Part shown: positions 1-64,000 of the stretch, one piece after another | Layout: each line of letters begins with the position of its first letter | How positions within the stretch are numbered: the first letter of the stretch is position 1 | NCBI GenBank assembly: GCA_965371445.1 | Contig: CBDUYN010000022.1 | Coordinates: 19,482-83,481, forward strand | Source of the DNA: an uncultured bacterium | Lineage (GTDB): Bacteria; Acidobacteriota; Thermoanaerobaculia; Multivoradales; J023 | DNA: 64,000 bases | Direction: 5' to 3' | Made by a program: the position numbers and the translations under genes | The notes under the pieces: generated by a model | Databases searched by the model: none | Told to the model about the DNA's origin: nothing | What the model saw: only the letters and a program-made list of their open reading frames with translations

Positions 1-744
1 CCCCGGCGCCTCGGCGAGCGCGAGCCCCGTACGCATCCCCGCAGACGCCATCAGGTCCCGCGGTGCCAAGTCCACCGGACAGACGTTGTCGCAGGCGTTG
101 CACTCGATGCACGAGCTCGTCTCGTTGCGGAAGTAGACGCCGAACCACTTCGCCGGCGAGACGAAGGAGTAGTAGAGCCCGATCGGACAGGCACTCTTGC
201 AGAATTCCCAGCGCCAGTAGCGTCCGTGGGCGTAGGTCAGGACGACGCTTACGAGAAGCACTCCCCAGCTCCAGGCGAGAGCCGTCCCCGAGCCACGCCA
301 AAGCACCCGCAGGTCGACCCACCAGGCCAGGGTCGAGGTCACGAGCGCCAGGCTGAAAAGCGCTCCCTCGACCTGGGCGCGCCGCAGGCCGAAGCCCTTG
401 AGGCCGGGCGTGTCGACCGCCTCGCCGAAGCGGCTCACCTGCCCCACCGGGCAGCCCCAGCCGCAGAAGAGCCGGCCGCCTACGACGTTGACCAGGAAGG
501 TCACGACGTACATCGCGCCGATGCCGACGATCACCCCCGCGAGCCCGTGCTTCAGAGGCGCCGGCTCAAAGAGCAGCGCGTGACGGCCTCCCCACAGGTC
601 GACGCGAGCGAGCCCCGAAAGCGGCACGGCGAAGAGGACCCCCAACGACACCGCCATCCCCACGGCACGCCGGCCGTCGTAGCGGTGCGCCGTGCGCCGC
701 AGAGCCCTCATCACCTTCAGCCGTCGGTTCGCCGTCCTCTTCAT
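1..744 (-). CDS. ccoG: FixG/CcoG-like membrane polyferredoxin (cbb3 oxidase accessory protein). Only the N-terminal ~248 aa are in the window; the gene runs off the 5' edge.
   Basis: Reverse-strand translation from ATG (rc of 742-744) gives MKRTANRRLKVMRAL..., then TM segments, a GRLFCGWGCP motif and a C-x2-C-x2-C-x3-CP 4Fe-4S motif (SSCIECNACDNVCPV). It lies next to the ccoNO cluster. It is absent from the ORF track because no stop is in the window. Confidence 0.75.
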   Translation of the reverse strand, partial: MKRTANRRLKVMRALRRTAHRYDGRRAVGMAVSLGVLFAVPLSGLARVDLWGGRHALLFEPAPLKHGLAGVIVGIGAMYVVTFLVNVVGGRLFCGWGCPVGQVSRFGEAVDTPGLKGFGLRRAQVEGALFSLALVTSTLAWWVDLRVLWRGSGTALAWSWGVLLVSVVLTYAHGRYWRWEFCKSACPIGLYYSFVSPAKWFGVYFRNETSSCIECNACDNVCPVDLAPRDLMASAGMRTGLALAEAPG

Positions 745-877
745 GGCCGGTACTTTATCCGATTCTCCGGCTCCGGAGCCTTGAGCCGCGCGGCCGATCT
801 GCGTAGACTACCTTCCCGCCCAGTGGAGTGGGACACCCCCCTTTCCTTGAACCGCCCGAGGACCGACGGCAGGCAAG

Positions 878-1477
878 ATGGACGCAACGACCCGACAACA
901 GATCACAGAACACCTCGACGCCATCCGCGAGCTCGAAGCGCAAGCCGCCGCGGAACAGGAGCCCCAGAGCTGGCCTCCGGACCGTTTCTACCTGCTCTGG
1001 CACATCGTCATCGGGTTGTTGCTCGGCGCCTTCGGGTCGCTCGTCAGCCTCGCCGTGAACGTCCTCGGCGCGCCGCTTTTCGGGCGGCACCCGCTGGAGC
1101 TGATCCGCGTCTACCTGACGTTCCCGATGGGGGCCGAGGCGCTCATCGTCGAGGAGGGCGTGGTGCTCTTCGTGGGGTGCATGCTCTACCTGGTGACCGG
1201 CGCCCTCTACGGCATCCTCTTCCACCTGGTCATGACCCTCTACTTCGCCGACGCCTCGAAGGGCAAACGCTTTCTCGTGGCCTCGGCCATCGGCCTGGCG
1301 CTCTGGGTGATCAACTTCTACCTGATCATCAGCTGGCTGCAGCCGATACTTCTGGACGACAACTGGATCATACGCCTCATCCCCTGGTGGGTGGGCGCGG
1401 GGACCCACCTGGCGTTTGCCTGGACCGTGTTGATCGGTGAGCTCTGGGGCCGTTTCGAGGTCGATCGGGGCGCCTAG
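878..1477 (+). CDS. Hypothetical integral membrane protein (about 4 TM helices), divergent from ccoG
   Basis: The 199-aa ORF has hydrophobic helices (LLWHIVIGLLLGAFGSLVSLAV, VVLFVGCMLYLVTGALYGILFHLV, LVASAIGLALWVINFYLIISWL). Reading frame and codon usage look native. Confidence 0.6.
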   Translation: MDATTRQQITEHLDAIRELEAQAAAEQEPQSWPPDRFYLLWHIVIGLLLGAFGSLVSLAVNVLGAPLFGRHPLELIRVYLTFPMGAEALIVEEGVVLFVGCMLYLVTGALYGILFHLVMTLYFADASKGKRFLVASAIGLALWVINFYLIISWLQPILLDDNWIIRLIPWWVGAGTHLAFAWTVLIGELWGRFEVDRGA

Positions 1478-1522
1478 ACGACGGCAAGCCATCCCTCGAA
1501 GAGTCTTCGGACGAGGAGCACT

Positions 1523-2593
1523 ATGAGCGAGATCGCGATCGGGAAACGGCAGGTTGGACGGAGGTGGGCGGCGCCGATCCTGGCCCTCACCCTGGGGGCG
1601 TTCCTCCTCTCCTGCGCCGCAGAAGCCCCCCCTGCCCCCACCGCGGAAGCCGCTGCTTCGGAAACCGCCGACACCGGCACGCCCCTGGAGTACCAGGAAT
1701 TTGAAACCGCGCCGCCCGGAGGGAGCTACAACCAGAGGGCGAACCTCGTCCAACGCGGCCACCGGGTCTACCGCAAGTACTGCATCGGCTGCCACGGCGA
1801 GTACGGCAACGGCCAGGGACCGGCCGCGAAACGCCTCATCACCCAGCCGCGTGACTTCACGAAGGGCATCTACAAGTTCCGCTCCACCGATTCCGGCAGC
1901 CTGCCGCTCGAAGAGGACCTCTACCGCACCATCACCCGCGGCCTCTCGCGGGTCTCCATGCCGGCTTTTCCGCTGATGCCCGAGAACGAGAAGCTCGCCC
2001 TGATCGAGTACCTGAAGACTTTTTACCCCCGCTGGGAAGACGAGAAAGACGACCGCCGCGTCGTGCCGATCCCCCGCGCCCCCGAGGACATCGGCTCCGA
2101 GGAGCGGATGATGCGGGGACGCGTCGTCTATCTCGGCATGCAGTGCCTCAAATGCCACGGCACCGACGGCCGCGGCACCGGCGCCACCCAGAAGGAGTAC
2201 GTCGACTCCTGGGGCCACCCGCAGAAGGCTTTCGACTTCACCCGCGGGTCGCTCAAGGGAGGCAACGCCCCCGAGGACATCTACCGCACCTTCCACACCG
2301 GGCTGCGCTCGATCATGCCGTCCTTCGGCGGCGACACCCTCTCGGCGGTCACCGCCGACACGATCCCGGGGTTCGCCGAACAGGCCGGCCTGAGCGGCGA
2401 GATGGCCCGGCTCGAGCCCTACCTCGCCGAGTTCCCGGCCGACGGCGACGCCCTTTACTCTGCGATGAGCGAATCCGAAAGGCTCGAGCTCGCCGCACGC
2501 AACAGCTGGGACCTGGTGGCCTACATCCTTTCCCTGCGCACCACCGTCAACACCGCACCGGCTGTCTTGGGCAGCAGGTTGGCGGACGGCTAG
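1523..2593 (+). CDS. Diheme c-type cytochrome lipoprotein (CcoP-like), upstream of ccoN
   Basis: Two CxxCH haem-binding motifs (CIGCHGEY and CLKCHGTDG). N-terminal signal peptide with lipobox (LLSCAA). 356 aa. Confidence 0.8.
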   Translation: MSEIAIGKRQVGRRWAAPILALTLGAFLLSCAAEAPPAPTAEAAASETADTGTPLEYQEFETAPPGGSYNQRANLVQRGHRVYRKYCIGCHGEYGNGQGPAAKRLITQPRDFTKGIYKFRSTDSGSLPLEEDLYRTITRGLSRVSMPAFPLMPENEKLALIEYLKTFYPRWEDEKDDRRVVPIPRAPEDIGSEERMMRGRVVYLGMQCLKCHGTDGRGTGATQKEYVDSWGHPQKAFDFTRGSLKGGNAPEDIYRTFHTGLRSIMPSFGGDTLSAVTADTIPGFAEQAGLSGEMARLEPYLAEFPADGDALYSAMSESERLELAARNSWDLVAYILSLRTTVNTAPAVLGSRLADG

Positions 2594-2609
2594 AGGAGCT
2601 GCTGAGTCG

Positions 2610-4067
2610 ATGAGCGAACCCACCCAAACCGAAGCCCACACGGAGGGCGCCGCCGAGAGGAGCGCGCCGGCGACGTCGCTGGTCAACTACGGCGTCGTCA
2701 AATGGCACGTCATCGCCGGTGTCTTCTGGCTCTCGATCGCGCTCGTAGCGGGGCTGCTCTACTCGCTCCAACTCCTCCAGTACTGGCCGCTGCCCAAGAT
2801 CGCCGTCCTCTCGCCGGGCAGGATCCGGTTCATCCACACCAACATGATCGCCTTCGGGTTCCTGACCAACTCGTTCCTGGCGATGCTCTACTGGACCGTG
2901 CCGCGCCTGACCGGCAAACGCGTCGCCTCGAAGACCCTCGGTTGGGTGATCCTCGTGGCCTGGAACGCCATCATGGCCTTGACCTACGTGGGCCTTCACC
3001 TCGGCGAAGCGCAGGCGGTCGAGTGGGGCGAGACCCCCGTCTGGGTCGATCCCTTGGTCGTCGTCGGCGCGGTCCTCATCTGGATCCAGTTCTATCCGCC
3101 GATCATCCGGACGGCGGAAAAAGCGCTCTACGTCTCTTTGTGGTACTTCTCAGCCGGTTTCGTCTGGCTCGGCCTGACTTACATCATGGGGAACTTCTTC
3201 CCGCAGTACCTGGTCGCCGGCAACGCCGCGGGACCGCTTCTCGGGCTTTACATTCACGACCTCGTGGGCCTCTGGGTGACGCCCATGGGCTGGGGCATGA
3301 TGTACTTTTTCGTGCCGATCATCTTGAAAAAGCCCATCTGGTCGCACGCGCTTTCGCTCGTCGGCTTCTGGGGGCTCGCCTTTTTTTACCCGCTCCAGGG
3401 CGTTCACCACTTCCTGGGCTCGCCGATCCCGATGTTCGCCCAGTACTCGGCAATCGTCTCGACGATCGCGATCGAGATCGTGGTGACGACGGTCATCATC
3501 AACTTCTTCATGACCTGGAAAGGCAGCGACGCCTCGCTTCGGACCTCGATTCCGCTCCGCTGGTTCTGGGTCGGAGCGCTCGCCTACACGATCACCTGCT
3601 TCCAGTGCGCGTTTCAGGTGACCCTGACGTTCCAGCAGGTGATCCACTTCACCGACTGGGTCGTAGGGCACGCCCACCTGGTCATGTTCGGAGTCTTTAC
3701 CTTCTGGATCTTCGGCATGGTCGAGCACCTGTGGCCAAAGCTCGTCGGCCAGGAATGGTGGAGCGAGGGGCTAAGGCGTTGGGCTTTCTGGCTGATCGCC
3801 CTGGGCCTCGGCTCGATGTTCCTGGCCCTGACCGCGGGCGGGCTCATCGAAGGCTTCATGTCGATGAACCTCGTGCCGCGCGAGACCATTCTCCAGACCA
3901 TGCGCCCGTTCTGGATCGTGCGCTCCATAACCGGGGTCATGATCATCACCGGGTTTACCTGTTTGGTGGTCAACATGATCGCCACGGCAAGAGCCCGGGT
4001 CGCCGCACACGTCGACACCGAATACGCTGCCTACGAAAAGGAGGAGGTGGCCGTTGGAACGGTTTAG
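2610..4067 (+). CDS. ccoN: cbb3-type cytochrome c oxidase subunit I (CcoN, haem-copper oxidase C-family)
   Basis: 485-aa polytopic membrane protein with about 12 predicted helices and conserved His ligand pairs (GVHHFLG, VVGHAHLVMFG). ccoO follows immediately. Confidence 0.88.
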   Translation: MSEPTQTEAHTEGAAERSAPATSLVNYGVVKWHVIAGVFWLSIALVAGLLYSLQLLQYWPLPKIAVLSPGRIRFIHTNMIAFGFLTNSFLAMLYWTVPRLTGKRVASKTLGWVILVAWNAIMALTYVGLHLGEAQAVEWGETPVWVDPLVVVGAVLIWIQFYPPIIRTAEKALYVSLWYFSAGFVWLGLTYIMGNFFPQYLVAGNAAGPLLGLYIHDLVGLWVTPMGWGMMYFFVPIILKKPIWSHALSLVGFWGLAFFYPLQGVHHFLGSPIPMFAQYSAIVSTIAIEIVVTTVIINFFMTWKGSDASLRTSIPLRWFWVGALAYTITCFQCAFQVTLTFQQVIHFTDWVVGHAHLVMFGVFTFWIFGMVEHLWPKLVGQEWWSEGLRRWAFWLIALGLGSMFLALTAGGLIEGFMSMNLVPRETILQTMRPFWIVRSITGVMIITGFTCLVVNMIATARARVAAHVDTEYAAYEKEEVAVGTV

Positions 4068-4818
4068 CTTCATCTTCCTGGTTGCCGGGCTCTTTTTCTT
4101 CGCCCTGGCTTTCGTGGTCAGCGGCTATTTCCCGATGATTCCCGTCCAGCACCTGGAGGTGCGGACGTTGGAGCAGCTGGCCGCGGTGCAGCCGCTCGAA
4201 TTCCTCGAGCTTCAGGAACAGTATCCCGAGGCCTATGAGAAGGCCTTCGGCGGCATGAGCGACGCCGAGGCTTTCGCGGAAGCGCTCAAGGTCGGGCACA
4301 AGACCTACGTCGGCGAAGGCTGCTGGCATTGCCATAGCCAGCAGATCCGTCCCTGGGGCAACGACGAGGCGCGCTACGGCCGCAGGAGCTACCCCGAGGA
4401 GTACCACAACGAGCTCAACATGCCGCCGCTCTGGGGCACCCGGCGGATCGGTCCCGACTTGATCCGCCGCGGCGGCAAACAATCCAACGACTGGCACGTC
4501 GCCCACTTCTACCACCCGCCCGACGTCAACCCCATGAGCGTCATGCCCTCCTACCCGTGGTTTCTTGAGAACGACGGCCTGACCCCAAACAAAACGGGGC
4601 TTTCGATCATCTCCTACGTCCAGTGGCTCGGCAGCTGGGAGCCGACGATCCGCGAAACCGTCTACGAGATCCCCTACATCGAGGCGAGCTATCCGCCCTC
4701 CGACGTCGCGGTTCCCGTTTCGCCCGAGGCCGCGGCCCCAAAAGGCGAGGAAGACATCTGGGGCGAGGACGCTGGAGAAGGCGAGGAAGAAAGCGACTTC
4801 TGGGACGAGGAGCAGTAG
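4054..4818 (+). CDS. ccoO: cbb3-type cytochrome c oxidase subunit II (CcoO, monohaem)
   Basis: N-terminal TM helix plus the YVGEGCWHCHSQQIRP motif, which matches the CcoO GCxxCHSQ(M)VR signature. TTG start at 4054 with RBS AAGGAGGAGG 8 nt upstream. Overlaps ccoN by 14 nt. Confidence 0.88.
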   Translation: MERFSFIFLVAGLFFFALAFVVSGYFPMIPVQHLEVRTLEQLAAVQPLEFLELQEQYPEAYEKAFGGMSDAEAFAEALKVGHKTYVGEGCWHCHSQQIRPWGNDEARYGRRSYPEEYHNELNMPPLWGTRRIGPDLIRRGGKQSNDWHVAHFYHPPDVNPMSVMPSYPWFLENDGLTPNKTGLSIISYVQWLGSWEPTIRETVYEIPYIEASYPPSDVAVPVSPEAAAPKGEEDIWGEDAGEGEEESDFWDEEQ

Positions 4819-4820
4819 CC

Positions 4821-5174
4821 ATGACCGATGCCAAGACGCTCCATCCGGCCACGAGCTCGACCTCGCCGCAGGTGCGGCGGTTCCTGTGGGTTTTTTCCGT
4901 CGCGATGGTGCTGATCGCCGGGTCGGCTTTTCTTTTCAAGCTGATCGAGTTCTACACCATCGCCACGACCCACGGACCCGATGCGCTGGGATCCTTTCTC
5001 ATCCCGGTGGCCAACTACCTCCTGGTGGCGGCAGGTTTTTTCTGCCTCTTCCTGTGGGCCTACGTGAGCGGTCAGTTCCGCGACGTGGAAGCGCCCAAGT
5101 ACCGGATGCTTGAGATGCAAGACGAAATCGACCGCGAAGAAGAAAAAAGCAAGAGGATGGACCTCCATGGCTGA
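4821..5174 (+). CDS. Small two-TM membrane protein in the cco operon (CcoQ-like or unknown)
   Basis: ATG at 4821, 3 nt after the ccoO stop. 117 aa with two hydrophobic helices (FLWVFSVAMVLIAGSAFLF, LLVAAGFFCLFLWAYV). Confidence 0.6.
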   Translation: MTDAKTLHPATSSTSPQVRRFLWVFSVAMVLIAGSAFLFKLIEFYTIATTHGPDALGSFLIPVANYLLVAAGFFCLFLWAYVSGQFRDVEAPKYRMLEMQDEIDREEEKSKRMDLHG

Positions 5175-5319
5175 TGAGCAGCAGGAAGCGAAACCGTTTC
5201 GCCGGCACAAGTTCCTGACCTACCAGGGCTACGCGTTCCCCTGGTACGCCACGTTGATCTGGATTGCCTATTTCGTCGGCGGCCTGATCTACCTGGTCAA
5301 GAACGTCCTCTTGAACTAA
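5167..5319 (+). CDS. Small single-TM membrane protein (50 aa; CcoS/FixS-like maturation-protein candidate)
   Basis: Its ATG overlaps the preceding stop (ATGGCTGA). Sequence MADEQQEAKPFRRHKFLTYQGYAFPWYATLIWIAYFVGGLIYLVKNVLLN contains one TM helix. It sits directly upstream of ccoI. Confidence 0.5.
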   Translation: MADEQQEAKPFRRHKFLTYQGYAFPWYATLIWIAYFVGGLIYLVKNVLLN

Positions 5320-5323
5320 GGCC

Positions 5324-7402
5324 GTGTCCACGGACGCCGGCAGCTCCGGGGCTTGCCTCCACTGCGCTCTGCCGATCCCCCCGAGTCGGCGCCGCGGCGA
5401 AGCCCCCGGCTTCTGCTGCTTCGGTTGCCGCTTCGCCTACGAGGTCGCGCAGCCGTCGGCACGCGGCGAGGAAGGCGGAACACCCTCGACGCTCCTCCTG
5501 CGCCTCGGCCTCGGCATCTTCCTGGCCTTAAACATCATGGTTGCGAGCTGGCTCGGCTACTCGCAGGAGGTCTTCGGTGACGCCGCCCGCGCCGAAGGCG
5601 CCTACACGGCCCTTACCGGGCTCTTCAGCTACCTCGCCTTTTTCCTCTGCACGGTCGTCATCGCCCTCCTCGGCTTGAACCTCCTCGCCGACGCGCTCTT
5701 AAACCTCGCCCGGGGCCGGGTCGAGACCCAGCTCCTGATCGCCGTTGGCGTCTTCTCCGCCTACGGCCTTTCCGCCGTCAACACCTTTCGCGGCGAGGGC
5801 AGCCTCTACTTCGACACCGCCGCCATGGTGCTGGTCGTCGTCACCCTCGGCAGCTACCTCGAAGCGGGGGCCCGGCAGCGCGCGGCGTCCTCGGCGAGCG
5901 CGCTGCTGACGGACCTCCCCAGCCGGGTGCTCGTCGAACGCCGGGGCGAGCTCGTCGAAGCAGCGACGGAGGAGCTCGGCAAGGGCGACGTCGTGGTCGT
6001 GCGTCCCGGCGAGACGGTACCGGCCGACGGACGCCTCGTCGCGGGGACGGGCCACGTCGACGAAGCGAGCCTGACGGGCGAGTCGCGCCCGCGCCCGGTC
6101 GAGCCCGGCGATCCGCTCCTTGCCGGCACGGTCAGCCTCGACGGCCAGCTGCGCATGGAGGCCGAGCAGGTCGGCGAGGACCGGGTGCTGGCGCTCGTCG
6201 AACGTTCCCTCGCCGCGGCTCGGGCACAGAAACCGCCGATCCAGCGCCTGGCCGACCGCGTCGCCGCCGTCTTCGTGCCGGGCGTCGTCCTCCTGGCGCT
6301 CGCGGTCTTCGGCTACCGGGCGTTGCAAGGCGAGGCCGCGGCCGGCATGCTCCAGGGGCTCGCGGTGCTCCTCATCAGCTGCCCCTGTGCCCTCGGCCTG
6401 GCGGCGCCGCTCGCCTCCTGGCACGCGCTCCGCCGGGCCGCGGAATACGGCATCCTGATCGACTCCCCCGCCACCTTGGAACGCGCGGCGGCGGTCCGGC
6501 AAGTCTTTTTCGACAAGACCGGCACCTTGACGCGTCCCGAGCTCGACCTCGAACGGGCGACGGCGGCGCCCGGCGTCGATTCGCGGGAAGCCCTGGCGTG
6601 GGCCGCGAGCCTCGAAGCCGCGTCGACCCACCCGATCGCCCGCGCGCTCGTCGCCCACGCGGCGGAGCACGGCATCGTGCCAGAGGCCCTCGACGAGGCG
6701 TCAAACGTCCCGGGCCTGGGCGTCGAGGGACGCCTCGGGGGACAATGGCTCCGCCTGGGCAGCGTCCGCTGGGCCGAGCGCCTGGGTCTTGACATCAGCG
6801 CCCTGGCGGACGACGCGGACGACGACGCCAGCAAGGTCGTCCTGATGGACGATCACCGTCCGTTGGCGCGTTTCGACCTCAAGGAAGCGCCGCGTCCCGA
6901 GGCGGAGGCGGTGATCGCGGAGCTTCGGCGTACGGGAATTGACGTGGCGGTCCTAAGCGGCGACCGCGCAGGGGCGACGGCACGGCTCGCGGCACGGCTC
7001 GGTGTGACGGCGACCGGCGACCTCTTGCCCGGCGAGAAGGTCGAACGCCTCGTCGCCGCGCGCGGCGAAGGACGCCTGGCGATGGTCGGCGACGGCCTGA
7101 ACGACGCGCCGGTCCTGGCCGCCGCCGACGTCGGCATCGCCTTGGGCTCGGCGAGCGATCTCGCCAAGCGCTCCGGCAACGTGCGGCTCGTCGCCGACCG
7201 GCTCGACCGCGTCCCGCTTCTCTTCGCCCTCGCCCGCGACGCGCGGCGGCGGATCCGCTGGAACCTCGCCTGGGCCTTCGGCTTCAACACGGTCGGGATA
7301 GCGCTCGCCGTCGCCGGGACGCTGACGCCGATCTTCGCGGCGGTCGCGATGGTCCTCTCCAGCCTCATGGTGGTGCGGATCTCGAGCCGCGCCGGGGCCT
7401 GA
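5324..7402 (+). CDS. ccoI: Copper-translocating P1B-type ATPase (CcoI/FixI)
   Basis: GTG start. Motifs: N-terminal Cys-rich region (CLHCALP...CCFGC), CPC metal-transduction motif (SCPCALGLA), DKTGTLT phosphorylation site and GDGLNDAPVL hinge. 692 aa. Confidence 0.9.
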   Translation: MSTDAGSSGACLHCALPIPPSRRRGEAPGFCCFGCRFAYEVAQPSARGEEGGTPSTLLLRLGLGIFLALNIMVASWLGYSQEVFGDAARAEGAYTALTGLFSYLAFFLCTVVIALLGLNLLADALLNLARGRVETQLLIAVGVFSAYGLSAVNTFRGEGSLYFDTAAMVLVVVTLGSYLEAGARQRAASSASALLTDLPSRVLVERRGELVEAATEELGKGDVVVVRPGETVPADGRLVAGTGHVDEASLTGESRPRPVEPGDPLLAGTVSLDGQLRMEAEQVGEDRVLALVERSLAAARAQKPPIQRLADRVAAVFVPGVVLLALAVFGYRALQGEAAAGMLQGLAVLLISCPCALGLAAPLASWHALRRAAEYGILIDSPATLERAAAVRQVFFDKTGTLTRPELDLERATAAPGVDSREALAWAASLEAASTHPIARALVAHAAEHGIVPEALDEASNVPGLGVEGRLGGQWLRLGSVRWAERLGLDISALADDADDDASKVVLMDDHRPLARFDLKEAPRPEAEAVIAELRRTGIDVAVLSGDRAGATARLAARLGVTATGDLLPGEKVERLVAARGEGRLAMVGDGLNDAPVLAAADVGIALGSASDLAKRSGNVRLVADRLDRVPLLFALARDARRRIRWNLAWAFGFNTVGIALAVAGTLTPIFAAVAMVLSSLMVVRISSRAGA

Positions 7403-7488
7403 CAGCGATGCGGCACGAGGACGATCAGGAGGACGGAAGAAGAGAGACGCCATCTCGACCCGCGCCGGAGGGTGAGGGGGCTTGGCCG

Positions 7489-8034
7489 TCAAGGTTGCCA
7501 GAGCTCGTCGCCCTCGCGGACGACCAGCCAGAGCCTCTGTAAGGCGCCGGTGACTCCGGGAAGGACGCCCGCGAAAATCTCAAGGCAAAGCTCCGGCGCC
7601 ATGCGTCCATGGCGGGTCCCCAGAAGCGGCAGGGCAAGCGCCGTAAGACGGCGCTTCTCGACGATCGCGAACACCTCGGCGAAAGCGCTCCGAATCCAGT
7701 CCTCGTGCCAGGTCGGATCTTCGGCGAGGTCGTGGACCACGGCCAGCAACCGCAGCGGACGCCCTTCCCGAACGATGACCGTCCCCGGCGCGACGCCACG
7801 CTCCTCAAGCACGGCCGTCATCACCCGAATCGGATGCTCCGGAGGATCAGGAAGCCGTGCCGGGGCGCTCAGGACCAGGTGCGTGTCCTCCTCGAAGACT
7901 TGGGCGTCGACCGCAAACGGCGGTGCCGTCTCCGGAGCGGCGGCGATGCACAGCGCCGGAGCTTCGCCGCGGAAGCCCTGCAACGTCTTCGGATCGCGTC
8001 CGCCACGGATCAGCCGCCAGTCCTGCCGTCTCAT
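7489..8034 (-). CDS. Hypothetical cytoplasmic protein (macro-domain-like C-terminal half; tentative)
   Basis: 181-aa ORF with plausible codon usage, ending ...LWLVVREGDELWQP. No strong motif recognised. Confidence 0.45.
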   Translation of the reverse strand: MRRQDWRLIRGGRDPKTLQGFRGEAPALCIAAAPETAPPFAVDAQVFEEDTHLVLSAPARLPDPPEHPIRVMTAVLEERGVAPGTVIVREGRPLRLLAVVHDLAEDPTWHEDWIRSAFAEVFAIVEKRRLTALALPLLGTRHGRMAPELCLEIFAGVLPGVTGALQRLWLVVREGDELWQP

Positions 8035-8335
8035 TCTCGTCCAGGGGCCACCTGTTCAATGCGCGTCGAGGTACGCGTCGATCCTCTCAGCGGGAGCCTC
8101 CCCGGCGTTCGACGCCGCCGCGGGGATCACCGCGGCAAGGAGGAGAATACGGGTTTCGGTCTTCAAGGCAGGATGAATCATGGTCACGCTCCGAGGCTTC
8201 GTCGTTTTGCAGGTCCCTACGCGAAGCCCCCTCCGAAGGTTTCGCGGTGTTGGGAGTCCAGCCCTTGCCCTGACGGCAAATGTTCTGTTAACATTCTCGC
8301 TCTGCTCACATCGTCCCGACCAGGAGGTTCGAGAG

Positions 8336-10228
8336 ATGCCGAACACCGTCTTGCGCCTATCCCGTGGATCCGCCTTGATCGCTGGAGCCGTGCTGGCCAT
8401 GCTGCCACCAGCCCAAGCCGACGTCACCCTCGAGACCCTGGCCACCGGGCTCGACCTTCCGGTGGCGGTGACGCACGCCGGCGACGGCCGGCTCTTCATC
8501 TCCCAGCTGCGAGGACAGGTGCTCGTCCTCCAGGACGGCGAGATCCTCCCCGAGCCCTTTCTCGACGTCACCAGCCGGGTCCTCGGCACGGGGCACGGCC
8601 TGCTCAACCTCGCCTTCCATCCCAACTACGCGGAGAACGGCTTCGTCTACGCCCACCTGGGCGAGAAGGGGACCGCCGACTCGATCGTCGTGCGCTACCG
8701 CGTCTCGGCCGACGACCCCGGCCGCGTCGACCTGGAGAGCGAGGTCGTCTTGTTGCGGATCGTCAAGGAGATCCGGCGTCACTACGGAGGGCAGCTGCGC
8801 TTCGGCCCCGACGGCTACCTCTACGTCTCGACCGGCGACGGCAGCGGACGCGACCCGGACACCCGCGAGGACCTGATCGACCCCGAGTGCGCCTCCCAGG
8901 ACGTCGGCCGTCTGGAGGGCAAGCTCCTGCGCCTCGACGTCGACCGCAACGTCGACGTGGCGCCGTACTACGCCGTCCCCGACGACAACCCCTTTCGGGG
9001 CTCCGGCCTGGGCGAGGTCTGGGCGACGGGCCTGCGCAACCCCTGGCGGTTCTCGTTCGACCGCGAGACGGGCGACCTGTGGATCAGCGACGTGGGCCAG
9101 GACGACCGGGAGGAAGTCAACCTGCAACCGGCCGGCTCGCCCGGCGGCGAGAACTACGGCTGGAAGATCATGGAGGGGACCGACTGCTTCGGCGACACGA
9201 CAGGTTGCCGGGGCAGTGTCCCGGTCTGCCACGCCGCGACGATCACGCGGCCCGTCCTGGAGTACTCGTACCGCTCCGGCTGCTCGGTGACCGGGGGGTT
9301 CGTCTACCGCGGCAGCCTCGTCCCGGAGCTCTACGGCCGCTACGTCTACGGCGACTACTGCCAGGGGACGATTTGGGCAGCCGAAGAGGTCGACGGCGCC
9401 TGGCAGACCGAGGAGCTCCTCCCGCGTCTGCCCTGGGTCGTGTCCATCGACGAGGAGGCTTCCGGAGAGCTCCTGCTGAGCGACCACCTCGGGGGCGCGG
9501 TGTATCGGCTCGTCGATCCGACGCTTCCCGAAGCGGGCCTCGTCGAGCTTGAGGCGACGAGGTGGGAGGCCGTGGAAAGCGACGGCGAGGTGCTCCTCGG
9601 CGTCCGGCGGCTGGGCGAGGCAGTGGGTGAGGTGAGCGTCCAGGTTCTCCTCCGGCCCGGAACGGCCAGGGCGGGCACCGACTACATGGCTCTGCCGGCC
9701 ATCCTGAGCTGGAGCGACGGCGAAACGGGGACGAAGCCCTTTCCCGTCAAGCTGCTCGACGACACGGAGGACGAGCCCCTGGAGACAGCGACGGTGGAGC
9801 TCGTCGCGCTGCCGGGCGATGCGATCCTCGGGGCGCGTTCCCGGGCGACGCTCGCCGTCGCCGACGACGACGAGCCGACCTGCGTCGCCAACTTCCGGCA
9901 CCTTTGCCTCAACAAGGGACGCTTCCGCGTCTCCGCCAATTGGCGGACCGCGGACCGAACGGGCCTGGGCTACGCCGTGCCACAGGACGAGAACGACGGC
10001 TCCTTCTGGTTTTTCGGCTCCAAGAACCCGGAGCTCTTCGTCAAGGTTCTCGACGCCTGCTTCGACCCCTTCCGTCACTACTGGGTCTTCGCCGCCGGCT
10101 TGACCGACGTCGAAGTGAGCCTGCGGGTCGTCGACACCCGGACCGGCGCTCTGAAGACGTACGACAGCCCGCTCGGCAAGACCTTCGAGACGATCACGGA
10201 CACGCGGGCTTTTGCCACGTGTCCTTGA
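8336..10228 (+). CDS. Secreted PQQ-dependent soluble sugar (aldose/sorbosone) dehydrogenase beta-propeller, with Calx-beta-like domain and a ~110-aa C-terminal domain shared with the BNR protein at 23056-25325
   Basis: ATG at 8336 with a signal peptide (MPNTVLRLSRGSALIAGAVLAMLPPAQA). YliI/sorbosone-dehydrogenase-like propeller motifs (LDLPVAVTHAGDGRLFISQLRGQV, GGQLRFGPDGYLYVSTGDG, LRNPWRFSFD, CHAATITRPVLEY). A Calx-beta-like segment (GTDYMALPAILSWSDGETGTKPFPVKLLDDTEDEPLETATVEL). C-terminal domain C..FRV..NWR..FWFFG..NPELFVKVLDAC...FWVFAA.TDVE..LRV.DT..G..K.Y..PLG....TDT.AFATC. Confidence 0.8.
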   Translation: MPNTVLRLSRGSALIAGAVLAMLPPAQADVTLETLATGLDLPVAVTHAGDGRLFISQLRGQVLVLQDGEILPEPFLDVTSRVLGTGHGLLNLAFHPNYAENGFVYAHLGEKGTADSIVVRYRVSADDPGRVDLESEVVLLRIVKEIRRHYGGQLRFGPDGYLYVSTGDGSGRDPDTREDLIDPECASQDVGRLEGKLLRLDVDRNVDVAPYYAVPDDNPFRGSGLGEVWATGLRNPWRFSFDRETGDLWISDVGQDDREEVNLQPAGSPGGENYGWKIMEGTDCFGDTTGCRGSVPVCHAATITRPVLEYSYRSGCSVTGGFVYRGSLVPELYGRYVYGDYCQGTIWAAEEVDGAWQTEELLPRLPWVVSIDEEASGELLLSDHLGGAVYRLVDPTLPEAGLVELEATRWEAVESDGEVLLGVRRLGEAVGEVSVQVLLRPGTARAGTDYMALPAILSWSDGETGTKPFPVKLLDDTEDEPLETATVELVALPGDAILGARSRATLAVADDDEPTCVANFRHLCLNKGRFRVSANWRTADRTGLGYAVPQDENDGSFWFFGSKNPELFVKVLDACFDPFRHYWVFAAGLTDVEVSLRVVDTRTGALKTYDSPLGKTFETITDTRAFATCP

Positions 10229-10322
10229 CCTGAAAAGCGGCGCCAGGGCCTTATACTGTGGCCATGCGAATCGTCTTCCTGCCTCGAGCCGTTTCCTCGC
10301 CTCCAACGCGGAAAACCCCGGC

Positions 10323-11024
10323 ATGACGACCGGCGCGCTTTTCGGCTCCCTCTTCCTGGCCGGGCTGGCTGGCAGCCTCCACTGCGTCGGCATGTGCGGA
10401 CCGATCCTGCTCGGCTTCTCCCAGAGCCTCAAAAGCGGCAGCCGGCTCGACTTCCTCGTCTACCACGCCGGACGGTTGTGGACCTACGGCCTCCTCGGCT
10501 TCCTGGTCGGCTGGGCGGGCTGGGAGCTGCGCATCGGGACCGACGCCCTCGTCGGCCAGCGCGGCTTCGCGGTCTTCGCGAGCGTGCTGGTGATCCTCGC
10601 CGGGGTCGCGTCCTCGGGGCTGGTGCCGGGGCTGCGGCTCAAGCTCGACATGGGGGGCTGCGGCTTCCAGGCGGCCCGCGAGCGCCGCTGGCTCATGGTC
10701 CTCCTCAAGGAACCTCGGCTCGCCGCGCGGCTCCTCCTCGGTGCCGTCATGGGTTTCTTGCCCTGCGGCCTGGTCTACGCCGTCCTGGTGATGGCAGCCA
10801 CCCTGCCGACGCCGCTCCACAGCGCGCTCGCGATGCTCTGCTTCGGCCTCGGGACGCTGCCGGCGCTCTCGGCGCTCGTCCTCGGCGCGCACCTCATCCC
10901 GGCCAGGCTGCGAGCTCACAGCACGCGGCTCGTCGCGGCGCTTCTCGTCGGCACGGGTGTCTTTATGTTGGCCCGGGCACTCCTGACGATGCCGGGACAC
11001 GAGCACGGCCACATGATGCCGTAG
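10323..11024 (+). CDS. DsbD_2/TauE-like membrane protein with HCVGMCGP motif (cytochrome-oxidase/metal-maturation-associated family)
   Basis: Six hydrophobic helices. Cys motifs LHCVGMCGPIL and FLPCGLVY. His-rich C-terminus (MPGHEHGHMMP). A start at MTTGALFGSLFLAGLAG is preferred over the upstream ORF start. Confidence 0.65.
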   Translation: MTTGALFGSLFLAGLAGSLHCVGMCGPILLGFSQSLKSGSRLDFLVYHAGRLWTYGLLGFLVGWAGWELRIGTDALVGQRGFAVFASVLVILAGVASSGLVPGLRLKLDMGGCGFQAARERRWLMVLLKEPRLAARLLLGAVMGFLPCGLVYAVLVMAATLPTPLHSALAMLCFGLGTLPALSALVLGAHLIPARLRAHSTRLVAALLVGTGVFMLARALLTMPGHEHGHMMP

Positions 11025-11089
11025 GGGTCAGGTCCCGGGCAGCATACCCTGCGCTCCGTAGCGATCGAGATACGAGCCCAGACGAAGCT

Positions 11090-11406
11090 TTCGCCGCGCG
11101 CGGCATCTCCAGCAGGTGCTCTGGCAGGTGACGCTGCAGGAAACGCCGGAAGTCGACGGCGCGATGGAACGGACGCTCGGCCACCCTGAACGGCAGCAGG
11201 CCGTTCGAGTCGACCGCTTCCATACGGACGGCGACCTGCGAAGCGGCAGCCTCCATCATCCGTGGCAGGAAGAAGACAGGCGCGTCGTCGGTCACCACCA
11301 CTGCGGCACGCTTCGCGAGGGCTTTCAGCAAGCCTCGTCCGGCCCCCGGCCGAGGGCGAAATTCCACCGCGTCCGCCGGTGGGCCACCATCCAGTAGAGG
11401 ACCCAA
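11090..11406 (-). pseudogene. Remnant of a class-II CPD photolyase-like gene (internal fragment only)
   Basis: The minus-strand segment LLKALAKRAAVVVTDDAPVFFLPRMMEAAASQVAVRMEAVDSNGLLPFRVAERPFHRAVDFRRFLQRHLPEHL resembles the class-II photolyase alpha/beta domain (VTDFSPLR...VDAHNIVP... pattern). No N-terminal region and no FAD-binding domain. The frame runs into the antisense of the neighbouring gene. Confidence 0.45.
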
Positions 11407-11700
11407 TCGCCGCCGGCACGGACCGGGGCGTCGTTCCTGAGGCGGAGGCGCGACTCAGTAGCCATCGTGCCCTCGTGGTATGCGACCTCCTCGGCGTAGG
11501 ACGGCCTGAGTCAACGGGCCGAAGATCCTGTCGAGGCAGGGGAAATCCGTATCGTGGTCTTGTATCCCGCACGGCAGCTCATAGCCATCTTATCTTAGAC
11601 CAAACGGATCCTCGGTGGTGAGATTCTTCGCGCCTCGTAGTACGTCTGCCGGCGCTCGGCGTCGATGCGGAGCCGAAGCCGCCGCCGCCGATCCGGGCCT

Positions 11701-14700
11701 TCAAGGCCCGGCGCTTACGAGCTCGGCGTGGCCGATGGTCAACTCAAGCTGTCTCAGAGCCTTGGTCATCCCCTCGACTTCCCGCCGGTAGCTCTGCGCG
11801 AGCTTCAGCGGCTCCCCCGGAAGATCCGGCACGTACCGACGGATGGACGCGGCCAAGGCAGCGTCAACATCCTGCGGCTTCTGCAAGGCACGTGTTAGTT
11901 CCTGGACGTTGTTACCGATTCCGAGGGTGTCGAGAAAATGCTCTTTGACGCGCTGGTCTCGCTTGCGTTCGAGATACATTCTCGCCAACCTCTCCGCTCG
12001 CTTCGCCGGTGCCGACAAGGTGCTTACGTGCCTGGTGATCGCTCCGGCGAGATCCTCGGCGTCCCGTCGAGAAAGCGAAGAGATGTGTCGGGTCATGAGC
12101 GTGGCCAACACCTCGGCGGCATGGGGTTCGTCGCTCTGTAACGACCTGGCCAGACCCCAGACCGCCACTCCGAGATTCTTGGCCAGGTCTTTCCGAACCT
12201 TGGGAGCGAGGACGCTCTCCAGATAGACCTTAGCTGGATCACTTCCCGGCTTCGCCGTGCCTGAAAGCGCCGCGACTCGTCGGGCGATCACCTTGGCCAA
12301 AATCCTGCCCGCGCGCTTCCAGAGCTTCTTTTCCCTGAACACAGCGTCAACACTCATTGCGGCGGGAGTTTTCAACTCTTGCAACAAGGACTCCCAAATC
12401 TTTCCGTCCTCGTCGGCAAGGATCGCCTGCTCCTCAGCCGCCAAGCGGCCATTCCCGCTCGAGATGCCGGGAATCGGGTTGGCGAAGAGAACCTCGAGAA
12501 GGTCGACGCGGCGTTCCTCGTCGTAGTCGAAGGCCTCCGAATAAAGAAGGACGTTCTCGAGGTCGTCTTCGGAGAGAAGCTCGGCGAAGAGCCCTTTGAG
12601 CCGCTGCAGCGCCAGCCTCCGGCCACCGGGCTCGCCGAAGTCGAAGGGATTGTGGCCCGTCGGATTGAAAGCGTGGACCAGGATCTCGTAATCTCTGATC
12701 TCGGGAGGTTCCGGAGGTTCTTCCGTAACCGCTCCCGCCTTTTTCTTCGCTCCAGCCTCGGCCTTCTTCGCCGTGAGGAGCTCACTTCGGTGATCGACGG
12801 CTTTCTGGAAGTCGTCGCGAAACCTGCTGCAAAACTCCTTGAACGTCATCCCCTTTGGCAGAACGCCGATCCGGCTCTGGCGTGTGTAGAGCTTGAAATT
12901 GTATTTGTATTTCAGCGAATCCGCAACTCTTCCTCCCCGCGCATCGGCGGGATCAACGAGGATCTCGATCCCTGCTTCCTTGAGAGCGTGTCTCACCCTG
13001 CCCTCCTTGGCGGGGAGGCAATCGAGCAGAGTCTGGACCGGACCCGTTCCGGCTCGGACGGTGAGAACATAAGGCGTCATGGCGTGGGTTTCAAGAAAGC
13101 GTTCGATCGTCTCTAGCTCCAACCGTAGGAAGAGTTTCTTGAGGAGTGGCTTACATCCTGGTGGCCGGGGCCTGGTCACCATGGGTCCCAGGCTCGTAGT
13201 CGGGACGGTTGGCACGGCGGCCGGTTGCACTGGCGGTGGGTGCGGCCTCGCGTCCGCGCTGTCGGCAGCGTGCTCTACCGTGGACCCGAGGCCGAAAGCC
13301 TGCCACATCAAATCTTTCTTGTTGTTCAGCCAAACCCCTTTGGCAAGATGATCCTGCAAGGTATCCAACTCTTGGCCGAAGCCGCCCGGCCTCATTCCAC
13401 GCTCTTCCACCAAGTCCCGCCATTGCGGCAGGAACTCGTCGAGGCGTAGGAACTCCCAGGTGCTGGCCCAGTTGCCGCTACGAAAGTCCTGCTTGGCTTC
13501 GAGGTAAGCCCAGGCCATGAGGATGCCGATCGGCTTGTGAATCGTCCCGATCGGGTACTGGGCCTCCCTCGCCGCCAGGACCCTACAGACTCTCTTTCGG
13601 ATCGCCTGGTGTGTAAGCGTTCGAGTGAAATACAAGATGATGGAGATCAAGCTGAAGCTCATGATTTCGTCCTCGAAGAACTCCTTCGCCATGACCCCGC
13701 CGACTGCCTCCTGAACCCAGCTAGCGATCGACAGCTCACCTGCTTCGACAAGGACGTCCGTCGGCTCGTCGAGCTTGTAGAAGCCCTCCGACCCTTGTGG
13801 CAGGCTGCCTCGCCGCTGGATCACGTCGAGGATCCTGGCCGTCTTGAATCGGAAAGGCTCAGGCTTGAGGCCGTGGCTCTTGAGGAAGGAAAGGTAGGAG
13901 TCGACGAGCCGGCGAAGCTCGTTCACCTTTCTCAGCTCCACAGCGAGGTCCTCGAGCTTGAAGCCTTCCAGCGCGGCCAGTAACCGCGCGAGCTCACCGG
14001 GTTCGACGTGTTCCGTGGGTAACCGCCCGCTGCGAACCAGGACATTGGCCAGCGCGTTCAAGGTTTGTTCGTCGCCCTTTGGCCAGACGGGCTCGAAGAT
14101 CCTCCCTCCGCGCTCGTGGTAAAGCACGACGAGCACTTGACACGAAATGTCCAGCTCGACGGCCAAGGCCCGCGCACAGCACTCCACGGGGTCGGTCGGA
14201 TCCTCCTCCAAGAGGAGGTTTGTCAGGTCGATGCGCCGAGCGGCGCTCAGCGTGGCCTCGGCGTAGACCTCAACCGTGCCTGCCATTCGGTCGACCACGC
14301 CGCAGCTCGCCGCGATCCTGGCGTTGAGGGCGGCCAGGAACGCCTCGAACTGAAAGCTCTCAAGCTGCTTCAGGAGCTTCAGGAGGAGATTCACCGACGC
14401 ATCGTCGTCCGCCCTGAAGTAGTCTTGGGGAAATCTACCAGTCCCCAGAAGCAGGCCGGCCAACTTGCGAAGGACCTCTTCCTCGGTTCGCGGCCAGTGG
14501 GGTAGGGAGATCCCTCCCTTGCGCTCACGGTAGAGGACTTTGAGCACCTGATGCGAGACGTCGAGCTCGCGGGCAAGCTCCTCCGCGCAGGCTTCGGGGA
14601 GCCCCTCGGGCTTTGTCGATACGAGCTTGCGCGTCAGCTCCCTCTTCCGCGGCTCGTCGAGGCTTCCCAGGCCGTAGGTCTCGATGACGATCTGAAAACC

Positions 14701-15441
14701 GTCAACGACCTTTCGGGCCCTCTCAAGCTCATCCTCAATCTGCTCGACGAGAGTTTGGATCTTAAACATCCTGGCCGACGTCAACAGCCGCTCGACGAGC
14801 CCGATTCCCTCGATCGCAAGCTCGCCCGCGAAGTATTTCCTAAAAGACCTTCCGAGCTTGCCACTCCGGACCAAGACCTCGGCCAGAACCTTCTTCGCCT
14901 CTGGACCCTCCTTGAAAATGGACGCCCCTCCGTCCCTCTCCCGCTCCTCGTAGAGAATGGAAATCACTTTCCCGAGCCGACGAAGCCGATTTCCGTCGGC
15001 CGGACTGGAGATGATCAGACTCTCCTGTACGAGGCTCTTTGCATAAGACCTGAGGGGATCATCCTCTTGCGCCGACTCCTTGCTGAGCCTCGCTGAATAC
15101 TTGATGGGAAACTTGACACCGTAGTAATCGAGAGCGCTCTCCAACGTCTTCGCCATGTTGACGTAGAGTTTCTTGCGCTTCTGCCTTTCGAGCCAAGCGC
15201 TGCCGCCAGGTATGAAATCGATCAGTATCGGAATGAAATTCGCAAACCATTTCACATGACTCGACAGATACAGCGCCAGGATTCCTAAGACGCAGGTCAG
15301 GTAGGGCGCCAGCTCGGACTTTCCCCATTCCTTGAGGTATACCGGCCCAAGATAGAGTGCCACGAACAGCAGGAAGGCTGCCGCCACGAGGCAGGTCGAG
15401 GCCTTCAGGACACCTTGAAACTTCAGGACAGCAGTATTCAT
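11701..15441 (-). CDS. Large (1246 aa) hypothetical membrane-anchored protein with an internal ~60-aa repeat. GC (~57%) is lower than the flanks, so it is likely horizontally acquired.
   Basis: N-terminal TM helices (LVAAAFLLFVALYLGPVYL, LTCVLGILALYLSSHV). Internal duplicated motif LPEACAEELARELDVSHQVLKVLYRERKGGISLPHWP vs PVECCARALAVELDISCQVLVVLYHERGGRIFEPVWP. No recognisable catalytic motif. Terminator-like hairpin ccgggccttcaaggcccgg at the stop. Confidence 0.7.
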   Translation of the reverse strand: MNTAVLKFQGVLKASTCLVAAAFLLFVALYLGPVYLKEWGKSELAPYLTCVLGILALYLSSHVKWFANFIPILIDFIPGGSAWLERQKRKKLYVNMAKTLESALDYYGVKFPIKYSARLSKESAQEDDPLRSYAKSLVQESLIISSPADGNRLRRLGKVISILYEERERDGGASIFKEGPEAKKVLAEVLVRSGKLGRSFRKYFAGELAIEGIGLVERLLTSARMFKIQTLVEQIEDELERARKVVDGFQIVIETYGLGSLDEPRKRELTRKLVSTKPEGLPEACAEELARELDVSHQVLKVLYRERKGGISLPHWPRTEEEVLRKLAGLLLGTGRFPQDYFRADDDASVNLLLKLLKQLESFQFEAFLAALNARIAASCGVVDRMAGTVEVYAEATLSAARRIDLTNLLLEEDPTDPVECCARALAVELDISCQVLVVLYHERGGRIFEPVWPKGDEQTLNALANVLVRSGRLPTEHVEPGELARLLAALEGFKLEDLAVELRKVNELRRLVDSYLSFLKSHGLKPEPFRFKTARILDVIQRRGSLPQGSEGFYKLDEPTDVLVEAGELSIASWVQEAVGGVMAKEFFEDEIMSFSLISIILYFTRTLTHQAIRKRVCRVLAAREAQYPIGTIHKPIGILMAWAYLEAKQDFRSGNWASTWEFLRLDEFLPQWRDLVEERGMRPGGFGQELDTLQDHLAKGVWLNNKKDLMWQAFGLGSTVEHAADSADARPHPPPVQPAAVPTVPTTSLGPMVTRPRPPGCKPLLKKLFLRLELETIERFLETHAMTPYVLTVRAGTGPVQTLLDCLPAKEGRVRHALKEAGIEILVDPADARGGRVADSLKYKYNFKLYTRQSRIGVLPKGMTFKEFCSRFRDDFQKAVDHRSELLTAKKAEAGAKKKAGAVTEEPPEPPEIRDYEILVHAFNPTGHNPFDFGEPGGRRLALQRLKGLFAELLSEDDLENVLLYSEAFDYDEERRVDLLEVLFANPIPGISSGNGRLAAEEQAILADEDGKIWESLLQELKTPAAMSVDAVFREKKLWKRAGRILAKVIARRVAALSGTAKPGSDPAKVYLESVLAPKVRKDLAKNLGVAVWGLARSLQSDEPHAAEVLATLMTRHISSLSRRDAEDLAGAITRHVSTLSAPAKRAERLARMYLERKRDQRVKEHFLDTLGIGNNVQELTRALQKPQDVDAALAASIRRYVPDLPGEPLKLAQSYRREVEGMTKALRQLELTIGHAELVSAGP

Positions 15442-15600
15442 ATCGCTCCCATGGGAGTACAGGCTATACCGAGGGTGGATCCGAGCCTCCCGCTTCGTCC
15501 TAAGGAAGGACCCGATCCGTTCGTCGGTCGATACTTCATCTTCTATAGTACCGGGTACGAACCTGGTAAAGCACCACTCGAAGGGGGGGGGAGCAGCGCG

Positions 15601-15630
15601 CCGCAGGGTGGTTTCTTGCCCACCCTGCGG
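15601..15630 (-). terminator. Intrinsic-terminator-like hairpin (11-bp perfect stem CCGCAGGGTGG/CCACCCTGCGG, 8-nt loop) 26 nt downstream of the TPR gene stop; no U-tract
   Basis: Perfect inverted repeat seen directly in the sequence. Adjacent G9 homopolymer at 15583-15591. Confidence 0.45.
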
Positions 15631-15655
15631 GATAGGGCGGTCCCACCGCCTCGTG

Positions 15656-16393
15656 CTACGCGGTCGTCGGCATGGCCTTCAACATCTGCTTGGCCTGACG
15701 GAACCAGCGCCTCTTGCGCCGCTTCAGGAACTTCGGCGCGTCCTTGTACTCCTCGATCCCCAGCTCGAGCTGGGCTCGGGCGTCGGCACCTCTTCCGGAC
15801 TCGTGCAGGAAGTGGGCGTAGAAGACCCGGTGCTCGAGGCGGGGGCTCTTGACCACCAGGATTTCGAGCAGCTCGATCGCCTCGTCGCGGAGGCCCGCCG
15901 CGGCGAGAGCCTGCGCGAGGTCGGCCCAGGGCGCGTACTCCTCGAAGGCCGGATCGCGCTCGATCAGCCGGCGCAGGCTCTCGATCGCGGGCTCGGACTC
16001 GCCCACGCGCAGCTGGGTGAGAGCGAGCCCGTAGAGGGCGTCGCGCGAGTCGTCTTGGAGCCGCAGCGCCTGGCCGAAAAGCTCGGCCGCCTCGGCGTAG
16101 GCACCGTCGTCGTAGAGGGCCTGGGCGAGGGTCAGCGTGTTGGCAAAACTCCGGGTCTCGTCGTACTGGCGGCGTACCTGGTCGGTCGTGACCTTGGGGG
16201 TCACGAACCGCTTGTAGAAGTCGCGCAGGAAGTTGAATTCCGGGTCGTGGATCTTGACCACGAAGAAGTAGACCCACTCGCCGAAGGGCATCATCACGAC
16301 AGGGTACCAGTAGGTCTGGGCCCTCCGCCGGATCGCGTCGACGAGCATCCAGAGGCTGAAGATCGTGTCGAGGAAGAGGAGAATCCGTATCAT
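15656..16393 (-). CDS. TPR-repeat protein with N-terminal TM helix
   Basis: Start at MIRILLFLDTIFSLWMLV (ATG rc at 16391-16393). TPR-like helical repeats (AEAAELFGQALRLQDDSRDALYGLALTQLRVGESEPAIESLRRLIERDP...). The upstream part of the track ORF is probably spurious. Confidence 0.6.
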   Translation of the reverse strand: MIRILLFLDTIFSLWMLVDAIRRRAQTYWYPVVMMPFGEWVYFFVVKIHDPEFNFLRDFYKRFVTPKVTTDQVRRQYDETRSFANTLTLAQALYDDGAYAEAAELFGQALRLQDDSRDALYGLALTQLRVGESEPAIESLRRLIERDPAFEEYAPWADLAQALAAAGLRDEAIELLEILVVKSPRLEHRVFYAHFLHESGRGADARAQLELGIEEYKDAPKFLKRRKRRWFRQAKQMLKAMPTTA

Positions 16394-16477
16394 GGTGTTG
16401 CGCCCGCACGGCCGTTGGCCGGTCCATTGTAGACCGAACGGATCCATTCGATCTTCAGACGTTCTATCCTGGGCCGT

Positions 16478-17272
16478 ATGATCGCATGGAAAGCCCTCAA
16501 AGCGGAGCACGCTCATCGTCCCTGGCCGCTCGATGCGCGGCCCTGGGTCATGACGATGTCGTGGGCCGACCTCCTCTTCGCCCACTGGACAGTGCCCGAG
16601 GAGAAGCTTCGGGAGCGCCTACCGCCGACCCTCGAGCTCGACACCTTCGACGGCCGCGCCTACCTCGGGGTGGTGCCCTTCCGGATGGAGGCGGTGGGCC
16701 CGCGGGGGCTCGGCTGGTTGCCGTCGCGCCTGCCGTCGCCGCGCGCCTTTCCGGAGCTCAACGTGCGCACCTACGTCCGCGTCGGCGGCAAGCCAGGGGT
16801 CTTTTTCTTCAGCCTCGACGCGACCTCGCGGCTGGCGGTCTGGGGCGCCAGGACCTTTTTCCACCTGCCCTACATGAGCGCCGAGATCCGGGTAAGCCGT
16901 GATCACGGCTCCATCCGCTACGAGAGCCGCCGCCGCGATCCGCGCGGCGGCGAGGGGGACTTTCTCGGAAGCTACCGCCCGGAGGGCGGGGCCTACCTCG
17001 CGGAGCCGGGCTCCCTGGAGCACTGGCTGACCGAACGCTATTGCCTCTATGCCGTCGACGCGCGGGGACGTGTGCGGCGCGCCGAGGTCCATCACGTGCA
17101 GTGGCCCCTACACCGTGCGACCGCCGAGATCGAGGTCAACACGGTGGCCGAGGCCCAGGGCTTCAAGCTCGTGGGGCCGGCCGAGCACCTCCACTTCGTC
17201 GACCGCATCGACGTCCTCGCGTGGTGGCCCGAAGACGCAATGACCGGTCCTCCGATCCTACGGCGGCGCTGA
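16478..17272 (+). CDS. DUF2071 (YqjF-like) family protein
   Basis: Typical DUF2071 N-terminus (...PWVMTMSWADLLFAHWTVPEEKLRERLP) and a conserved RTYV..GGKPGVFFFSLDA segment. 264 aa. Confidence 0.7.
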   Translation: MIAWKALKAEHAHRPWPLDARPWVMTMSWADLLFAHWTVPEEKLRERLPPTLELDTFDGRAYLGVVPFRMEAVGPRGLGWLPSRLPSPRAFPELNVRTYVRVGGKPGVFFFSLDATSRLAVWGARTFFHLPYMSAEIRVSRDHGSIRYESRRRDPRGGEGDFLGSYRPEGGAYLAEPGSLEHWLTERYCLYAVDARGRVRRAEVHHVQWPLHRATAEIEVNTVAEAQGFKLVGPAEHLHFVDRIDVLAWWPEDAMTGPPILRRR

Positions 17273-18006
17273 ATCTCGTCGACGAATCCGGCGCCGAGCA
17301 CTGCCGTCGGGAGTGCGAAGAAGGCGATGCCCAGGATGGCGACGAGACCGCCGAGGACCTTACCGACAGGGGTCACTGGGTAGACGTCGCCGTAGCCGAC
17401 CGTGGTCAGGGTGGCGACCGCCCACCACATCGTGGACGGAATGTCGGGATAGGCTGCCGGCTGGGCCTCGTGCTCCGCGTAGAACATCAGCGAGCTCGAC
17501 AGGACCAGGAGGCCGACCATCAGGGCGGTCATGACGATCAGCTCCTCGCGCTTGTCGCGGGCGACGGCGCCGAGGACCTGGAAGGCGTGGACGTAACGTG
17601 CTAGCTTCGCCAGGCGCACGAGTCGCACGAGCCGGAAGATCCGCGCCACCCTGAGATCCAGGCCCAGGAGAGGTAGATACGCAGGCAGGATTGCCGCCAG
17701 GTCGATGATGGCCATGGGAGTCGCCGCCCACCTGACACGGCCGCGGAGTGCTCCCTGGAAGCGGCGGTCGACAGTGCAGCTCGCCAGTCTGGCCGCGTAC
17801 TCGATCGTGAACGCGGCGACGGACAGGCGCTCGAAGGCGTCGAGGAAGGCGCCGGCGGCCTCGTGGACCGCTTCGACTGTCCCGACGATTACGGCGATGA
17901 CGTTCGCGGCGATGAGCGCGGACATCGCCGCGTCGAACAGGCGGCTCAGGCCGTCGTCGTCTCGGGCGGCCGGCTCGAGGATTTTCCAGAGGCGCTCTCG
18001 GACCAT
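17092..18006 (-). CDS. Voltage-gated K+ channel (6-TM Kv-like). Its 3' end overlaps the DUF2071 gene by 180 nt on the opposite strand, so the true stop may lie earlier or one gene carries a frameshift.
   Basis: S4 voltage sensor RIFRLVRLVRLAKLARY, pore helix and selectivity filter TLTTVGYGD. The C-terminal ~60 aa of the ORF (GPVIASSGHHARTSMRST...) looks like read-through antisense. Confidence 0.75.
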   Translation of the reverse strand: MVRERLWKILEPAARDDDGLSRLFDAAMSALIAANVIAVIVGTVEAVHEAAGAFLDAFERLSVAAFTIEYAARLASCTVDRRFQGALRGRVRWAATPMAIIDLAAILPAYLPLLGLDLRVARIFRLVRLVRLAKLARYVHAFQVLGAVARDKREELIVMTALMVGLLVLSSSLMFYAEHEAQPAAYPDIPSTMWWAVATLTTVGYGDVYPVTPVGKVLGGLVAILGIAFFALPTAVLGAGFVDEIQRRRRIGGPVIASSGHHARTSMRSTKWRCSAGPTSLKPWASATVLTSISAVARCRGHCT

Positions 18007-18293
18007 GTGACCGGCACTCTAGCACGGCCGACTGAACCCCGGATGCCTCCAGGGCCTCCATCACCGGATAGGCGGCGTGTCGACCGCAGCCGGTTGACGC
18101 GGGCTCCCCGCCCGTGGCATGCTAGCAGCATGATCGCTCAAGCAAAGACCCACGCCCTCGCGACGTTACGCAGGCTCTCGCCTCGGGGATGCAGCATGAC
18201 CGCTCAGGCACGGGCCGGAGGGTTGACCCCGCCGCTGGCGGCGGTTACTCCATGCCTGATCAGACTGCGCCACCAACCGATGGAGTTGCAATG

Positions 18294-18545
18294 ACCAGGG
18301 AATCTCTCTACGCGAACCCGTCGTTTCTGTCTGGCGTAGCCAGGATCTTCGATTTCTGGGGCCTCTTCGATTCCTACAACACCAGCGCCGATGACGAGAC
18401 GGCCGACAGTATAGCTATCGGCTCCGACTGGCGAGCAGTAGGAGAAGATTTGCGCGCAGCGACTCAGGAATTCGAGGACTCACATCGCGGCGCCCAGCAG
18501 CTGGACCTCTTCGCTATGGCCGCCGATGAAGGACGCAACGGATAG
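18294..18545 (+). CDS. Small acidic hypothetical protein (83 aa), translationally overlapping the DUF2335 gene
   Basis: MTRESLYANPSFLSGVARIFDFWGLFDSYNTSADDETADSIAIGSDWRAVGEDLRAATQEFEDSH... Local GC ~56%, lower than surroundings. Its stop overlaps the next gene's start by 20 nt. Confidence 0.4.
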   Translation, partial: TRESLYANPSFLSGVARIFDFWGLFDSYNTSADDETADSIAIGSDWRAVGEDLRAATQEFEDSHRGAQQLDLFAMAADEGRNG

Positions 18546-19044
18546 TCAGGAGCTTGAGCGCCGGCCGGAGCCGCAAGCGCCAGAAGCGGTCGAGTCGGGC
18601 CCCGGCTCGGCCGTGGTCTCCTTTGCGGCCGAACAGAGAGTTACCTTCGCAGGGCCGTTGCCACCCCCGCTCGTACTGGGGCAATACGAGGAGATTTGCC
18701 CTGGGGCGGCCGACCGTATCATATCAATGGCGGAGCACCAGTCAGCTCATCGCCAAAAGCTGGAAAGCGCAGTGGTAGCTTCCAACTGCGAAGGTCAGCG
18801 CCGCGGGCCACTTTTCGGCTTTGCCTTAGCATCAATGGTCATCCTCATCGGAGGACTACTCCTCTGGAACGGCAGGGACGTGGCTGGATTGACAGCACTC
18901 ATTACGGCACTTGCCTCGATCGTCGTTCCGTTCGTGTTGTCCAAGCATCGGCAACGAGCAGAGCTGGAAAAACGCCGATTCCGGGATCCGGACCACCCCC
19001 GGCCGGAAGTAGGGCCAGCTGCGGAAGCGACGCCCAGCCCTTGA
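18526..19044 (+). CDS. DUF2335 family membrane protein
   Basis: Region GAADRIISMAEHQSAHRQKLESAVVASNCEGQRRGPLFGFALASMVILIGGLLLW matches the DUF2335 signature (conserved MAE.EQ.HR segment followed by two TM helices). Confidence 0.6.
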   Translation: MKDATDSQELERRPEPQAPEAVESGPGSAVVSFAAEQRVTFAGPLPPPLVLGQYEEICPGAADRIISMAEHQSAHRQKLESAVVASNCEGQRRGPLFGFALASMVILIGGLLLWNGRDVAGLTALITALASIVVPFVLSKHRQRAELEKRRFRDPDHPRPEVGPAAEATPSP

Positions 19045-19057
19045 CCCGCAATGCATG

Positions 19058-19116
19058 CCCCCTCTCTGAGGTCCCCCTCTCTGAGGTCCCCCTCTCTGAG
19101 GTCCCCTCTCTGAGGT
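19058..19116. repeat. Tandem repeat: 15-nt unit CCCCCTCTCTGAGGT x3 plus a 14-nt copy
   Basis: Direct reading: ccccctctctgaggt ccccctctctgaggt ccccctctctgaggt cccctctctgaggt, in the 300-bp gap between convergent genes. Confidence 0.9.
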
Positions 19117-19342
19117 CCCACCCACTTTGGCAGAGCTCGTCGCGGTGCTGCGCTCGGCTGCGCTTCATGGCCGAGGACGCCGGCCTCGCCGCCGCGGTCA
19201 CCCGCGCCCGGGAGCTGGAGGAAGTCGACGGGGCCTTCGTAGGGTGTCCGCTTCTGCGCCTCGACGCCCTGGATCCCGTAACGGGAGACGTCGCGGCGCC
19301 GCGGGGCTTGTGCCGACACCCGTGCGACTCCCCCCACGAGCC

Positions 19343-19900
19343 TCAGGCGCCGAAGTAGCCCTCGTCATAGGGCGTGCGTACGCTCTCCGAGCAGCCCTGG
19401 ACGACGTCCACGGTCAGGTAGCCGGTCACCACCGGCTCGTCGACCGCCGCCGCGTAGCAGAACCCGTCCATCGGCGCTCCGGTGAGCTTCTGGCGCAGCG
19501 TCGCCGGATCGAAGCCCGGCAGAGCGAGCGGCGAGCGACACCCCGGAGGCGGGTCGTCCTCCGGACCCGATGCCGGCGGCAGGCCCTCGAAGAGGATGCT
19601 GCGCAGGTCGATCGAGCGTAGCTCGTAGGCGCCCAGGTAGAGGTCGAAGTCAAGCACCGGGACCGCGCAGTTCGACCACAGGACCACGTGGGTCAGATGG
19701 GGACGTGGCGAGAAGTCGTGGATCGAGATCAGCGTCGTCCGGCCGTCGCTGCCTTCGGCGTCGACTTCGAAGTAGGGGAAAAGGAGCGTCGCTCCGGGGC
19801 CGGAGCCGCCGCAGGCCCCGGACACGGGGGCCGCCAGGGCGAGAGCGCTCAGCGTGCCGGCGAACGCCCAGAGGGTGGCCTGTCGTCTCCAAGTTTTCAT
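19343..19900 (-). CDS. Secreted hypothetical protein (signal peptide; Cys-containing)
   Basis: Start at [32 protein letters not shown] (signal peptide). 185 aa. No recognised catalytic motif. Confidence 0.55.
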
Positions 19901-19951
19901 GAGGATTCCTCCGTTGTGAAAGGACGTGAGGGTTCTTCGTCTTCCGTGTCT

Positions 19952-20138
19952 TGTCACGTTCGAAGCGGCGCACCCTCTCCTTGCTTTCCATCAACTCCGG
20001 AGGCAGGACCTTGAGCGCCACGGGACGGCGCAAATCCTCGTCCTGGGCTTCGTAGACCTCGCCCATGCCGCCCGCGCCGAGCAGCTTGCGCACCCGGTAA
20101 CGGCTGATCGAGCAACCTTGGGTAAGTGTTGAAGACAT
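19952..20138 (-). pseudogene. N-terminal ~62-aa fragment of a Ser/Thr protein kinase (Gly-rich loop plus VALK lysine), then frame decays
   Basis: [62 protein letters not shown], then Arg/Pro-rich nonsense overlapping the start of the next gene. Confidence 0.55.
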
Positions 20139-20322
20139 GCGAAGGTCCTGGTGTTCTAGCGAGGCTCCCCTGTGTCGGGGACCAGCCCGATGTCGCTGGA
20201 TGACAGCATGCTACCAGCCTCGAGCTCGTGCAGGCCTGATAGCCAAAACACTTTTCGGCGTCAAACGTGTATTCAGAGAAGAAGGACCGATTCTTGGAAT
20301 TGACACGACGAGGTAGACGACG

Positions 20323-20816
20323 ATGGAAGCTCTCTGGCAGGACCTCCGGTTGGGCCTTCGGGTGCTGGCCCAAAAGCCCGTGTTCACGGCCGTGGCCGTT
20401 CTGACCCTGGCGCTCGGTATCGGCGCCAATGCGGCGATCTTCTCGGTCGTCAACGCCGTCTTGCTAAAGCCCCTCCCCTTCGAGAATCCCGACGAGCTGG
20501 TCCTGGTCTGGGAGACCCACCACGGAAAGGGGCTTCCCCTGATGTACGCGTCGCCTCCCAACTACGCCGATTGGCGCTCGCGCAACCAGGTCTTCGACGA
20601 CGTCGCGGTCTTCCGTCCCCGGAAGTACTGTCCTGGCGCTTTTTCTGACGCGCTATCTGGAGACGCTGCTTCGGCGTCACGGCCACGGATCCGGCGACGC
20701 TCGCCGTGATCTGCGCCGTGCTGCTGCTGACGGCGGCGCTGGCGTGCTTCGTCCCGGCGTGGCGCGCCAGGGGCGTAGATCCTCTGGAAGCGTTGCGTCA
20801 CGAGTAGGGGCGTTCA
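20323..20816 (+). pseudogene. ADOP-family (Acidobacterial duplicated orphan permease, FtsX/MacB-like) gene with a large internal deletion: the N-terminal ~95 aa joined to the C-terminal ~45 aa
   Basis: N-terminus [64 protein letters not shown] is the canonical ADOP start. The 3' end, in another frame, reads [45 protein letters not shown], the canonical ADOP C-terminus. The ~700 aa normally between them are absent. Confidence 0.6.
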
Positions 20817-21038
20817 CCTGCCGCGCTCAGGCCGCCGGGGGAGCTGAAACGGGAGAGCTTCGGCGGACGGGCATTCGAGCCCGTTTCGGCTATACTCCGC
20901 GCCTATGTCCGTCAGCGACCGCTCAGGCCGTCGGCAAAACGAAGCTGGTCAGGGTGGATCGATCGGGTCAACGACGGATGGTCGTGGGGAACGGGCGCCG
21001 ACGTCGCCGGGCCCCTGAGGCGAGCAAAGGAGGCGAAT

Positions 21039-22634
21039 GTGAGAAGTCGAAGCGAAGCGAGGTTTCAGAATCCGTTGGACGTAGTTTCGGCGGCGGTTCT
21101 GCTGCTCGTCCTGACATCTTGCGGCGGTGGGGAGCCGGCCGCCGAGGCGCCGGCCGCACCCGGTGCCGCCCAGGCGGCGGAAATCGATATCGCAGGCCTC
21201 AACGGGCCGCGCGGAATCCGGGTCAACCAACCGGAGGCGCAATCCGGCTACACGTTGTTCGCACCGATCCTCTCGGATACTACCTATCTGATCGACAACG
21301 CGGGGCAGGTCGTGCATGCCTGGAAAGCGGTTTTCGCGCCAGGGGGTGGCATCTACCTGCTTGAGAACGGCAACCTCTTGCGCCCGGCGCGCGAGCCCGA
21401 AGTCAAGAGGTTCTCCGGCGGTGGCCAGGGCGGCAGGATCCAGGAGCTCACCTGGGACGGCGAGGTGGTGTGGGACTTCCTGTTTGCCAGCGACGAGCAC
21501 CTGCAGCATCACGACGTCGAGGTTCTGCCGAACGGCAATGTCCTGGCCATCGCCTGGGAGCACAAGAGCGCCGACGAAGTCCGCCGGGCCGGCCGATTTC
21601 CGACCAAAGTGCCGGCGGCCGGCCTGTGGCCGGACCTGGTGGTCGAGATCGAGCCCCAGCGGCCGAACGGCGGACGGATCGTCTGGGAGTGGCACGCCTG
21701 GGACCACCTCGTGCAGAACCACAACAAGAGGTTGCCCAGCTACGCCGAGCCCTCGGAGAGGCCGGGCCGAATCGACATCAACGCGGGCCTCCCTCCGGAG
21801 ACGAGCCCGGAAGAGCTCGAGAAGTTGAAGGCCCTCGGGTACGTCTCTTCCGACACGACGCAAGAGGACCTCCGATCCGACCTCTTTCACACCAACTCGG
21901 TCGATTACAACGCCGAGCTCGACCAGATCGTCCTCAGCGTACCGCGTTACAACGAGATCTGGATCATCGATCACAGCACCACCACCGAGGAAGCCGCGGG
22001 CAGCAGCGGGGGCCGCTGGGGACGGGGAGGCGATCTGTTGTATCGCTGGGGGAATCCGGCCGCCTACGGCCGCGGCGACGAGAGCTCCCAACGTTTGTTC
22101 TCCCAACACGACGTGCGCTGGATTCCCGACGGGCGTCCGGGAGCCGGCAACTTGACGGTGTTCAGCAACCGCATGGGCGATGACTCGGGGCGGTTCTCGG
22201 CGGTCTACGAGATCGTGCCGCCGGTGGCAACCGACGGGCGCTACCTCGTCCCTCAGGAAGGCCCTTTCGGCCCGGCGGAACCGGTCTGGTCGTACCGGGG
22301 AACCGGTGAGAGATTCTTCTACGCCCCGTTCGTTTCAGGCGCCGAGCGCCAGCCCAACGGCAACACGCTCATCTGCTCCGGGGCCCAGGGTCGCTTCTTC
22401 GAAGTCACACCCGACGGTGAGATCGTCTGGGAGTTCTGGGACCCGAGGCAGGGCCAGGTCCGCCTGCCGGACGGCTCGCCGCCCCAACCGGTGAACGAGT
22501 TCACCCACGCCGTGTTTCGCGTCACCAGAATCTTGCCGAACCACCCGGCTCTACGCGGCCGCGAGCTGCAGCCACTCGACCCGCAGCCACCCATCGAGGT
22601 TGCGTACGAGGGCGCCGACGGATCTTCGGGGTAG
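21039..22634 (+). CDS. Arylsulfotransferase (ASST) family beta-propeller lipoprotein
   Basis: Signal and lipobox LLLVLTSCGGG. ASST-like motifs (LLENGNLL, VLPNGNVLAIAWEHK, NSVDYNAELDQIVLSVPRYNEIWIIDHSTT, QPNGNTLICSGAQGRFFEVTPDGEIVWEF). Confidence 0.75.
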   Translation: MRSRSEARFQNPLDVVSAAVLLLVLTSCGGGEPAAEAPAAPGAAQAAEIDIAGLNGPRGIRVNQPEAQSGYTLFAPILSDTTYLIDNAGQVVHAWKAVFAPGGGIYLLENGNLLRPAREPEVKRFSGGGQGGRIQELTWDGEVVWDFLFASDEHLQHHDVEVLPNGNVLAIAWEHKSADEVRRAGRFPTKVPAAGLWPDLVVEIEPQRPNGGRIVWEWHAWDHLVQNHNKRLPSYAEPSERPGRIDINAGLPPETSPEELEKLKALGYVSSDTTQEDLRSDLFHTNSVDYNAELDQIVLSVPRYNEIWIIDHSTTTEEAAGSSGGRWGRGGDLLYRWGNPAAYGRGDESSQRLFSQHDVRWIPDGRPGAGNLTVFSNRMGDDSGRFSAVYEIVPPVATDGRYLVPQEGPFGPAEPVWSYRGTGERFFYAPFVSGAERQPNGNTLICSGAQGRFFEVTPDGEIVWEFWDPRQGQVRLPDGSPPQPVNEFTHAVFRVTRILPNHPALRGRELQPLDPQPPIEVAYEGADGSSG

Positions 22635-22923
22635 TCGCGGAAGGCGACAGGAGAGAGACCAAGCATCGCCATACCGTCGGCTGGCTGAGTGCTTCTACGG
22701 CCTCGGCCAGGAAGATCTGCGTCCAGCCCTGTGCTATCTCGTCATTTTAGCCTGCCAACGGCCCATTGAACGCCGCCAGAAGGGACATCATGACCAAACC
22801 TCGCTCAATCTCGTCGCTTGGTCGGTCGCCACGCTCGTGGAGCCCGCTTCCGCAGCACGCAGAGCGGTTCTCCGTACGCCAAACCGGTCGTAAACCGCTG
22901 AAAACAAAGGACTTCTAAACGGG

Positions 22924-22985
22924 TGGCACCTCAGGAGGGGCACCTCGGACTTGTGAAACACTTGGCACCTCAAGAGGGGCACCTC
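22924..22985. promoter_or_regulatory. Direct repeat of a 23-bp element (TGGCACCTCAGGAGGGGCACCTC / TGGCACCTCAAGAGGGGCACCTC, one mismatch) upstream of the BNR-propeller gene; candidate operator
   Basis: GGCACCTC occurs four times within 62 bp (at 22925, 22939, 22964 and 22978). Confidence 0.4.
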
Positions 22986-23055
22986 AAGAGGGCCTCGCGG
23001 TTGCGAAGCTCGCTCCTGTTTGCATTCCCATACGATTTTGTGTATGATAGCATCG

Positions 23056-25325
23056 TGCGACGAATCGTCCTCGACATCAACGTCTTGACCGCGACGCTGG
23101 CTTGCCTTGCCGTCTGGCTTGCCACCGCCGCGACTGCCAGCGTCCACGAGTGGAAGCCCTTCGCCCCCACCGTCGCCCACGTCCACGACCTGGCGATCGA
23201 TCCACAAGGTCCCTGGAAGGTCTACGCCACGACCCCGGACGGGTTGCTCCTGACCAACGACGGCGGGGCGACCTGGAGCCGCACCGAAGAGGCCGGCATC
23301 CCCTTTAGAGAGAACGATCGCTTCGTCGTGGCGATCGATCCTCAGGACCCCTTGACCGTCTACGCCGTCACCTCCTGCGAGCTCTCGAAGAGCGTCGATG
23401 GCGGCCACTCCTGGAGCCGCATCCCGTTGGCCGACTTCGAGACCTGCGCCATCACCGATCTCACGATCGACCCCCAGCGCCCCACCACCCTCTATGCCAC
23501 GAACGATTACGGCGGCACAGGGCGACACGCCGAAGGCACGATCCAGAAGAGCGAGGACGCAGGCACCGTCTGGACGGACATCAGCGACGGGATCTGGGCC
23601 GCGGCCTTCTACGCTGTCGTGGTCGATCCGAGCCAGTCCTCCACCCTCTACGCCGGCACCTCGGCCGGCGTGTGGAAGAGCGTCGACGGCGGCGCGTCCT
23701 GGAGCGAAGCCCGGACAGGCTTACCCCGCCGGGGGAGCGTGTTCGCCCTGGCGATCGATTCCCGCCGTCCGTCGACTCTCTACGCGGGGAGCGACGACGG
23801 CGTCTACAAGAGCAGCGACGGCGGGCTTTCCTGGGAGAGCTCCCCCCAGGCCGAATTGGGCGCGCCGGTCGACCTCCTGCGGATCGCCCCCGACGATCCC
23901 GACGTCGTTTATGCCGGCACCCGCACCCGGGGAATCCACAAGAGCCGCGACGGCGGGCACACTTGGACAGCGATCACGCGCCGCGCGGGCCGCCGCCGGG
24001 TGAAGGCCCTGGCGCTTCATCCCCGCGATCCCGCGATCGTCTATGCCGGCAACCACGGGGCCGGGATGCTCAAGAGCCTCGACGGCGGCGACAGCTGGCG
24101 AGTCGTCGAGACCGGGACCAGGCGCCGTGCCACACTTCTCGCCCTGGCGATCGGGCAGCGTTTCGCCACCACCTTCTACGCCGGGACCCGCAACGCCGGA
24201 GTCTTCAAGAGTGACGACGAGGGACGCACCTGGTACCCCGCAAGCCTCGGCCTTGAAGCCGACGAGGTCACCGTGCTGACGATCGACCTCGGCCGGCCCG
24301 CGATCGTCTACGCCGGCACTTACGGTGACGGTGTGTGGCACTCTCAAAACGGCGGCCGCTCCTGGAGCCCCTCTTCCCGGGGTCTGCGAAGGGCCGAGAT
24401 CGTCGCTCTGGTGATCGATCCCGACGTGCCCGACTCCGTCTACGCAGCGACCGACCGGGGCCTCTACATAAGCGCCAACGGTGGGAGATCCTGGTCGCGA
24501 AAAGCATTCCCCGAAGAGTGGGTGTGGGCGTTCGCGATCTCTCCGCACAGATCGTCGATCCTCTATGCCAGCACCTACGAGGACCTCTACAGGAGCACGG
24601 ATCGGGGCCGCACCTGGCAGAGGATCGGGCACGACAGCCTGCCCGACAGTGGCATCCACGCTGTGGCGCCCGATCCGCGTCGGCCCGGTGTCGTCTACGC
24701 CGGCACCCTTGAGGGTGTCTACAAGAGCGTCGACGAGGGCCGCACCTGGATTCACGCCTGCGAGGCGTGCCGTGCCATCTACCAGGTAATCGTCGATCCC
24801 CGGTCTCCGTCGCGCGTCTACGCCCGGGGCTACGACACGATCTTCGAGAGCCTCGATGGTGGCGGATCCTGGAGCGGCTTCGAGGGCCGGCCGGGAAACT
24901 CTGCGCGAACCCTGGTGCTTCATCCCTGGAGTCCGTCCACCATCTACCAGGGGGGGGACCAGCTGAGCCGTCCCCGTTGCGGCGAGACGGCCCTCTGCTT
25001 CCACCAGGAGCGTTTCACGGTCGAGGTGGTGTGGCGCGACGGCCGCGGCGGCACGGGCCTGGGCCGGCCGGCGCCAGCCTGGTCGCACGACTCGGGCGTC
25101 CTTTGGTTTTTCGACGAGGAAAACTGGGAGATGCTCGTCAAGGTGCTCGACGGCTGCGGCATCAACGACCGTTTCTGGGTCTTCGCCGCGGCGAGCACCG
25201 ACGTCGAGTACGGTCTGCGCGTCACCGACACGCTGAGCGGCTACGTGAAAAGCTATTTCAATCCCCTGGGCCGCGCTGCCGCCGCCCTGACCGACACTGC
25301 CGCTTTCGCCACCTGCTCACGATAA
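23056..25325 (+). CDS. Secreted BNR/Asp-box repeat beta-propeller protein (at least 13 S/DxDxGxTW repeats) carrying the same ~110-aa C-terminal domain as the sugar dehydrogenase
   Basis: Repeats DGGATWSR, DGGHSWSR, DAGTVWTD, DGGASWSE, DGGLSWES, DGGHTWTA, DGGDSWRV, DEGRTWYP, NGGRSWSP, NGGRSWSR, DRGRTWQR, DEGRTWIH, DGGGSWSG. C-terminus ...CFHQERFTVEVVWRDGRGGTGLGRPAPAWSHDSGVLWFFDEENWEMLVKVLDGCGINDRFWVFAAASTDVEYGLRVTDTLSGYVKSYFNPLGRAAAALTDTAAFATCSR. The start is uncertain: GTG at 23056 (VRRIVLDINVLTATLACLAVWLATAATA signal peptide) is preferred over the track ATG at 22923. Confidence 0.7.
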
Positions 25326-25577
25326 GCCGGACGTGGCCGGGTGCCGAGGTGGGGGGCACCCCGCCCGGCCCGGTCCACCTGTATCGCCGCCGTATCGGCT
25401 GCCCCAACCCCCCCGGTCGGTCCACCCCTAAGGCGGAATCGGCGCCGCCGAGAGGGCGATTCACGTTTTGCGAGTTTCTACCGACCAGTCGGTAAAGTTT
25501 GCAGGCCGGAAGGGCCTGGAAGCGTTGCGAAAGCGTCCTGCAGCAGCCGTGGGGGAACGGGAAGGTCCATGCGCTGG

Positions 25578-26234
25578 TTAGACGGATTCGCCCCCGTCAA
25601 TGTGTCCTTTCTCAATCGTGAAACGCATGATCGGTCGCGTGTTTGAACGCCGTAGTACTTCCCGAAATCCCGCCTTCCTGAATGCCGATGGGGTTCCGGT
25701 CCAGACGAACGGATCCGGAGTGTGCTCCATGGTCGGCTCGGTGGGATAACCCTCGACAATCGTTGCGCCGCGCTTGGCGGCAAACTCAACGGCCGCCTTC
25801 AGCATGGAGATAGAGATCCCTTTCCGCCGGTACGGCTTCAGGACGAACAAGCACGAAATCGACCAGACCGGCACGTCATCAATGGGTTGGAGCACCCTGG
25901 AACGCTCCAAGAAGGTATACGTTTCGCGTGGCGCCACCGCGCACCAAGCGATCGGCTGCTTTCCCAGGTAGCCCAACACTCCCGGTCTCTCTCCCGCCGT
26001 CACGATCTTCTTGAAAGCGCGCTTGTTCCGAGCACCTTTGCCGGCAACCCAGTCCTTGTTTCGCAACCGCCATGCCATGCACCAGCACCCTCCGCAGGCG
26101 CCGCGTTCTCCGAAAAGCGTTTCTATGTTCGACCACCGCAAAGCCGTGGCCGGGTGAAACTTCAAGCTGGATAAGATCGTGGATCTCTTGACCATGTTGC
26201 TCATACGAGTGTGGTTATCCGCACTAACCGTCAT
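25578..26234 (-). CDS. GNAT-family N-acetyltransferase in a lower-GC pocket
   Basis: GNAT-like core (...ISISMLKAAVEFAAKRGATIVEGYPTEP...) and an unusual CGGCWC motif (ERGACGGCWCMAWR). Local GC about 55%. Confidence 0.6.
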   Translation of the reverse strand: MTVSADNHTRMSNMVKRSTILSSLKFHPATALRWSNIETLFGERGACGGCWCMAWRLRNKDWVAGKGARNKRAFKKIVTAGERPGVLGYLGKQPIAWCAVAPRETYTFLERSRVLQPIDDVPVWSISCLFVLKPYRRKGISISMLKAAVEFAAKRGATIVEGYPTEPTMEHTPDPFVWTGTPSAFRKAGFREVLRRSNTRPIMRFTIEKGHIDGGESV

Positions 26235-26325
26235 GCATCAGGGGCTCGGGAACCACCGTCTTCTGGTGTCGGAAGGTCTCGGTGCTGTGCTCATGGCTAT
26301 GTGGATAGTAGTGAGCCACTTGCCG

Positions 26326-27492
26326 TCAGTCGTCGTCGAGGGGCTCGACGTCCTCCTGCAGGCGTTGGAGAGCGACGGCGCGGATCTTGGGCGATAGCGG
26401 ATACGAGTCGCTCCCGGCATGGACGACGACGATCTCGTCGAGCTTCAGGCTCTCGTACGCCGTATGCATCGAGCGCGTGGTGCCAGGGCTCGTTGTCAGC
26501 TTGACCTCGAACCCTCGGCTGTCGCCACCCCGCCGGATCAGGAGGTCGAGCTCGGCCCCGGTGTGAACGCCCCAGAAGAAGCACTCTTCGGGCCGCGCCC
26601 CGAGGTGGTCGACGACGGCCTGGATCACGAACCCCTCCCACGAGGCCCCCCGCTTGGGATGACTGAGGAGGTCGTCTCGGGAGCGTATGCCGAGAAGCGC
26701 ATGGAGCAGACCGCTGTCGGTGAGGTAGATCTTGGGCGACTTCACCTGCCGCTTGGCGAGGTTCTCGAACCAGGGATTCAGCCGCCGCGCCATGAAGGTC
26801 GAGCACAGCGTGTCGAGGTAGCCCTTCACGGTCTTCTGGGTGACGCCGAAGGCACGGCCGAGCTCGGAGGCGTTCCAGTGGTCTCCGTGGTAGGAGGCCA
26901 TCATCGACCAGAACCGGCGCAGGGTGGCCGCCGGCAGCCGGATGCCGAGATCCGAGAGGTCGCGCTCCAGGTAGGTGCGGATGAACTGCTCCCGCCAGCG
27001 CCTCGACGCACCCTCCGACGCGGCGAGGTAGGATCGGGGGAAACCGCCACGGAGCCACAGTCGCTTCAGCGCATCCTGACCGAGCTCGCCCAGCGAGAGC
27101 CCACCGAGCTCGTGATAGGCGATCCGCCCGGCCAACGACTCGGAGCTTTGCCGCAGAAGCTCCGGGGAGGCGCTGCCCAGGACCAGGAAACGGGCGGGGA
27201 CGTCGTCGCGGTCGACCAGGACCCGCAACGTCGGAAAAAGCTCCGGCCGCAACTGGACCTCGTCGAGGATGACGAGACCCTTCAACCCCTCGAGGGCGAA
27301 GAGCGGGTCCTGCAGGCGTCCCAGATCCCGTGAGCTCTCCAGGTCGAAGTAGGTCACCGGCCCCTCGACGGACGCTGCGAGCTGGCGTGCCAGCGTCGTC
27401 TTGCCCACCTGCCGGGCCCCGATCAGGCCGACGACGGGGAACTCCGCGAGCAGCGCCTGGAGGTGTCTGAGGTGGGTGTCGCGCTCGATCAC
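26326..27492 (-). CDS. AAA+ ATPase of the DUF4143 (archaeal-ATPase-like) family
   Basis: Walker A GARQVGKTT, Walker B LVILDEVQ and the C-terminal DUF4143-like region (KIYLTDSGLLHALLGI). 388 aa. Confidence 0.75.
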   Translation of the reverse strand: MIERDTHLRHLQALLAEFPVVGLIGARQVGKTTLARQLAASVEGPVTYFDLESSRDLGRLQDPLFALEGLKGLVILDEVQLRPELFPTLRVLVDRDDVPARFLVLGSASPELLRQSSESLAGRIAYHELGGLSLGELGQDALKRLWLRGGFPRSYLAASEGASRRWREQFIRTYLERDLSDLGIRLPAATLRRFWSMMASYHGDHWNASELGRAFGVTQKTVKGYLDTLCSTFMARRLNPWFENLAKRQVKSPKIYLTDSGLLHALLGIRSRDDLLSHPKRGASWEGFVIQAVVDHLGARPEECFFWGVHTGAELDLLIRRGGDSRGFEVKLTTSPGTTRSMHTAYESLKLDEIVVVHAGSDSYPLSPKIRAVALQRLQEDVEPLDDD

Positions 27493-27557
27493 GGGAGGAT
27501 TTTACCATGAAAATTGGGAGACGAGATCCTGATTTTCATGGAAAAATCTCCCTCCGG

Positions 27558-29828
27558 CTACCGCCGTACCAGAGGCTCAATCCGCGCCGGCACGCTCTTA
27601 TGCCAGGGCGTCCCGGCGATCCGGTCGCGGTGCGCGGCGTCGGTAAGGTCGTTGGGCGCGACGCCCACCGCCCGACGGGAGCCACCTTCGTCCGGGTAGT
27701 CGAGACCCAGGCCGTTCGGCAGGGAGACATGACCTGGCTGCATGCGGTCGTTCAACTCGACGAGCACTTCGACCACGGCCCGCCGCGTGGTCAACCGGGC
27801 CGAATCGGCGTTGCCGAGACCGATTCGCGCCGCGTCCTCAGGGTGGATGTGCAGAGCGCCTGTCGGATCCTTCTTGCGCCACGCGGGGTCCCGGTAAATC
27901 GTGTTGGCGGTGTAGGAGCGTCGCTCGCCGGCCGAAAGGAGGAACGGGAAGTCGTCGTGCCCCCCGGGAGGCTCTTCGGTTGCCAGGCCCCGTAACTCGT
28001 CGTAGAGCTCCGGAACGGCTAGCTCGATCCGGCCCCCCGGGGTCCCCACCCGGCTCCAACTTGCATCCGCCTTTTCCTCGGTAAAAACCACTCCCGACGG
28101 ACTCTCGAGGATCGCGTCGAAGAGGTTCTCTCCGAGCTTCGGTCCGAGGCCTTTGATGCCGGCCTTGCGCACCCCCTTCGCGTGACGCGACGCGCAGGTG
28201 TGAGCGACGGCCCAGAGCACCGCAGCCGATTCCAGACCGGGCGGCAGCGCGCCGCCGAGCGTGCGGTAGAGCAGGACTGGTGCGACGCCCTTCACCTCGG
28301 GGCGCCGCCCGACGGCTTTTTGAAAGGCGGCCGCGAACTTGAGACGCCCCCGCTTCGCCAGGACCTGGCGGAGCTCGGCCACGAGGTCCTCGGGCATCGC
28401 GCCCATCGCCTCGACCAGGCGGGCGTGGATCTCGGGCTCCGGCAAGACGCCGTCGGGCGGATCGAGCAGCGGACGCCGCAGGTGAAAGCTGTTGGCCGGG
28501 AAGTCGAAATTAAAAAACGTTGCCTCGGCCTTCTCGTACTGGGTCGAGGTCGGCAGCACGTAATCCGCCAGCCGGGCCGTCTCGGTCAACGCCACGTCGA
28601 TGACGACGAGCGTGTCGAGGGCGGCGAGCGCATCGCGTATCCTGGCGCTGTCGGCCAGCGAGTGGGCCGGATTGGCGCTTTCGACGATCATCGCCCGGTA
28701 GCGCTTCGGATGATCGGTGAGGATCTCGTCGGCGATGAGGTTGCAGGGGGTCAAACCGCCGATGACCGGGGCGCCGGCGACCGGCGTCGTCTTCGAGAGG
28801 CTCCGCGACGCGCCAAGGAGCGGCCGCATCGACGTCGGGATGTACATCGCGCCCCGTTTGCCGAACTGACCGGTCAACGCCCAGAGGAGCCGGTTGAGAT
28901 GGCTCACCAGGGTCGAGTGGCGATTCATCTGGACGCCCAGGTCCTCGAAGACCGCCATGCTCGAAGCTTGGGCCATCCGCCGCGCGGCGCGGCGTAGCTC
29001 GTCTTGCGGTACGCCGCATTTCGCCGCGTGCTCTGTGACGTCGGCCTGGGCGAGGATCCCGAGCACCTCTTCGCCGCCGCGGGTGTGCTTGGCCATCCAG
29101 CCGTGCGCCAGGCAGTCTTCCTGGACCAGGGTGGCGAGGATCGCCGTCAGGAGCCAGGCGTCGGTACCCGGCCGGACCTGGAGGTGAATGTCCGCCATCT
29201 CCGCCGTCTCGGAGCGCCGCGGGTCGACGACGATCAAGGTGCGCTCCGGATCCTTGGCGATCTCCTTCAGCGTCACCCGGGCACGCGGGATGCCGTGCGA
29301 CTGCCACGGGTTCTTGCCCAGGAAAAGCGCCACCTCGCAGTGCTCGAAGTCACCGCGCGTGACGCTGTAGGGGCCGAACATCTGCTCGTTGACCCAATAT
29401 TCTCCGGTCTTCTCCTGGGCGAGGGCGTTGGACCGGTAGACGGATCCGAGCACCGCCCGGGTGGCCGCGGCATAGCCGGCGGGGAGGTGGTTGCCCTGTC
29501 CGCCACCGCCGAAGTAGAAGATCGACTCCCCGCCGTGGGTGTCGCGGACCGCGGTGAGCCGCTCGGCCACCTCGCGAATCGCGGTCTCCCAGTCGATCTC
29601 CTCGAACGAGCCGTCGCCGCGGCGGCGTAGCGGCGAGAGGAGGCGGTCGCGGCTGTTCTGGTAATGGTTCAGCCGTCCCGCCTTCTGACAGACGTAGCCT
29701 TTTGAGACCGGATGCGCCCGGTCCCCGCGCAGACGGACGAACTGTCTCCCGTCGTCGCCTCCAAGCTGTACTTCGATGCCGCAGTTGCACTCGCAAAGGA
29801 TGCAGGCGGTGGGCTTCCAGTCCGTCAT
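27558..29828 (-). CDS. Molybdopterin-dependent oxidoreductase catalytic subunit (formate-dehydrogenase-like family) with an N-terminal Fe-S Cys cluster
   Basis: Start MTDWKPTACILCECNCGIEV (CxxCxxxC [4Fe-4S] motif). Molybdopterin-domain motifs (FYFGGGGQGNHL, MIVESANPAHSL). The upstream 389 aa of the 1145-aa track ORF are spurious. Confidence 0.8.
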   Translation of the reverse strand: MTDWKPTACILCECNCGIEVQLGGDDGRQFVRLRGDRAHPVSKGYVCQKAGRLNHYQNSRDRLLSPLRRRGDGSFEEIDWETAIREVAERLTAVRDTHGGESIFYFGGGGQGNHLPAGYAAATRAVLGSVYRSNALAQEKTGEYWVNEQMFGPYSVTRGDFEHCEVALFLGKNPWQSHGIPRARVTLKEIAKDPERTLIVVDPRRSETAEMADIHLQVRPGTDAWLLTAILATLVQEDCLAHGWMAKHTRGGEEVLGILAQADVTEHAAKCGVPQDELRRAARRMAQASSMAVFEDLGVQMNRHSTLVSHLNRLLWALTGQFGKRGAMYIPTSMRPLLGASRSLSKTTPVAGAPVIGGLTPCNLIADEILTDHPKRYRAMIVESANPAHSLADSARIRDALAALDTLVVIDVALTETARLADYVLPTSTQYEKAEATFFNFDFPANSFHLRRPLLDPPDGVLPEPEIHARLVEAMGAMPEDLVAELRQVLAKRGRLKFAAAFQKAVGRRPEVKGVAPVLLYRTLGGALPPGLESAAVLWAVAHTCASRHAKGVRKAGIKGLGPKLGENLFDAILESPSGVVFTEEKADASWSRVGTPGGRIELAVPELYDELRGLATEEPPGGHDDFPFLLSAGERRSYTANTIYRDPAWRKKDPTGALHIHPEDAARIGLGNADSARLTTRRAVVEVLVELNDRMQPGHVSLPNGLGLDYPDEGGSRRAVGVAPNDLTDAAHRDRIAGTPWHKSVPARIEPLVRR

Positions 29829-30005
29829 GGGTCTTCTCCTCCTGTCGTTTGTGATCGGCCGTGGTCTCACGGATCGCGCTGCCAATCTCCCTCGCAAAAC
29901 CACCCTGGAGAGCATACCATCACGAGCACCAAGCCCCGCCGCCCTTCCCATCCCCGCCGCTTCTGCTACACTAGCTAGCCCCACCAACTGACGAGAGGGA
30001 TCGGG

Positions 30006-31448
30006 ATGACGACCGAGGAAAAGCTCAGGGACCAAGCCGCCAGGCCAACCCTGCTGCGCATCCAGGCCGATATCGAGCGTGCCAATCCACGCTTGAAGCC
30101 TCTGCTGAGGACCGTCAAGAAGCGGCTCTTCGACAAGAGCTTCAACGTCTGCGCCCTCTGGCGGGAGCACGGGATCCGCGACAGGAACGCCGCCGCCATC
30201 TTCCAGGAGCTCGACACCTCCCCGAGTGCCTACATCCTCCGCGCACGCATGGAGACCGCGGAAAGCCTCCTCCAGCAGACGGCCCTCCAGAAATGGTGCA
30301 TCAGCCAGTTGGTCGGCTACACGGACGAGAGGACCTTCAGGAAGACGTTCCAGAAGTGGAAGGGATGCTCGCCCGCTAGATTCCGGCGCCGCAAAGGCCA
30401 TCGTAGGCTGGTCCGGCCGGGCTTTGAGCAGGAGCTCGCCGACGCGGTGGCCGGCCGACTCTGCCCGCAGCGAGGGGATCAGGTCCTGGAGCGCCTTGAT
30501 GCGGCGCTGATTCAGGTCCGGAGCCTCTACGCCCCCTCCTTCGACTCTCTGGAACCGATGCTCCTCGACGCCGAGAAGATGGAGCGGGTCCAGGCGGAAA
30601 GCCTGGTGTTTCCGCGACTCGCCGGCTTGTCCTTCGAGGATCAGCGGCGCCTGATTCAGCGCTCCCGGCCCTTCTCGACGCCAGCGCTTTTCGACGTCCT
30701 GCATCGCAGCTCCCGCGAGGAAGGACGAAAGGACCACCAACGGGGCATCGAGCTCTCCCAACTGGCGCTCGACAGCGTCGAGGCCAACGCCGAAACCCTC
30801 GGGCCGCGCTACCACGACCTGCGGCCCCAGGCCCGGGCCTGGCTCGGCAACGCCTACCGGCTGGCCCTCGATTTCCTCGCCGCCGACCAGGCGATCGAGG
30901 AGGGAGTGGAGACGCTCCCCGCGAGCATCAACCCGTTCGTAACCGGGATCGTCTACCTGTGCAAGGGGACGCTTCGTACGTTTCAGCGCCGGCATGACGA
31001 AGCGGTGGAGCTTTTCGACGTCGCCTTACCCGCCTTCGAGGAGGCGGGCAGCGAGTCTTGGCAGATCAAGACTCTGATCCAGCGCGCCGCAAGTTTGGAT
31101 TGTGCGGAGAGCCACGAGGCCGCTTTGGAAACTCTTGGAAGAGCTGCCGGTTTGCCCGGCGCCGACGTGGACTATTTCGCTTTCCTACTGCCGTATACTA
31201 CCGCGATCGCGCTATTGAGAGTCGATTGCTTTGCCGATGCTAGAGAGCTACTAAAAGACTTGAGCTATCATCGAGGGTTTGGCTCGGCGAAGTGGCGGAA
31301 TAGTTGGTTGGAAGCGTATGTCGACCACGGTTTCGGCAGACTAACTGAAGCAGAGGAGAAGTATCTTTGCCCTGGTCTCTCCTCTGGTATGCTCTCCAGT
31401 CATCGAAGGCCCTCGCCGCCCGCCCTGGACTTGACAGCCATGCGGTGA
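30006..31448 (+). CDS. AraC-family transcriptional regulator (N-terminal HTH_18) with a large C-terminal domain of unknown function
   Basis: Helix-turn-helix signature ...YILRARMETAESLLQQTALQKWCISQLVGYTDERTFRKTFQKWKGCSPARFRR at the N-terminus. 480 aa. Confidence 0.65.
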   Translation: MTTEEKLRDQAARPTLLRIQADIERANPRLKPLLRTVKKRLFDKSFNVCALWREHGIRDRNAAAIFQELDTSPSAYILRARMETAESLLQQTALQKWCISQLVGYTDERTFRKTFQKWKGCSPARFRRRKGHRRLVRPGFEQELADAVAGRLCPQRGDQVLERLDAALIQVRSLYAPSFDSLEPMLLDAEKMERVQAESLVFPRLAGLSFEDQRRLIQRSRPFSTPALFDVLHRSSREEGRKDHQRGIELSQLALDSVEANAETLGPRYHDLRPQARAWLGNAYRLALDFLAADQAIEEGVETLPASINPFVTGIVYLCKGTLRTFQRRHDEAVELFDVALPAFEEAGSESWQIKTLIQRAASLDCAESHEAALETLGRAAGLPGADVDYFAFLLPYTTAIALLRVDCFADARELLKDLSYHRGFGSAKWRNSWLEAYVDHGFGRLTEAEEKYLCPGLSSGMLSSHRRPSPPALDLTAMR

Positions 31449-31493
31449 AGAAATATCCTGGCGGCCGACAAACCCGCTTTCGGAGGAAAGACC

Positions 31494-32036
31494 ATGCAAC
31501 AAGCTGTCGAACGCAGAACGTCGTTGGCTGTCGCCGTGCTGACGATCCTTGTGGTGGTGCTGCTCGGTCCCGCCGCCGTCCAGGGGGCCCTGCCGGCCAT
31601 GGGCCGGATCGCCGTCGAGGTCGACGTCGAACCGCACCCGGAGCAGCCGCGGACCTTCGTCTGCACCGCCAAGATCATCGACCTGGAGAGTGGCGAGGTC
31701 ATCTCGGCGCCCCGCGTGACATTCCTGGCGGGCTCGCCGGCCTCGGTGCAGTCGGCCGTCGCCGCCGAGGACGAGGCCGGGAACGGCGTCGAGGCCCTCT
31801 TTCAGATGGAGGTCGCCGTCACCGAGGACTTGACGACGGCGCGCTACTCCTCGCGGCTGCTGCTCGGCGAGAAGGTGGTGAACGAGCAGGTGTTCCGCTT
31901 CCGTCTGCCGGCGCGTCCGGCGCCGGAGGCCGCCGCCGCAGCGGTCCTTCATGGCGACGAGCTGCCCGTCACCCTCTCGCTCAGGAACGGCGAGGTGCGC
32001 GCGGGGCAAGCTCGACTAGGCCGTCCGGAGCTCTGA
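31494..32036 (+). CDS. Secreted hypothetical protein
   Basis: Signal peptide MQQAVERRTSLAVAVLTILVVVLLGPAAVQG. 180 aa. No motif recognised. Confidence 0.5.
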   Translation: MQQAVERRTSLAVAVLTILVVVLLGPAAVQGALPAMGRIAVEVDVEPHPEQPRTFVCTAKIIDLESGEVISAPRVTFLAGSPASVQSAVAAEDEAGNGVEALFQMEVAVTEDLTTARYSSRLLLGEKVVNEQVFRFRLPARPAPEAAAAAVLHGDELPVTLSLRNGEVRAGQARLGRPEL

Positions 32037-32174
32037 GCCTCTTGACAAATGAGCGGCCCGGCCATAGCTCCAGGGGGAGAGGGGGATCGCCAGCTCCTCG
32101 CCCCTGGGGAGGCCGCGGCTCTTGGGAGGGAGAGATGGCGGTTGGTCATGACGGCCCGATGATAAGTTCCTCCG

Positions 32175-35100
32175 ATGTTCGACCGAGGCGTCGCGTCAGC
32201 CGGGAGCCGGAAAGAGATGATCTCCTCTCGCCCGAAACGAAAGCCCTGGCACCGCTCGGCGGGTGCCGGCTTGCTGGCCGCGCTCCTGTGGACGGCTCCG
32301 GGCCGGGCGATCGATCCCGAAAAGAGCCTAGACCAGCTCGTCCACAAGTCCTGGACCACTGCCGACGGTTTGCCGCAGAACGCGGTCCTCGACATCGTCC
32401 AGACGTGCGACGGCTACCTGTGGCTCGCCACCTTCGGCGGATTGGCGCGCTTCGACGGCCAGAAGTTCACGGTCTTCGACGTGGCGGCGTCGCCGGGCCT
32501 GCGCTCGAACCGCATCACGGCCCTTCACGAGGATGCCGACGGCGTCCTCTGGCTGGGCAGCGAGCGGGGCTTCGTCTGCCGCCGGGAGGACGAACGGTTC
32601 GACTGCCTGGGCGTGGCGGACGGCCTTCCCCGGGGCGTGGTCTGGTCCTTGCTCGAGGACCTCGACGGCGCGCTGTGGATTGCGACCTCGAACGGTCTCG
32701 CCCGGCTCGCGGAGGGCAGGATCCGGACCTTCTCGGAATCCGACGGCCTCCGGGGGGCGACCGAGGCTCTCGTCCTCGACCGCCAGGACAACCTCTGGGT
32801 CGGAACGGCAGGCGGCCTTGCACGATGGCGCGGGGACCGCTTCGAGCTCCGGCAGATCCCCTCTCTCTTTGGCCACGCGACGCCTCATGCAGCCGTCGCC
32901 GATCCGCGGGGCGACCTCTGGGTGACCATGCATCACGGTGTGCTGAAGCTCCACGACGGCGAGATGCAGGTGATCGTCGAGCCACCGCCTTCGGGTATGA
33001 GCTTCGGCGACATCCTGCACGACCGGGACGGCAACCTGTGGTTCACCAACCACGGCGTCGGCCGGTTTCGCGCCGGGAGCCTCGTCGACGACGGAGAACG
33101 GCTGCTCCAAGACGGCAGGCTCGAGGTGCGTGTCCTCTACGAGGATGGGGAAGGCAACATCTGGATCGGTACCAGCAGCCACGGCCTTCACCTGCTTCGC
33201 GACGGCATCTTCTCGAGCCACCTTCATCCCATGGGCTCGGCGGGCGGCGGGATTCTCGAATCGGCGTCCGGGGAGGTGGTTTTCGGTACATTTTGTCAGG
33301 GTGTGCATCTCCTGGCCGGGAAGGACATGTCGCGCATCGACCGGCCGGAAAGCGGCCTCGGGTGCGTCAACTCCCTCCTGGAAGACCGGCGGGGAAGGCT
33401 CTGGGCCGGCGGCGGCGTCTTGGGGCTCCGCGAGGGAAATAGCTGGACGAGGTTCACGGCCACCGACGGCGCTTTCGTCCGCTCGCCGGTCCGGGCGCTC
33501 TTCGAGGATCGTCGCGGCGTCGTCTGGGTCGGCGCCGATCAGGGGTTGGCCAGTTTCGCCGACGGCCGCTTCACCCCCTATACGTCGAGTGACGGGTTGA
33601 AGATCGACGACGTTCGCCTCATCACCGAGGACAGTCGCGGCAACCTCTGGCTGGCCGGCCCCTATGGCCTGATGCGTTTCGCAGGCGCAGAGATCGCCCC
33701 CCGATCCGCGCGGCATTTCACCGTCTCCGACGGCCTGCCCCACAACTTCGTACGGGCGGTCTACGAAGACGCCAGCGGTGGTCTGTGGATTGGCACCTAC
33801 GGCGGCGGTATGGCCTATCTGGACCCGGACGGCGACGTCTTCACCACCCTGACCCGTGCCCACGGGCTGCCCGAGAACGCCGTCTCCTCGATCGTCGAGG
33901 ACGACGCCGGGAACTTCTGGATGAGCGGCAACCGCGGGATCACGCGCCTGCGCCGGGCGGAGGCCGAGGCCTTCGTCCGCGGCGAGACCGACCGCGTCCA
34001 CGCCGTCCTCTACGACGAGGTCGACGGCATGATCCCCTCGGAGACCAGCGGCGGCTTCCAGCCGGCGGCCTGGAAGGCGAGGGACGGGCGGATCTGGTAC
34101 CCGACCATTCGCGGCGTCGCGGTCGTCGATCCGGCGAAGCTGCGGCTCGGCGCGCCGCCGCCGGTCGCCGTCGAGCGCGTGCGTGTCGGACGGCGGGAGG
34201 TCGAGGCGCGCTCGACGGTGATCGTCCCGCCGGGCGACTGGGACCTCGAGATCGAGTACACGGGCCTCCAGCTTGGGCTGCCCGCGGAGACCCGGTTCCG
34301 CTATCGCTTGGTAGAGCACGACCCGGACTGGGTCGAGGTCGGCGCACGGCGTACGGCCTACTACACCAAGGTGCCACCCGGCACCTACCGCTTCGAGGTG
34401 ACGGCGGCGGCCTACGCCGGCGGGCCCTGGAACGAGGGGCCGGCGACGTTCGACATCGTCTTTCGACCGTTCCTCTACCAGATTTTGTGGTTTCAGATCT
34501 CCGCGGCCCTCGCCGCCGTCGGCCTGATCGTCCTGGGCTTTACCGTCCACATTCGGGGCCTGCGCCGCCACGCGCGAGAGCTCGCTTCGACCATCGCCGA
34601 GCTCGAGGCGAAAAACGCCGAGATGGAGCGGTTTACCTACACCGTTTCTCACGACTTGAAAGCGCCCCTCGTGACGATTCAGGGGTTCTCCGGCATGCTG
34701 CGCAAGGACGCCCGGGCCGGAAATCCCAAGCGGGTGGACGACGACATCGAGAGGATCCAGGCCGCCGGGGCGCAGATGGGACGCCTGCTCGACGACCTCC
34801 TGGAGCTGTCGCGCATCGGCCGGCTGATGAGCACACCTCAGGAGGTGCCGCTCAGCGAGGTCGCCCGCGAGGCCCGAGAGCTTGTGACCGGCCGCCTAGG
34901 TTCCGTCGAGGTCGAGATCGCGGGCGACCTGCCGACGGTCCTGGGCGACCGTCCGCGCCTCGTCGAGGTCTTCCAAAACCTCTTCGAGAACGCCGCCCGC
35001 TTCATGGGCGACGAGGTAGAGCCGCGGATCGTCGTCGGACACCGCCGGGACGCCGAGGAGACGGTCGTTTACGTCCGCGACAACGGCGTCGGCATCGCGC

Positions 35101-35312
35101 CGGAGTATCATGACAAGGTCTTCGGCCTCTTCGAGCGGCTCGACACGCAAACCGAAGGCACGGGCATCGGCCTCGCCATCGTCAAACGGATCGTCGAGTT
35201 CCACGGCGGCCGCATTTGGGTCGAGTCCGAGGGGCTGAGACGTGGCAGCACCTTTTGTTTTACACTTCCCTGCAAATGCGCACCTACGTCGCGTCCACCT
35301 CTGGAGACTTGA
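32175..35312 (+). CDS. Sensor histidine kinase with periplasmic two-component-regulator propeller (Reg_prop) and Y_Y_Y domains, a TM helix, HisKA and HATPase_c
   Basis: Repeated DG.LW.GT..GL..F/L propeller motifs. Y_Y_Y-like TFRYRLVEHDPDWVEVGARRTAYYTKVPPGTYRFEV. TM helix ILWFQISAALAAVGLIVLGFTV. H-box FTYTVSHDLKAPL and ATPase motifs DNGVGI, GTGIGLAIV. Start may be 32217 (MISSRP...). The 3' end overlaps the next gene by 47 nt. Confidence 0.85.
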   Translation: MFDRGVASAGSRKEMISSRPKRKPWHRSAGAGLLAALLWTAPGRAIDPEKSLDQLVHKSWTTADGLPQNAVLDIVQTCDGYLWLATFGGLARFDGQKFTVFDVAASPGLRSNRITALHEDADGVLWLGSERGFVCRREDERFDCLGVADGLPRGVVWSLLEDLDGALWIATSNGLARLAEGRIRTFSESDGLRGATEALVLDRQDNLWVGTAGGLARWRGDRFELRQIPSLFGHATPHAAVADPRGDLWVTMHHGVLKLHDGEMQVIVEPPPSGMSFGDILHDRDGNLWFTNHGVGRFRAGSLVDDGERLLQDGRLEVRVLYEDGEGNIWIGTSSHGLHLLRDGIFSSHLHPMGSAGGGILESASGEVVFGTFCQGVHLLAGKDMSRIDRPESGLGCVNSLLEDRRGRLWAGGGVLGLREGNSWTRFTATDGAFVRSPVRALFEDRRGVVWVGADQGLASFADGRFTPYTSSDGLKIDDVRLITEDSRGNLWLAGPYGLMRFAGAEIAPRSARHFTVSDGLPHNFVRAVYEDASGGLWIGTYGGGMAYLDPDGDVFTTLTRAHGLPENAVSSIVEDDAGNFWMSGNRGITRLRRAEAEAFVRGETDRVHAVLYDEVDGMIPSETSGGFQPAAWKARDGRIWYPTIRGVAVVDPAKLRLGAPPPVAVERVRVGRREVEARSTVIVPPGDWDLEIEYTGLQLGLPAETRFRYRLVEHDPDWVEVGARRTAYYTKVPPGTYRFEVTAAAYAGGPWNEGPATFDIVFRPFLYQILWFQISAALAAVGLIVLGFTVHIRGLRRHARELASTIAELEAKNAEMERFTYTVSHDLKAPLVTIQGFSGMLRKDARAGNPKRVDDDIERIQAAGAQMGRLLDDLLELSRIGRLMSTPQEVPLSEVAREARELVTGRLGSVEVEIAGDLPTVLGDRPRLVEVFQNLFENAARFMGDEVEPRIVVGHRRDAEETVVYVRDNGVGIAPEYHDKVFGLFERLDTQTEGTGIGLAIVKRIVEFHGGRIWVESEGLRRGSTFCFTLPCKCAPTSRPPLET

Positions 35313-38300
35313 CGGCCCACCGGGCCGCGGCCGCCGAGGTGATGGCCGAGATGGGCCTCGAAGCGGTGACGGCGGAGCCTCCGGGCGACCACGCCGGGCG
35401 CGGCGCGGTGGCGGCCTGCGCCCGCCTCGTGGCCCACGCCGACCTGGTGCTGGCGATCGTCGGCTGGCAGCAGGGGGAGGTGCCGGGACCCGAGCTCGGC
35501 GGCGATGGACGGCGCTCGTGGACCGAATGGGAGGTCCGCAGCGCTTTGCGCCAGGCCAAGCCTGTGGTGGTGCTCAGGGCCGACGACGGCTGGCCGCCGG
35601 AGCTGCGGGAAAGCGATTCGGCTGCCAGTGCCCGGGTGGCGGATTTCCGCGGCGAGCTCGAGCGGCTGGCGGTGCCGTTTGCCGCCGAGCCCGAGCCGCT
35701 GCCCGAGTTCCGGCTCCGGGTCCGCCGCGAGCTGGACCCCTTTCGGCGCGGCGGGTGGTTGGGCGACCGGACGCCGGAGATCGACGATGCCGTCCGTCCG
35801 CGGCAATGGCCGGCCCCGGCGCTGCCGGAGCGGCCCTATCCGCTGCTGCTGCCCTATGCCCACCCGGATCTCCTTGGCGGGCGCCAACGCGAGCTCGAGG
35901 AGCTGCTTCGCCGCCTCGACGAGCCGGTGCCGATCCTGGGACTCTACGCGCCGTCGGGGGCGGGCAAGAGCTCGCTCCTGGGCGGCGGATTGATCCCCTG
36001 GCTGCGCGCCGCCGGCCGGCCGGCGGCGTTCGAGCGCCATCCCGACGAGCCGGGCCTCGCGGATCGCCTGCTCGGCGATCTCCTGACTCCGGTGATCCGC
36101 GCCGAGGACGATTTCCGCGCCTTCGTCGATCGCCTGCTCGCGGCGGCCCGCCTCGGCGGCCGGCCGCCGGTCCTCGTCTTGGACCAGTTCGAGGATTTGC
36201 TGCGGGCCGGCAAAGCCCCACGACGGGCGGTGGTGGGGAGGCTGCTGGCCGCCTCGACGCAGCGCCTGCCGGGCTACGCCGGACCCGTCTGCCGCTGGCT
36301 GCTGGCCTACCGGCAGGAGCTCCACGGTGAAGTCTGCGGCTGGCTGGCCAACGTCTTGGGCGATTCGTCCGGCAGCGGTGGTTGGGTGCGCCTGCGGCGC
36401 AACGAGGAGGCCCCTGAGCTGCCGCACGATCTTTCGGGTCCTGAACGCTTCCACGCCTGGGCTCTGCCGCCGCTCGGAACGCCTGCGCCGGGGTCAAAAG
36501 ACCGAGCCGGCGAGGCGGCGCGGGCGTTTCGCGAGGCGATCGAGACACCGCTCGCCCTGCGGGACGAGAGCCACCGGCCCCGCTATCCGTGGCGCTTCGC
36601 CGACGGCGCGGCCGCGCGTCTCGCCCGGGCCTTCGGTGAGGCGCGTCTGGCGCGGCCGGGAGCGCCGCTGGCGCCGGAGCTACAGGTCGTGCTGGCTTAT
36701 CTGCTGGAACGGTCCGGGGAGCCTCCCGTCGTCGAGGTACCGGAAGATCCCGCCGAGCTGATCGACCAGGCGCTGGAAGAGCACCTGCGGCGGGCGCTCG
36801 GGCTGGCTTTCCCCTCGGGCCGGGCCGCTGCCGGCCGGGCCTCGCTCGGACGGACCCGGGCGCTCTTGGCGTTGCGCGAGCTGACCGACGCCCACGGCCG
36901 GCGCCGCAAGGGCCTGAGCGTCGACGTGCTGGCGCCGGCGATCGGCGAAGAAGGCCGCGAGGTCCTGGAGAAGCTGGCAACGCCGCAGACCCGTCTCGTC
37001 GTCCTGGAGGAGCAGCCCGAGGGCTGGTGCTACGTGCTGTCTCACGACCGCATGGCTGAAGTGTTGGTGCGCCTGGTCGACGGCGAGGAGTATGCCGGCC
37101 TCGGGGTCGACGCCGAGCTGTTGGGCCTGCGGCGCTTCGTGGCGCTGCGCACCGAGCTCTTCAAGGCCGGCGAGGTGGAGCAGGCGACCGAGGCGGGAAG
37201 ACACGGGCGCCGCATCGAGGCGCATGCCGACGCGTTGCTCTGGGGAGACGAGCACCGGCGCTGGTGGGCGGCGTACCAGGAGCGGCGGCGGACCGATCGC
37301 CAGCGGAACGTGACGCGATGGGGGATCGCGGCCGCCGTCGTGACCCTGGTGATCCTGGGGGCGTGGAGCTGGGCGGACCGGCTCACCAGCCGACGGGCGC
37401 TTCTCGCGCAGATCTCCTCCGGCGAGCCGGAAGCAGCGTTCGCGACGCTGGCTCAGCTGACGGCCGAGGGCGCCGGGAGCGAGGAGCTGCTGGCTCAGCT
37501 CAGACAACGGGAGAAGCCTTTCGAGGTGCTCGGGCGCGGCCTGGGCGGCGTCGACGAAGAGCAGCGGGGAGCCGCGGTGCTGCGGGTCGCGGAGCTCGTC
37601 TTGCCGCTCTTCGAAGAGGCGCCGCGGGATCCGGTCAGGATCGCCAGCACGGTCTGGGCGCTCGATCGGTTCGCCGCGCCAAATCGGACCCTCTGGGAGC
37701 AGGCCCTGGCCCTGCGCGACACGGTGCTGGAGCCGCTGCGCCGGAGCCGTCCACCGCCGCCGGCACCCCGGAGCGCGGAGGATCCGGATTGGGTCGACGT
37801 TCCGGCCGGGACCTTCCGGATGGGACCCTGGCCCACCGACGGACCGGCGCACCAGGTGACGCTCTCGGCGTTTCGGATCCTGACCCACGAGGTGACCCGT
37901 GGCGAGCTCCGCCGCCTGATGCCGGATCACCCGGGGGAAGCCGACCTGCCGGTGGAGTCCGTCACCTGGTACGAGGCCTACACCTACGCCGCCTGGTTGG
38001 GAGGCCGGCTCCCCAGCGAGGCGGAGTGGGAGTACGCGGCCCGGGCCGGCTGCGCCTTCCTGTACTGCAAACGCGACGGCAGTGAGGCGACAATCGACGA
38101 AGTCGCGTGGTGGAGCGGCAACTCGACCGATCTGGAAACGGGCGAGGTTTCGGTGCGGCCGGTGATGCGGCTCGAGCCCAACCCGTGGGGGCTCTTCGAT
38201 GTCTACGGCAACGTCTGGGAGATGACCGCCGATTGGCGGGGGGTCTACCCCGAGGAGGCCGTGGTGGATCCTCCGGGTCGGACCGACAACGCGATCAACC

Positions 38301-38434
38301 TTCGCGTCGGGCGTGGAGGCGGAGCCTCGGATCCGGCGGAATGGATCGTGCCTCAGGCCCGAGGTGCCGGTCCCGGGGAAGTTCGGATTCCCTATGACGG
38401 CTTTCGTGTCGTGCTGGCGGCCCGCAAGGAATAA
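35266..38434 (+). CDS. Multidomain signalling NTPase: N-terminal DUF4062/TIR-like domain, P-loop (STAND-like) NTPase, single TM helix, then a C-terminal FGE-sulfatase (SUMF1/formylglycine-generating-enzyme-like) domain predicted to be extracytoplasmic
   Basis: N-terminus MRTYVASTSGDLTAHRAAAAEVMAEMGLEAV...DLVLAIVGWQ...SWTEWEVRSALRQAKPVVVL is DUF4062-like. Walker A ILGLYAPSGAGKSSLLGGGLIPWL and Walker B PVLVLDQFEDLL. TM GIAAAVVTLVILGAWSWA. FGE domain WVDVPAGTFRMGP...VTWYEAYTYAAWLGGRLPSEAEWEYAARAG...RLEPNPWGLFDVYGNVWEMTADW...RVGRGGGASDPAEW...GFRVVLAARKE. Confidence 0.8.
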
Positions 38435-38444
38435 CTCGGCCCGC

Positions 38445-41400
38445 TCAAGGCCCGGGACGGCCCGCCAGCACGACCCGAAGGCCCTTGCTCTGGTCCACCC
38501 TGCCCGGATCGTGTCCGATCCGTCCCACGACGCGCGCCGCGGCGGCCCCGTGCGCGAAGTCGCCGCCGCGACTCACGCGCCGGACGACGCCGGGGGCGGC
38601 CGGACCCCATGGGTCGCACCGCGCGGCAGGCGGGTCGTCGCCATACCAGTCCGTCGTCCATTCGTTGAGGTTGCCCAACATGTCGAAGAGTCCCCACGGA
38701 TTGGGCTCGAGCCGCATCACCGGCTGCGGCCAAGGCGCTTGGGTCTCGGGATCCCTGGAGTTGCGCCGGGTCCAGGCCACCTCGTCGACCGTCGCCTCGC
38801 TGCCGTCGCGCTTGCAGTACGCGTAGGCGCAGCCGGCCCGCGCGGCATACTCCCACTCCGCCTCGGTGGGGAGCCGGCCTCCCAGCCAGGCGGCGTAGGT
38901 GTACGCCTCGTACCAGGAGACGTGGGTCCTGGGCCGGTCGTCCCGGCCCGGACCCTGGACCTCCGGCAGCAGACGGCGGGCCTCGGCGACGGTCACCTCG
39001 TGGGTCATGATCCGGAACGCCGAGAGCGGCACCTCGCGCACCGGCCCGCCGTCGGACCAGGGGCCTATCCGAAACGTACCGGCCGGAACGTCGACCCAGC
39101 CCGCGTCCCCGGCGCCCGGCGGAGCCGGCGGCGGGCGCCGGCGGCGTAAGGGCGCCAGGACGTGGTCACGCAAAGTCCGGGCGCGCTGGGCGTGCGGCGG
39201 ATCGCGTCCGGGGGCGAAGTCGAGGGCCCAGACCAGGTTGGCCAGGAGCACCATGTCCTCCGGCGTCTCCTCCACCCACGGCAGGGCGACCTCCACCGCC
39301 CGCAGCACCACGGCGCCGCGCCTCTCCTTGCCGAAGCCGCCGAGCCCGCGCTCCAAGACGTCCATCGGCGCCCCGCGTCGGCGCAGGAGCGCCAGCAGCT
39401 CCTCGTCGCCGGTGTCAGGCCGCCTCGCCAGTCGGTCGAAGGCCTGAAGCGCCAGCTCGGGCTCGCCCCGGACGATCTGCTCCCGGAGGGCCAGGTCCTC
39501 CCTGCGCTGCCGCGCCCAGCTCCACGTCCCCCAGGCCACCAACGCCAGAAGGGCGACGGCGGCCACCGTGAAGCCGGCCGAGCGTCGCCGGTCGGCCCGG
39601 CGGCGCTTCCGGCACGCGGTCCACCAGGCGCAGCGCTCCGCGTCGCCCAGGAGCGCTTCGGCATGGACCGCGACGCGCCGGTAATGCCGCCGCGGCAGCC
39701 GTGTCGCCTCCTCCTCCCGCGAGCGGTGGAGCGCCGTCTTGAGCGCCACGAAGCGTCGCAGAGCCAGCAGCTCGGTGTCGATCGTGAGCTTGCCGTGCCG
39801 CCCCTCTTTTTCCACCATGCGGACCACTGCTTCGGCCAGGCGGTCGTGCGAGAGCACGTAACGGAAGCCGTCGGCCTGCTCCCGGACCACCACCAGGCGG
39901 GTGAGCGGGCTCGACAGCCTTTCCAGGATCTCCTCACCGTCCTCGCCGATCGCCCGCGCCAGGTCCTCGACCCGGACGCCTGCGTTGCGCTGGCCCGACG
40001 CGGTGGCCAGCTCGCGCAGGGCCAGGAGCGCCCGCGCGCGGTCGGTCGGCGCCTCTTTTGTCCGTGCCACCGTCCCCTTGGGGGGACCGGTTCGCCGGCT
40101 GCCGAGGGGGGATGACATACCCGTGGCGCTTCGCCGCGGACGGGTCTTTGCGACGGTGGTGGGAAAGACCGTCTCGAGAGCGCGCCGCAGGTGCTCCGCC
40201 AGGGCTTCGTCGATCAGCCGGCCGGGATCTTCGGGCACCGCGACCTCGCGGGGCGACGGCCCATCCGCGTCCGTGCGCGCCAGGAGATGTGCCAACACCA
40301 CCTGCAGCTCCGGGGTCAGCGGCGCGTCGGGCCGGGCGACCCGGGCTTCGGCGAACGCCCTGGCCAGCCGCGCGGCGCCGTCCGCGGCGAAGCGCCACGG
40401 GTATGTTGACGATTCCAGCGCCAGGGGCTTTTCGATGGCGTCGCGAAAGATCCGCTCCGCCTCGGCGACCGGATCGGCCCTGGGCGGCGGCGTTCCCAGC
40501 GGCGAGAGCTTCAGGAACTGGAAGCGGTCCGGCCCCGCCAGGTCGTAGGGCAGCCCCGCGGGAACGGCGAGCCGCGCGCTGCCGGCGTCGGCGAGCACGT
40601 CGCCGAGCCAGGCCACGACGTCGCCGTGGAATTCCTGGCGGTAGGCCAGAACCCAGCGACAGAGCGGTCCCTCGGAGCCCGGCCGGCGCGCCACCGAAGC
40701 CGCCAGCAGGATTCCCAACCGCGCCCGCGCCGGCTCCGCCGCCGCGTCCCGCAACAGCTCCTCGAGCTGGTCGACGACGAGGACCGGCGCCCGGCCGCTG
40801 GCGAGGCGGGCGACCTCGTGCAGGTGATCGACGAAGGCCTGAGGCGTCTCGCCGTCAGCCATGGCTGAGCGCGCCTCCGGCGCGACCGTCGTCGCGTCGT
40901 CCATTTCCAGCAGATCGGCGACGAGGCGTCGCGCCAGGTCCCCCTCCCGCGGATGGCGCGCCAGGGCCACCGGTACCCCGGCGTCGCGCAGGGCGGGAGC
41001 CAGACCGGCGATCAGCAGCGAGCTCTTGCCGGTGCCCGAGGCCGCGTAGAGGCCGAGGATCGGCTGCGGCGTGCGCAACCGGCGGCGCAGCTCGTCGAGC
41101 TCGTGGTCGCGGCCGGCGAGAAGCGCCGGGTGGGTGTAGGGCAGGAGCACCGGATAGGGCCGTTCCGGCAGCTCCGGGGACGGCCAACGACGCAGCCGGA
41201 CCGCTCCCGGCCGGACCGCTCGCGGGGCTGCGAGGGTGTCCGGCCCCTCGCCGGCGGCAGGCCCGGCCGGATCTTCTCTCCGCCCCGCTTCCTCCCCGGC
41301 ACCGGCCAGGGCCGCTGCCACCTCCCGGGCCGAGGCGGGGCGGTCATGGGGGTCCTTTTCCAGGCACTGGAGGATTAGGCGTTCGGTGACTCCGGCGAGC

Positions 41401-42296
41401 CCTTCGACCAGCTCTCCGGGCGGCCGTGGCGCCACCTCCCGATGGAGCCGCGCGAGCTCGCTCGGCGACCGGGCCTCGAATGCCGGCCGCCCGGTCACCA
41501 GCTCGTAGAGCACCAGCCCGAACGCGTAGAGGTCACTCTTGACCGAAGCCTCGCCGGCCTGGTGCTCCGGCGCCATGTACGCCGGGGTGCCGCCGAGGGC
41601 GTCGGCTCCGGCCACCGCGGCGAGCCCGAAGTCGGCGAGGCGCACCCGCCCCGTGTCGTCGATCATCACGTTGGCCGGCTTCAGGTCATGATGCAGGATG
41701 CCCTCGGCGTGGACCGCGGCCAGGCCCTCGGCCAGCTGCCGGCCGATCGTCACCACCCGGTCTTCGGGCAGTCGGCCGAGGCGCCGCAAGAGCCCGGCCA
41801 GGTCCTCGCCGGCGACGTGCTCCATCGACAGGAAGTGCCGTCCGCCGGCCTTGCCGACATCGTAGACCCGGCAGACGTTGGGATGGCCAATGGCCCTGGC
41901 GATGCGCACCTCGTCGAGCAGTAGCGCCAGTCTCGCGGGGTTGTCCCGGGCCGCTTCCGGCAGGAATTTCAGCGCCACCGTCTGGCCCAGCTTGAGGTCT
42001 TCGGCGCGGTAGACCTCGCCCATGCCGCCGCGGCCGAGGAGGCCCGCGACGCGGTAACGCCCGGCCAGGATCGTTCCGGCAGCCAGGCCGCCGGCCGGGC
42101 TTTCGAGAGTCCTGGCCAGACCCTCGTGGCCGGTGGAGGTGTCGTCCTGGTCGTAGGCGAGCAGCGAGAGGACCTCACGGCGCAGCTCGTCGTCGTCGCC
42201 ACAGGCCCGGTCGACGAACCCGCGGCGCTCAGGCACCGGCCGCTCGCGGGCCGCCAGGAAGAGCTCCTTGATCAGCGGGTTACGCTCCTCGCTCAT
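38445..42296 (-). CDS. Multidomain signalling protein: N-terminal Hanks-type Ser/Thr protein kinase, the same P-loop NTPase, single TM helix, C-terminal FGE-sulfatase (SUMF1-like) domain; paralog of 35266-38434
   Basis: Kinase motifs GRGGMGEVYRA, VALKFL, HHDLKPANVMID, DFGLA, APE. NTPase PYPVLLPYTHPALLAGRDHELDELRRRL...ILGLYAASGTGKSSLLIAGLAPAL and VLVVDQLEELL. TM FTVAAVALLALVAWGTWSWA. FGE domain WVDVPAGTFRIGPWSDG...VSWYEAYTYAAWLGGRLPTEAEWEYAARAGCAYAYCKRDG...RLEPNPWGLFDMLGNLNEWTTDW...GLRVVLAGRPGP. The ATG overlaps the sigma-factor stop (ATGA). Confidence 0.85.
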   Translation of the reverse strand: MSEERNPLIKELFLAARERPVPERRGFVDRACGDDDELRREVLSLLAYDQDDTSTGHEGLARTLESPAGGLAAGTILAGRYRVAGLLGRGGMGEVYRAEDLKLGQTVALKFLPEAARDNPARLALLLDEVRIARAIGHPNVCRVYDVGKAGGRHFLSMEHVAGEDLAGLLRRLGRLPEDRVVTIGRQLAEGLAAVHAEGILHHDLKPANVMIDDTGRVRLADFGLAAVAGADALGGTPAYMAPEHQAGEASVKSDLYAFGLVLYELVTGRPAFEARSPSELARLHREVAPRPPGELVEGLAGVTERLILQCLEKDPHDRPASAREVAAALAGAGEEAGRREDPAGPAAGEGPDTLAAPRAVRPGAVRLRRWPSPELPERPYPVLLPYTHPALLAGRDHELDELRRRLRTPQPILGLYAASGTGKSSLLIAGLAPALRDAGVPVALARHPREGDLARRLVADLLEMDDATTVAPEARSAMADGETPQAFVDHLHEVARLASGRAPVLVVDQLEELLRDAAAEPARARLGILLAASVARRPGSEGPLCRWVLAYRQEFHGDVVAWLGDVLADAGSARLAVPAGLPYDLAGPDRFQFLKLSPLGTPPPRADPVAEAERIFRDAIEKPLALESSTYPWRFAADGAARLARAFAEARVARPDAPLTPELQVVLAHLLARTDADGPSPREVAVPEDPGRLIDEALAEHLRRALETVFPTTVAKTRPRRSATGMSSPLGSRRTGPPKGTVARTKEAPTDRARALLALRELATASGQRNAGVRVEDLARAIGEDGEEILERLSSPLTRLVVVREQADGFRYVLSHDRLAEAVVRMVEKEGRHGKLTIDTELLALRRFVALKTALHRSREEEATRLPRRHYRRVAVHAEALLGDAERCAWWTACRKRRRADRRRSAGFTVAAVALLALVAWGTWSWARQRREDLALREQIVRGEPELALQAFDRLARRPDTGDEELLALLRRRGAPMDVLERGLGGFGKERRGAVVLRAVEVALPWVEETPEDMVLLANLVWALDFAPGRDPPHAQRARTLRDHVLAPLRRRRPPPAPPGAGDAGWVDVPAGTFRIGPWSDGGPVREVPLSAFRIMTHEVTVAEARRLLPEVQGPGRDDRPRTHVSWYEAYTYAAWLGGRLPTEAEWEYAARAGCAYAYCKRDGSEATVDEVAWTRRNSRDPETQAPWPQPVMRLEPNPWGLFDMLGNLNEWTTDWYGDDPPAARCDPWGPAAPGVVRRVSRGGDFAHGAAAARVVGRIGHDPGRVDQSKGLRVVLAGRPGP

Positions 42297-42900
42297 GGCG
42301 CGTCGACCTGGGCGGCGTGGTGGGCCAGCTCGCGCTTCAACCAGGCCCGGGCGTAAGCCCAGTCACCCTGCACGGTGCGCCGTGAGACCTGGAGGAGGTC
42401 GGCGATCTCGATAGACTTGAGACCCGCGAAGAAGCGCAGCTCGACGATCCGCGCCTGGCGCTCGTCGATGGTGGCGAGCCGGGTGAGCGCGCGGTCGAGC
42501 GCCAGGAGATCCTCGGGGTCCCAGCCGTCCGCCGTGGCCGGGGCCAGCTCATCGGCAAAAGTGACGCGCTGCCAGCCGGCGCCGCGTTTGGCCCGCAGCC
42601 TGCCGCGGGCGTGATCGATCAGCACCCGGCGCATCATCTGGGCGCCAACGGCCAGGAAGTGGGAACGGCCGCGCCAGTCGACCTGGGTCTGGTCGACCAG
42701 CTTGAGATAGGCCTCGTGCACCAGGGCGGTCGGCTGGAGCGTGTGCCCGGGGCTCTCGCGCTGCATGAAGCGCGCCGCCAACCGCCGCAGCTCGTCGTAG
42801 ACCAGCGGCATCAGCTCCTCCGCGCCGGCCGCGGCACCGGCGTCGTCTCCGCTCAGGGCGGTGACGATCGCCGTCGCTTTGGACTTCGCAGGGCTCGCCA
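42293..42900 (-). CDS. ECF-type RNA polymerase sigma factor of the kinase-associated TIGR02999-like family
   Basis: Start MASPAKSKATAIVTALSGDDAGAAAGAEELMPLVYDELRRLAARFMQRESPGHTLQPTALVHEAYLKLV...SHFLAVGAQMMRRVLIDHARGRLRAKRG...IVELRFFAGLKSIEIADLLQVSRRTVQGDWAYARAWL matches the signature of the TIGR02999 sigma70 region 2/4 family. The stop overlaps the kinase ATG by 4 nt. Confidence 0.8.
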
Positions 42901-43060
42901 TCAATACCTTCCTCGACGGTACCGAGTATATCCGTCCGCCGGCGCCTGGGAGGTCGCCATCTCCGCCCTTGCACATTTTTCCGCGGACATCGCGGAGGTG
43001 GTTGAGGGCGGAAATGAAAGCCGCCCCAGCCCACGAGAACCAACGGTACGGAGGTCAACC

Positions 43061-44758
43061 ATGAGATTTCACCGCATGCTCACCGTCATCCTCGTCGCGA
43101 TCCTGCTCGCCGCCGCGCCGGCGACCCGGGCCGCCGGCGAGCCGCTTCGCGTCATCCTCTCCGATCTGCAGGGCTACCGCCCATCCCTCGAGGTCGAGAG
43201 GGGAGATTGGATCTTCTTCGACCTGGAGCCGGTCACCCTGAGGCCGTTCTACCGAGGTCCGATCCGGATCGACAACTTCACCGTGATGGGCGACTTCGAG
43301 GAGATCGAATGGCAGACCGCACCCGGCGCCCCCGTCCACACGTTCCCGCGCGCCGCCCGGCGCGTGGTGGACGACGAGGCCTTCTCCGTCTTTCATCTGA
43401 GCTTTCCGGCCACCGAGCTGCGCCGCCTCGATCCGTTGCCGATTCGGTTCGATCAAAACCACGGCAGCGCTGCCTGGCCCTTTCGCATACGGTCGGCTGG
43501 CATCCCTAACACCGAGGTCGTCCGCATCAACGACCGGGTCCAGTACTCGAGCCACGTGGTCAACATCGTGGCTCCGGACGTCGTGAACGACGGCACCCTG
43601 CCGCGCGGCGACCGGATCTTCAACGTGCTCGATCTGCTCGAAACCTTCTACACGCACTTCACCGACAGCTACGAGGAGGTGAGCTTCGTCCCGACCCGGT
43701 CCCATCGGCGCCCCACGGGTTTCGCCTACCGCATCGCGGGTGGGGTGCCCCAGAGGCTCGTGGGCGGCAATGTCCACGTCCGGGGCGACATGATCTGGAA
43801 CGTCCACACGCTCCACGAGACCGGACACCAGTGGGGCTTCCGCTTCGACCTTTTCGCGGTGGCGGGAGTCGAGCCGCAGGTGTCCACGCAGTGCATCGAC
43901 GGAGGCCACACGCCGCTGATCGCCGACCTGCCGAGCTTCTTGACGGACTCGTGCAGGCTGAACAAGACCCGTCACGGTCCTCTCTGCATCCAGCGAGACG
44001 AGAAGGGATGGGTCCTCGGTCACTGTGAGCTGCCGCTCTCCTATCACCCGCTTCAGCTCTACGCCATGGGCCTTCTGGCGAAGGACGAGGTACCGCCGCT
44101 CTATCTGCGGCTGCGGCAGGACCCGATCCGCCCCATCGAGCCCGGCACCCGGGTCGAGGGACCGTTCGTCAAGTTGACGATCGACGACGTCGTGGCCCAC
44201 TACGGGGAGCGTCAGGGCTCGCCGATGCCGGCGATCTGGCGGCGGGCCCTGGTCGTGATCTCGCCGGAGCGCCTCTTGAGCCCCGGGCAACTGGCCTGGT
44301 TCAACTTCTTCGCCAAGCGGACGTCCGACCCGAACGTGACGGGCATCGAGGGCCTCGACCGTAGCCCTTCCATGGAATTCGCAACCCGAGGAATGGTCGA
44401 CCTGCGCACCGACATCCGTCCCATTGAGGAACCGAAGGTCATCGGGCGATTCCCGGTCGCGTACCCGAAGGTGGGTCCGCGGGACATCGCGGGGCTGGTG
44501 CTCGACGAGGATCTCACCACCCGTTACAAAGTGCGCCGCTTCTACGTTGTCTCGGGGAAGGTGCCAGGGCGTGGGAATCACCAGACCGTGCGCATCGAGG
44601 TCGCCTCGAAGGTCTTCCTGGGCAAGATCGGGGCGGATCGGCGTTTCTCGGTCCGATTCAGGCTGGATCCCAAGGATCGCGGGCCCCGGTGGATGACTTT
44701 TGGGCTGGGTGAGTCCGGCCCGGTGCTCGGCCGGATCGCTCCGGTCTACGTGGAGTGA
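43061..44758 (+). CDS. Secreted zincin-like metalloprotease candidate (HExxH: LHETGHQWGF), paralog A
   Basis: RBS GGAGG then ATG at 43061. Signal peptide MRFHRMLTVILVAILLAAAPATRAAG. Single HExxH motif (HETGH). 565 aa, Cys-containing mature region. Confidence 0.65.
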   Translation: MRFHRMLTVILVAILLAAAPATRAAGEPLRVILSDLQGYRPSLEVERGDWIFFDLEPVTLRPFYRGPIRIDNFTVMGDFEEIEWQTAPGAPVHTFPRAARRVVDDEAFSVFHLSFPATELRRLDPLPIRFDQNHGSAAWPFRIRSAGIPNTEVVRINDRVQYSSHVVNIVAPDVVNDGTLPRGDRIFNVLDLLETFYTHFTDSYEEVSFVPTRSHRRPTGFAYRIAGGVPQRLVGGNVHVRGDMIWNVHTLHETGHQWGFRFDLFAVAGVEPQVSTQCIDGGHTPLIADLPSFLTDSCRLNKTRHGPLCIQRDEKGWVLGHCELPLSYHPLQLYAMGLLAKDEVPPLYLRLRQDPIRPIEPGTRVEGPFVKLTIDDVVAHYGERQGSPMPAIWRRALVVISPERLLSPGQLAWFNFFAKRTSDPNVTGIEGLDRSPSMEFATRGMVDLRTDIRPIEEPKVIGRFPVAYPKVGPRDIAGLVLDEDLTTRYKVRRFYVVSGKVPGRGNHQTVRIEVASKVFLGKIGADRRFSVRFRLDPKDRGPRWMTFGLGESGPVLGRIAPVYVE

Positions 44759-44796
44759 CGAACCTGGCGACCCCGGAAGAAAAACGAGACAGAACC

Positions 44797-46578
44797 ATGA
44801 ACTTCCAACACGGAGACAGAACCATGAAAATTCACCGCATGCTCACCGTCATCCTCTTCCCGATCCTGCTCGCCGCTCCGCTGGCGGCCCAAGCCGCCGC
44901 GGGCGCCGGCGCCGAGACCTCCTGGTGCGGCGCCCACCCGGCTCGCCTGGCCGGTACCCTGGCCCGCCACCAGCGCCACCAGCGCCAGCTGGAACGTCAC
45001 CCCGTCCTGGCGGAGACATCGGGCCGCGCCCGGACCGCTTCCGTAAACGTCTACCACGTCGATCAGCTCGCGATCATTGAGGACGACGGGACCTTGATCG
45101 CTCCGGCCGCGCCCTTCGACCTGTCGGGGAAGTCCATCCAGTTCCTGCGCCGGCCGCGCGGGATGAGCGTCGTGCGCTCCGCGGTGGGGTACAAAGACCA
45201 GATCGGAGAAAGGCTCCTGCTGCCCTTTGGCTCGTCCTACGTCCCCTTCACCGACGGCTTCGAGCTCCCCTTCTTCGACCAGGTCTACTCCGGCGTCCGG
45301 GTCAGCGAGGCCGGCTATCTCCGCTTCGACGAGCGGACCCTCTTCAGCCACCCTGACAACGAGCTCGACCTCCTCACCGGACCTCCGAGCATCGCGGTCT
45401 TCTTTGCGGATCTCGATCCCTCGGCCGCGACAAACGGCAACGGCGTCTACGTGCAGCACCTGCCCAGGCGGGTGCGGATCACCTGGCTCGGGGTTCCCGA
45501 AGCAGGCAGCGGAAACCTGGTCACTGCGCAAGTCACCCTCTTCGACAACGGCCGCATCCTCTTCGCCTACGGCGACGTCGCCGCCTCCCGCGGGATCGTC
45601 GGCGTCTTTCCCGGCGGCGGCGTCCAGATCGACGCCTACCCTCTCGACATCAGCGAGGAGCTGCCGCAGCCGCCGCGTCAGGCCGCCTATTTCGAGACCT
45701 TCAGCGACGCGGAGAAGGTCGACGAGCTCGCCTTGACCGAGGCCTTCTACGAGCGCTTCCAGGACCGCTACGATCACCTGGTCGTGTGGGCCGATTTCCC
45801 CCTGGCGTCGCCCGGGGGCGACGGCTCGTTCCAGGTCACGTTGAAAAACGACGTCGAGGGCATCGGCATGCCGCGCTTCGACCTGTCGCGGTCTCTGGGC
45901 CTCAACCGGCTCGAAAGCTACGTTCAAATGGGCGACCTGGGGCAGTATCCCGCCAACCCCAACGAGATCGTTTTCGACACCTACTCGACGATGGACGTCC
46001 TGGCCCACCAGGTGGGGCACCGCTGGCTGGGCCTGGTCAGGCATCGCAGTTACTACAATGGGAACCAGGGCGGTGAGGTCATCCATCTGCTCGATCCTGT
46101 CGGCGCCGAGCACTGGAGCTTTCACTTCGACACCGGCGCCTCGGTTCTCGGCGGCAACGACATCCGGGACAATGGCGACGGCACCTTCACGACCGTCGGC
46201 GCGACCTCACAGTACTGCGATCTCGACCTCTACCTGATGGGCCTGATCCCGGCCGCGGCGGTGCCGAGCTTCTTCTATGTCGGCAGCGTCGCCAGCCCGC
46301 CGTCCTGGCACCCTCCGGAAACCGGCGTCACGATGACGGGAGACCGCGTCGAGGTGGCGATCGACGACGTCACCGACGCCATCGGAACGCGGGTGCCGGC
46401 GAGCGCCGATGCGCCCAAGGTCTTTTCCACGGCCTTTGTGCTGTTGGTCCGGGAAGGCGAGCCACCCTCCGTAGAGTCGCTCGAGAAGTTGGGCTACTTC
46501 CGGCGCTATTGGCATCGCTACTTCAAGGAGGCTACCCACTTCCACGGCCGGGTCAATACCTCCCTTCGCGTGAAGTAG
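44797..46578 (+). CDS. Secreted paralog B of the zincin-like protein, with a degenerate HQxxH (VLAHQVGHRWLG) motif; possible inactive homolog
   Basis: Signal peptide M(NFQHGDRTM)KIHRMLTVILFPILLAAPLAAQAAAG is homologous to paralog A. There are two in-frame ATGs (44797 and 44824), created by a 16-nt duplication GAGACAGAACCATGAA. The zinc-site Glu is replaced by Gln. Confidence 0.6.
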   Translation: MNFQHGDRTMKIHRMLTVILFPILLAAPLAAQAAAGAGAETSWCGAHPARLAGTLARHQRHQRQLERHPVLAETSGRARTASVNVYHVDQLAIIEDDGTLIAPAAPFDLSGKSIQFLRRPRGMSVVRSAVGYKDQIGERLLLPFGSSYVPFTDGFELPFFDQVYSGVRVSEAGYLRFDERTLFSHPDNELDLLTGPPSIAVFFADLDPSAATNGNGVYVQHLPRRVRITWLGVPEAGSGNLVTAQVTLFDNGRILFAYGDVAASRGIVGVFPGGGVQIDAYPLDISEELPQPPRQAAYFETFSDAEKVDELALTEAFYERFQDRYDHLVVWADFPLASPGGDGSFQVTLKNDVEGIGMPRFDLSRSLGLNRLESYVQMGDLGQYPANPNEIVFDTYSTMDVLAHQVGHRWLGLVRHRSYYNGNQGGEVIHLLDPVGAEHWSFHFDTGASVLGGNDIRDNGDGTFTTVGATSQYCDLDLYLMGLIPAAAVPSFFYVGSVASPPSWHPPETGVTMTGDRVEVAIDDVTDAIGTRVPASADAPKVFSTAFVLLVREGEPPSVESLEKLGYFRRYWHRYFKEATHFHGRVNTSLRVK

Positions 46579-46747
46579 CCTTCGGAAGCCCGGAGCGCAT
46601 CTGCACTGGAAAGGGGAGACCAGACGGCGCGGAGGCGCTCCGGGCCTCATCAGGTGCCGAGCCGTTTGCTCCACACGGCCGTGCAGAGGGTTGAGGGATG
46701 GACCAGAGCGACTTGACGTGAGCGTCCAAGGACCGGAGAATCCGCCT

Positions 46748-47257
46748 ATGCGAAGAACACGAACCGCACTCGCCGTCCTGGGGCTCGCCGCAGGACTGAC
46801 CGTGCCGGCCGCTCCGGCCCCCGCCCAGGAAGAGGCGGCCGAGGCGAAGCCGACGCTCGGGATCGAAGCGGTGACGATCGAGCCCGCGGCGCCTTCGGTC
46901 GACACCCTCTGCCGGCTTCGGGTGAAGGTCAAGAACACGGGTCCCGCGACCGTCTCGGCGCTCTACTTCCGCGTCGCCATCAACGGGCAGGACCTCGAGG
47001 TCTACAAGAACCAGATCTTCATGGACCGCCTCGACGCGGGAGCCGAGACCGAGGTCGTCCTCTACAACTTCTGGACGACGGAGAGCCGCCGTCCCCCGCC
47101 CGCCGACGGCAAGCTCAAGCTCACCGTCGAGCTGCGCGAGGCCCAGCTCCTCGCGGTCACCACCGAGGACGACGGCACCGAGGTCTGGACCCTCGGCGAG
47201 GCCGTCGGCGGCCTGCCGGTGTCGAAGGAGCTGGTCGTTAAGCTCAAGAAGGGCTGA
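46748..47257 (+). CDS. Secreted CARDB/Ig-like-fold hypothetical protein
   Basis: Signal peptide MRRTRTALAVLGLAAGLTVPAAPAPAQ. Beta-rich segment (LCRLRVKVKNTGPATVSALYFRVAINGQDLEVYKNQIFMDRLDAGAETEVVLYNFW) resembling a CARDB domain. Confidence 0.5.
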   Translation: MRRTRTALAVLGLAAGLTVPAAPAPAQEEAAEAKPTLGIEAVTIEPAAPSVDTLCRLRVKVKNTGPATVSALYFRVAINGQDLEVYKNQIFMDRLDAGAETEVVLYNFWTTESRRPPPADGKLKLTVELREAQLLAVTTEDDGTEVWTLGEAVGGLPVSKELVVKLKKG

Positions 47258-47270
47258 TTGCCCGCCGCTA

Positions 47271-47405
47271 CCCGGGGATGAATCCCCGGGCTAGATCTAA
47301 AAAGGCGCCCTTCGGGCTTGCCGGCTAAAGCCGGAAGATCCCGCGGCTTCAGCCGCAAAGCCCGAAGGGCGTCTTTCAAATGTAGCCCGGGGTTTCAACC
47401 CCGGG
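47271..47405. repeat. Cluster of GC-rich palindromes (REP/BIME-like): CCCGGGGATGAATCCCCGGG, a nested 19-bp inverted repeat AAAGGCGCCCTTCGGGCTT...AAGCCCGAAGGGCGTCTTT, and CCCGGGGTTTCAACCCCGGG
   Basis: Inverted repeats read directly from the sequence. The CCCGGGGTT(T/G)(C/A)AACCCCGGG palindrome recurs at 50826-50845 (one C shorter; it covers both orientations). Confidence 0.7.
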
Positions 47406-47443
47406 TGCTCGGCCGGCGCGGGGGGAAAGGGGGGATGCTTCGC

Positions 47444-56777: not shown

Positions 56778-57416
56778 CTACCAGGCCGGCTCCCAGATCT
56801 CTTGCATCTCGAGGAGGAGCCCTGGAAACTCGGGATCTCCGGAGATCGTCCCCGGATCCTCCAGCGCCTCCACCTCGCAACCGACGCGGTAGACGTCGAC
56901 CCGGCGCCGCAGAGGGTCGATCAACCATCCCAGGAGAGCCCCGTTGGCGACGTACTCCACCATCTTCGCTTCGAGGGGTGCCAAGGCGTCGGAGGGTGAG
57001 CGCAGCTCGACGACCAGAGCGGGACAGAGCGGCAGGAAGCGCTCGCGCTGGGCCGGAGAAAGCTGGCGCAGCCGGGAACGCTCGACCCAGGAAGCGTCCG
57101 GCGAGCGCATGGCACCGTTGGTCAGGGTGAAGCCGGTCGACGAATCGAAAACCCTTCCCTGGCCGTCACGGCGCGCCCAGGCGGTGAGCTGGCGCAGGAT
57201 CTCCGCGTTGCGGTCGCCGGTCAGGCCACCTGCCGGAGACATCAGGAGAAGCTCTCCGGCGGCGCTGCGCTCGATGTGCAGATCGCGGTTGTTGGCGCAG
57301 ATCCGGAAGAGCGCGTCATCGCTGAGATCGAAGGCTGAGTCGAGCCGGAGAGCCAGGGGGAACGAGCCCTCCCCCTCACCCAGGGACTCGGTGGTGGTGG
57401 TTGATGCTAAAGTCAT
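56778..57416 (-). CDS. Uma2-family (DUF820) putative restriction-endonuclease-like protein
   Basis: PD-(D/E)xK-like core ...GELLLMSPAGGLTGDRNAEILRQLTAW...GFTLTNGAMRSPDASWV...LCPALVVELRSPSD... typical of Uma2 proteins. Confidence 0.65.
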   Translation of the reverse strand: MTLASTTTTESLGEGEGSFPLALRLDSAFDLSDDALFRICANNRDLHIERSAAGELLLMSPAGGLTGDRNAEILRQLTAWARRDGQGRVFDSSTGFTLTNGAMRSPDASWVERSRLRQLSPAQRERFLPLCPALVVELRSPSDALAPLEAKMVEYVANGALLGWLIDPLRRRVDVYRVGCEVEALEDPGTISGDPEFPGLLLEMQEIWEPAW

Positions 57417-57498
57417 GAGGAGCCATCCGGTCTCAGTCTAGCACGCGGGACGTCTGTTGCGGAATCGCTGACTCACCCCACTCACCCCGCGGAACAGG

Positions 57499-58587
57499 TC
57501 AGAGGAGCTCGGCCACCGCATGGTCGGCGAGGAAGGCTTCCAGACGTTGCAGGTCCGCCCGACGCCAAGCACGCCGCTGGGGGTCGGTGTTGTCGTAGTG
57601 GACGGTGGCGTCGACAGTGATCAGAAGCTTTCCGAAGATGCCGAGCCGGTAGTCGAGCCAGCACTGCTCAAGGCCGTAGCCCCGTACACCGCCCTCCACG
57701 AGGGCGACGTGGTAGCCTTCGAGGAGGTCTTTTTCCATCCGCCGCCGCCGCTCGACGGCTACGGAGCTCGCCAGGAAATAGGTCAGATCCGTGGCGCACC
57801 GCCCCTGGGCGACGAGCTCCCAGTCGAAGAACACGACCGGTGGGTCGTCCGCGGCGACGCCGAACAAGAGGTTGTCCGCGTGGAGGTCCCGATGGAGGCA
57901 GGTCCGCGGCGGCTCAGCGAGCCGACGAAAGACTCCGGGGTCCTCCGCGAGCCGGTCGCCGACCTCGAGCAAGGTCGCCGAGAGCTCGACGTCGCCCAGC
58001 AGCTCTCCGATCACCGACGGATAGCGCTCCCACCACTCGCGAAACGGAAGCTGCGCGTAACTTTCGGCGCCTGGCAGCCAGGACATGCCGCGAAGGCGCG
58101 GGCTTTCCCACCAATGCGAGTGCATCCTCGCCAGTTGCCCGACGACGAGCTCGACGTCTGCCGCCTCGCACCCGGCTACGACGTCGGCGGCGCGCAAGTG
58201 GCTGACGTCCTCGAGGATCTGGACCGAAACTCCCGCATCGACGCTCGTGGCGCTGTAGAAGCAACGCGGCGCCGCCAGGCTGGGATGTCCGGCCATCTCG
58301 GCGTAGAACCAGGCTTCGCCTTCAGCGAGGTCTCCAGGCGGGACCAACTCGTTCACAAGAGGCGAGAACTTTCCGACCAGGGACGACGGAGCCCCCTCTT
58401 CAGGAGAGTCGTAAACGAGCTCGAAACGCACGAGTTGGGCGATAAAACCCTGGGCTTCTCCGATGCTCGCCGGCCGCACGGAGCGAACCCGCGTCCAGAC
58501 GAGGGCTCCCGCTTCGCGCAGCACGCCGGTCAACCAGACGGGGGTCACCTGCTTGGGGTGGGTTGGGACGTCCGTTGTGGTACGCAC
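57499..58587 (-). CDS. Aminoglycoside-phosphotransferase-like (APH/CHK) small-molecule kinase family protein
   Basis: Catalytic loop LHRDLHADNLLF and Mg-binding FFDWELVAQG (Brenner-motif variant). 362 aa. Confidence 0.7.
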   Translation of the reverse strand: MRTTTDVPTHPKQVTPVWLTGVLREAGALVWTRVRSVRPASIGEAQGFIAQLVRFELVYDSPEEGAPSSLVGKFSPLVNELVPPGDLAEGEAWFYAEMAGHPSLAAPRCFYSATSVDAGVSVQILEDVSHLRAADVVAGCEAADVELVVGQLARMHSHWWESPRLRGMSWLPGAESYAQLPFREWWERYPSVIGELLGDVELSATLLEVGDRLAEDPGVFRRLAEPPRTCLHRDLHADNLLFGVAADDPPVVFFDWELVAQGRCATDLTYFLASSVAVERRRRMEKDLLEGYHVALVEGGVRGYGLEQCWLDYRLGIFGKLLITVDATVHYDNTDPQRRAWRRADLQRLEAFLADHAVAELL

Positions 58588-58664
58588 GAGATCGTCGTCT
58601 CAGTCGATGACCCGGGCGTCGACGAGAGGCCCTGGGCTACCTGGGGAATTGAGGCCGGCCGAAA

Positions 58665-59690
58665 CTATCGCACGACTCGCAGGTTGTAGCTCCCGGTACC
58701 GGAGAGGGTGTTGAAGTGCCGGATCTGGACGAAGTACTCGCCCGGGGCGAGGTCGGCCACGATCCTCGAATTCCTGCCGACGCCGCCGTCGTCGTCCTCG
58801 GCGATGAGCCGGGTCTTGCTGTCGGGGCCGAAGAGCTTCATCACGACGTCGGTCTCCCCGCCGGTCTCGACGGTATGGCGGCCGCTATCTTCGACGACGA
58901 ACCGGAAGAGGTCTTCCTCGCCCAGCGCGCCGATGCCCGCGGAGACCCCCGACGTGTCGATCACGGCGACGTCGACCGCTTCAACCGGATCCTCGCCGCG
59001 CCCAGGGTAGGCGTCGGCGCTCTTGATGAACCCCTTGTCGCCAGCGGAGAGCTCCTCGTTTTCGTGGGTGCCGCCGCTGCCCACGGTCCAGCGGGAGGGA
59101 AACGCGTAGAGCATGATCGAGTCGGGGTCGAACTCGGTGCCTCGGATCTGGCTGTGGCTGTATTTCTCGAGCACGTTGTGCTCGATTTGCGACACGGTCC
59201 AGTTGTTCGGCGGGCCGCTCAAATCGGCAATAACCGCGTTACGGTTCCACTTGATGCCCCCTTCCGGGTTCTGATGCTCATGCCCGAGGCCGATGGCATG
59301 ACCGAATTCGTGGGCCGCCGTACCGCCGTCGAGGAAGCCGAGGTTCATCGTCGCCTGGTTCAGGGGAATGCTCTTGGCGTCGGTGCCGACGTAGGACCAG
59401 GCACCGTCGGTCGAGTCGAAGGTGATCCGGATGTCCGCGTCGGGCGCGTCGTTGAAGTCGAAGCTCAAGTTGGCGTGCTGGGTCCACCACCCGGCTTGCT
59501 CCAGCGCCAGGGCCTTCTGATCGGAGTTGCCCTCGATGAATCGGACGCTCAGGGTCGAGCCGTTGATCCACCTCTTGCGGAACTCGAGCACGGCCTTCAA
59601 GGGGCCGCCGCCGATGCGCATCATGCGTAACGGGCGATGGAGCTCGCTGGGTAGAATTCTGTCAAAGCAGATTTTCGGAGCTTGGGACAT
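58665..59690 (-). CDS. Secreted astacin-like (M12-type) zinc metalloprotease with a C-terminal pre-peptidase (PPC) domain
   Basis: HEFGHAIGLGHEHQ (HExxHxxGxxHE astacin signature), Met-turn SIMLY, and a PPC-like C-terminus (DLFRFVVEDSGRHTVETGGETDVVMKLFGPD...PGEYFVQIRHFN). Confidence 0.75.
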   Translation of the reverse strand: MSQAPKICFDRILPSELHRPLRMMRIGGGPLKAVLEFRKRWINGSTLSVRFIEGNSDQKALALEQAGWWTQHANLSFDFNDAPDADIRITFDSTDGAWSYVGTDAKSIPLNQATMNLGFLDGGTAAHEFGHAIGLGHEHQNPEGGIKWNRNAVIADLSGPPNNWTVSQIEHNVLEKYSHSQIRGTEFDPDSIMLYAFPSRWTVGSGGTHENEELSAGDKGFIKSADAYPGRGEDPVEAVDVAVIDTSGVSAGIGALGEEDLFRFVVEDSGRHTVETGGETDVVMKLFGPDSKTRLIAEDDDGGVGRNSRIVADLAPGEYFVQIRHFNTLSGTGSYNLRVVR

Positions 59691-59850
59691 TATCCACTCC
59701 TTTTCTTTTGGCGCCGTCTTGCGGCGCCGGTTTCAACCTGGGCAAAGTACAGAACTAAGAATCATAGCAGACTCACGGCGTCCGCGCAAGCCGCTACGAG
59801 CTCGCTACGAGCTCGTGCTACCCCAACGAGCTCGCGGGTGCTCGTGCGAC

Positions 59851-60912
59851 CTATTCCTTGAGACCTTCGAGAATTCTCTCGATCCGCGCGTGCTGGGCCT
59901 CGGGCGCCATCGACAGGGCCTTTTCGTAGTTGGCGACGGCCTGCGCCGTCTCATCCACGGTGGCCTGGCACTCGGCGAGGCTGTCGTAGACGTTCCAGGA
60001 GTCCGGATAGTCCTTGACGTTTTTCTCGAAAAACGCGATGGCCTTCTCGGCCTCACCACGGCCCATGCTCTGGTAGCCGAGAGCGTTGACCTGCGCCTCG
60101 TTGGCGATGGAAAGGACTTTCTCGGCGATCTCCTCGGCCTCTTCCCCTCTGTCCATCTGGCGCAGCAGGCGTGCCTTGACGTTCAGGTTCTGGTAATGCT
60201 CCTCCATGCCGAGCGAACGGTCGATCCACCCCAGGGCCTCCTCGTGGTGGACGTCGTTTTGGACGCAGTAGTTGGCGGCGCTCATCCAGCCCATCCAGGA
60301 AAAGCGCGGCAGGGAGCGCAGGTCGCTGCGGATCTTGGCGAGCGCGTGATCATGGGTCTCGACCTCGATGCGCACCGGCACCTCGACCTCGGCCCAGCGC
60401 AGGGCGAGCGTCGCGCCGTCGATCGCCAGGTCGTCGAAGCGGTACTCCAGGGCCTCGTGAAACGCCACCTTGCGCGGCTCGACCTCGACGCGCAGCGCGT
60501 CCTCGGACTCGTCGTAGGAGAAGCTCCCCCAGGCCGTCGAGGTGTGGCTGAAGATGACGGTCCACTTCTCCTCGGTCGGGATCATGTGGAGGCCGTAGGT
60601 GCCGGCGGCGAGGTCCTGGCCCTCGACGCGCACCGGGTGGGGAAAGTGGACGGTGGTGTTGTCGTTGGCTCCGGCCCGCCACACCGCGCCGTAGGGCACC
60701 AGGCCGCCGAAGATCTCACGGTCCTGGGCCAGGGGCCGATGATAGCTGACGGTGACGTCGGTGACGCCGATCCTCTGGACGAGGGTGGCTCCCGGGCTGC
60801 GCCGCGGCAGGCCTTGGATCTGCTGGGCCCAGAGCGGGGCCGTCGTCAAGACGGCGCAGATCAGGACGAGGGCGATACGAAACGTTCGGGGAAGAATCGA
60901 GTTGCGAGACAT
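59851..60912 (-). CDS. Secreted DUF2911-like beta-barrel protein with C-terminal TPR repeats
   Basis: Start MSRNSILPRTFRIALVLICAVLTTAPLWA (signal peptide). Middle region resembles DUF2911 (VSYHRP...GGLVPYGAVWRAGANDNTTVHF). C-terminal TPR-like helices. Upstream track extension is spurious. Confidence 0.55.
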   Translation of the reverse strand: MSRNSILPRTFRIALVLICAVLTTAPLWAQQIQGLPRRSPGATLVQRIGVTDVTVSYHRPLAQDREIFGGLVPYGAVWRAGANDNTTVHFPHPVRVEGQDLAAGTYGLHMIPTEEKWTVIFSHTSTAWGSFSYDESEDALRVEVEPRKVAFHEALEYRFDDLAIDGATLALRWAEVEVPVRIEVETHDHALAKIRSDLRSLPRFSWMGWMSAANYCVQNDVHHEEALGWIDRSLGMEEHYQNLNVKARLLRQMDRGEEAEEIAEKVLSIANEAQVNALGYQSMGRGEAEKAIAFFEKNVKDYPDSWNVYDSLAECQATVDETAQAVANYEKALSMAPEAQHARIERILEGLKE

Positions 60913-61142
60913 GCTGAACCTCCAGTCGTGGGTGGCTGCCGTGGGCAGCGGGGACGTCCGCGGGCTCGCCGCGGACGGTGCGGTGTGGTCTGTCGAGGGA
61001 ATACGTCGTCCGCGGCGCCAGGTTGCGCGGTGGCGGCGGCGTCCGTCACCGGGAGAGAGCGGGTCGTCCCTAAGCATCGTCACGCCACGGACTCACATCC
61101 GGCCCACCCTATGAAGGCGGAAACGCCCCCTCACTATGGCCC

Positions 61143-62036
61143 TCAGGCACCCGACGCCCGGGAACCAGCCCAGGCGGCACGGGCGTCGACGGTGAAGATG
61201 GCGAGCGCCGTCCAGATGAGGACGAAAGCGACCAAGTGCGACGTCTCGAAGGGCTCGCGATAGACGGTGACCGCAAGCAGGAACTGACCCGTCGGCGCCA
61301 GGTACTGGAGGAGACCGACGGTCGAGAGCGGCAGGCGCTTGGCGCCGTGGTGGAACCAGACGAGCGGCACGAGCGTGATGGCACCCGTGGCGAAGATCAG
61401 GACGTGGGTCGCCGCGTCGGCGTGGCCGAAAGCTCCCGTCCCGGCGGCCTCGCGGCGTCCCAGGTCGATCAGCATCAGGGGCACGAGCAGCGCACACTCG
61501 AAGAAAAGCCCCTCTTCGGGAGAGGCCCGCATCTGCTTGCGCAGGAGCGCGTAGAAGCCGAACGTCAGGGCGAGCGTCAAGGCGATCCAGGGCACCTTGC
61601 CGACGCGGAACGCCAAGAAGAGCACACCCGCCGCGGCGATCCCCACTGAAGCCCACTGCCAGCGGCGCAGGCGCTCGCCCAGGAAGACGAGCCCCAAGAC
61701 GACGCTGAGCAAAGGGTTGATGAAGTACCCGAGGCTCGCCTCGAGGATGTGCTCGTGGTGCATCGCCCAGATGTAGAGGAACCAGTTGGTGGCGATGAGC
61801 GCCGTCGTCAAGACGAGCGCCACCACGCTCCGGCGGTGAGAAAGCATCGCACCGAGCGAGCCCCATCTCCGCTGCCACGTCAGGACGCCGACGAGCATCA
61901 CACCGCACCAGAGGACGCGGTGCGCCACGAGCTCCTCCGATGGCACGTGGCCGATCGCCTTCCAGAAGATGGGCGAGAGGCCCCAGATCAGGAAGGCGGC
62001 GACCGTGTAGAGAAAACCTTTGCCAGCTTCGTTCAA
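61143..62036 (-). CDS. rarD: EamA/RarD-family transporter
   Basis: Ten TM helices and the RarD signature ...LYTVAAFLIWGLSPIFWK...GYFINPLLSVVLGLVFLGERL... 297 aa. Confidence 0.8.
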   Translation of the reverse strand: MNEAGKGFLYTVAAFLIWGLSPIFWKAIGHVPSEELVAHRVLWCGVMLVGVLTWQRRWGSLGAMLSHRRSVVALVLTTALIATNWFLYIWAMHHEHILEASLGYFINPLLSVVLGLVFLGERLRRWQWASVGIAAAGVLFLAFRVGKVPWIALTLALTFGFYALLRKQMRASPEEGLFFECALLVPLMLIDLGRREAAGTGAFGHADAATHVLIFATGAITLVPLVWFHHGAKRLPLSTVGLLQYLAPTGQFLLAVTVYREPFETSHLVAFVLIWTALAIFTVDARAAWAGSRASGA

Positions 62037-62043
62037 GGAGCCG

Positions 62044-62235
62044 TCACTCGGCGACCACGCTGCCGCAGGGGAGCACCGAAGACCCGTAGTAAGGGTTCGT
62101 GACAGCCCCCTTGGCCTGGAGCCACGACTTCCGGACCCTCGGACAGTAGACGACGACCGGACGCCCTTCGGCAGCCCCCGTCGCCTCCCGGTAGCGAACC
62201 AGGGCGAGGTAGAGGATGCGGCGCGCCGTTTTCAT
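62044..62235 (-). CDS. Small conserved hypothetical protein (63 aa, Cys-containing)
   Basis: MKTARRILYLALVRYREATGAAEGRPVVVYCPRVRKSWLQAKGAVTNPYYGSSVLPCGSVVAE. It sits 8 nt downstream of rarD. Confidence 0.4.
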   Translation of the reverse strand: MKTARRILYLALVRYREATGAAEGRPVVVYCPRVRKSWLQAKGAVTNPYYGSSVLPCGSVVAE

Positions 62236-62356
62236 GGCCTTTCAGGATAGAGCCAGGGGCCGGAGGCTGTCAAGTGACGATTTCCGGCGAGAGAGCAACG
62301 TGAGACACTGTCTTCAGGAGCTCAGGACGAATCGAAACCACCTGAACGGAGGTGTC

Positions 62357-63628
62357 ATGAGCGCGAACGAACATCCGATCGTCTTCGTCCACGGTGTCCT
62401 TGGCTGGGGACCCGAAGAGGCGGGTTTTGGCCGCTACTGGGAAGGGGCGCACGACGCGGCTCCTGACGGCAAAAAAGTAGGCTTCGCGTCAGTCGGGCCG
62501 ATCTCCTCGCACTGGGACCGGGCCCGTGAGCTCTTCTACCGCATCCAAGGCGGCGAGGTCGACTACGGTAGGCGGCATGCGGATCACTTCGGCCACGATC
62601 GCCGGCGCGGGGGCTGGACCGTCGAGGAGGCGCTCTATCCGGATTGGAGCCCGAGCCGTCCGATCCACCTTGTCGGGCATTCCCAGGGAGCGTGTACGAT
62701 CCGGGTCCTGCAGCACATGTTGTCCGAGGGCCTCTTCGAAGGCCAGCCGGCGAGCGACGGCTGGATCCGGTCGATCACCACGATCTCCGGAGTCAACAAC
62801 GGCAGCACCCTCACCTACGCCAAGGGCTTTGCCGAGGACGACGGCCGGCTGTCGCGGCTTGGGACGGAGCTCGTGGCGTCCTTGACCGGCCTCACTCTGA
62901 CGACGAGCCTTCATCTGGCGCAGACGCCGTTGTTCCTCGGCAAGCTCCTGCTCCACCTGCCGCATGTCATCGACGGCTACAACTGGGACCTGGAGCATTG
63001 GGGGCTTCGCCGCCGGGAATGGAGACCCTTCGGCTGGCGCTTGTGGCACGAGCCGCTGGCGAAGTTCTTTCTCCGCGTCCTGCTCCACGGCTTCCTCTAC
63101 GGCAAGGACAACGCGGCCTACGATCTCTCGCTTCACGGCATGGCCGCCTGGAACCGAGTGCTCCGCGAATCGCCAGAGACCTTCTACTTCGCCTACGTGA
63201 CCGTGGCGACCCACGAATTCGAGGGCCGTCAGGTGGGGCTCGACGACATGAACCCCCTGCTGCGGAGCTTCGCCGACCACATGGGGCGTTTCTCCGAGCC
63301 GATCGACGGCGTGCCCGGTTTCGATCCCGAGGCCTGGTGGCCGAACGACGGCGGCGTCTCAAGTGTCTCCCAGGTCGAGCCCTGGCTGGGCCGGCCCGGC
63401 GTCGCGAAGGGCGGCGAGGCGGCCCGCGACGAGTACCGGCGGCACTGGGACGGCGTCGATTGGCCCGCGGAAGAGCCCGACCCCGGGATCTGGCACGTGA
63501 TGCGGGACACCTTCAAGGAATGGGACCACCTCGATGTCGTCGTCTTTCCCGACGATTCCGAGAAGCGTCAGAGGCAGATCGAGTTCTACGGGGAGCTGAT
63601 GGAACGGCTTTGGGGCCTGCCATCGTGA
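62357..63628 (+). CDS. Alpha/beta-hydrolase triacylglycerol-lipase-family protein
   Basis: RBS GGAGG then ATG at 62357. Oxyanion-hole region PIVFVHGVLGW. Nucleophile elbow GHSQG (GxSxG). 423 aa. Confidence 0.7.
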   Translation: MSANEHPIVFVHGVLGWGPEEAGFGRYWEGAHDAAPDGKKVGFASVGPISSHWDRARELFYRIQGGEVDYGRRHADHFGHDRRRGGWTVEEALYPDWSPSRPIHLVGHSQGACTIRVLQHMLSEGLFEGQPASDGWIRSITTISGVNNGSTLTYAKGFAEDDGRLSRLGTELVASLTGLTLTTSLHLAQTPLFLGKLLLHLPHVIDGYNWDLEHWGLRRREWRPFGWRLWHEPLAKFFLRVLLHGFLYGKDNAAYDLSLHGMAAWNRVLRESPETFYFAYVTVATHEFEGRQVGLDDMNPLLRSFADHMGRFSEPIDGVPGFDPEAWWPNDGGVSSVSQVEPWLGRPGVAKGGEAARDEYRRHWDGVDWPAEEPDPGIWHVMRDTFKEWDHLDVVVFPDDSEKRQRQIEFYGELMERLWGLPS

Positions 63629-63699
63629 TCTTGCGTGCCAACCCGGTGGCGGCGGCAGGTCGCCGTACGGCCATCGCGGCGCTTCACCATTCATCAACC

Positions 63700-63737
63700 C
63701 CTTCGATCCGAGCCGTGGCCTCGTGCCACGGCTCTTT
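63700..63737 (+). terminator. Rho-independent terminator downstream of the lipase gene
   Basis: GAGCCGTGGcctcgtGCCACGGCTC hairpin followed by TTTTTTT. Confidence 0.7.
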
Positions 63738-64000
63738 TTTTGCCCACGCTTCCCTGGGTTGAGCCCCGCTTTGCGAAGAAGACCGCAAATGGGGGTTTCA
63801 AAGGGCGCGCCAGACGGCTCGACGCGGCTTTGGGGGTTCGAAATCGAACGCCGAACGGTCCGCTTCGGCCTGGGGGAATCCCCCAAGCCGCCGGGAACCG
63901 TCGGCCGCCGTATGGAGAGAACGACATCCGCGCGCTGAACCGATCGGTTCGGCTGTGGAGACCTGCCCTTCCGGCCGAGAACGGTTGCGGCCGGAATTGG

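Follow-up and report, generated by a model that had tools for sequence, protein, structure and literature searches.

The PQQ-type dehydrogenase and the BNR/Asp-box propeller protein encoded in the stretch of DNA analysed here (64,000 nucleotides, hereafter the window) end in the same 115-residue domain, and both tails belong to a real, lineage-restricted and uncurated domain family of secreted proteins. We propose that the tail is a putative portable, non-catalytic module for binding or retention, a function to which we assign a probability of about 0.5. The features concerned are the following.

8336 to 10228, + strand: secreted PQQ-type glucose/sorbosone dehydrogenase (GSDH) with Calx-beta domain and tail, 630 aa (Pfam)
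9533 to 9871, + strand: Calx-beta domain (PF03160, profile positions 5-119 of 119), directly upstream of tail copy 1
9881 to 10225, + strand: tail copy 1, 115 aa (BLASTP/tblastn against copy 2, family HMM match)
22923 to 25325, + strand: secreted BNR/Asp-box (Sortilin-Vps10-like) beta-propeller with tail, 800-aa ORF (Pfam)
24978 to 25322, + strand: tail copy 2, 115 aa (BLASTP/tblastn against copy 1, family HMM match)

The GSDH reading frame (8180 to 10228, + strand) spans 682 aa; its real start at 8336 gives a 630-aa product that is 100% identical to database protein P0259. The protein opens with a Sec-type signal peptide, MPNTVLRLSRGSALIAGAVLAMLPPAQA, in a hydrophobic N-terminal stretch, and matches PF07995 (E 1.8e-39) and PF03160 (E 7.5e-13). 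The latter match is confined to residues 452-564 of the 682-aa frame, and the tail, which begins at residue 568, has no Calx-beta match, so that Calx-beta is indeed a separate domain upstream of the dehydrogenase tail, as the sequence-only reading had it. The propeller protein matches PF15902 (E 5.6e-37), and also PF14870 and PF02012; its hydrophobic N-terminal stretch carries a signal-peptide-like segment, LTATLACLAVWLATAATA, and its exact start codon is uncertain. The window also encodes the catalytic subunit of a cbb3 oxidase (COX1 family, 2610-4067).

That one domain terminates two unrelated secreted enzymes had been claimed from the sequence alone, and is borne out by the pairwise alignment that was then called for. 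The two tails are colinear, with 46 of 95 residues identical (48%, E 1e-24) by BLASTP and 49.5% identity over 109 aa (E 1.2e-25) by tblastn, a significance far above that of chance or composition; the similarity thus stands, while the identity first given, about 40%, was slightly low against the 48-50% measured. A tblastn search of the window in all six frames detects no copy beyond these two; the domain is thus missing from the arylsulfotransferase and from all remaining genes of the window, which agrees with the earlier statement on the other secreted proteins. With a GC content of 66.8% the window is rich in long spurious antisense ORFs, and the antisense shadow of the tail domain itself clusters as a false "family" (it forms the second-largest family of neighbouring genes). 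An origin of the tail similarity in chance, composition or such high-GC shadow ORFs is nevertheless already refuted, and has practically no probability left, given the E value of 1e-24 between the tails, the coding-type GC3 of both host ORFs, the homologues in thousands and the pLDDT of 96.6 for the tail models.

The search for further instances that had been suggested, done with a profile against 1.84 billion proteins, returned 10,710 cluster representatives (clusters at 50% identity) at E<=1e-3 and 6,668 at E<=1e-30; copy 2 by itself has 108 homologues, with identities of up to 67%. Where the source is named, it is nearly always an Acidobacteriota MAG (Thermoanaerobaculia, Holophagales), and the suspected lineage specificity is supported, named homologues coming mainly from Thermoanaerobaculia. 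Each genome holds numerous paralogues, with six adjacent domain genes in L020, and 110 of 136 complete proteins have signal-peptide-like N-termini. The fusion partners are very diverse: at least 56 different Pfam families were found in 66 proteins, none of them covering the domain, and likewise for NCBIfam. They include metalloproteases (M12, M23, M36 and M64), lactonase and BNR propellers, lectins, purple acid phosphatase and PQQ dehydrogenase, and the co-occurring modules include ricin, LamG, PKD and fn3.

The consensus of 491 non-redundant copies agrees with the string first read from the two tails. Its N-terminal part reads C.......CL...RF.VEV.WRDF.G.TG.G.VVP..S.DSGLFWFF...NWEMLVKVLDGC..N.. 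and its remainder FWVFAAATTNVEYTL.VTDT.TG....Y.NPLG.AA.AITDT.AFATC; the signature of the family is C-x7-CL-x3-RF...FWFF-x3-N-x-E-x3-KVLDGC...FWVFA...VTDT...Y-x-N-x2-G...DT-x-AF-x1-2-C. Both tails of the window conform to it; they carry all four cysteines and the near-invariant family residues, and the family HMM covers them end to end, from 9881 to 10225 and from about 24975 to 25319, which are practically the coordinates first proposed. They represent two subfamilies, copy 1 being of subfamily B (NPE..VKVLDAC, FWVFAAGLTDVEV, terminal ATCP) and copy 2 of subfamily A (NWEMLVKVLDGC, FWVFAAASTDVEY, terminal ATCSR), each with four cysteines. Over the 491 copies the cysteines are lost in pairs (CCCC in 388, --CC in 22, CC-- in 11). 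We infer two disulfides, one between Cys1 and Cys2 that closes a short N-terminal loop, the other between Cys3, in the VKVLDGC motif, and the cysteine at the extreme C-terminus. Ten polar residues are strongly kept (R14, N51, E53, K57, D60, N65, T76, D86, N97 and D108 in HMM numbering), and their conservation across paralogues with unrelated catalytic parts fits a single common ligand or site. The aromatic runs FWFF and FWVF probably make up strands of the core, not a platform for sugar stacking.

The tail is predicted to be an autonomous all-beta fold. AlphaFold2, applied to both copies as had been proposed, models them confidently, copy 1 with 10 strands (pLDDT 96.6, pTM 0.88) and copy 2 with 9 strands and one short helix (pLDDT 96.6, pTM 0.89). 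Neither tail matched Pfam or NCBIfam even at E<=10, and the scans of 57 and 66 family members against these collections found no family covering the domain, only weak and scattered noise such as DUF6778 in 3 of 57 members at E 0.03; DUF6778 and other curated families, with such sporadic scores, were rejected. A sequence-profile search of the PDB gave no match (the top score, E 0.066, was that of an unrelated protein). Foldseek searches of the PDB with both models, and of BFVD with one, gave no relative at E<=0.001, TM scores being at most 0.40, and an assignment to lectins or carbohydrate-binding modules (CBMs) thus lacks structural support. Membership of a known family, be it a CBM or the C-terminal domain (CTD) of a secretion system, was likewise rejected, since neither CBM nor sorting models match the tails; the PEP-CTERM, type 9 secretion system (T9SS) CTD, LPXTG and Calx-beta models fail on them, as had been stated from the start. 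Literature searches for a C-terminal domain of this kind in Thermoanaerobaculia or Acidobacteriota retrieved no relevant description.

The arrangement of the domain was analysed in the 150 best-scoring proteins, a sample biased to two-copy, consensus-like members. In this sample it is C-terminal in 122 proteins, follows the signal peptide directly in 16 and is internal in 6; proteins that consist of a signal peptide and the domain also occur (the gene context of one such stand-alone member, P0036, is uninformative). Copy number ranges from one to four per protein, with two in 146 and three or four in 4 of the best 150. Tandem copies of the same protein resemble each other more (62.5%) than copies of different proteins do (55%), and they form no copy-1 and copy-2 subtypes, so that the basic unit is one domain, whose duplication adds valency; we therefore rejected the tandem pair as a heterotypic unit. 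At the genome loci, the last copy lies within 10 aa of the end of the reading frame in 92 of 99 ORFs, and half of the best matches (75 of 150) terminate exactly in Cys-Pro. A C-terminal hydrophobic helix (15-mer with a Kyte-Doolittle score >=2.0 in the last 30 aa) was found in none of the 150.

Of the functions first envisaged (sorting, anchoring or carbohydrate binding), the putative anchoring or carbohydrate-binding module is the most plausible. Exported by the Sec pathway, the tail would form its disulfides and then hold its varied hosts (exoenzymes, propellers, lectins, proteases) to a single ligand shared by all, for which a polymer of the cell envelope or of the matrix and a shared receptor protein are candidates. 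Tandem duplication would give higher avidity, and in the window the PQQ sugar dehydrogenase and the BNR propeller protein would be tethered in this way. We further infer that the domain occupies a "localisation slot", as relatives of its M36 metallopeptidases bear MYXO-CTERM, T9SS or GlyGly-CTERM tails in other phyla.

The strong preference for the extreme C-terminus would also suit a secretion or processing signal. One might imagine a new pathway, specific to the lineage, for export across or attachment to the outer membrane, whose translocon would recognise the domain before it is cleaved and/or covalently attached, in the manner of T9SS CTDs. The position in 122 of the 150 best matches and in 92 of 99 ORFs, the exact Cys-Pro end in half of the former, the dozens of cargo types with many paralogues per genome, reminiscent of T9SS and PEP-CTERM cargo sets, the T9SS-CTD-like size and all-beta nature, and the sorting tails of the M36 relatives all speak for such a pathway. 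We nevertheless hold it to be rather unlikely, because in 16 of 150 proteins the domain pair directly follows the signal peptide, with other domains C-terminal to it, and in 6 it is internal, because stand-alone forms occur, and because tandem copies are usual in the best matches where one copy suffices for a signal. In addition, TIGR04183 and all other sorting-signal models give no match at E<=10, a C-terminal transmembrane helix is absent, and paralogues are 50-65% identical, T9SS CTDs typically being much less alike. Nor do the neighbourhoods point to a processing enzyme: no sortase-, exosortase- or PorU-like gene recurs within 10 kb at 79 loci, and the recurrent neighbours in the same +-10 kb include neither rhombosortase or myxosortase nor any gene of the T9SS, whose core comprises PorK/L/M/N, Sov and PorU/V. 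Position, copy number, lack of a helix and the neighbourhoods within 10 kb thus do not support an obligate C-terminal sorting signal: the tail is not a PEP-CTERM, LPXTG or T9SS-type signal, nor, most likely, a cleavable, position-dependent one.

A module that is position-independent and multi-copy, all-beta, rich in conserved Asp, Asn, Arg, Trp and Tyr, and found together with ricin, LamG, PKD and fn3 modules behaves much as CBMs typically do, and could bring enzymes to an insoluble polysaccharide instead of to the cell's own surface. We find such substrate targeting by a CBM or lectin doubtful, as the partners are mostly other than glycoside hydrolases (metalloproteases, propellers, purple acid phosphatase, PQQ dehydrogenase) and neither a CBM model nor a CBM structure matches. 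It is more improbable still that the tail is a structural accessory with no binding partner, that is, an aid to folding or stability or a removable pro-domain. Bacterial pre-peptidase C-terminal (PPC) domains show comparable behaviour, and the compact, disulfide-braced fold and its C-terminal place on many secreted proteases are in keeping with such a role; many hosts, however, are not proteases, some are stand-alone secreted proteins, and PF04151 is separately present in some of the same proteins. Moreover, that many surface-type polar residues are conserved across unrelated hosts is difficult to account for unless these share an interaction. A bolder form of the binding or retention module, which we consider unlikely, would make it the "dockerin" of a so far undescribed system by which acidobacteria display exoenzymes: in each genome, dozens of secreted proteins (hydrolases, propellers, lectins) with this new beta fold would dock onto a single cognate partner at the cell surface, be it a receptor, a scaffold or a polymer of the envelope. 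Pairs of ECF sigma and TPR-CHAT anti-sigma factors would control those genes of the set to which they are adjacent. If true, diderms would be shown to organise extracellular degradative machinery in a new way.

Thermoanaerobaculia and related Acidobacteriota are abundant and mostly uncultured degraders of marine sediments, sponges and soils. A large part of their secreted multidomain proteins can be recognised by the domain, which forms over 10,000 clusters at 50% identity; at present these proteins are annotated as "hypothetical" or by the catalytic part alone. Once the family is defined, annotation would become better across a phylum-level lineage, as would the prediction of its secretomes, and structural work would gain a confident new fold; used as a bait or tag, the domain could help to find where and how the enzymes are retained. 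If docking or export is its role, a new protein-localisation system of diderms would be revealed.

Among known systems, the T9SS CTD of Bacteroidota (Por_Secre_tail, TIGR04183) resembles the tail in being all-beta, of some 80-115 aa, at the extreme C-terminus of unrelated secreted enzymes, lineage-restricted and present on many cargo paralogues per genome. It is, however, always the last domain and in single copy, whereas the tail also occurs N-terminally, internally, in tandem and stand-alone; the tail, from Acidobacteriota, further differs by its four conserved cysteines, its 50-65% identity between paralogues, and the absence of a match to the sequence model or, by Foldseek, to solved CTD structures. 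The PEP-CTERM/exosortase, LPXTG/sortase, GlyGly-CTERM/rhombosortase and MYXO-CTERM/myxosortase tails use the same C-terminal slot, as on the M36 metallopeptidase relatives, and MYXO-CTERM also has a conserved cysteine close to the C-terminus; these tails are made of a motif, a transmembrane helix and a basic end, in contrast to a 115-aa globular domain with no NCBIfam match. CBMs and lectin-type modules share with the tail an autonomous, non-catalytic, position-tolerant, often tandem and all-beta character with diverse catalytic partners, yet the tail matches no CBM family or structure and its partners are mostly not carbohydrate-active. PPC domains (PF04151) are likewise small beta domains at the C-terminus of secreted proteases, at times in tandem, but their profile does not match the tail and they stand beside it as separate domains in some proteins. 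The cellulosomal dockerin is Ca-binding, helical and built of duplicated EF-hand-like units, as opposed to an all-beta domain with disulfides, and a cohesin-like partner of the tail was not identified; dockerin and tail are nonetheless alike as conserved modules, mostly C-terminal and occasionally N-terminal or internal, on dozens of the secreted enzymes of one genome, which implies a common partner.

Both host genes of the shared tail lie on the plus strand of the window (GC 66.8%), have coding-type codon statistics and encode proteins that finish in about 115 aa devoid of Pfam annotation. These genes and the immediate neighbours of the first are:

1523-4818, cbb3 oxidase genes, upstream of the dehydrogenase gene
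5324-7402, P-type ATPase, upstream of the dehydrogenase gene
8180..10228, plus strand, dehydrogenase ORF (true start 8336, 630 aa)
10212-11024, plus strand, DsbD_2-family membrane protein gene (PF13386, E 1.3e-37)
22923..25325, plus strand, BNR/Asp-box, Sortilin-Vps10-like propeller gene (PF15902, E 5.6e-37)

The start at 8336 was assigned because P0259, a database protein of 630 aa, is 100% identical to the dehydrogenase from MPNTVLRL... onward. Besides a Sec-type signal peptide, the dehydrogenase carries a glucose/sorbosone dehydrogenase domain (PF07995, E 1.8e-39 with the 8180..10228 ORF in Pfam) and a Calx-beta domain (PF03160, aa 452-564). Its gene is flanked by the cbb3-oxidase cluster and the P-type ATPase on one side and by the DsbD_2-family gene on the other, the latter ORF overlapping its stop codon by 17 nt; the disulfide-containing dehydrogenase and a membrane protein of thiol-redox function or cytochrome biogenesis may share a transcript, or the arrangement may be a coincidence.

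The two tails align colinearly (46 of 95 identities, 48%, E 1e-24; by tblastn, 49.5% over 109 aa, E 1.2e-25), and tblastn in all six frames found only these two copies in the window. The sequence-only reading, which had described a colinear tail common to both proteins, was therefore correct in its observation and its coordinates; its figure of about 40% identity was somewhat low. A chance likeness of the tails is excluded. Each belongs to a recognisable subfamily, 'NWEM...AAATTNVEY' for the BNR protein and 'NPE...AGGLT[ND]VEV' for the dehydrogenase.

The domain had also been proposed to be novel, recurrent and possibly lineage-specific, and all three points were borne out. Neither tail matched Pfam-A or NCBIfam at E<=10; when 57 short and 66 long family members were compared with the same databases, many partner domains were found, none covering the tail, and the precomputed Pfam annotation (a newer Pfam version) of the 228 listed tail homologues was empty or restricted to partner domains. 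The two-domain member P0392 has a precomputed match to PF27099.1, which probably covers its partner region, since it is listed for no other member. Searching 1.84 billion 50%-identity cluster representatives with the family profile returned 10,710 proteins at E<=1e-3, falling to 6,668 at E<=1e-30; homologues with a named source are annotated as 'hypothetical protein' and come from Thermoanaerobaculia, Holophagales, Acidobacteriota or unclassified MAGs, almost all of these sources being Acidobacteriota MAGs. In GTDB species representatives the family pattern matched at least 588 times, and tblastn confirmed 569 of these matches. Among the matches listed, the 80 best are almost entirely from Acidobacteriota MAGs (e.g. 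Ca. Multivoraceae, Ca. Sulfomarinibacter), with 7-9 loci each from several MAGs. The 79 loci analysed hold 154 domain copies in 99 ORFs. The tail is most aptly classed as an uncurated domain family of its own, a putative accessory module that would serve localisation or binding in secreted multidomain proteins; the finding is comparable to the definition of a new domain of unknown function, but for an unusually large family.

AlphaFold2, run with family alignments, gave both tails a mean pLDDT of 96.6 and a pTM of 0.88-0.89, and both models are compact and all-beta, as the sequence-only reading had surmised, with 9-10 strands in identical order. The fold is probably new. The family profile had no match among PDB sequences (best E 0.066, an unrelated protein). 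Across 491 non-redundant copies the four cysteines are conserved (CCCC in 388) or lost in pairs (--CC in 22, CC-- in 11), mixed losses being very few. This suggests disulfides Cys1-Cys2, forming an N-terminal loop, and Cys3 (VKVLDGC) to Cys4 (C-terminal ..ATC), a pattern that would be appropriate for a periplasmic or extracellular domain. About ten polar residues are near-invariant. The domain is extracytoplasmic, non-catalytic and highly mobile and, as modelled, folds independently; strong purifying selection acts along its entire length.

Two copies are the rule in the 150 best-scoring proteins (146 of them); a single protein has three, and another three proteins have four. In 122 of the 150, no more than 15 aa follow the last copy, and 75 of the 150 finish exactly in 'CP'; in 16 (e.g. 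P0117, P0125, P0131, P0135) the pair immediately follows the signal peptide, with other domains downstream, and in 6 the domain is internal. No hydrophobic C-terminal helix was found in any of the 150, and of 136 complete proteins, 110 begin with a signal-peptide-like stretch. Tandem copies are 62.5% alike within one protein versus about 55% between proteins, with no distinction between first and second copies. The partners span at least 56 Pfam families across 66 proteins, including fn3, lactonase and BNR propellers, PKD, M12/M23/M64 peptidases, PA, ricin, LamG and purple acid phosphatase; with NCBIfam, M36 metallopeptidases join this list, and the curated models nearest to them are those of myxosortase-, T9SS- and rhombosortase-dependent forms. 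Some proteins (e.g. P0006, P0016, P0017, P0026, P0036) comprise nothing but signal peptide, linker and domain. P0016, P0017, P0026, P0031 and P0036 form a conserved stand-alone subfamily of about 170-180 aa, with 'IPKSNVEE[LM]GV[VL]K' between the signal peptide and the linker and one domain copy; the P0036 gene (8001-8549 of locus L080) has an uninformative neighbourhood, including an overlapping 69-aa ORF upstream. In another locus (L020, 5640-18173; MAG 'Bpl_12'), six adjacent genes, three per strand, all encode secreted proteins with the domain at their end, a cluster with 11 copies within 18 kb.

We consider a binding or retention module for one common ligand the best explanation, at a probability of about one half, because the domain is portable on dozens of unrelated secreted proteins per genome, because N-terminal, internal and stand-alone contexts and tandem multiplication are tolerated, and because paralogues stay 50-65% identical. 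Candidates for the ligand are a polymer of the envelope or matrix and a shared receptor, and tandem duplication would raise avidity. A sorting or secretion domain would account for the strong bias to the extreme C-terminus and for the way in which the domain takes the slot of sorting tails in M36 peptidases. It is nevertheless unlikely: the domain also occurs N-terminally, internally and in tandem, no model matches it, a transmembrane tail is missing, and no sortase-like gene recurs near it in 79 loci, a co-occurrence that the sequence-only reading had raised. Its option of C-terminal sorting is thus not supported as an obligate signal, stand-alone forms existing as well.

A carbohydrate-binding module (CBM) targeting the substrate is less probable again, as the partners are mostly not carbohydrate-active enzymes, and a stabilising or pro-domain role, which fits poorly with the stand-alone forms and the conserved polar residues, is quite improbable. 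The original observation is confirmed and its interpretation partly supported, a 'binding or anchoring' role being plausible.

The gene that recurs most often beside domain genes encodes a TPR + CHAT protein (PF12770, E 7.8e-61; 26 ORFs in 18 of the 79 loci) and usually shares an operon with the gene of a PF07638 ECF sigma factor (9 loci). Within these loci, 11 of the 26 ORFs lie within 1 kb of a domain gene, versus about 2 per kb further out. Examples of the pair are:

L001 5156-8437, minus strand, adjoining 8573-10336 (plus)
L028 1675-5041, minus strand
L022 850-4043, plus strand
L035 10737-13795, minus strand
L077 12373-15541, minus strand

They resemble DdvS/DdvA of Myxococcus, the only characterised ECF sigma/TPR-CHAT anti-sigma pair, DdvA-like proteins having been found by its authors only in Myxococcota and one Comamonas (PMC11506125). 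The pairs in Acidobacteriota may form an additional group, much expanded, that regulates part of the domain-bearing secretome. The neighbour analysis also produced an antisense 'family' that is not real: it comprises shadow ORFs opposite domain-coding regions, whose antisense translation shows enough conservation to group into a spurious protein family. Such long ORFs are typical of high-GC DNA. These ORFs, and further ones of the window, are:

8357-10432 and 24944-25231 of the window, minus strand, and 3031-4719 of locus L021, minus strand, antisense shadow ORFs
11701-15441, minus strand, 1246 aa, no Pfam match at E<=1e-3 or 1e-4
35216-38434, plus strand, giant signalling protein (DUF4062, nSTAND1 NTPase, C-terminal FGE-sulfatase-like PF03781)
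38445-42296, minus strand, giant signalling protein (N-terminal Ser/Thr kinase, nSTAND1 NTPase, C-terminal PF03781)
42611-44758, plus strand, 715 aa, no Pfam match at E<=1e-3 or 1e-4
44755-46578, plus strand, 607 aa, no Pfam match at E<=1e-3 or 1e-4

The 1246-aa ORF may not be a real gene, because it fails the GC3/GC2 coding filter. The two signalling genes are convergent, and an arylsulfotransferase (21039-22634) lies near them.

None of the membership tests run placed the domain among T9SS CTDs, PEP-CTERM-type tails, CBMs or Calx-beta domains. Its position is nevertheless like that of the T9SS CTD, and in function it would, by analogy, be comparable to a CBM, an SLH-type anchoring module or a dockerin.

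Follow-up and report, generated by a model that had tools for sequence, protein, structure and literature searches.

Composition of the BIG gene and the empty site in a relative

How did one large gene of unusual composition come to stand beside a photolyase remnant, was the photolyase destroyed by its arrival, and what kind of protein does it encode? The gene, here called BIG, lies in the window, by which we mean the whole 64-kb stretch of DNA that was analysed. The open reading frame picked out at 11701–15441 by an earlier, sequence-only reading is genuine. The cargo that contains it and the flanking genes are laid out as follows.

10212–11024, plus strand: DsbD_2-family membrane protein (Pfam), last gene of a cbb3-oxidase assembly cluster
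11617–15641 (boundaries ±25 bp), minus strand: foreign cargo of about 4.0 kb, made up of a 200-bp 5′ spacer, BIG and an 84-bp 3′ spacer
11693–11711, minus strand: 8-bp GC hairpin overlapping the BIG stop codon (TGA, 11701–11703); −19.5 kcal/mol, z −2.4
11701–15441, minus strand: BIG gene, 1,246-aa protein with an ATG start (open reading frame and translation)
15442–15641, minus strand: cargo 5′ spacer, with an 11-bp perfect hairpin and a C9/G9 homopolymer
15656–16393, minus strand: intact TPR gene, 245 aa (Pfam TPR, translation, relatives)
16394–16450: TPR upstream region
16478–17272, plus strand: DUF2071 gene (Pfam), divergent from TPR, in the block conserved with the relative L083

BIG had been described as GC-poor, at about 57% against about 69% in its flanks; the lowering is real, although the figures are 60.1% and 67.2%. 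In a GC scan, a check that the sequence-only reading had proposed, no 3.7-kb stretch of the 64-kb window has a lower GC than BIG, which ties with an island at 51.7–53 kb. The clearest composition signal is GC3, which is 75.0% in BIG compared with 83–92% in ten neighbouring native genes. The synonymous-codon log-likelihood (−1.15, compared with −0.74 to −0.95 in native neighbours) is also an outlier, and by both measures the codon usage of BIG, the second proposed check, is deviant. A native gene could in principle have low GC through its amino-acid composition or low expression: the overall GC of BIG is only about 2 s.d. under the window mean, its GC2 of 41.6% falls among the values seen in native membrane proteins, and some members of its protein family likewise lie 2–5 GC points under their own flanks. 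However, the deviation lies mainly at third positions and therefore cannot be accounted for by amino-acid composition, and the DNA is physically missing at the orthologous junction of L083, which largely refutes a native origin and makes it extremely improbable.

Relatives of the locus are available as two short contigs, L083 (3.5 kb) and L084 (1.2 kb). L083 is metagenomic, is 83% identical in nucleotide sequence and carries the DUF2071–TPR block followed by a photolyase whose TTG start lies 12 nt after the TPR stop codon. BLAST places L083 1824–3427 colinearly on window 17237–15649 (83% identity) and, together with a junction alignment, L083 3451–3532 on window 11450–11369 (88% identity). Between TPR and photolyase there are thus 4.2 kb in the window versus 12 nt in L083, and this adjacency identifies window positions ~11451–15648 as an insertion between the two genes. 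The comparison of synteny with relatives accordingly gives a partial answer: BIG does not occur between TPR and photolyase in L083, but that contig stops after 82 bp of the photolyase and so shows its start only. L084 also lacks BIG after TPR. Among GTDB species representatives anchored on DsbD_2, the nearest were Phycisphaeraceae MAGs (46% identity), with no shared right-hand neighbours or photolyase. The proposal that the gene was horizontally acquired is upheld by the absence of the cargo at the same site in L083 and by the deviant codon usage of BIG.

The TPR gene is native (GC3 92%), and its product, a small N-terminal membrane segment followed by TPR repeats, is 80–82% identical in amino acids to those of L083 and L084. 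A frameshift in this gene was considered and rejected: the sequence beginning MIRILL shares the reading frame of TPR, and the gene is therefore simply 15656–16393.

The hairpins said to bound the region were found at 15601–15630 (−25.9 kcal/mol, z −3.6) and at 11693–11711, and the G9 homopolymer lies at 15583–15591 as described. Neither hairpin is followed by a U-tract, and they are not canonical terminators. A promoter and terminator consensus scan of the cargo spacers returned nothing, and Rfam nothing relevant. The 5′ spacer probably holds BIG's own promoter and Shine–Dalgarno sequence (GGGAG, 5 nt before the ATG).

Duplication of the TPR target

The left end of the cargo is marked by a second, gutted copy of the TPR gene, TPR′, detected by repeat search and alignment as a direct repeat of about 100 bp and about 80% identity that comprises the TPR 5′ untranslated region and codons 1–13. 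Its parts are as follows.

11486–11616, minus strand: TPR′ as a whole, about 80% identical to 16354–16450 and 16087–16137
11555–11616, minus strand: TPR′ upstream region
11552–11554, minus strand: TPR′ start codon, changed from ATG to ACG
to 11517, minus strand: TPR′ codons 1–13
11486–11516, minus strand: fragment matching TPR codons ~86–102 (colinear alignment)

The element 'CCTACGCCGAGGAGG' (11486–11500) was considered as the TPR stop region and rejected, as internal TPR codons ~98–102 match it better in a gapped alignment (14 of 15 positions). The cargo is bracketed by a target duplication of about 0.8 kb, intact TPR on one side and gutted TPR′ on the other; the duplication is gene-sized, not of 2–15 bp.

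Both TPR copies of the window share a lineage-specific insertion of about 20 nt and 'ATACGGATT', which are absent in L083 and L084. These common derived features mean that the duplication postdates the split from the two relatives. They also bear on the reverse scenario, in which the cargo would be ancestral and homologous recombination of one TPR copy with the other would have removed it from L083-like relatives, restoring U-TPR–photolyase. Recombination of the direct repeats would yield exactly the L083 arrangement, and the divergence of the copies to about 80% identity indicates that the event was not recent. Yet the derived features of the left repeat are common only to the window's own TPR, the codon usage of BIG is still unameliorated and L084 has no BIG after TPR either, which together render such a loss quite unlikely.

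Decay of the photolyase

The sequence-only reading had recognised a photolyase-like internal fragment beside BIG. The remnant is present on the minus strand, but it is not solely an internal fragment, having kept the true start codon (ATG at 11465).

11098–11465, minus strand: class-II-type photolyase pseudogene (PDB match, 60 homologs, tblastn)
11331–11465, frame −3: start codon and first ~47 codons (tblastn)
11331–11355, approximately: frameshift from frame −3 to −2, with ~50 codons missing (internal deletion of ~150 bp)
11098–11355, frame −2: homolog residues ~99–187

Four homologs (P0004, P0007, P0008 and P0012) used as tblastn queries recover two segments, homolog residues 1–47 and ~99–187, with E values from 1e-7 to 3e-32. 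The 60 homologs are 57–68% identical and several are named deoxyribodipyrimidine photolyase. Like the class II CPD photolyase of Methanosarcina mazei (PDB 2xry; E = 0.003), the remnant has an N-terminal α/β domain, though only in part, aligning to 2xry residues 33–55 and 127–200; unlike that enzyme, it is frameshifted, has lost ~50 internal codons and has no FAD-binding domain. Everything after about residue 190 is gone, that is, the C-terminal ~290 residues, or the 3′ ~60% of the gene (~870 bp), and no photolyase-like sequence, including the FAD-binding helical domain, occurs beyond ~11098. The remnant is a pseudogene and not a functional member of the class. Photolyase homologs of about 200 residues might have suggested a stand-alone N-domain family; we rejected this because their source assemblies are frameshift-ridden, as CysS is broken into four pieces in L085 and a ~1.5-kb stretch of L086 is covered by three successive open reading frames.

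The sequence-only reading suggested that the arrival of BIG had destroyed the photolyase. The evidence speaks against this: the cargo entered upstream of the start codon, which is kept with the first ~47 codons, and the lesions lie 110–370 bp from the junction, on its far side. The 3′ loss is next to the DsbD_2 gene, which is convergent with the remnant and abuts its truncated end. After the insertion event a duplicate of the TPR upstream region still stood before the photolyase. In L084, photolyase was lost independently, right after its first 13 nt. With lesions away from the junction and an independent loss in a relative, the photolyase at this locus seems to be lost repeatedly and by a process of its own; the most that the insertion can have done is to separate the gene from TPR, to which it had been tightly coupled.

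A model for integration

The insertion site offers neither an integrase or transposase nor a tRNA or terminal inverted repeat, so that how the cargo integrated is a matter of inference. No recombinase gene occurs in or beside the element: BIG is its sole long open reading frame, and Pfam analysis of the neighbours shows no recombinase. ARAGORN detects neither tRNA nor tmRNA genes anywhere in the window, and a test for an insertion sequence or transposon found neither a transposase domain (Pfam) nor inverted repeats pairing the cargo ends.

Comparison with L083 shows that the ancestral state was a tightly coupled operon encoding the TPR protein and then a class II photolyase, entered by a single-gene islet (~11617–15641). 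A circle carrying a U-TPR copy and the cargo would integrate by a single (Campbell-type) crossover, giving U-TPR–cargo–U′-TPR′–photolyase. The same layout would result from tandem duplication of the TPR unit with foreign DNA captured at the junction. Afterwards, the redundant TPR′ and the photolyase decayed by separate deletions, while the 1,246-codon cargo reading frame stayed intact; we infer that BIG has been kept by selection.

Integrated plasmids, suicide vectors and some genomic islets are DNAs inserted by Campbell-type single crossover. As in these, the cargo lies between direct duplicates of a host segment (U-TPR, originally ~0.8 kb), one TPR copy is functional while the other is redundant and decaying, and there are no short target-site duplications or terminal inverted repeats. 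Unlike them, the cargo has no replicon, recombinase or mobilisation gene, the circle is hypothetical and the duplicate has now shrunk to ~130 bp at 80% identity. Integrase- and tRNA-associated genomic islands resemble the cargo in being deviant in composition, missing from a relative and flanked by direct repeats; the cargo differs in having neither an integrase nor a tRNA or tmRNA target, in consisting of a single gene, and in that its repeats are copies of protein-coding gene ends instead of an att core.

A two-step origin that dispenses with the circle, tandem duplication of U-TPR first and later entry of foreign DNA between the copies by illegitimate recombination, predicts an identical final layout and agrees with the absence of a recombinase gene. 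However, it supposes that two rare events struck one spot independently, and a bare TPR–TPR tandem is found in neither L083 nor L084; we regard it as unlikely. Probably the best explanation of the whole is insertion of an islet with duplication of its TPR target, followed by separate decay of the redundant copy and of the photolyase, the cargo being a member of an unannotated family and the mechanism being deduced from the layout.

Architecture of BIG and its family

The domains of the BIG protein are arranged as follows.

Residues ~8–63: N-terminal hairpin of two transmembrane helices
Residues ~128–530: three all-helical modules of ~135 residues each
Residues ~530–720: helical domain
Residues ~720–765: Pro-rich linker
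Residues ~765–985: conserved α/β core
Residues ~990–1246: helical C-terminal extension

The N-terminal transmembrane helices proposed before agree with the hydrophobic N terminus: a scan gives the first helix as residues 8–37, and the second (~45–63) is backed by conservation in the family. The internal repeat is also real, but it consists of three copies of ~135 residues and not of a duplicated module of ~60. Modules m1, m2 and m3 occupy residues ~128–262, 263–400 and 401–530, respectively; m2 and m3 are 41–45% identical (E = 2e-20), and m1 and m3 30% identical (E = 7e-8). The reported lack of a recognisable enzymatic motif holds, with no Pfam, NCBIfam, PADLOC or PHROG domain in BIG. AlphaFold2 models the core confidently (pLDDT 84, pTM 0.82), and Foldseek comparison of this model with the PDB and BFVD gave no match better than E = 0.1. 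Across curated protein families and solved folds, BIG has no significant match in sequence or structure.

A homology search with the 1,246-residue protein, left to be done by the sequence-only reading, does find relatives, all of them unnamed. Sequence comparison indicates that BIG is not an orphan but belongs to a wholly unannotated family. Exhaustive HMMER searching alone revealed this family, with 161 cluster representatives at E ≤ 1e-3 and 51 at E ≤ 1e-30; word-index searches with whole BIG and with a 35-sequence profile gave only P0001. The best match is P0062 (382 bits), and no member is more than ~31% identical to BIG. The closest homolog, ~30% identical, has native-like composition in a genome of 70% GC. 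Overall the family is widespread, spanning genomes of 39–71% GC, yet patchy and rare, in clusters of 1–4 members. Searches of plasmid, phage and IMG/VR sequences for relatives found none.

The family plan consists of a two-helix N-terminal membrane anchor, one to four helical modules of ~135 residues, a helical domain and an α/β core. The N-terminal hairpin is conserved across the family, repeated modules also occur in its long members, and profile searches and alignments define invariant core residues, in BIG numbering R781, Y791, Y847, Y852, R857, G859, P862 and D877. BIG has all the elements of membership: the two-helix hairpin, at least one helical module, and a core with the invariant residues. 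With the family represented by P0062 (1,530 aa), P0084 (1,324 aa), P0001 (727 aa) and ~160 other cluster representatives, it shares the module motif LY.ER.G...W......LA.VL.RSGRLP and the core motifs TIERFLE and KY.F..YT...RIG.VP.G..F. Within the family at large, BIG, with three modules, is among the long forms, and its C-terminal helical extension of ~250 residues is weakly common only to P0062, P0084 and P0096. Pfam, PADLOC, NCBIfam and PHROG searches of 35 + 17 family members gave nothing beyond a C-terminal CHAT domain fusion in P0076 and five isolated Pfam matches, each in a single member (best E = 3e-4) and none common to two. The family core has no detectable structural relative, and PADLOC-DB v2 (5,027 models) has no match to BIG or to 35 family members.

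Genomic contexts and possible function

Family members are solitary genes whose surroundings are variable or mobile, several of them beside integrases, an ISL3 transposase or restriction genes. P0001 is near two integrases, P0088 directly follows an ISL3 transposase, P0079 is beside a type IV restriction enzyme, PDC-S11 and an HNH enzyme, and P0084 is near PIN and SNF2 genes. Among eight contexts, too few for statistics, one is a clear restriction island, three have integrase, transposase or PIN/SNF2 genes, and the rest are housekeeping neighbourhoods.

Our best guess sees BIG as a self-sufficient accessory gene for a mobile, membrane-tethered sensor or scaffold in the cytoplasm. In this working model, binding of a ligand or partner would fall to the helical repeats, and output to the core. 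The most likely biology would be a part in inter-genomic conflict (defence against phages or mobile elements). Single-gene, membrane-anchored anti-phage proteins of defence islands form a general class, and BIG resembles them in being solitary and large, with an N-terminal membrane anchor and a patchy family, some of whose members adjoin restriction enzymes, integrases or transposases and one of which is a CHAT fusion. It differs from known defence proteins in matching none of the 5,027 PADLOC models, and half of the family contexts are not defence-like.

A role outside conflict, as a membrane-associated housekeeping or structural scaffold for the organisation of the envelope or of intracellular membranes, would fit the mostly α-helical repeat architecture, the membrane anchor, the lack of a catalytic motif and of a PADLOC match, and the ordinary neighbourhoods of several members. 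It fits less well with the patchy, rare distribution, the occurrence of members as lone genes adjoining integrases, a transposase or restriction genes, the CHAT protease fusion and the arrival of BIG at its present locus by insertion, and we consider it possible but rather doubtful. The specific proposal that the family is a new, self-contained, horizontally mobile conflict system, a membrane-tethered protein whose modules would sense an invader-derived ligand and whose structurally novel core would trigger a response, is more speculative still. On this proposal the core would sometimes be swapped for, or extended with, a CHAT protease, and the family would be unrelated to catalogued defence families and solved folds.

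The locus shows cleanly, and in nature, how a single accessory gene can enter a chromosome without any recombinase: the site is occupied here and empty in a relative, and its gene-sized target duplication is midway through its decay. It also illustrates that a pseudogene neighbouring an insertion need not have been killed by it. Finally, it flags at least 161 sequence clusters as a family with no name, domain model or detectable structural relative. Its core fold is predicted with confidence and its members recur beside mobile or restriction genes, which makes this family a tangible candidate for a new function, accessory or defensive, that can be put to the test.

Gene content and composition of the locus

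The 1,246-aa protein gene of the sequence-only reading, which we call BIG, is real; it is a minus-strand ORF with an ATG start. On its left is a cbb3-type oxidase cluster made up of cytochrome c, CcoN, CcoO, a P-type ATPase, GSDH/Calx-beta and DsbD_2. For the flanking genes, the closest genomes are Phycisphaeraceae metagenome-assembled genomes, at only ~46% identity; the source is probably related to the Planctomycetota, with no near relative among sequenced genomes.

Features of the locus
ending at 11024: DsbD_2 membrane protein gene, left flank of BIG
11693–11711: hairpin, −19.5 kcal/mol, z −2.4
11701–15441 (−): BIG
15583–15591: G9 run
15601–15630: hairpin, −25.9 kcal/mol, z −3.6
15656–16393 (−): TPR gene, same strand as BIG, 245 aa, beginning MIRILLFLD...
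16478–17272: DUF2071 gene, divergent from the TPR gene, with an ion-channel gene beyond

The GC content of BIG is 60.1%, against 67.2–67.3% on either side, a smaller contrast than the 57% versus 69% first estimated. No other 3.7-kb stretch of the 64-kb window has a lower GC, and only a second island, at 51.7–53 kb, equals it. The decisive compositional signal is in the third codon positions: GC3 is 75.0% in BIG, whereas ten Pfam-supported neighbours range from 83% to 92%; scored against native usage, BIG has a synonymous-codon log-likelihood of −1.15, compared with −0.74 to −0.95. The G9 run and both hairpins noted earlier are present, but no U-tract lies 3′ of either hairpin, and therefore neither is a canonical terminator.

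Further irregularities were seen elsewhere in the window. A 445-aa ORF without a Pfam match (51687–53024, minus strand) lies in the island at ~51500–53000, where the low-GC contrast is much sharper (48–57% against a window mean of 67%); it is a second foreign gene, and probably the more recent arrival. A third compositional outlier, at 18000–19050 (regional GC ~62%), includes a DUF2335 gene (18526–19044, plus strand) with a GC3 of only 64% and the worst codon log-likelihood among all genes tested. A domain-less 234-aa ORF and the GSDH/Calx-beta gene (7472–10228) separate the CcoI-like P-type ATPase from DsbD_2. In L004 and L005, the nearest relatives from Phycisphaeraceae and Acidobacteria, these two genes adjoin each other, so the cbb3 assembly cluster may have received a further lineage-specific insertion here. 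Finally, a single-copy, sub-threshold Rfam match to CRISPR-DR20 within the DUF2071 coding region (16914–16956, minus strand; 26 bits where the gathering threshold is 42, E 0.04) is almost certainly due to chance.

An empty site in a relative

Scanning metagenomes with the TPR protein returned two relatives of the locus, L083 and L084. L083 (3.5 kb) aligns with window positions 17237–15649 (DUF2071 and TPR) at 83% nucleotide identity, and past 'TAG cccgaggacgcg TTG' continues straight into window positions 11450–11369, the 5′ end of a photolyase gene, at 88% identity, after which the contig ends. The junction was compared using L083 positions 3418–3436 and window positions 15656–15640 and 11491–11463. 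From the TPR stop to the photolyase start is 12 nt in L083 and 4.2 kb in the window; this synteny comparison, which the sequence-only reading had called for, supports an insertion, and together with the deviant codon usage it supports the proposed horizontal acquisition. The 12-nt spacer of L083 contains a GAGGA Shine–Dalgarno motif and the photolyase start is TTG, suggesting a translationally coupled TPR–photolyase operon; we know of no description of this pairing.

L084 (Ga0210339_1223838; 1.2 kb) retains the TPR gene, the 12-nt spacer and, of the photolyase gene, the opening 13 nt. Unrelated DNA then replaces the photolyase (835–1213), encoding a small Cys-rich protein with a signal peptide (secreted; ATG at ~894). 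L084 is an independent photolyase loss at the same junction, which is therefore a recurrent rearrangement point, and it shows the photolyase to be expendable in this group.

Anatomy of the insertion

Inside the insert, next to the photolyase start, 11517–11616 is a ~80% identical direct repeat of 16354–16450, the TPR upstream region and first 13 codons; the left copy has its start codon changed from ATG to ACG. Directly after this left repeat, 11486–11516 matches TPR codons ~86–102 (16087–16137), including one 14/15 block. The left copy and the window's TPR copy have in common an insertion of ~20 nt and further derived positions that L083 and L084 lack, so the duplication took place in this lineage. 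Along the minus strand the order is the intact TPR gene with its upstream region, a 200-bp spacer (hairpin and C9 run), BIG, an 84-bp spacer, a gutted second copy of the TPR unit and the photolyase remnant. A gene-sized target duplication (~0.8 kb) thus flanks ~4.0 kb of cargo (about 11617–15641).

The insertion site has no integrase, transposase or tRNA gene and no terminal inverted repeat. The simplest single event giving the observed layout would be a Campbell-type crossover, by which a circle with its own copy of the TPR unit next to the cargo became integrated. The main alternative takes two steps, the TPR unit being duplicated in tandem and foreign DNA then captured.

The photolyase remnant

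The remnant, on the minus strand, begins with an ATG at 11465. The opening ~47 codons, which run in frame −3 as far as 11331, match the N terminus of class-II-type photolyases, and a second stretch (11355–11098, frame −2) corresponds to homologue residues ~99–187 (E down to 3e-32); the composite matches the Methanosarcina mazei class II photolyase 2xry (E 0.003). The gene is decayed and class-II-like, as first described, but it keeps its own start and is not only an internal fragment. Between the two pieces ~50 codons are missing and the frame is shifted, and everything beyond ~aa 190 is gone, including the whole FAD-binding domain; the remnant is therefore a true pseudogene.

Sixty metagenomic proteins match the remnant at 57–68% identity, several of them named deoxyribodipyrimidine photolyase. 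All are ≤222 aa (~200 aa). Contig ends and the many frameshifts of the long-read metagenome assemblies account for this length, and a short photolyase family was rejected on the two contexts inspected (L085 and L086; ENA ERZ25039470 and ERZ25039600). Gene calls there are fragmented by frameshifts, with CysS split into four ORFs, so protein lengths taken from that collection need caution.

The insertion junction lies upstream of the photolyase start codon, with the copy of the TPR upstream region remaining before the gene, and the 3′ truncation faces DsbD_2, not BIG. The internal deletion with frameshift and the 3′ loss are events separate from the insertion, contrary to the proposal that it destroyed the photolyase. 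As the insertion is real yet did not physically break the gene, the sequence-only interpretation is partly supported.

The BIG protein family

BIG is strongly hydrophobic at aa 8–37, and family comparison supports a second helix at ~45–63, in keeping with the N-terminal TM helices reported earlier; together they make a two-TM hairpin, a membrane anchor. The internal repeat is also real, although bigger than the ~60 aa described: three ~135-aa modules (aa ~128–262, 263–400 and 401–530), of which the second and third are 41–45% identical (E 2e-20) and the first and third 30% (E 7e-8).

A word-index search found one homologue, P0001, a 727-aa protein that is 22% identical to BIG and aligns colinearly with it from the TM anchor through to the core. 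Searching exhaustively with an HMMER profile yielded 161 cluster representatives at E ≤ 1e-3, of which 112 have E ≤ 1e-10 and 51 have E ≤ 1e-30, with 1–4 members per cluster. Members are typically 700–800 aa long and consist of a TM hairpin, a single module, a helical domain and the core; 3–4 modules, as in BIG, occur in a minority of 1,300–1,590 aa. Named members are all 'hypothetical protein'. BIG has no significant match in Pfam, NCBIfam, PHROGs or PADLOC (a sub-threshold NCBIfam match covers the TM helix only), and Pfam and PADLOC scans of 35 + 17 members gave no family-wide match. Across the whole family a single recognisable domain was seen: a C-terminal CHAT (caspase-like protease) domain beyond the conserved core of P0076 (L089, 829–4140), a member without the TM anchor.

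Using AlphaFold2 with the family alignment, aa 380–1060 were modelled as all-helical modules followed by an alpha/beta domain (pLDDT 79.7, pTM 0.58), and the core alone (aa 757–991) as a 4–5-stranded sheet with helices packed against it (pLDDT 84.4, pTM 0.82). Foldseek searches of PDB and BFVD gave no match better than E 0.1 (weak matches were ferredoxin-like, GGDEF and Thg1, probability ≤0.41), and profile searches of PDB sequences were empty; the predicted core fold is apparently new. The invariant core residues (R781, Y791, Y847, Y852, R857, G859, P862, D877 and A944) do not form a recognisable catalytic signature. The BIG ORF is long and intact and keeps all of them; BIG may be maintained by selection.

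In the contexts examined, family members are solitary genes without a conserved partner, in host genomes of 39% to 71% GC. Mobile or conflict neighbours recur, the remaining contexts being housekeeping; searches of plasmid, phage and IMG/VR collections returned no relatives.

Mobile or conflict neighbours of BIG-family members
P0001: two integrases near
P0088: ISL3 transposase immediately upstream
P0079: beside a type IV restriction enzyme, PDC-S11 and an HNH enzyme
P0084: PIN and SNF2 genes near

The bulk of BIG would be cytoplasmic, given its pair of TM helices and the basic cluster ERQKRKK that follows the hydrophobic region. It might act as a sensor or scaffold, the repeated helical modules binding a partner and the core providing the output. 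We consider a conflict or defence function rather unlikely, and a structural membrane-scaffold role about as likely or slightly more so.

The insertion scar is real and well resolved, and it belongs to a general kind already known; its unusual feature is a target duplication the size of a gene. The cargo encodes a member of a sizeable protein family that has no annotation at all. In evolutionary terms the locus is ordinary, but the BIG family is a good candidate for follow-up.
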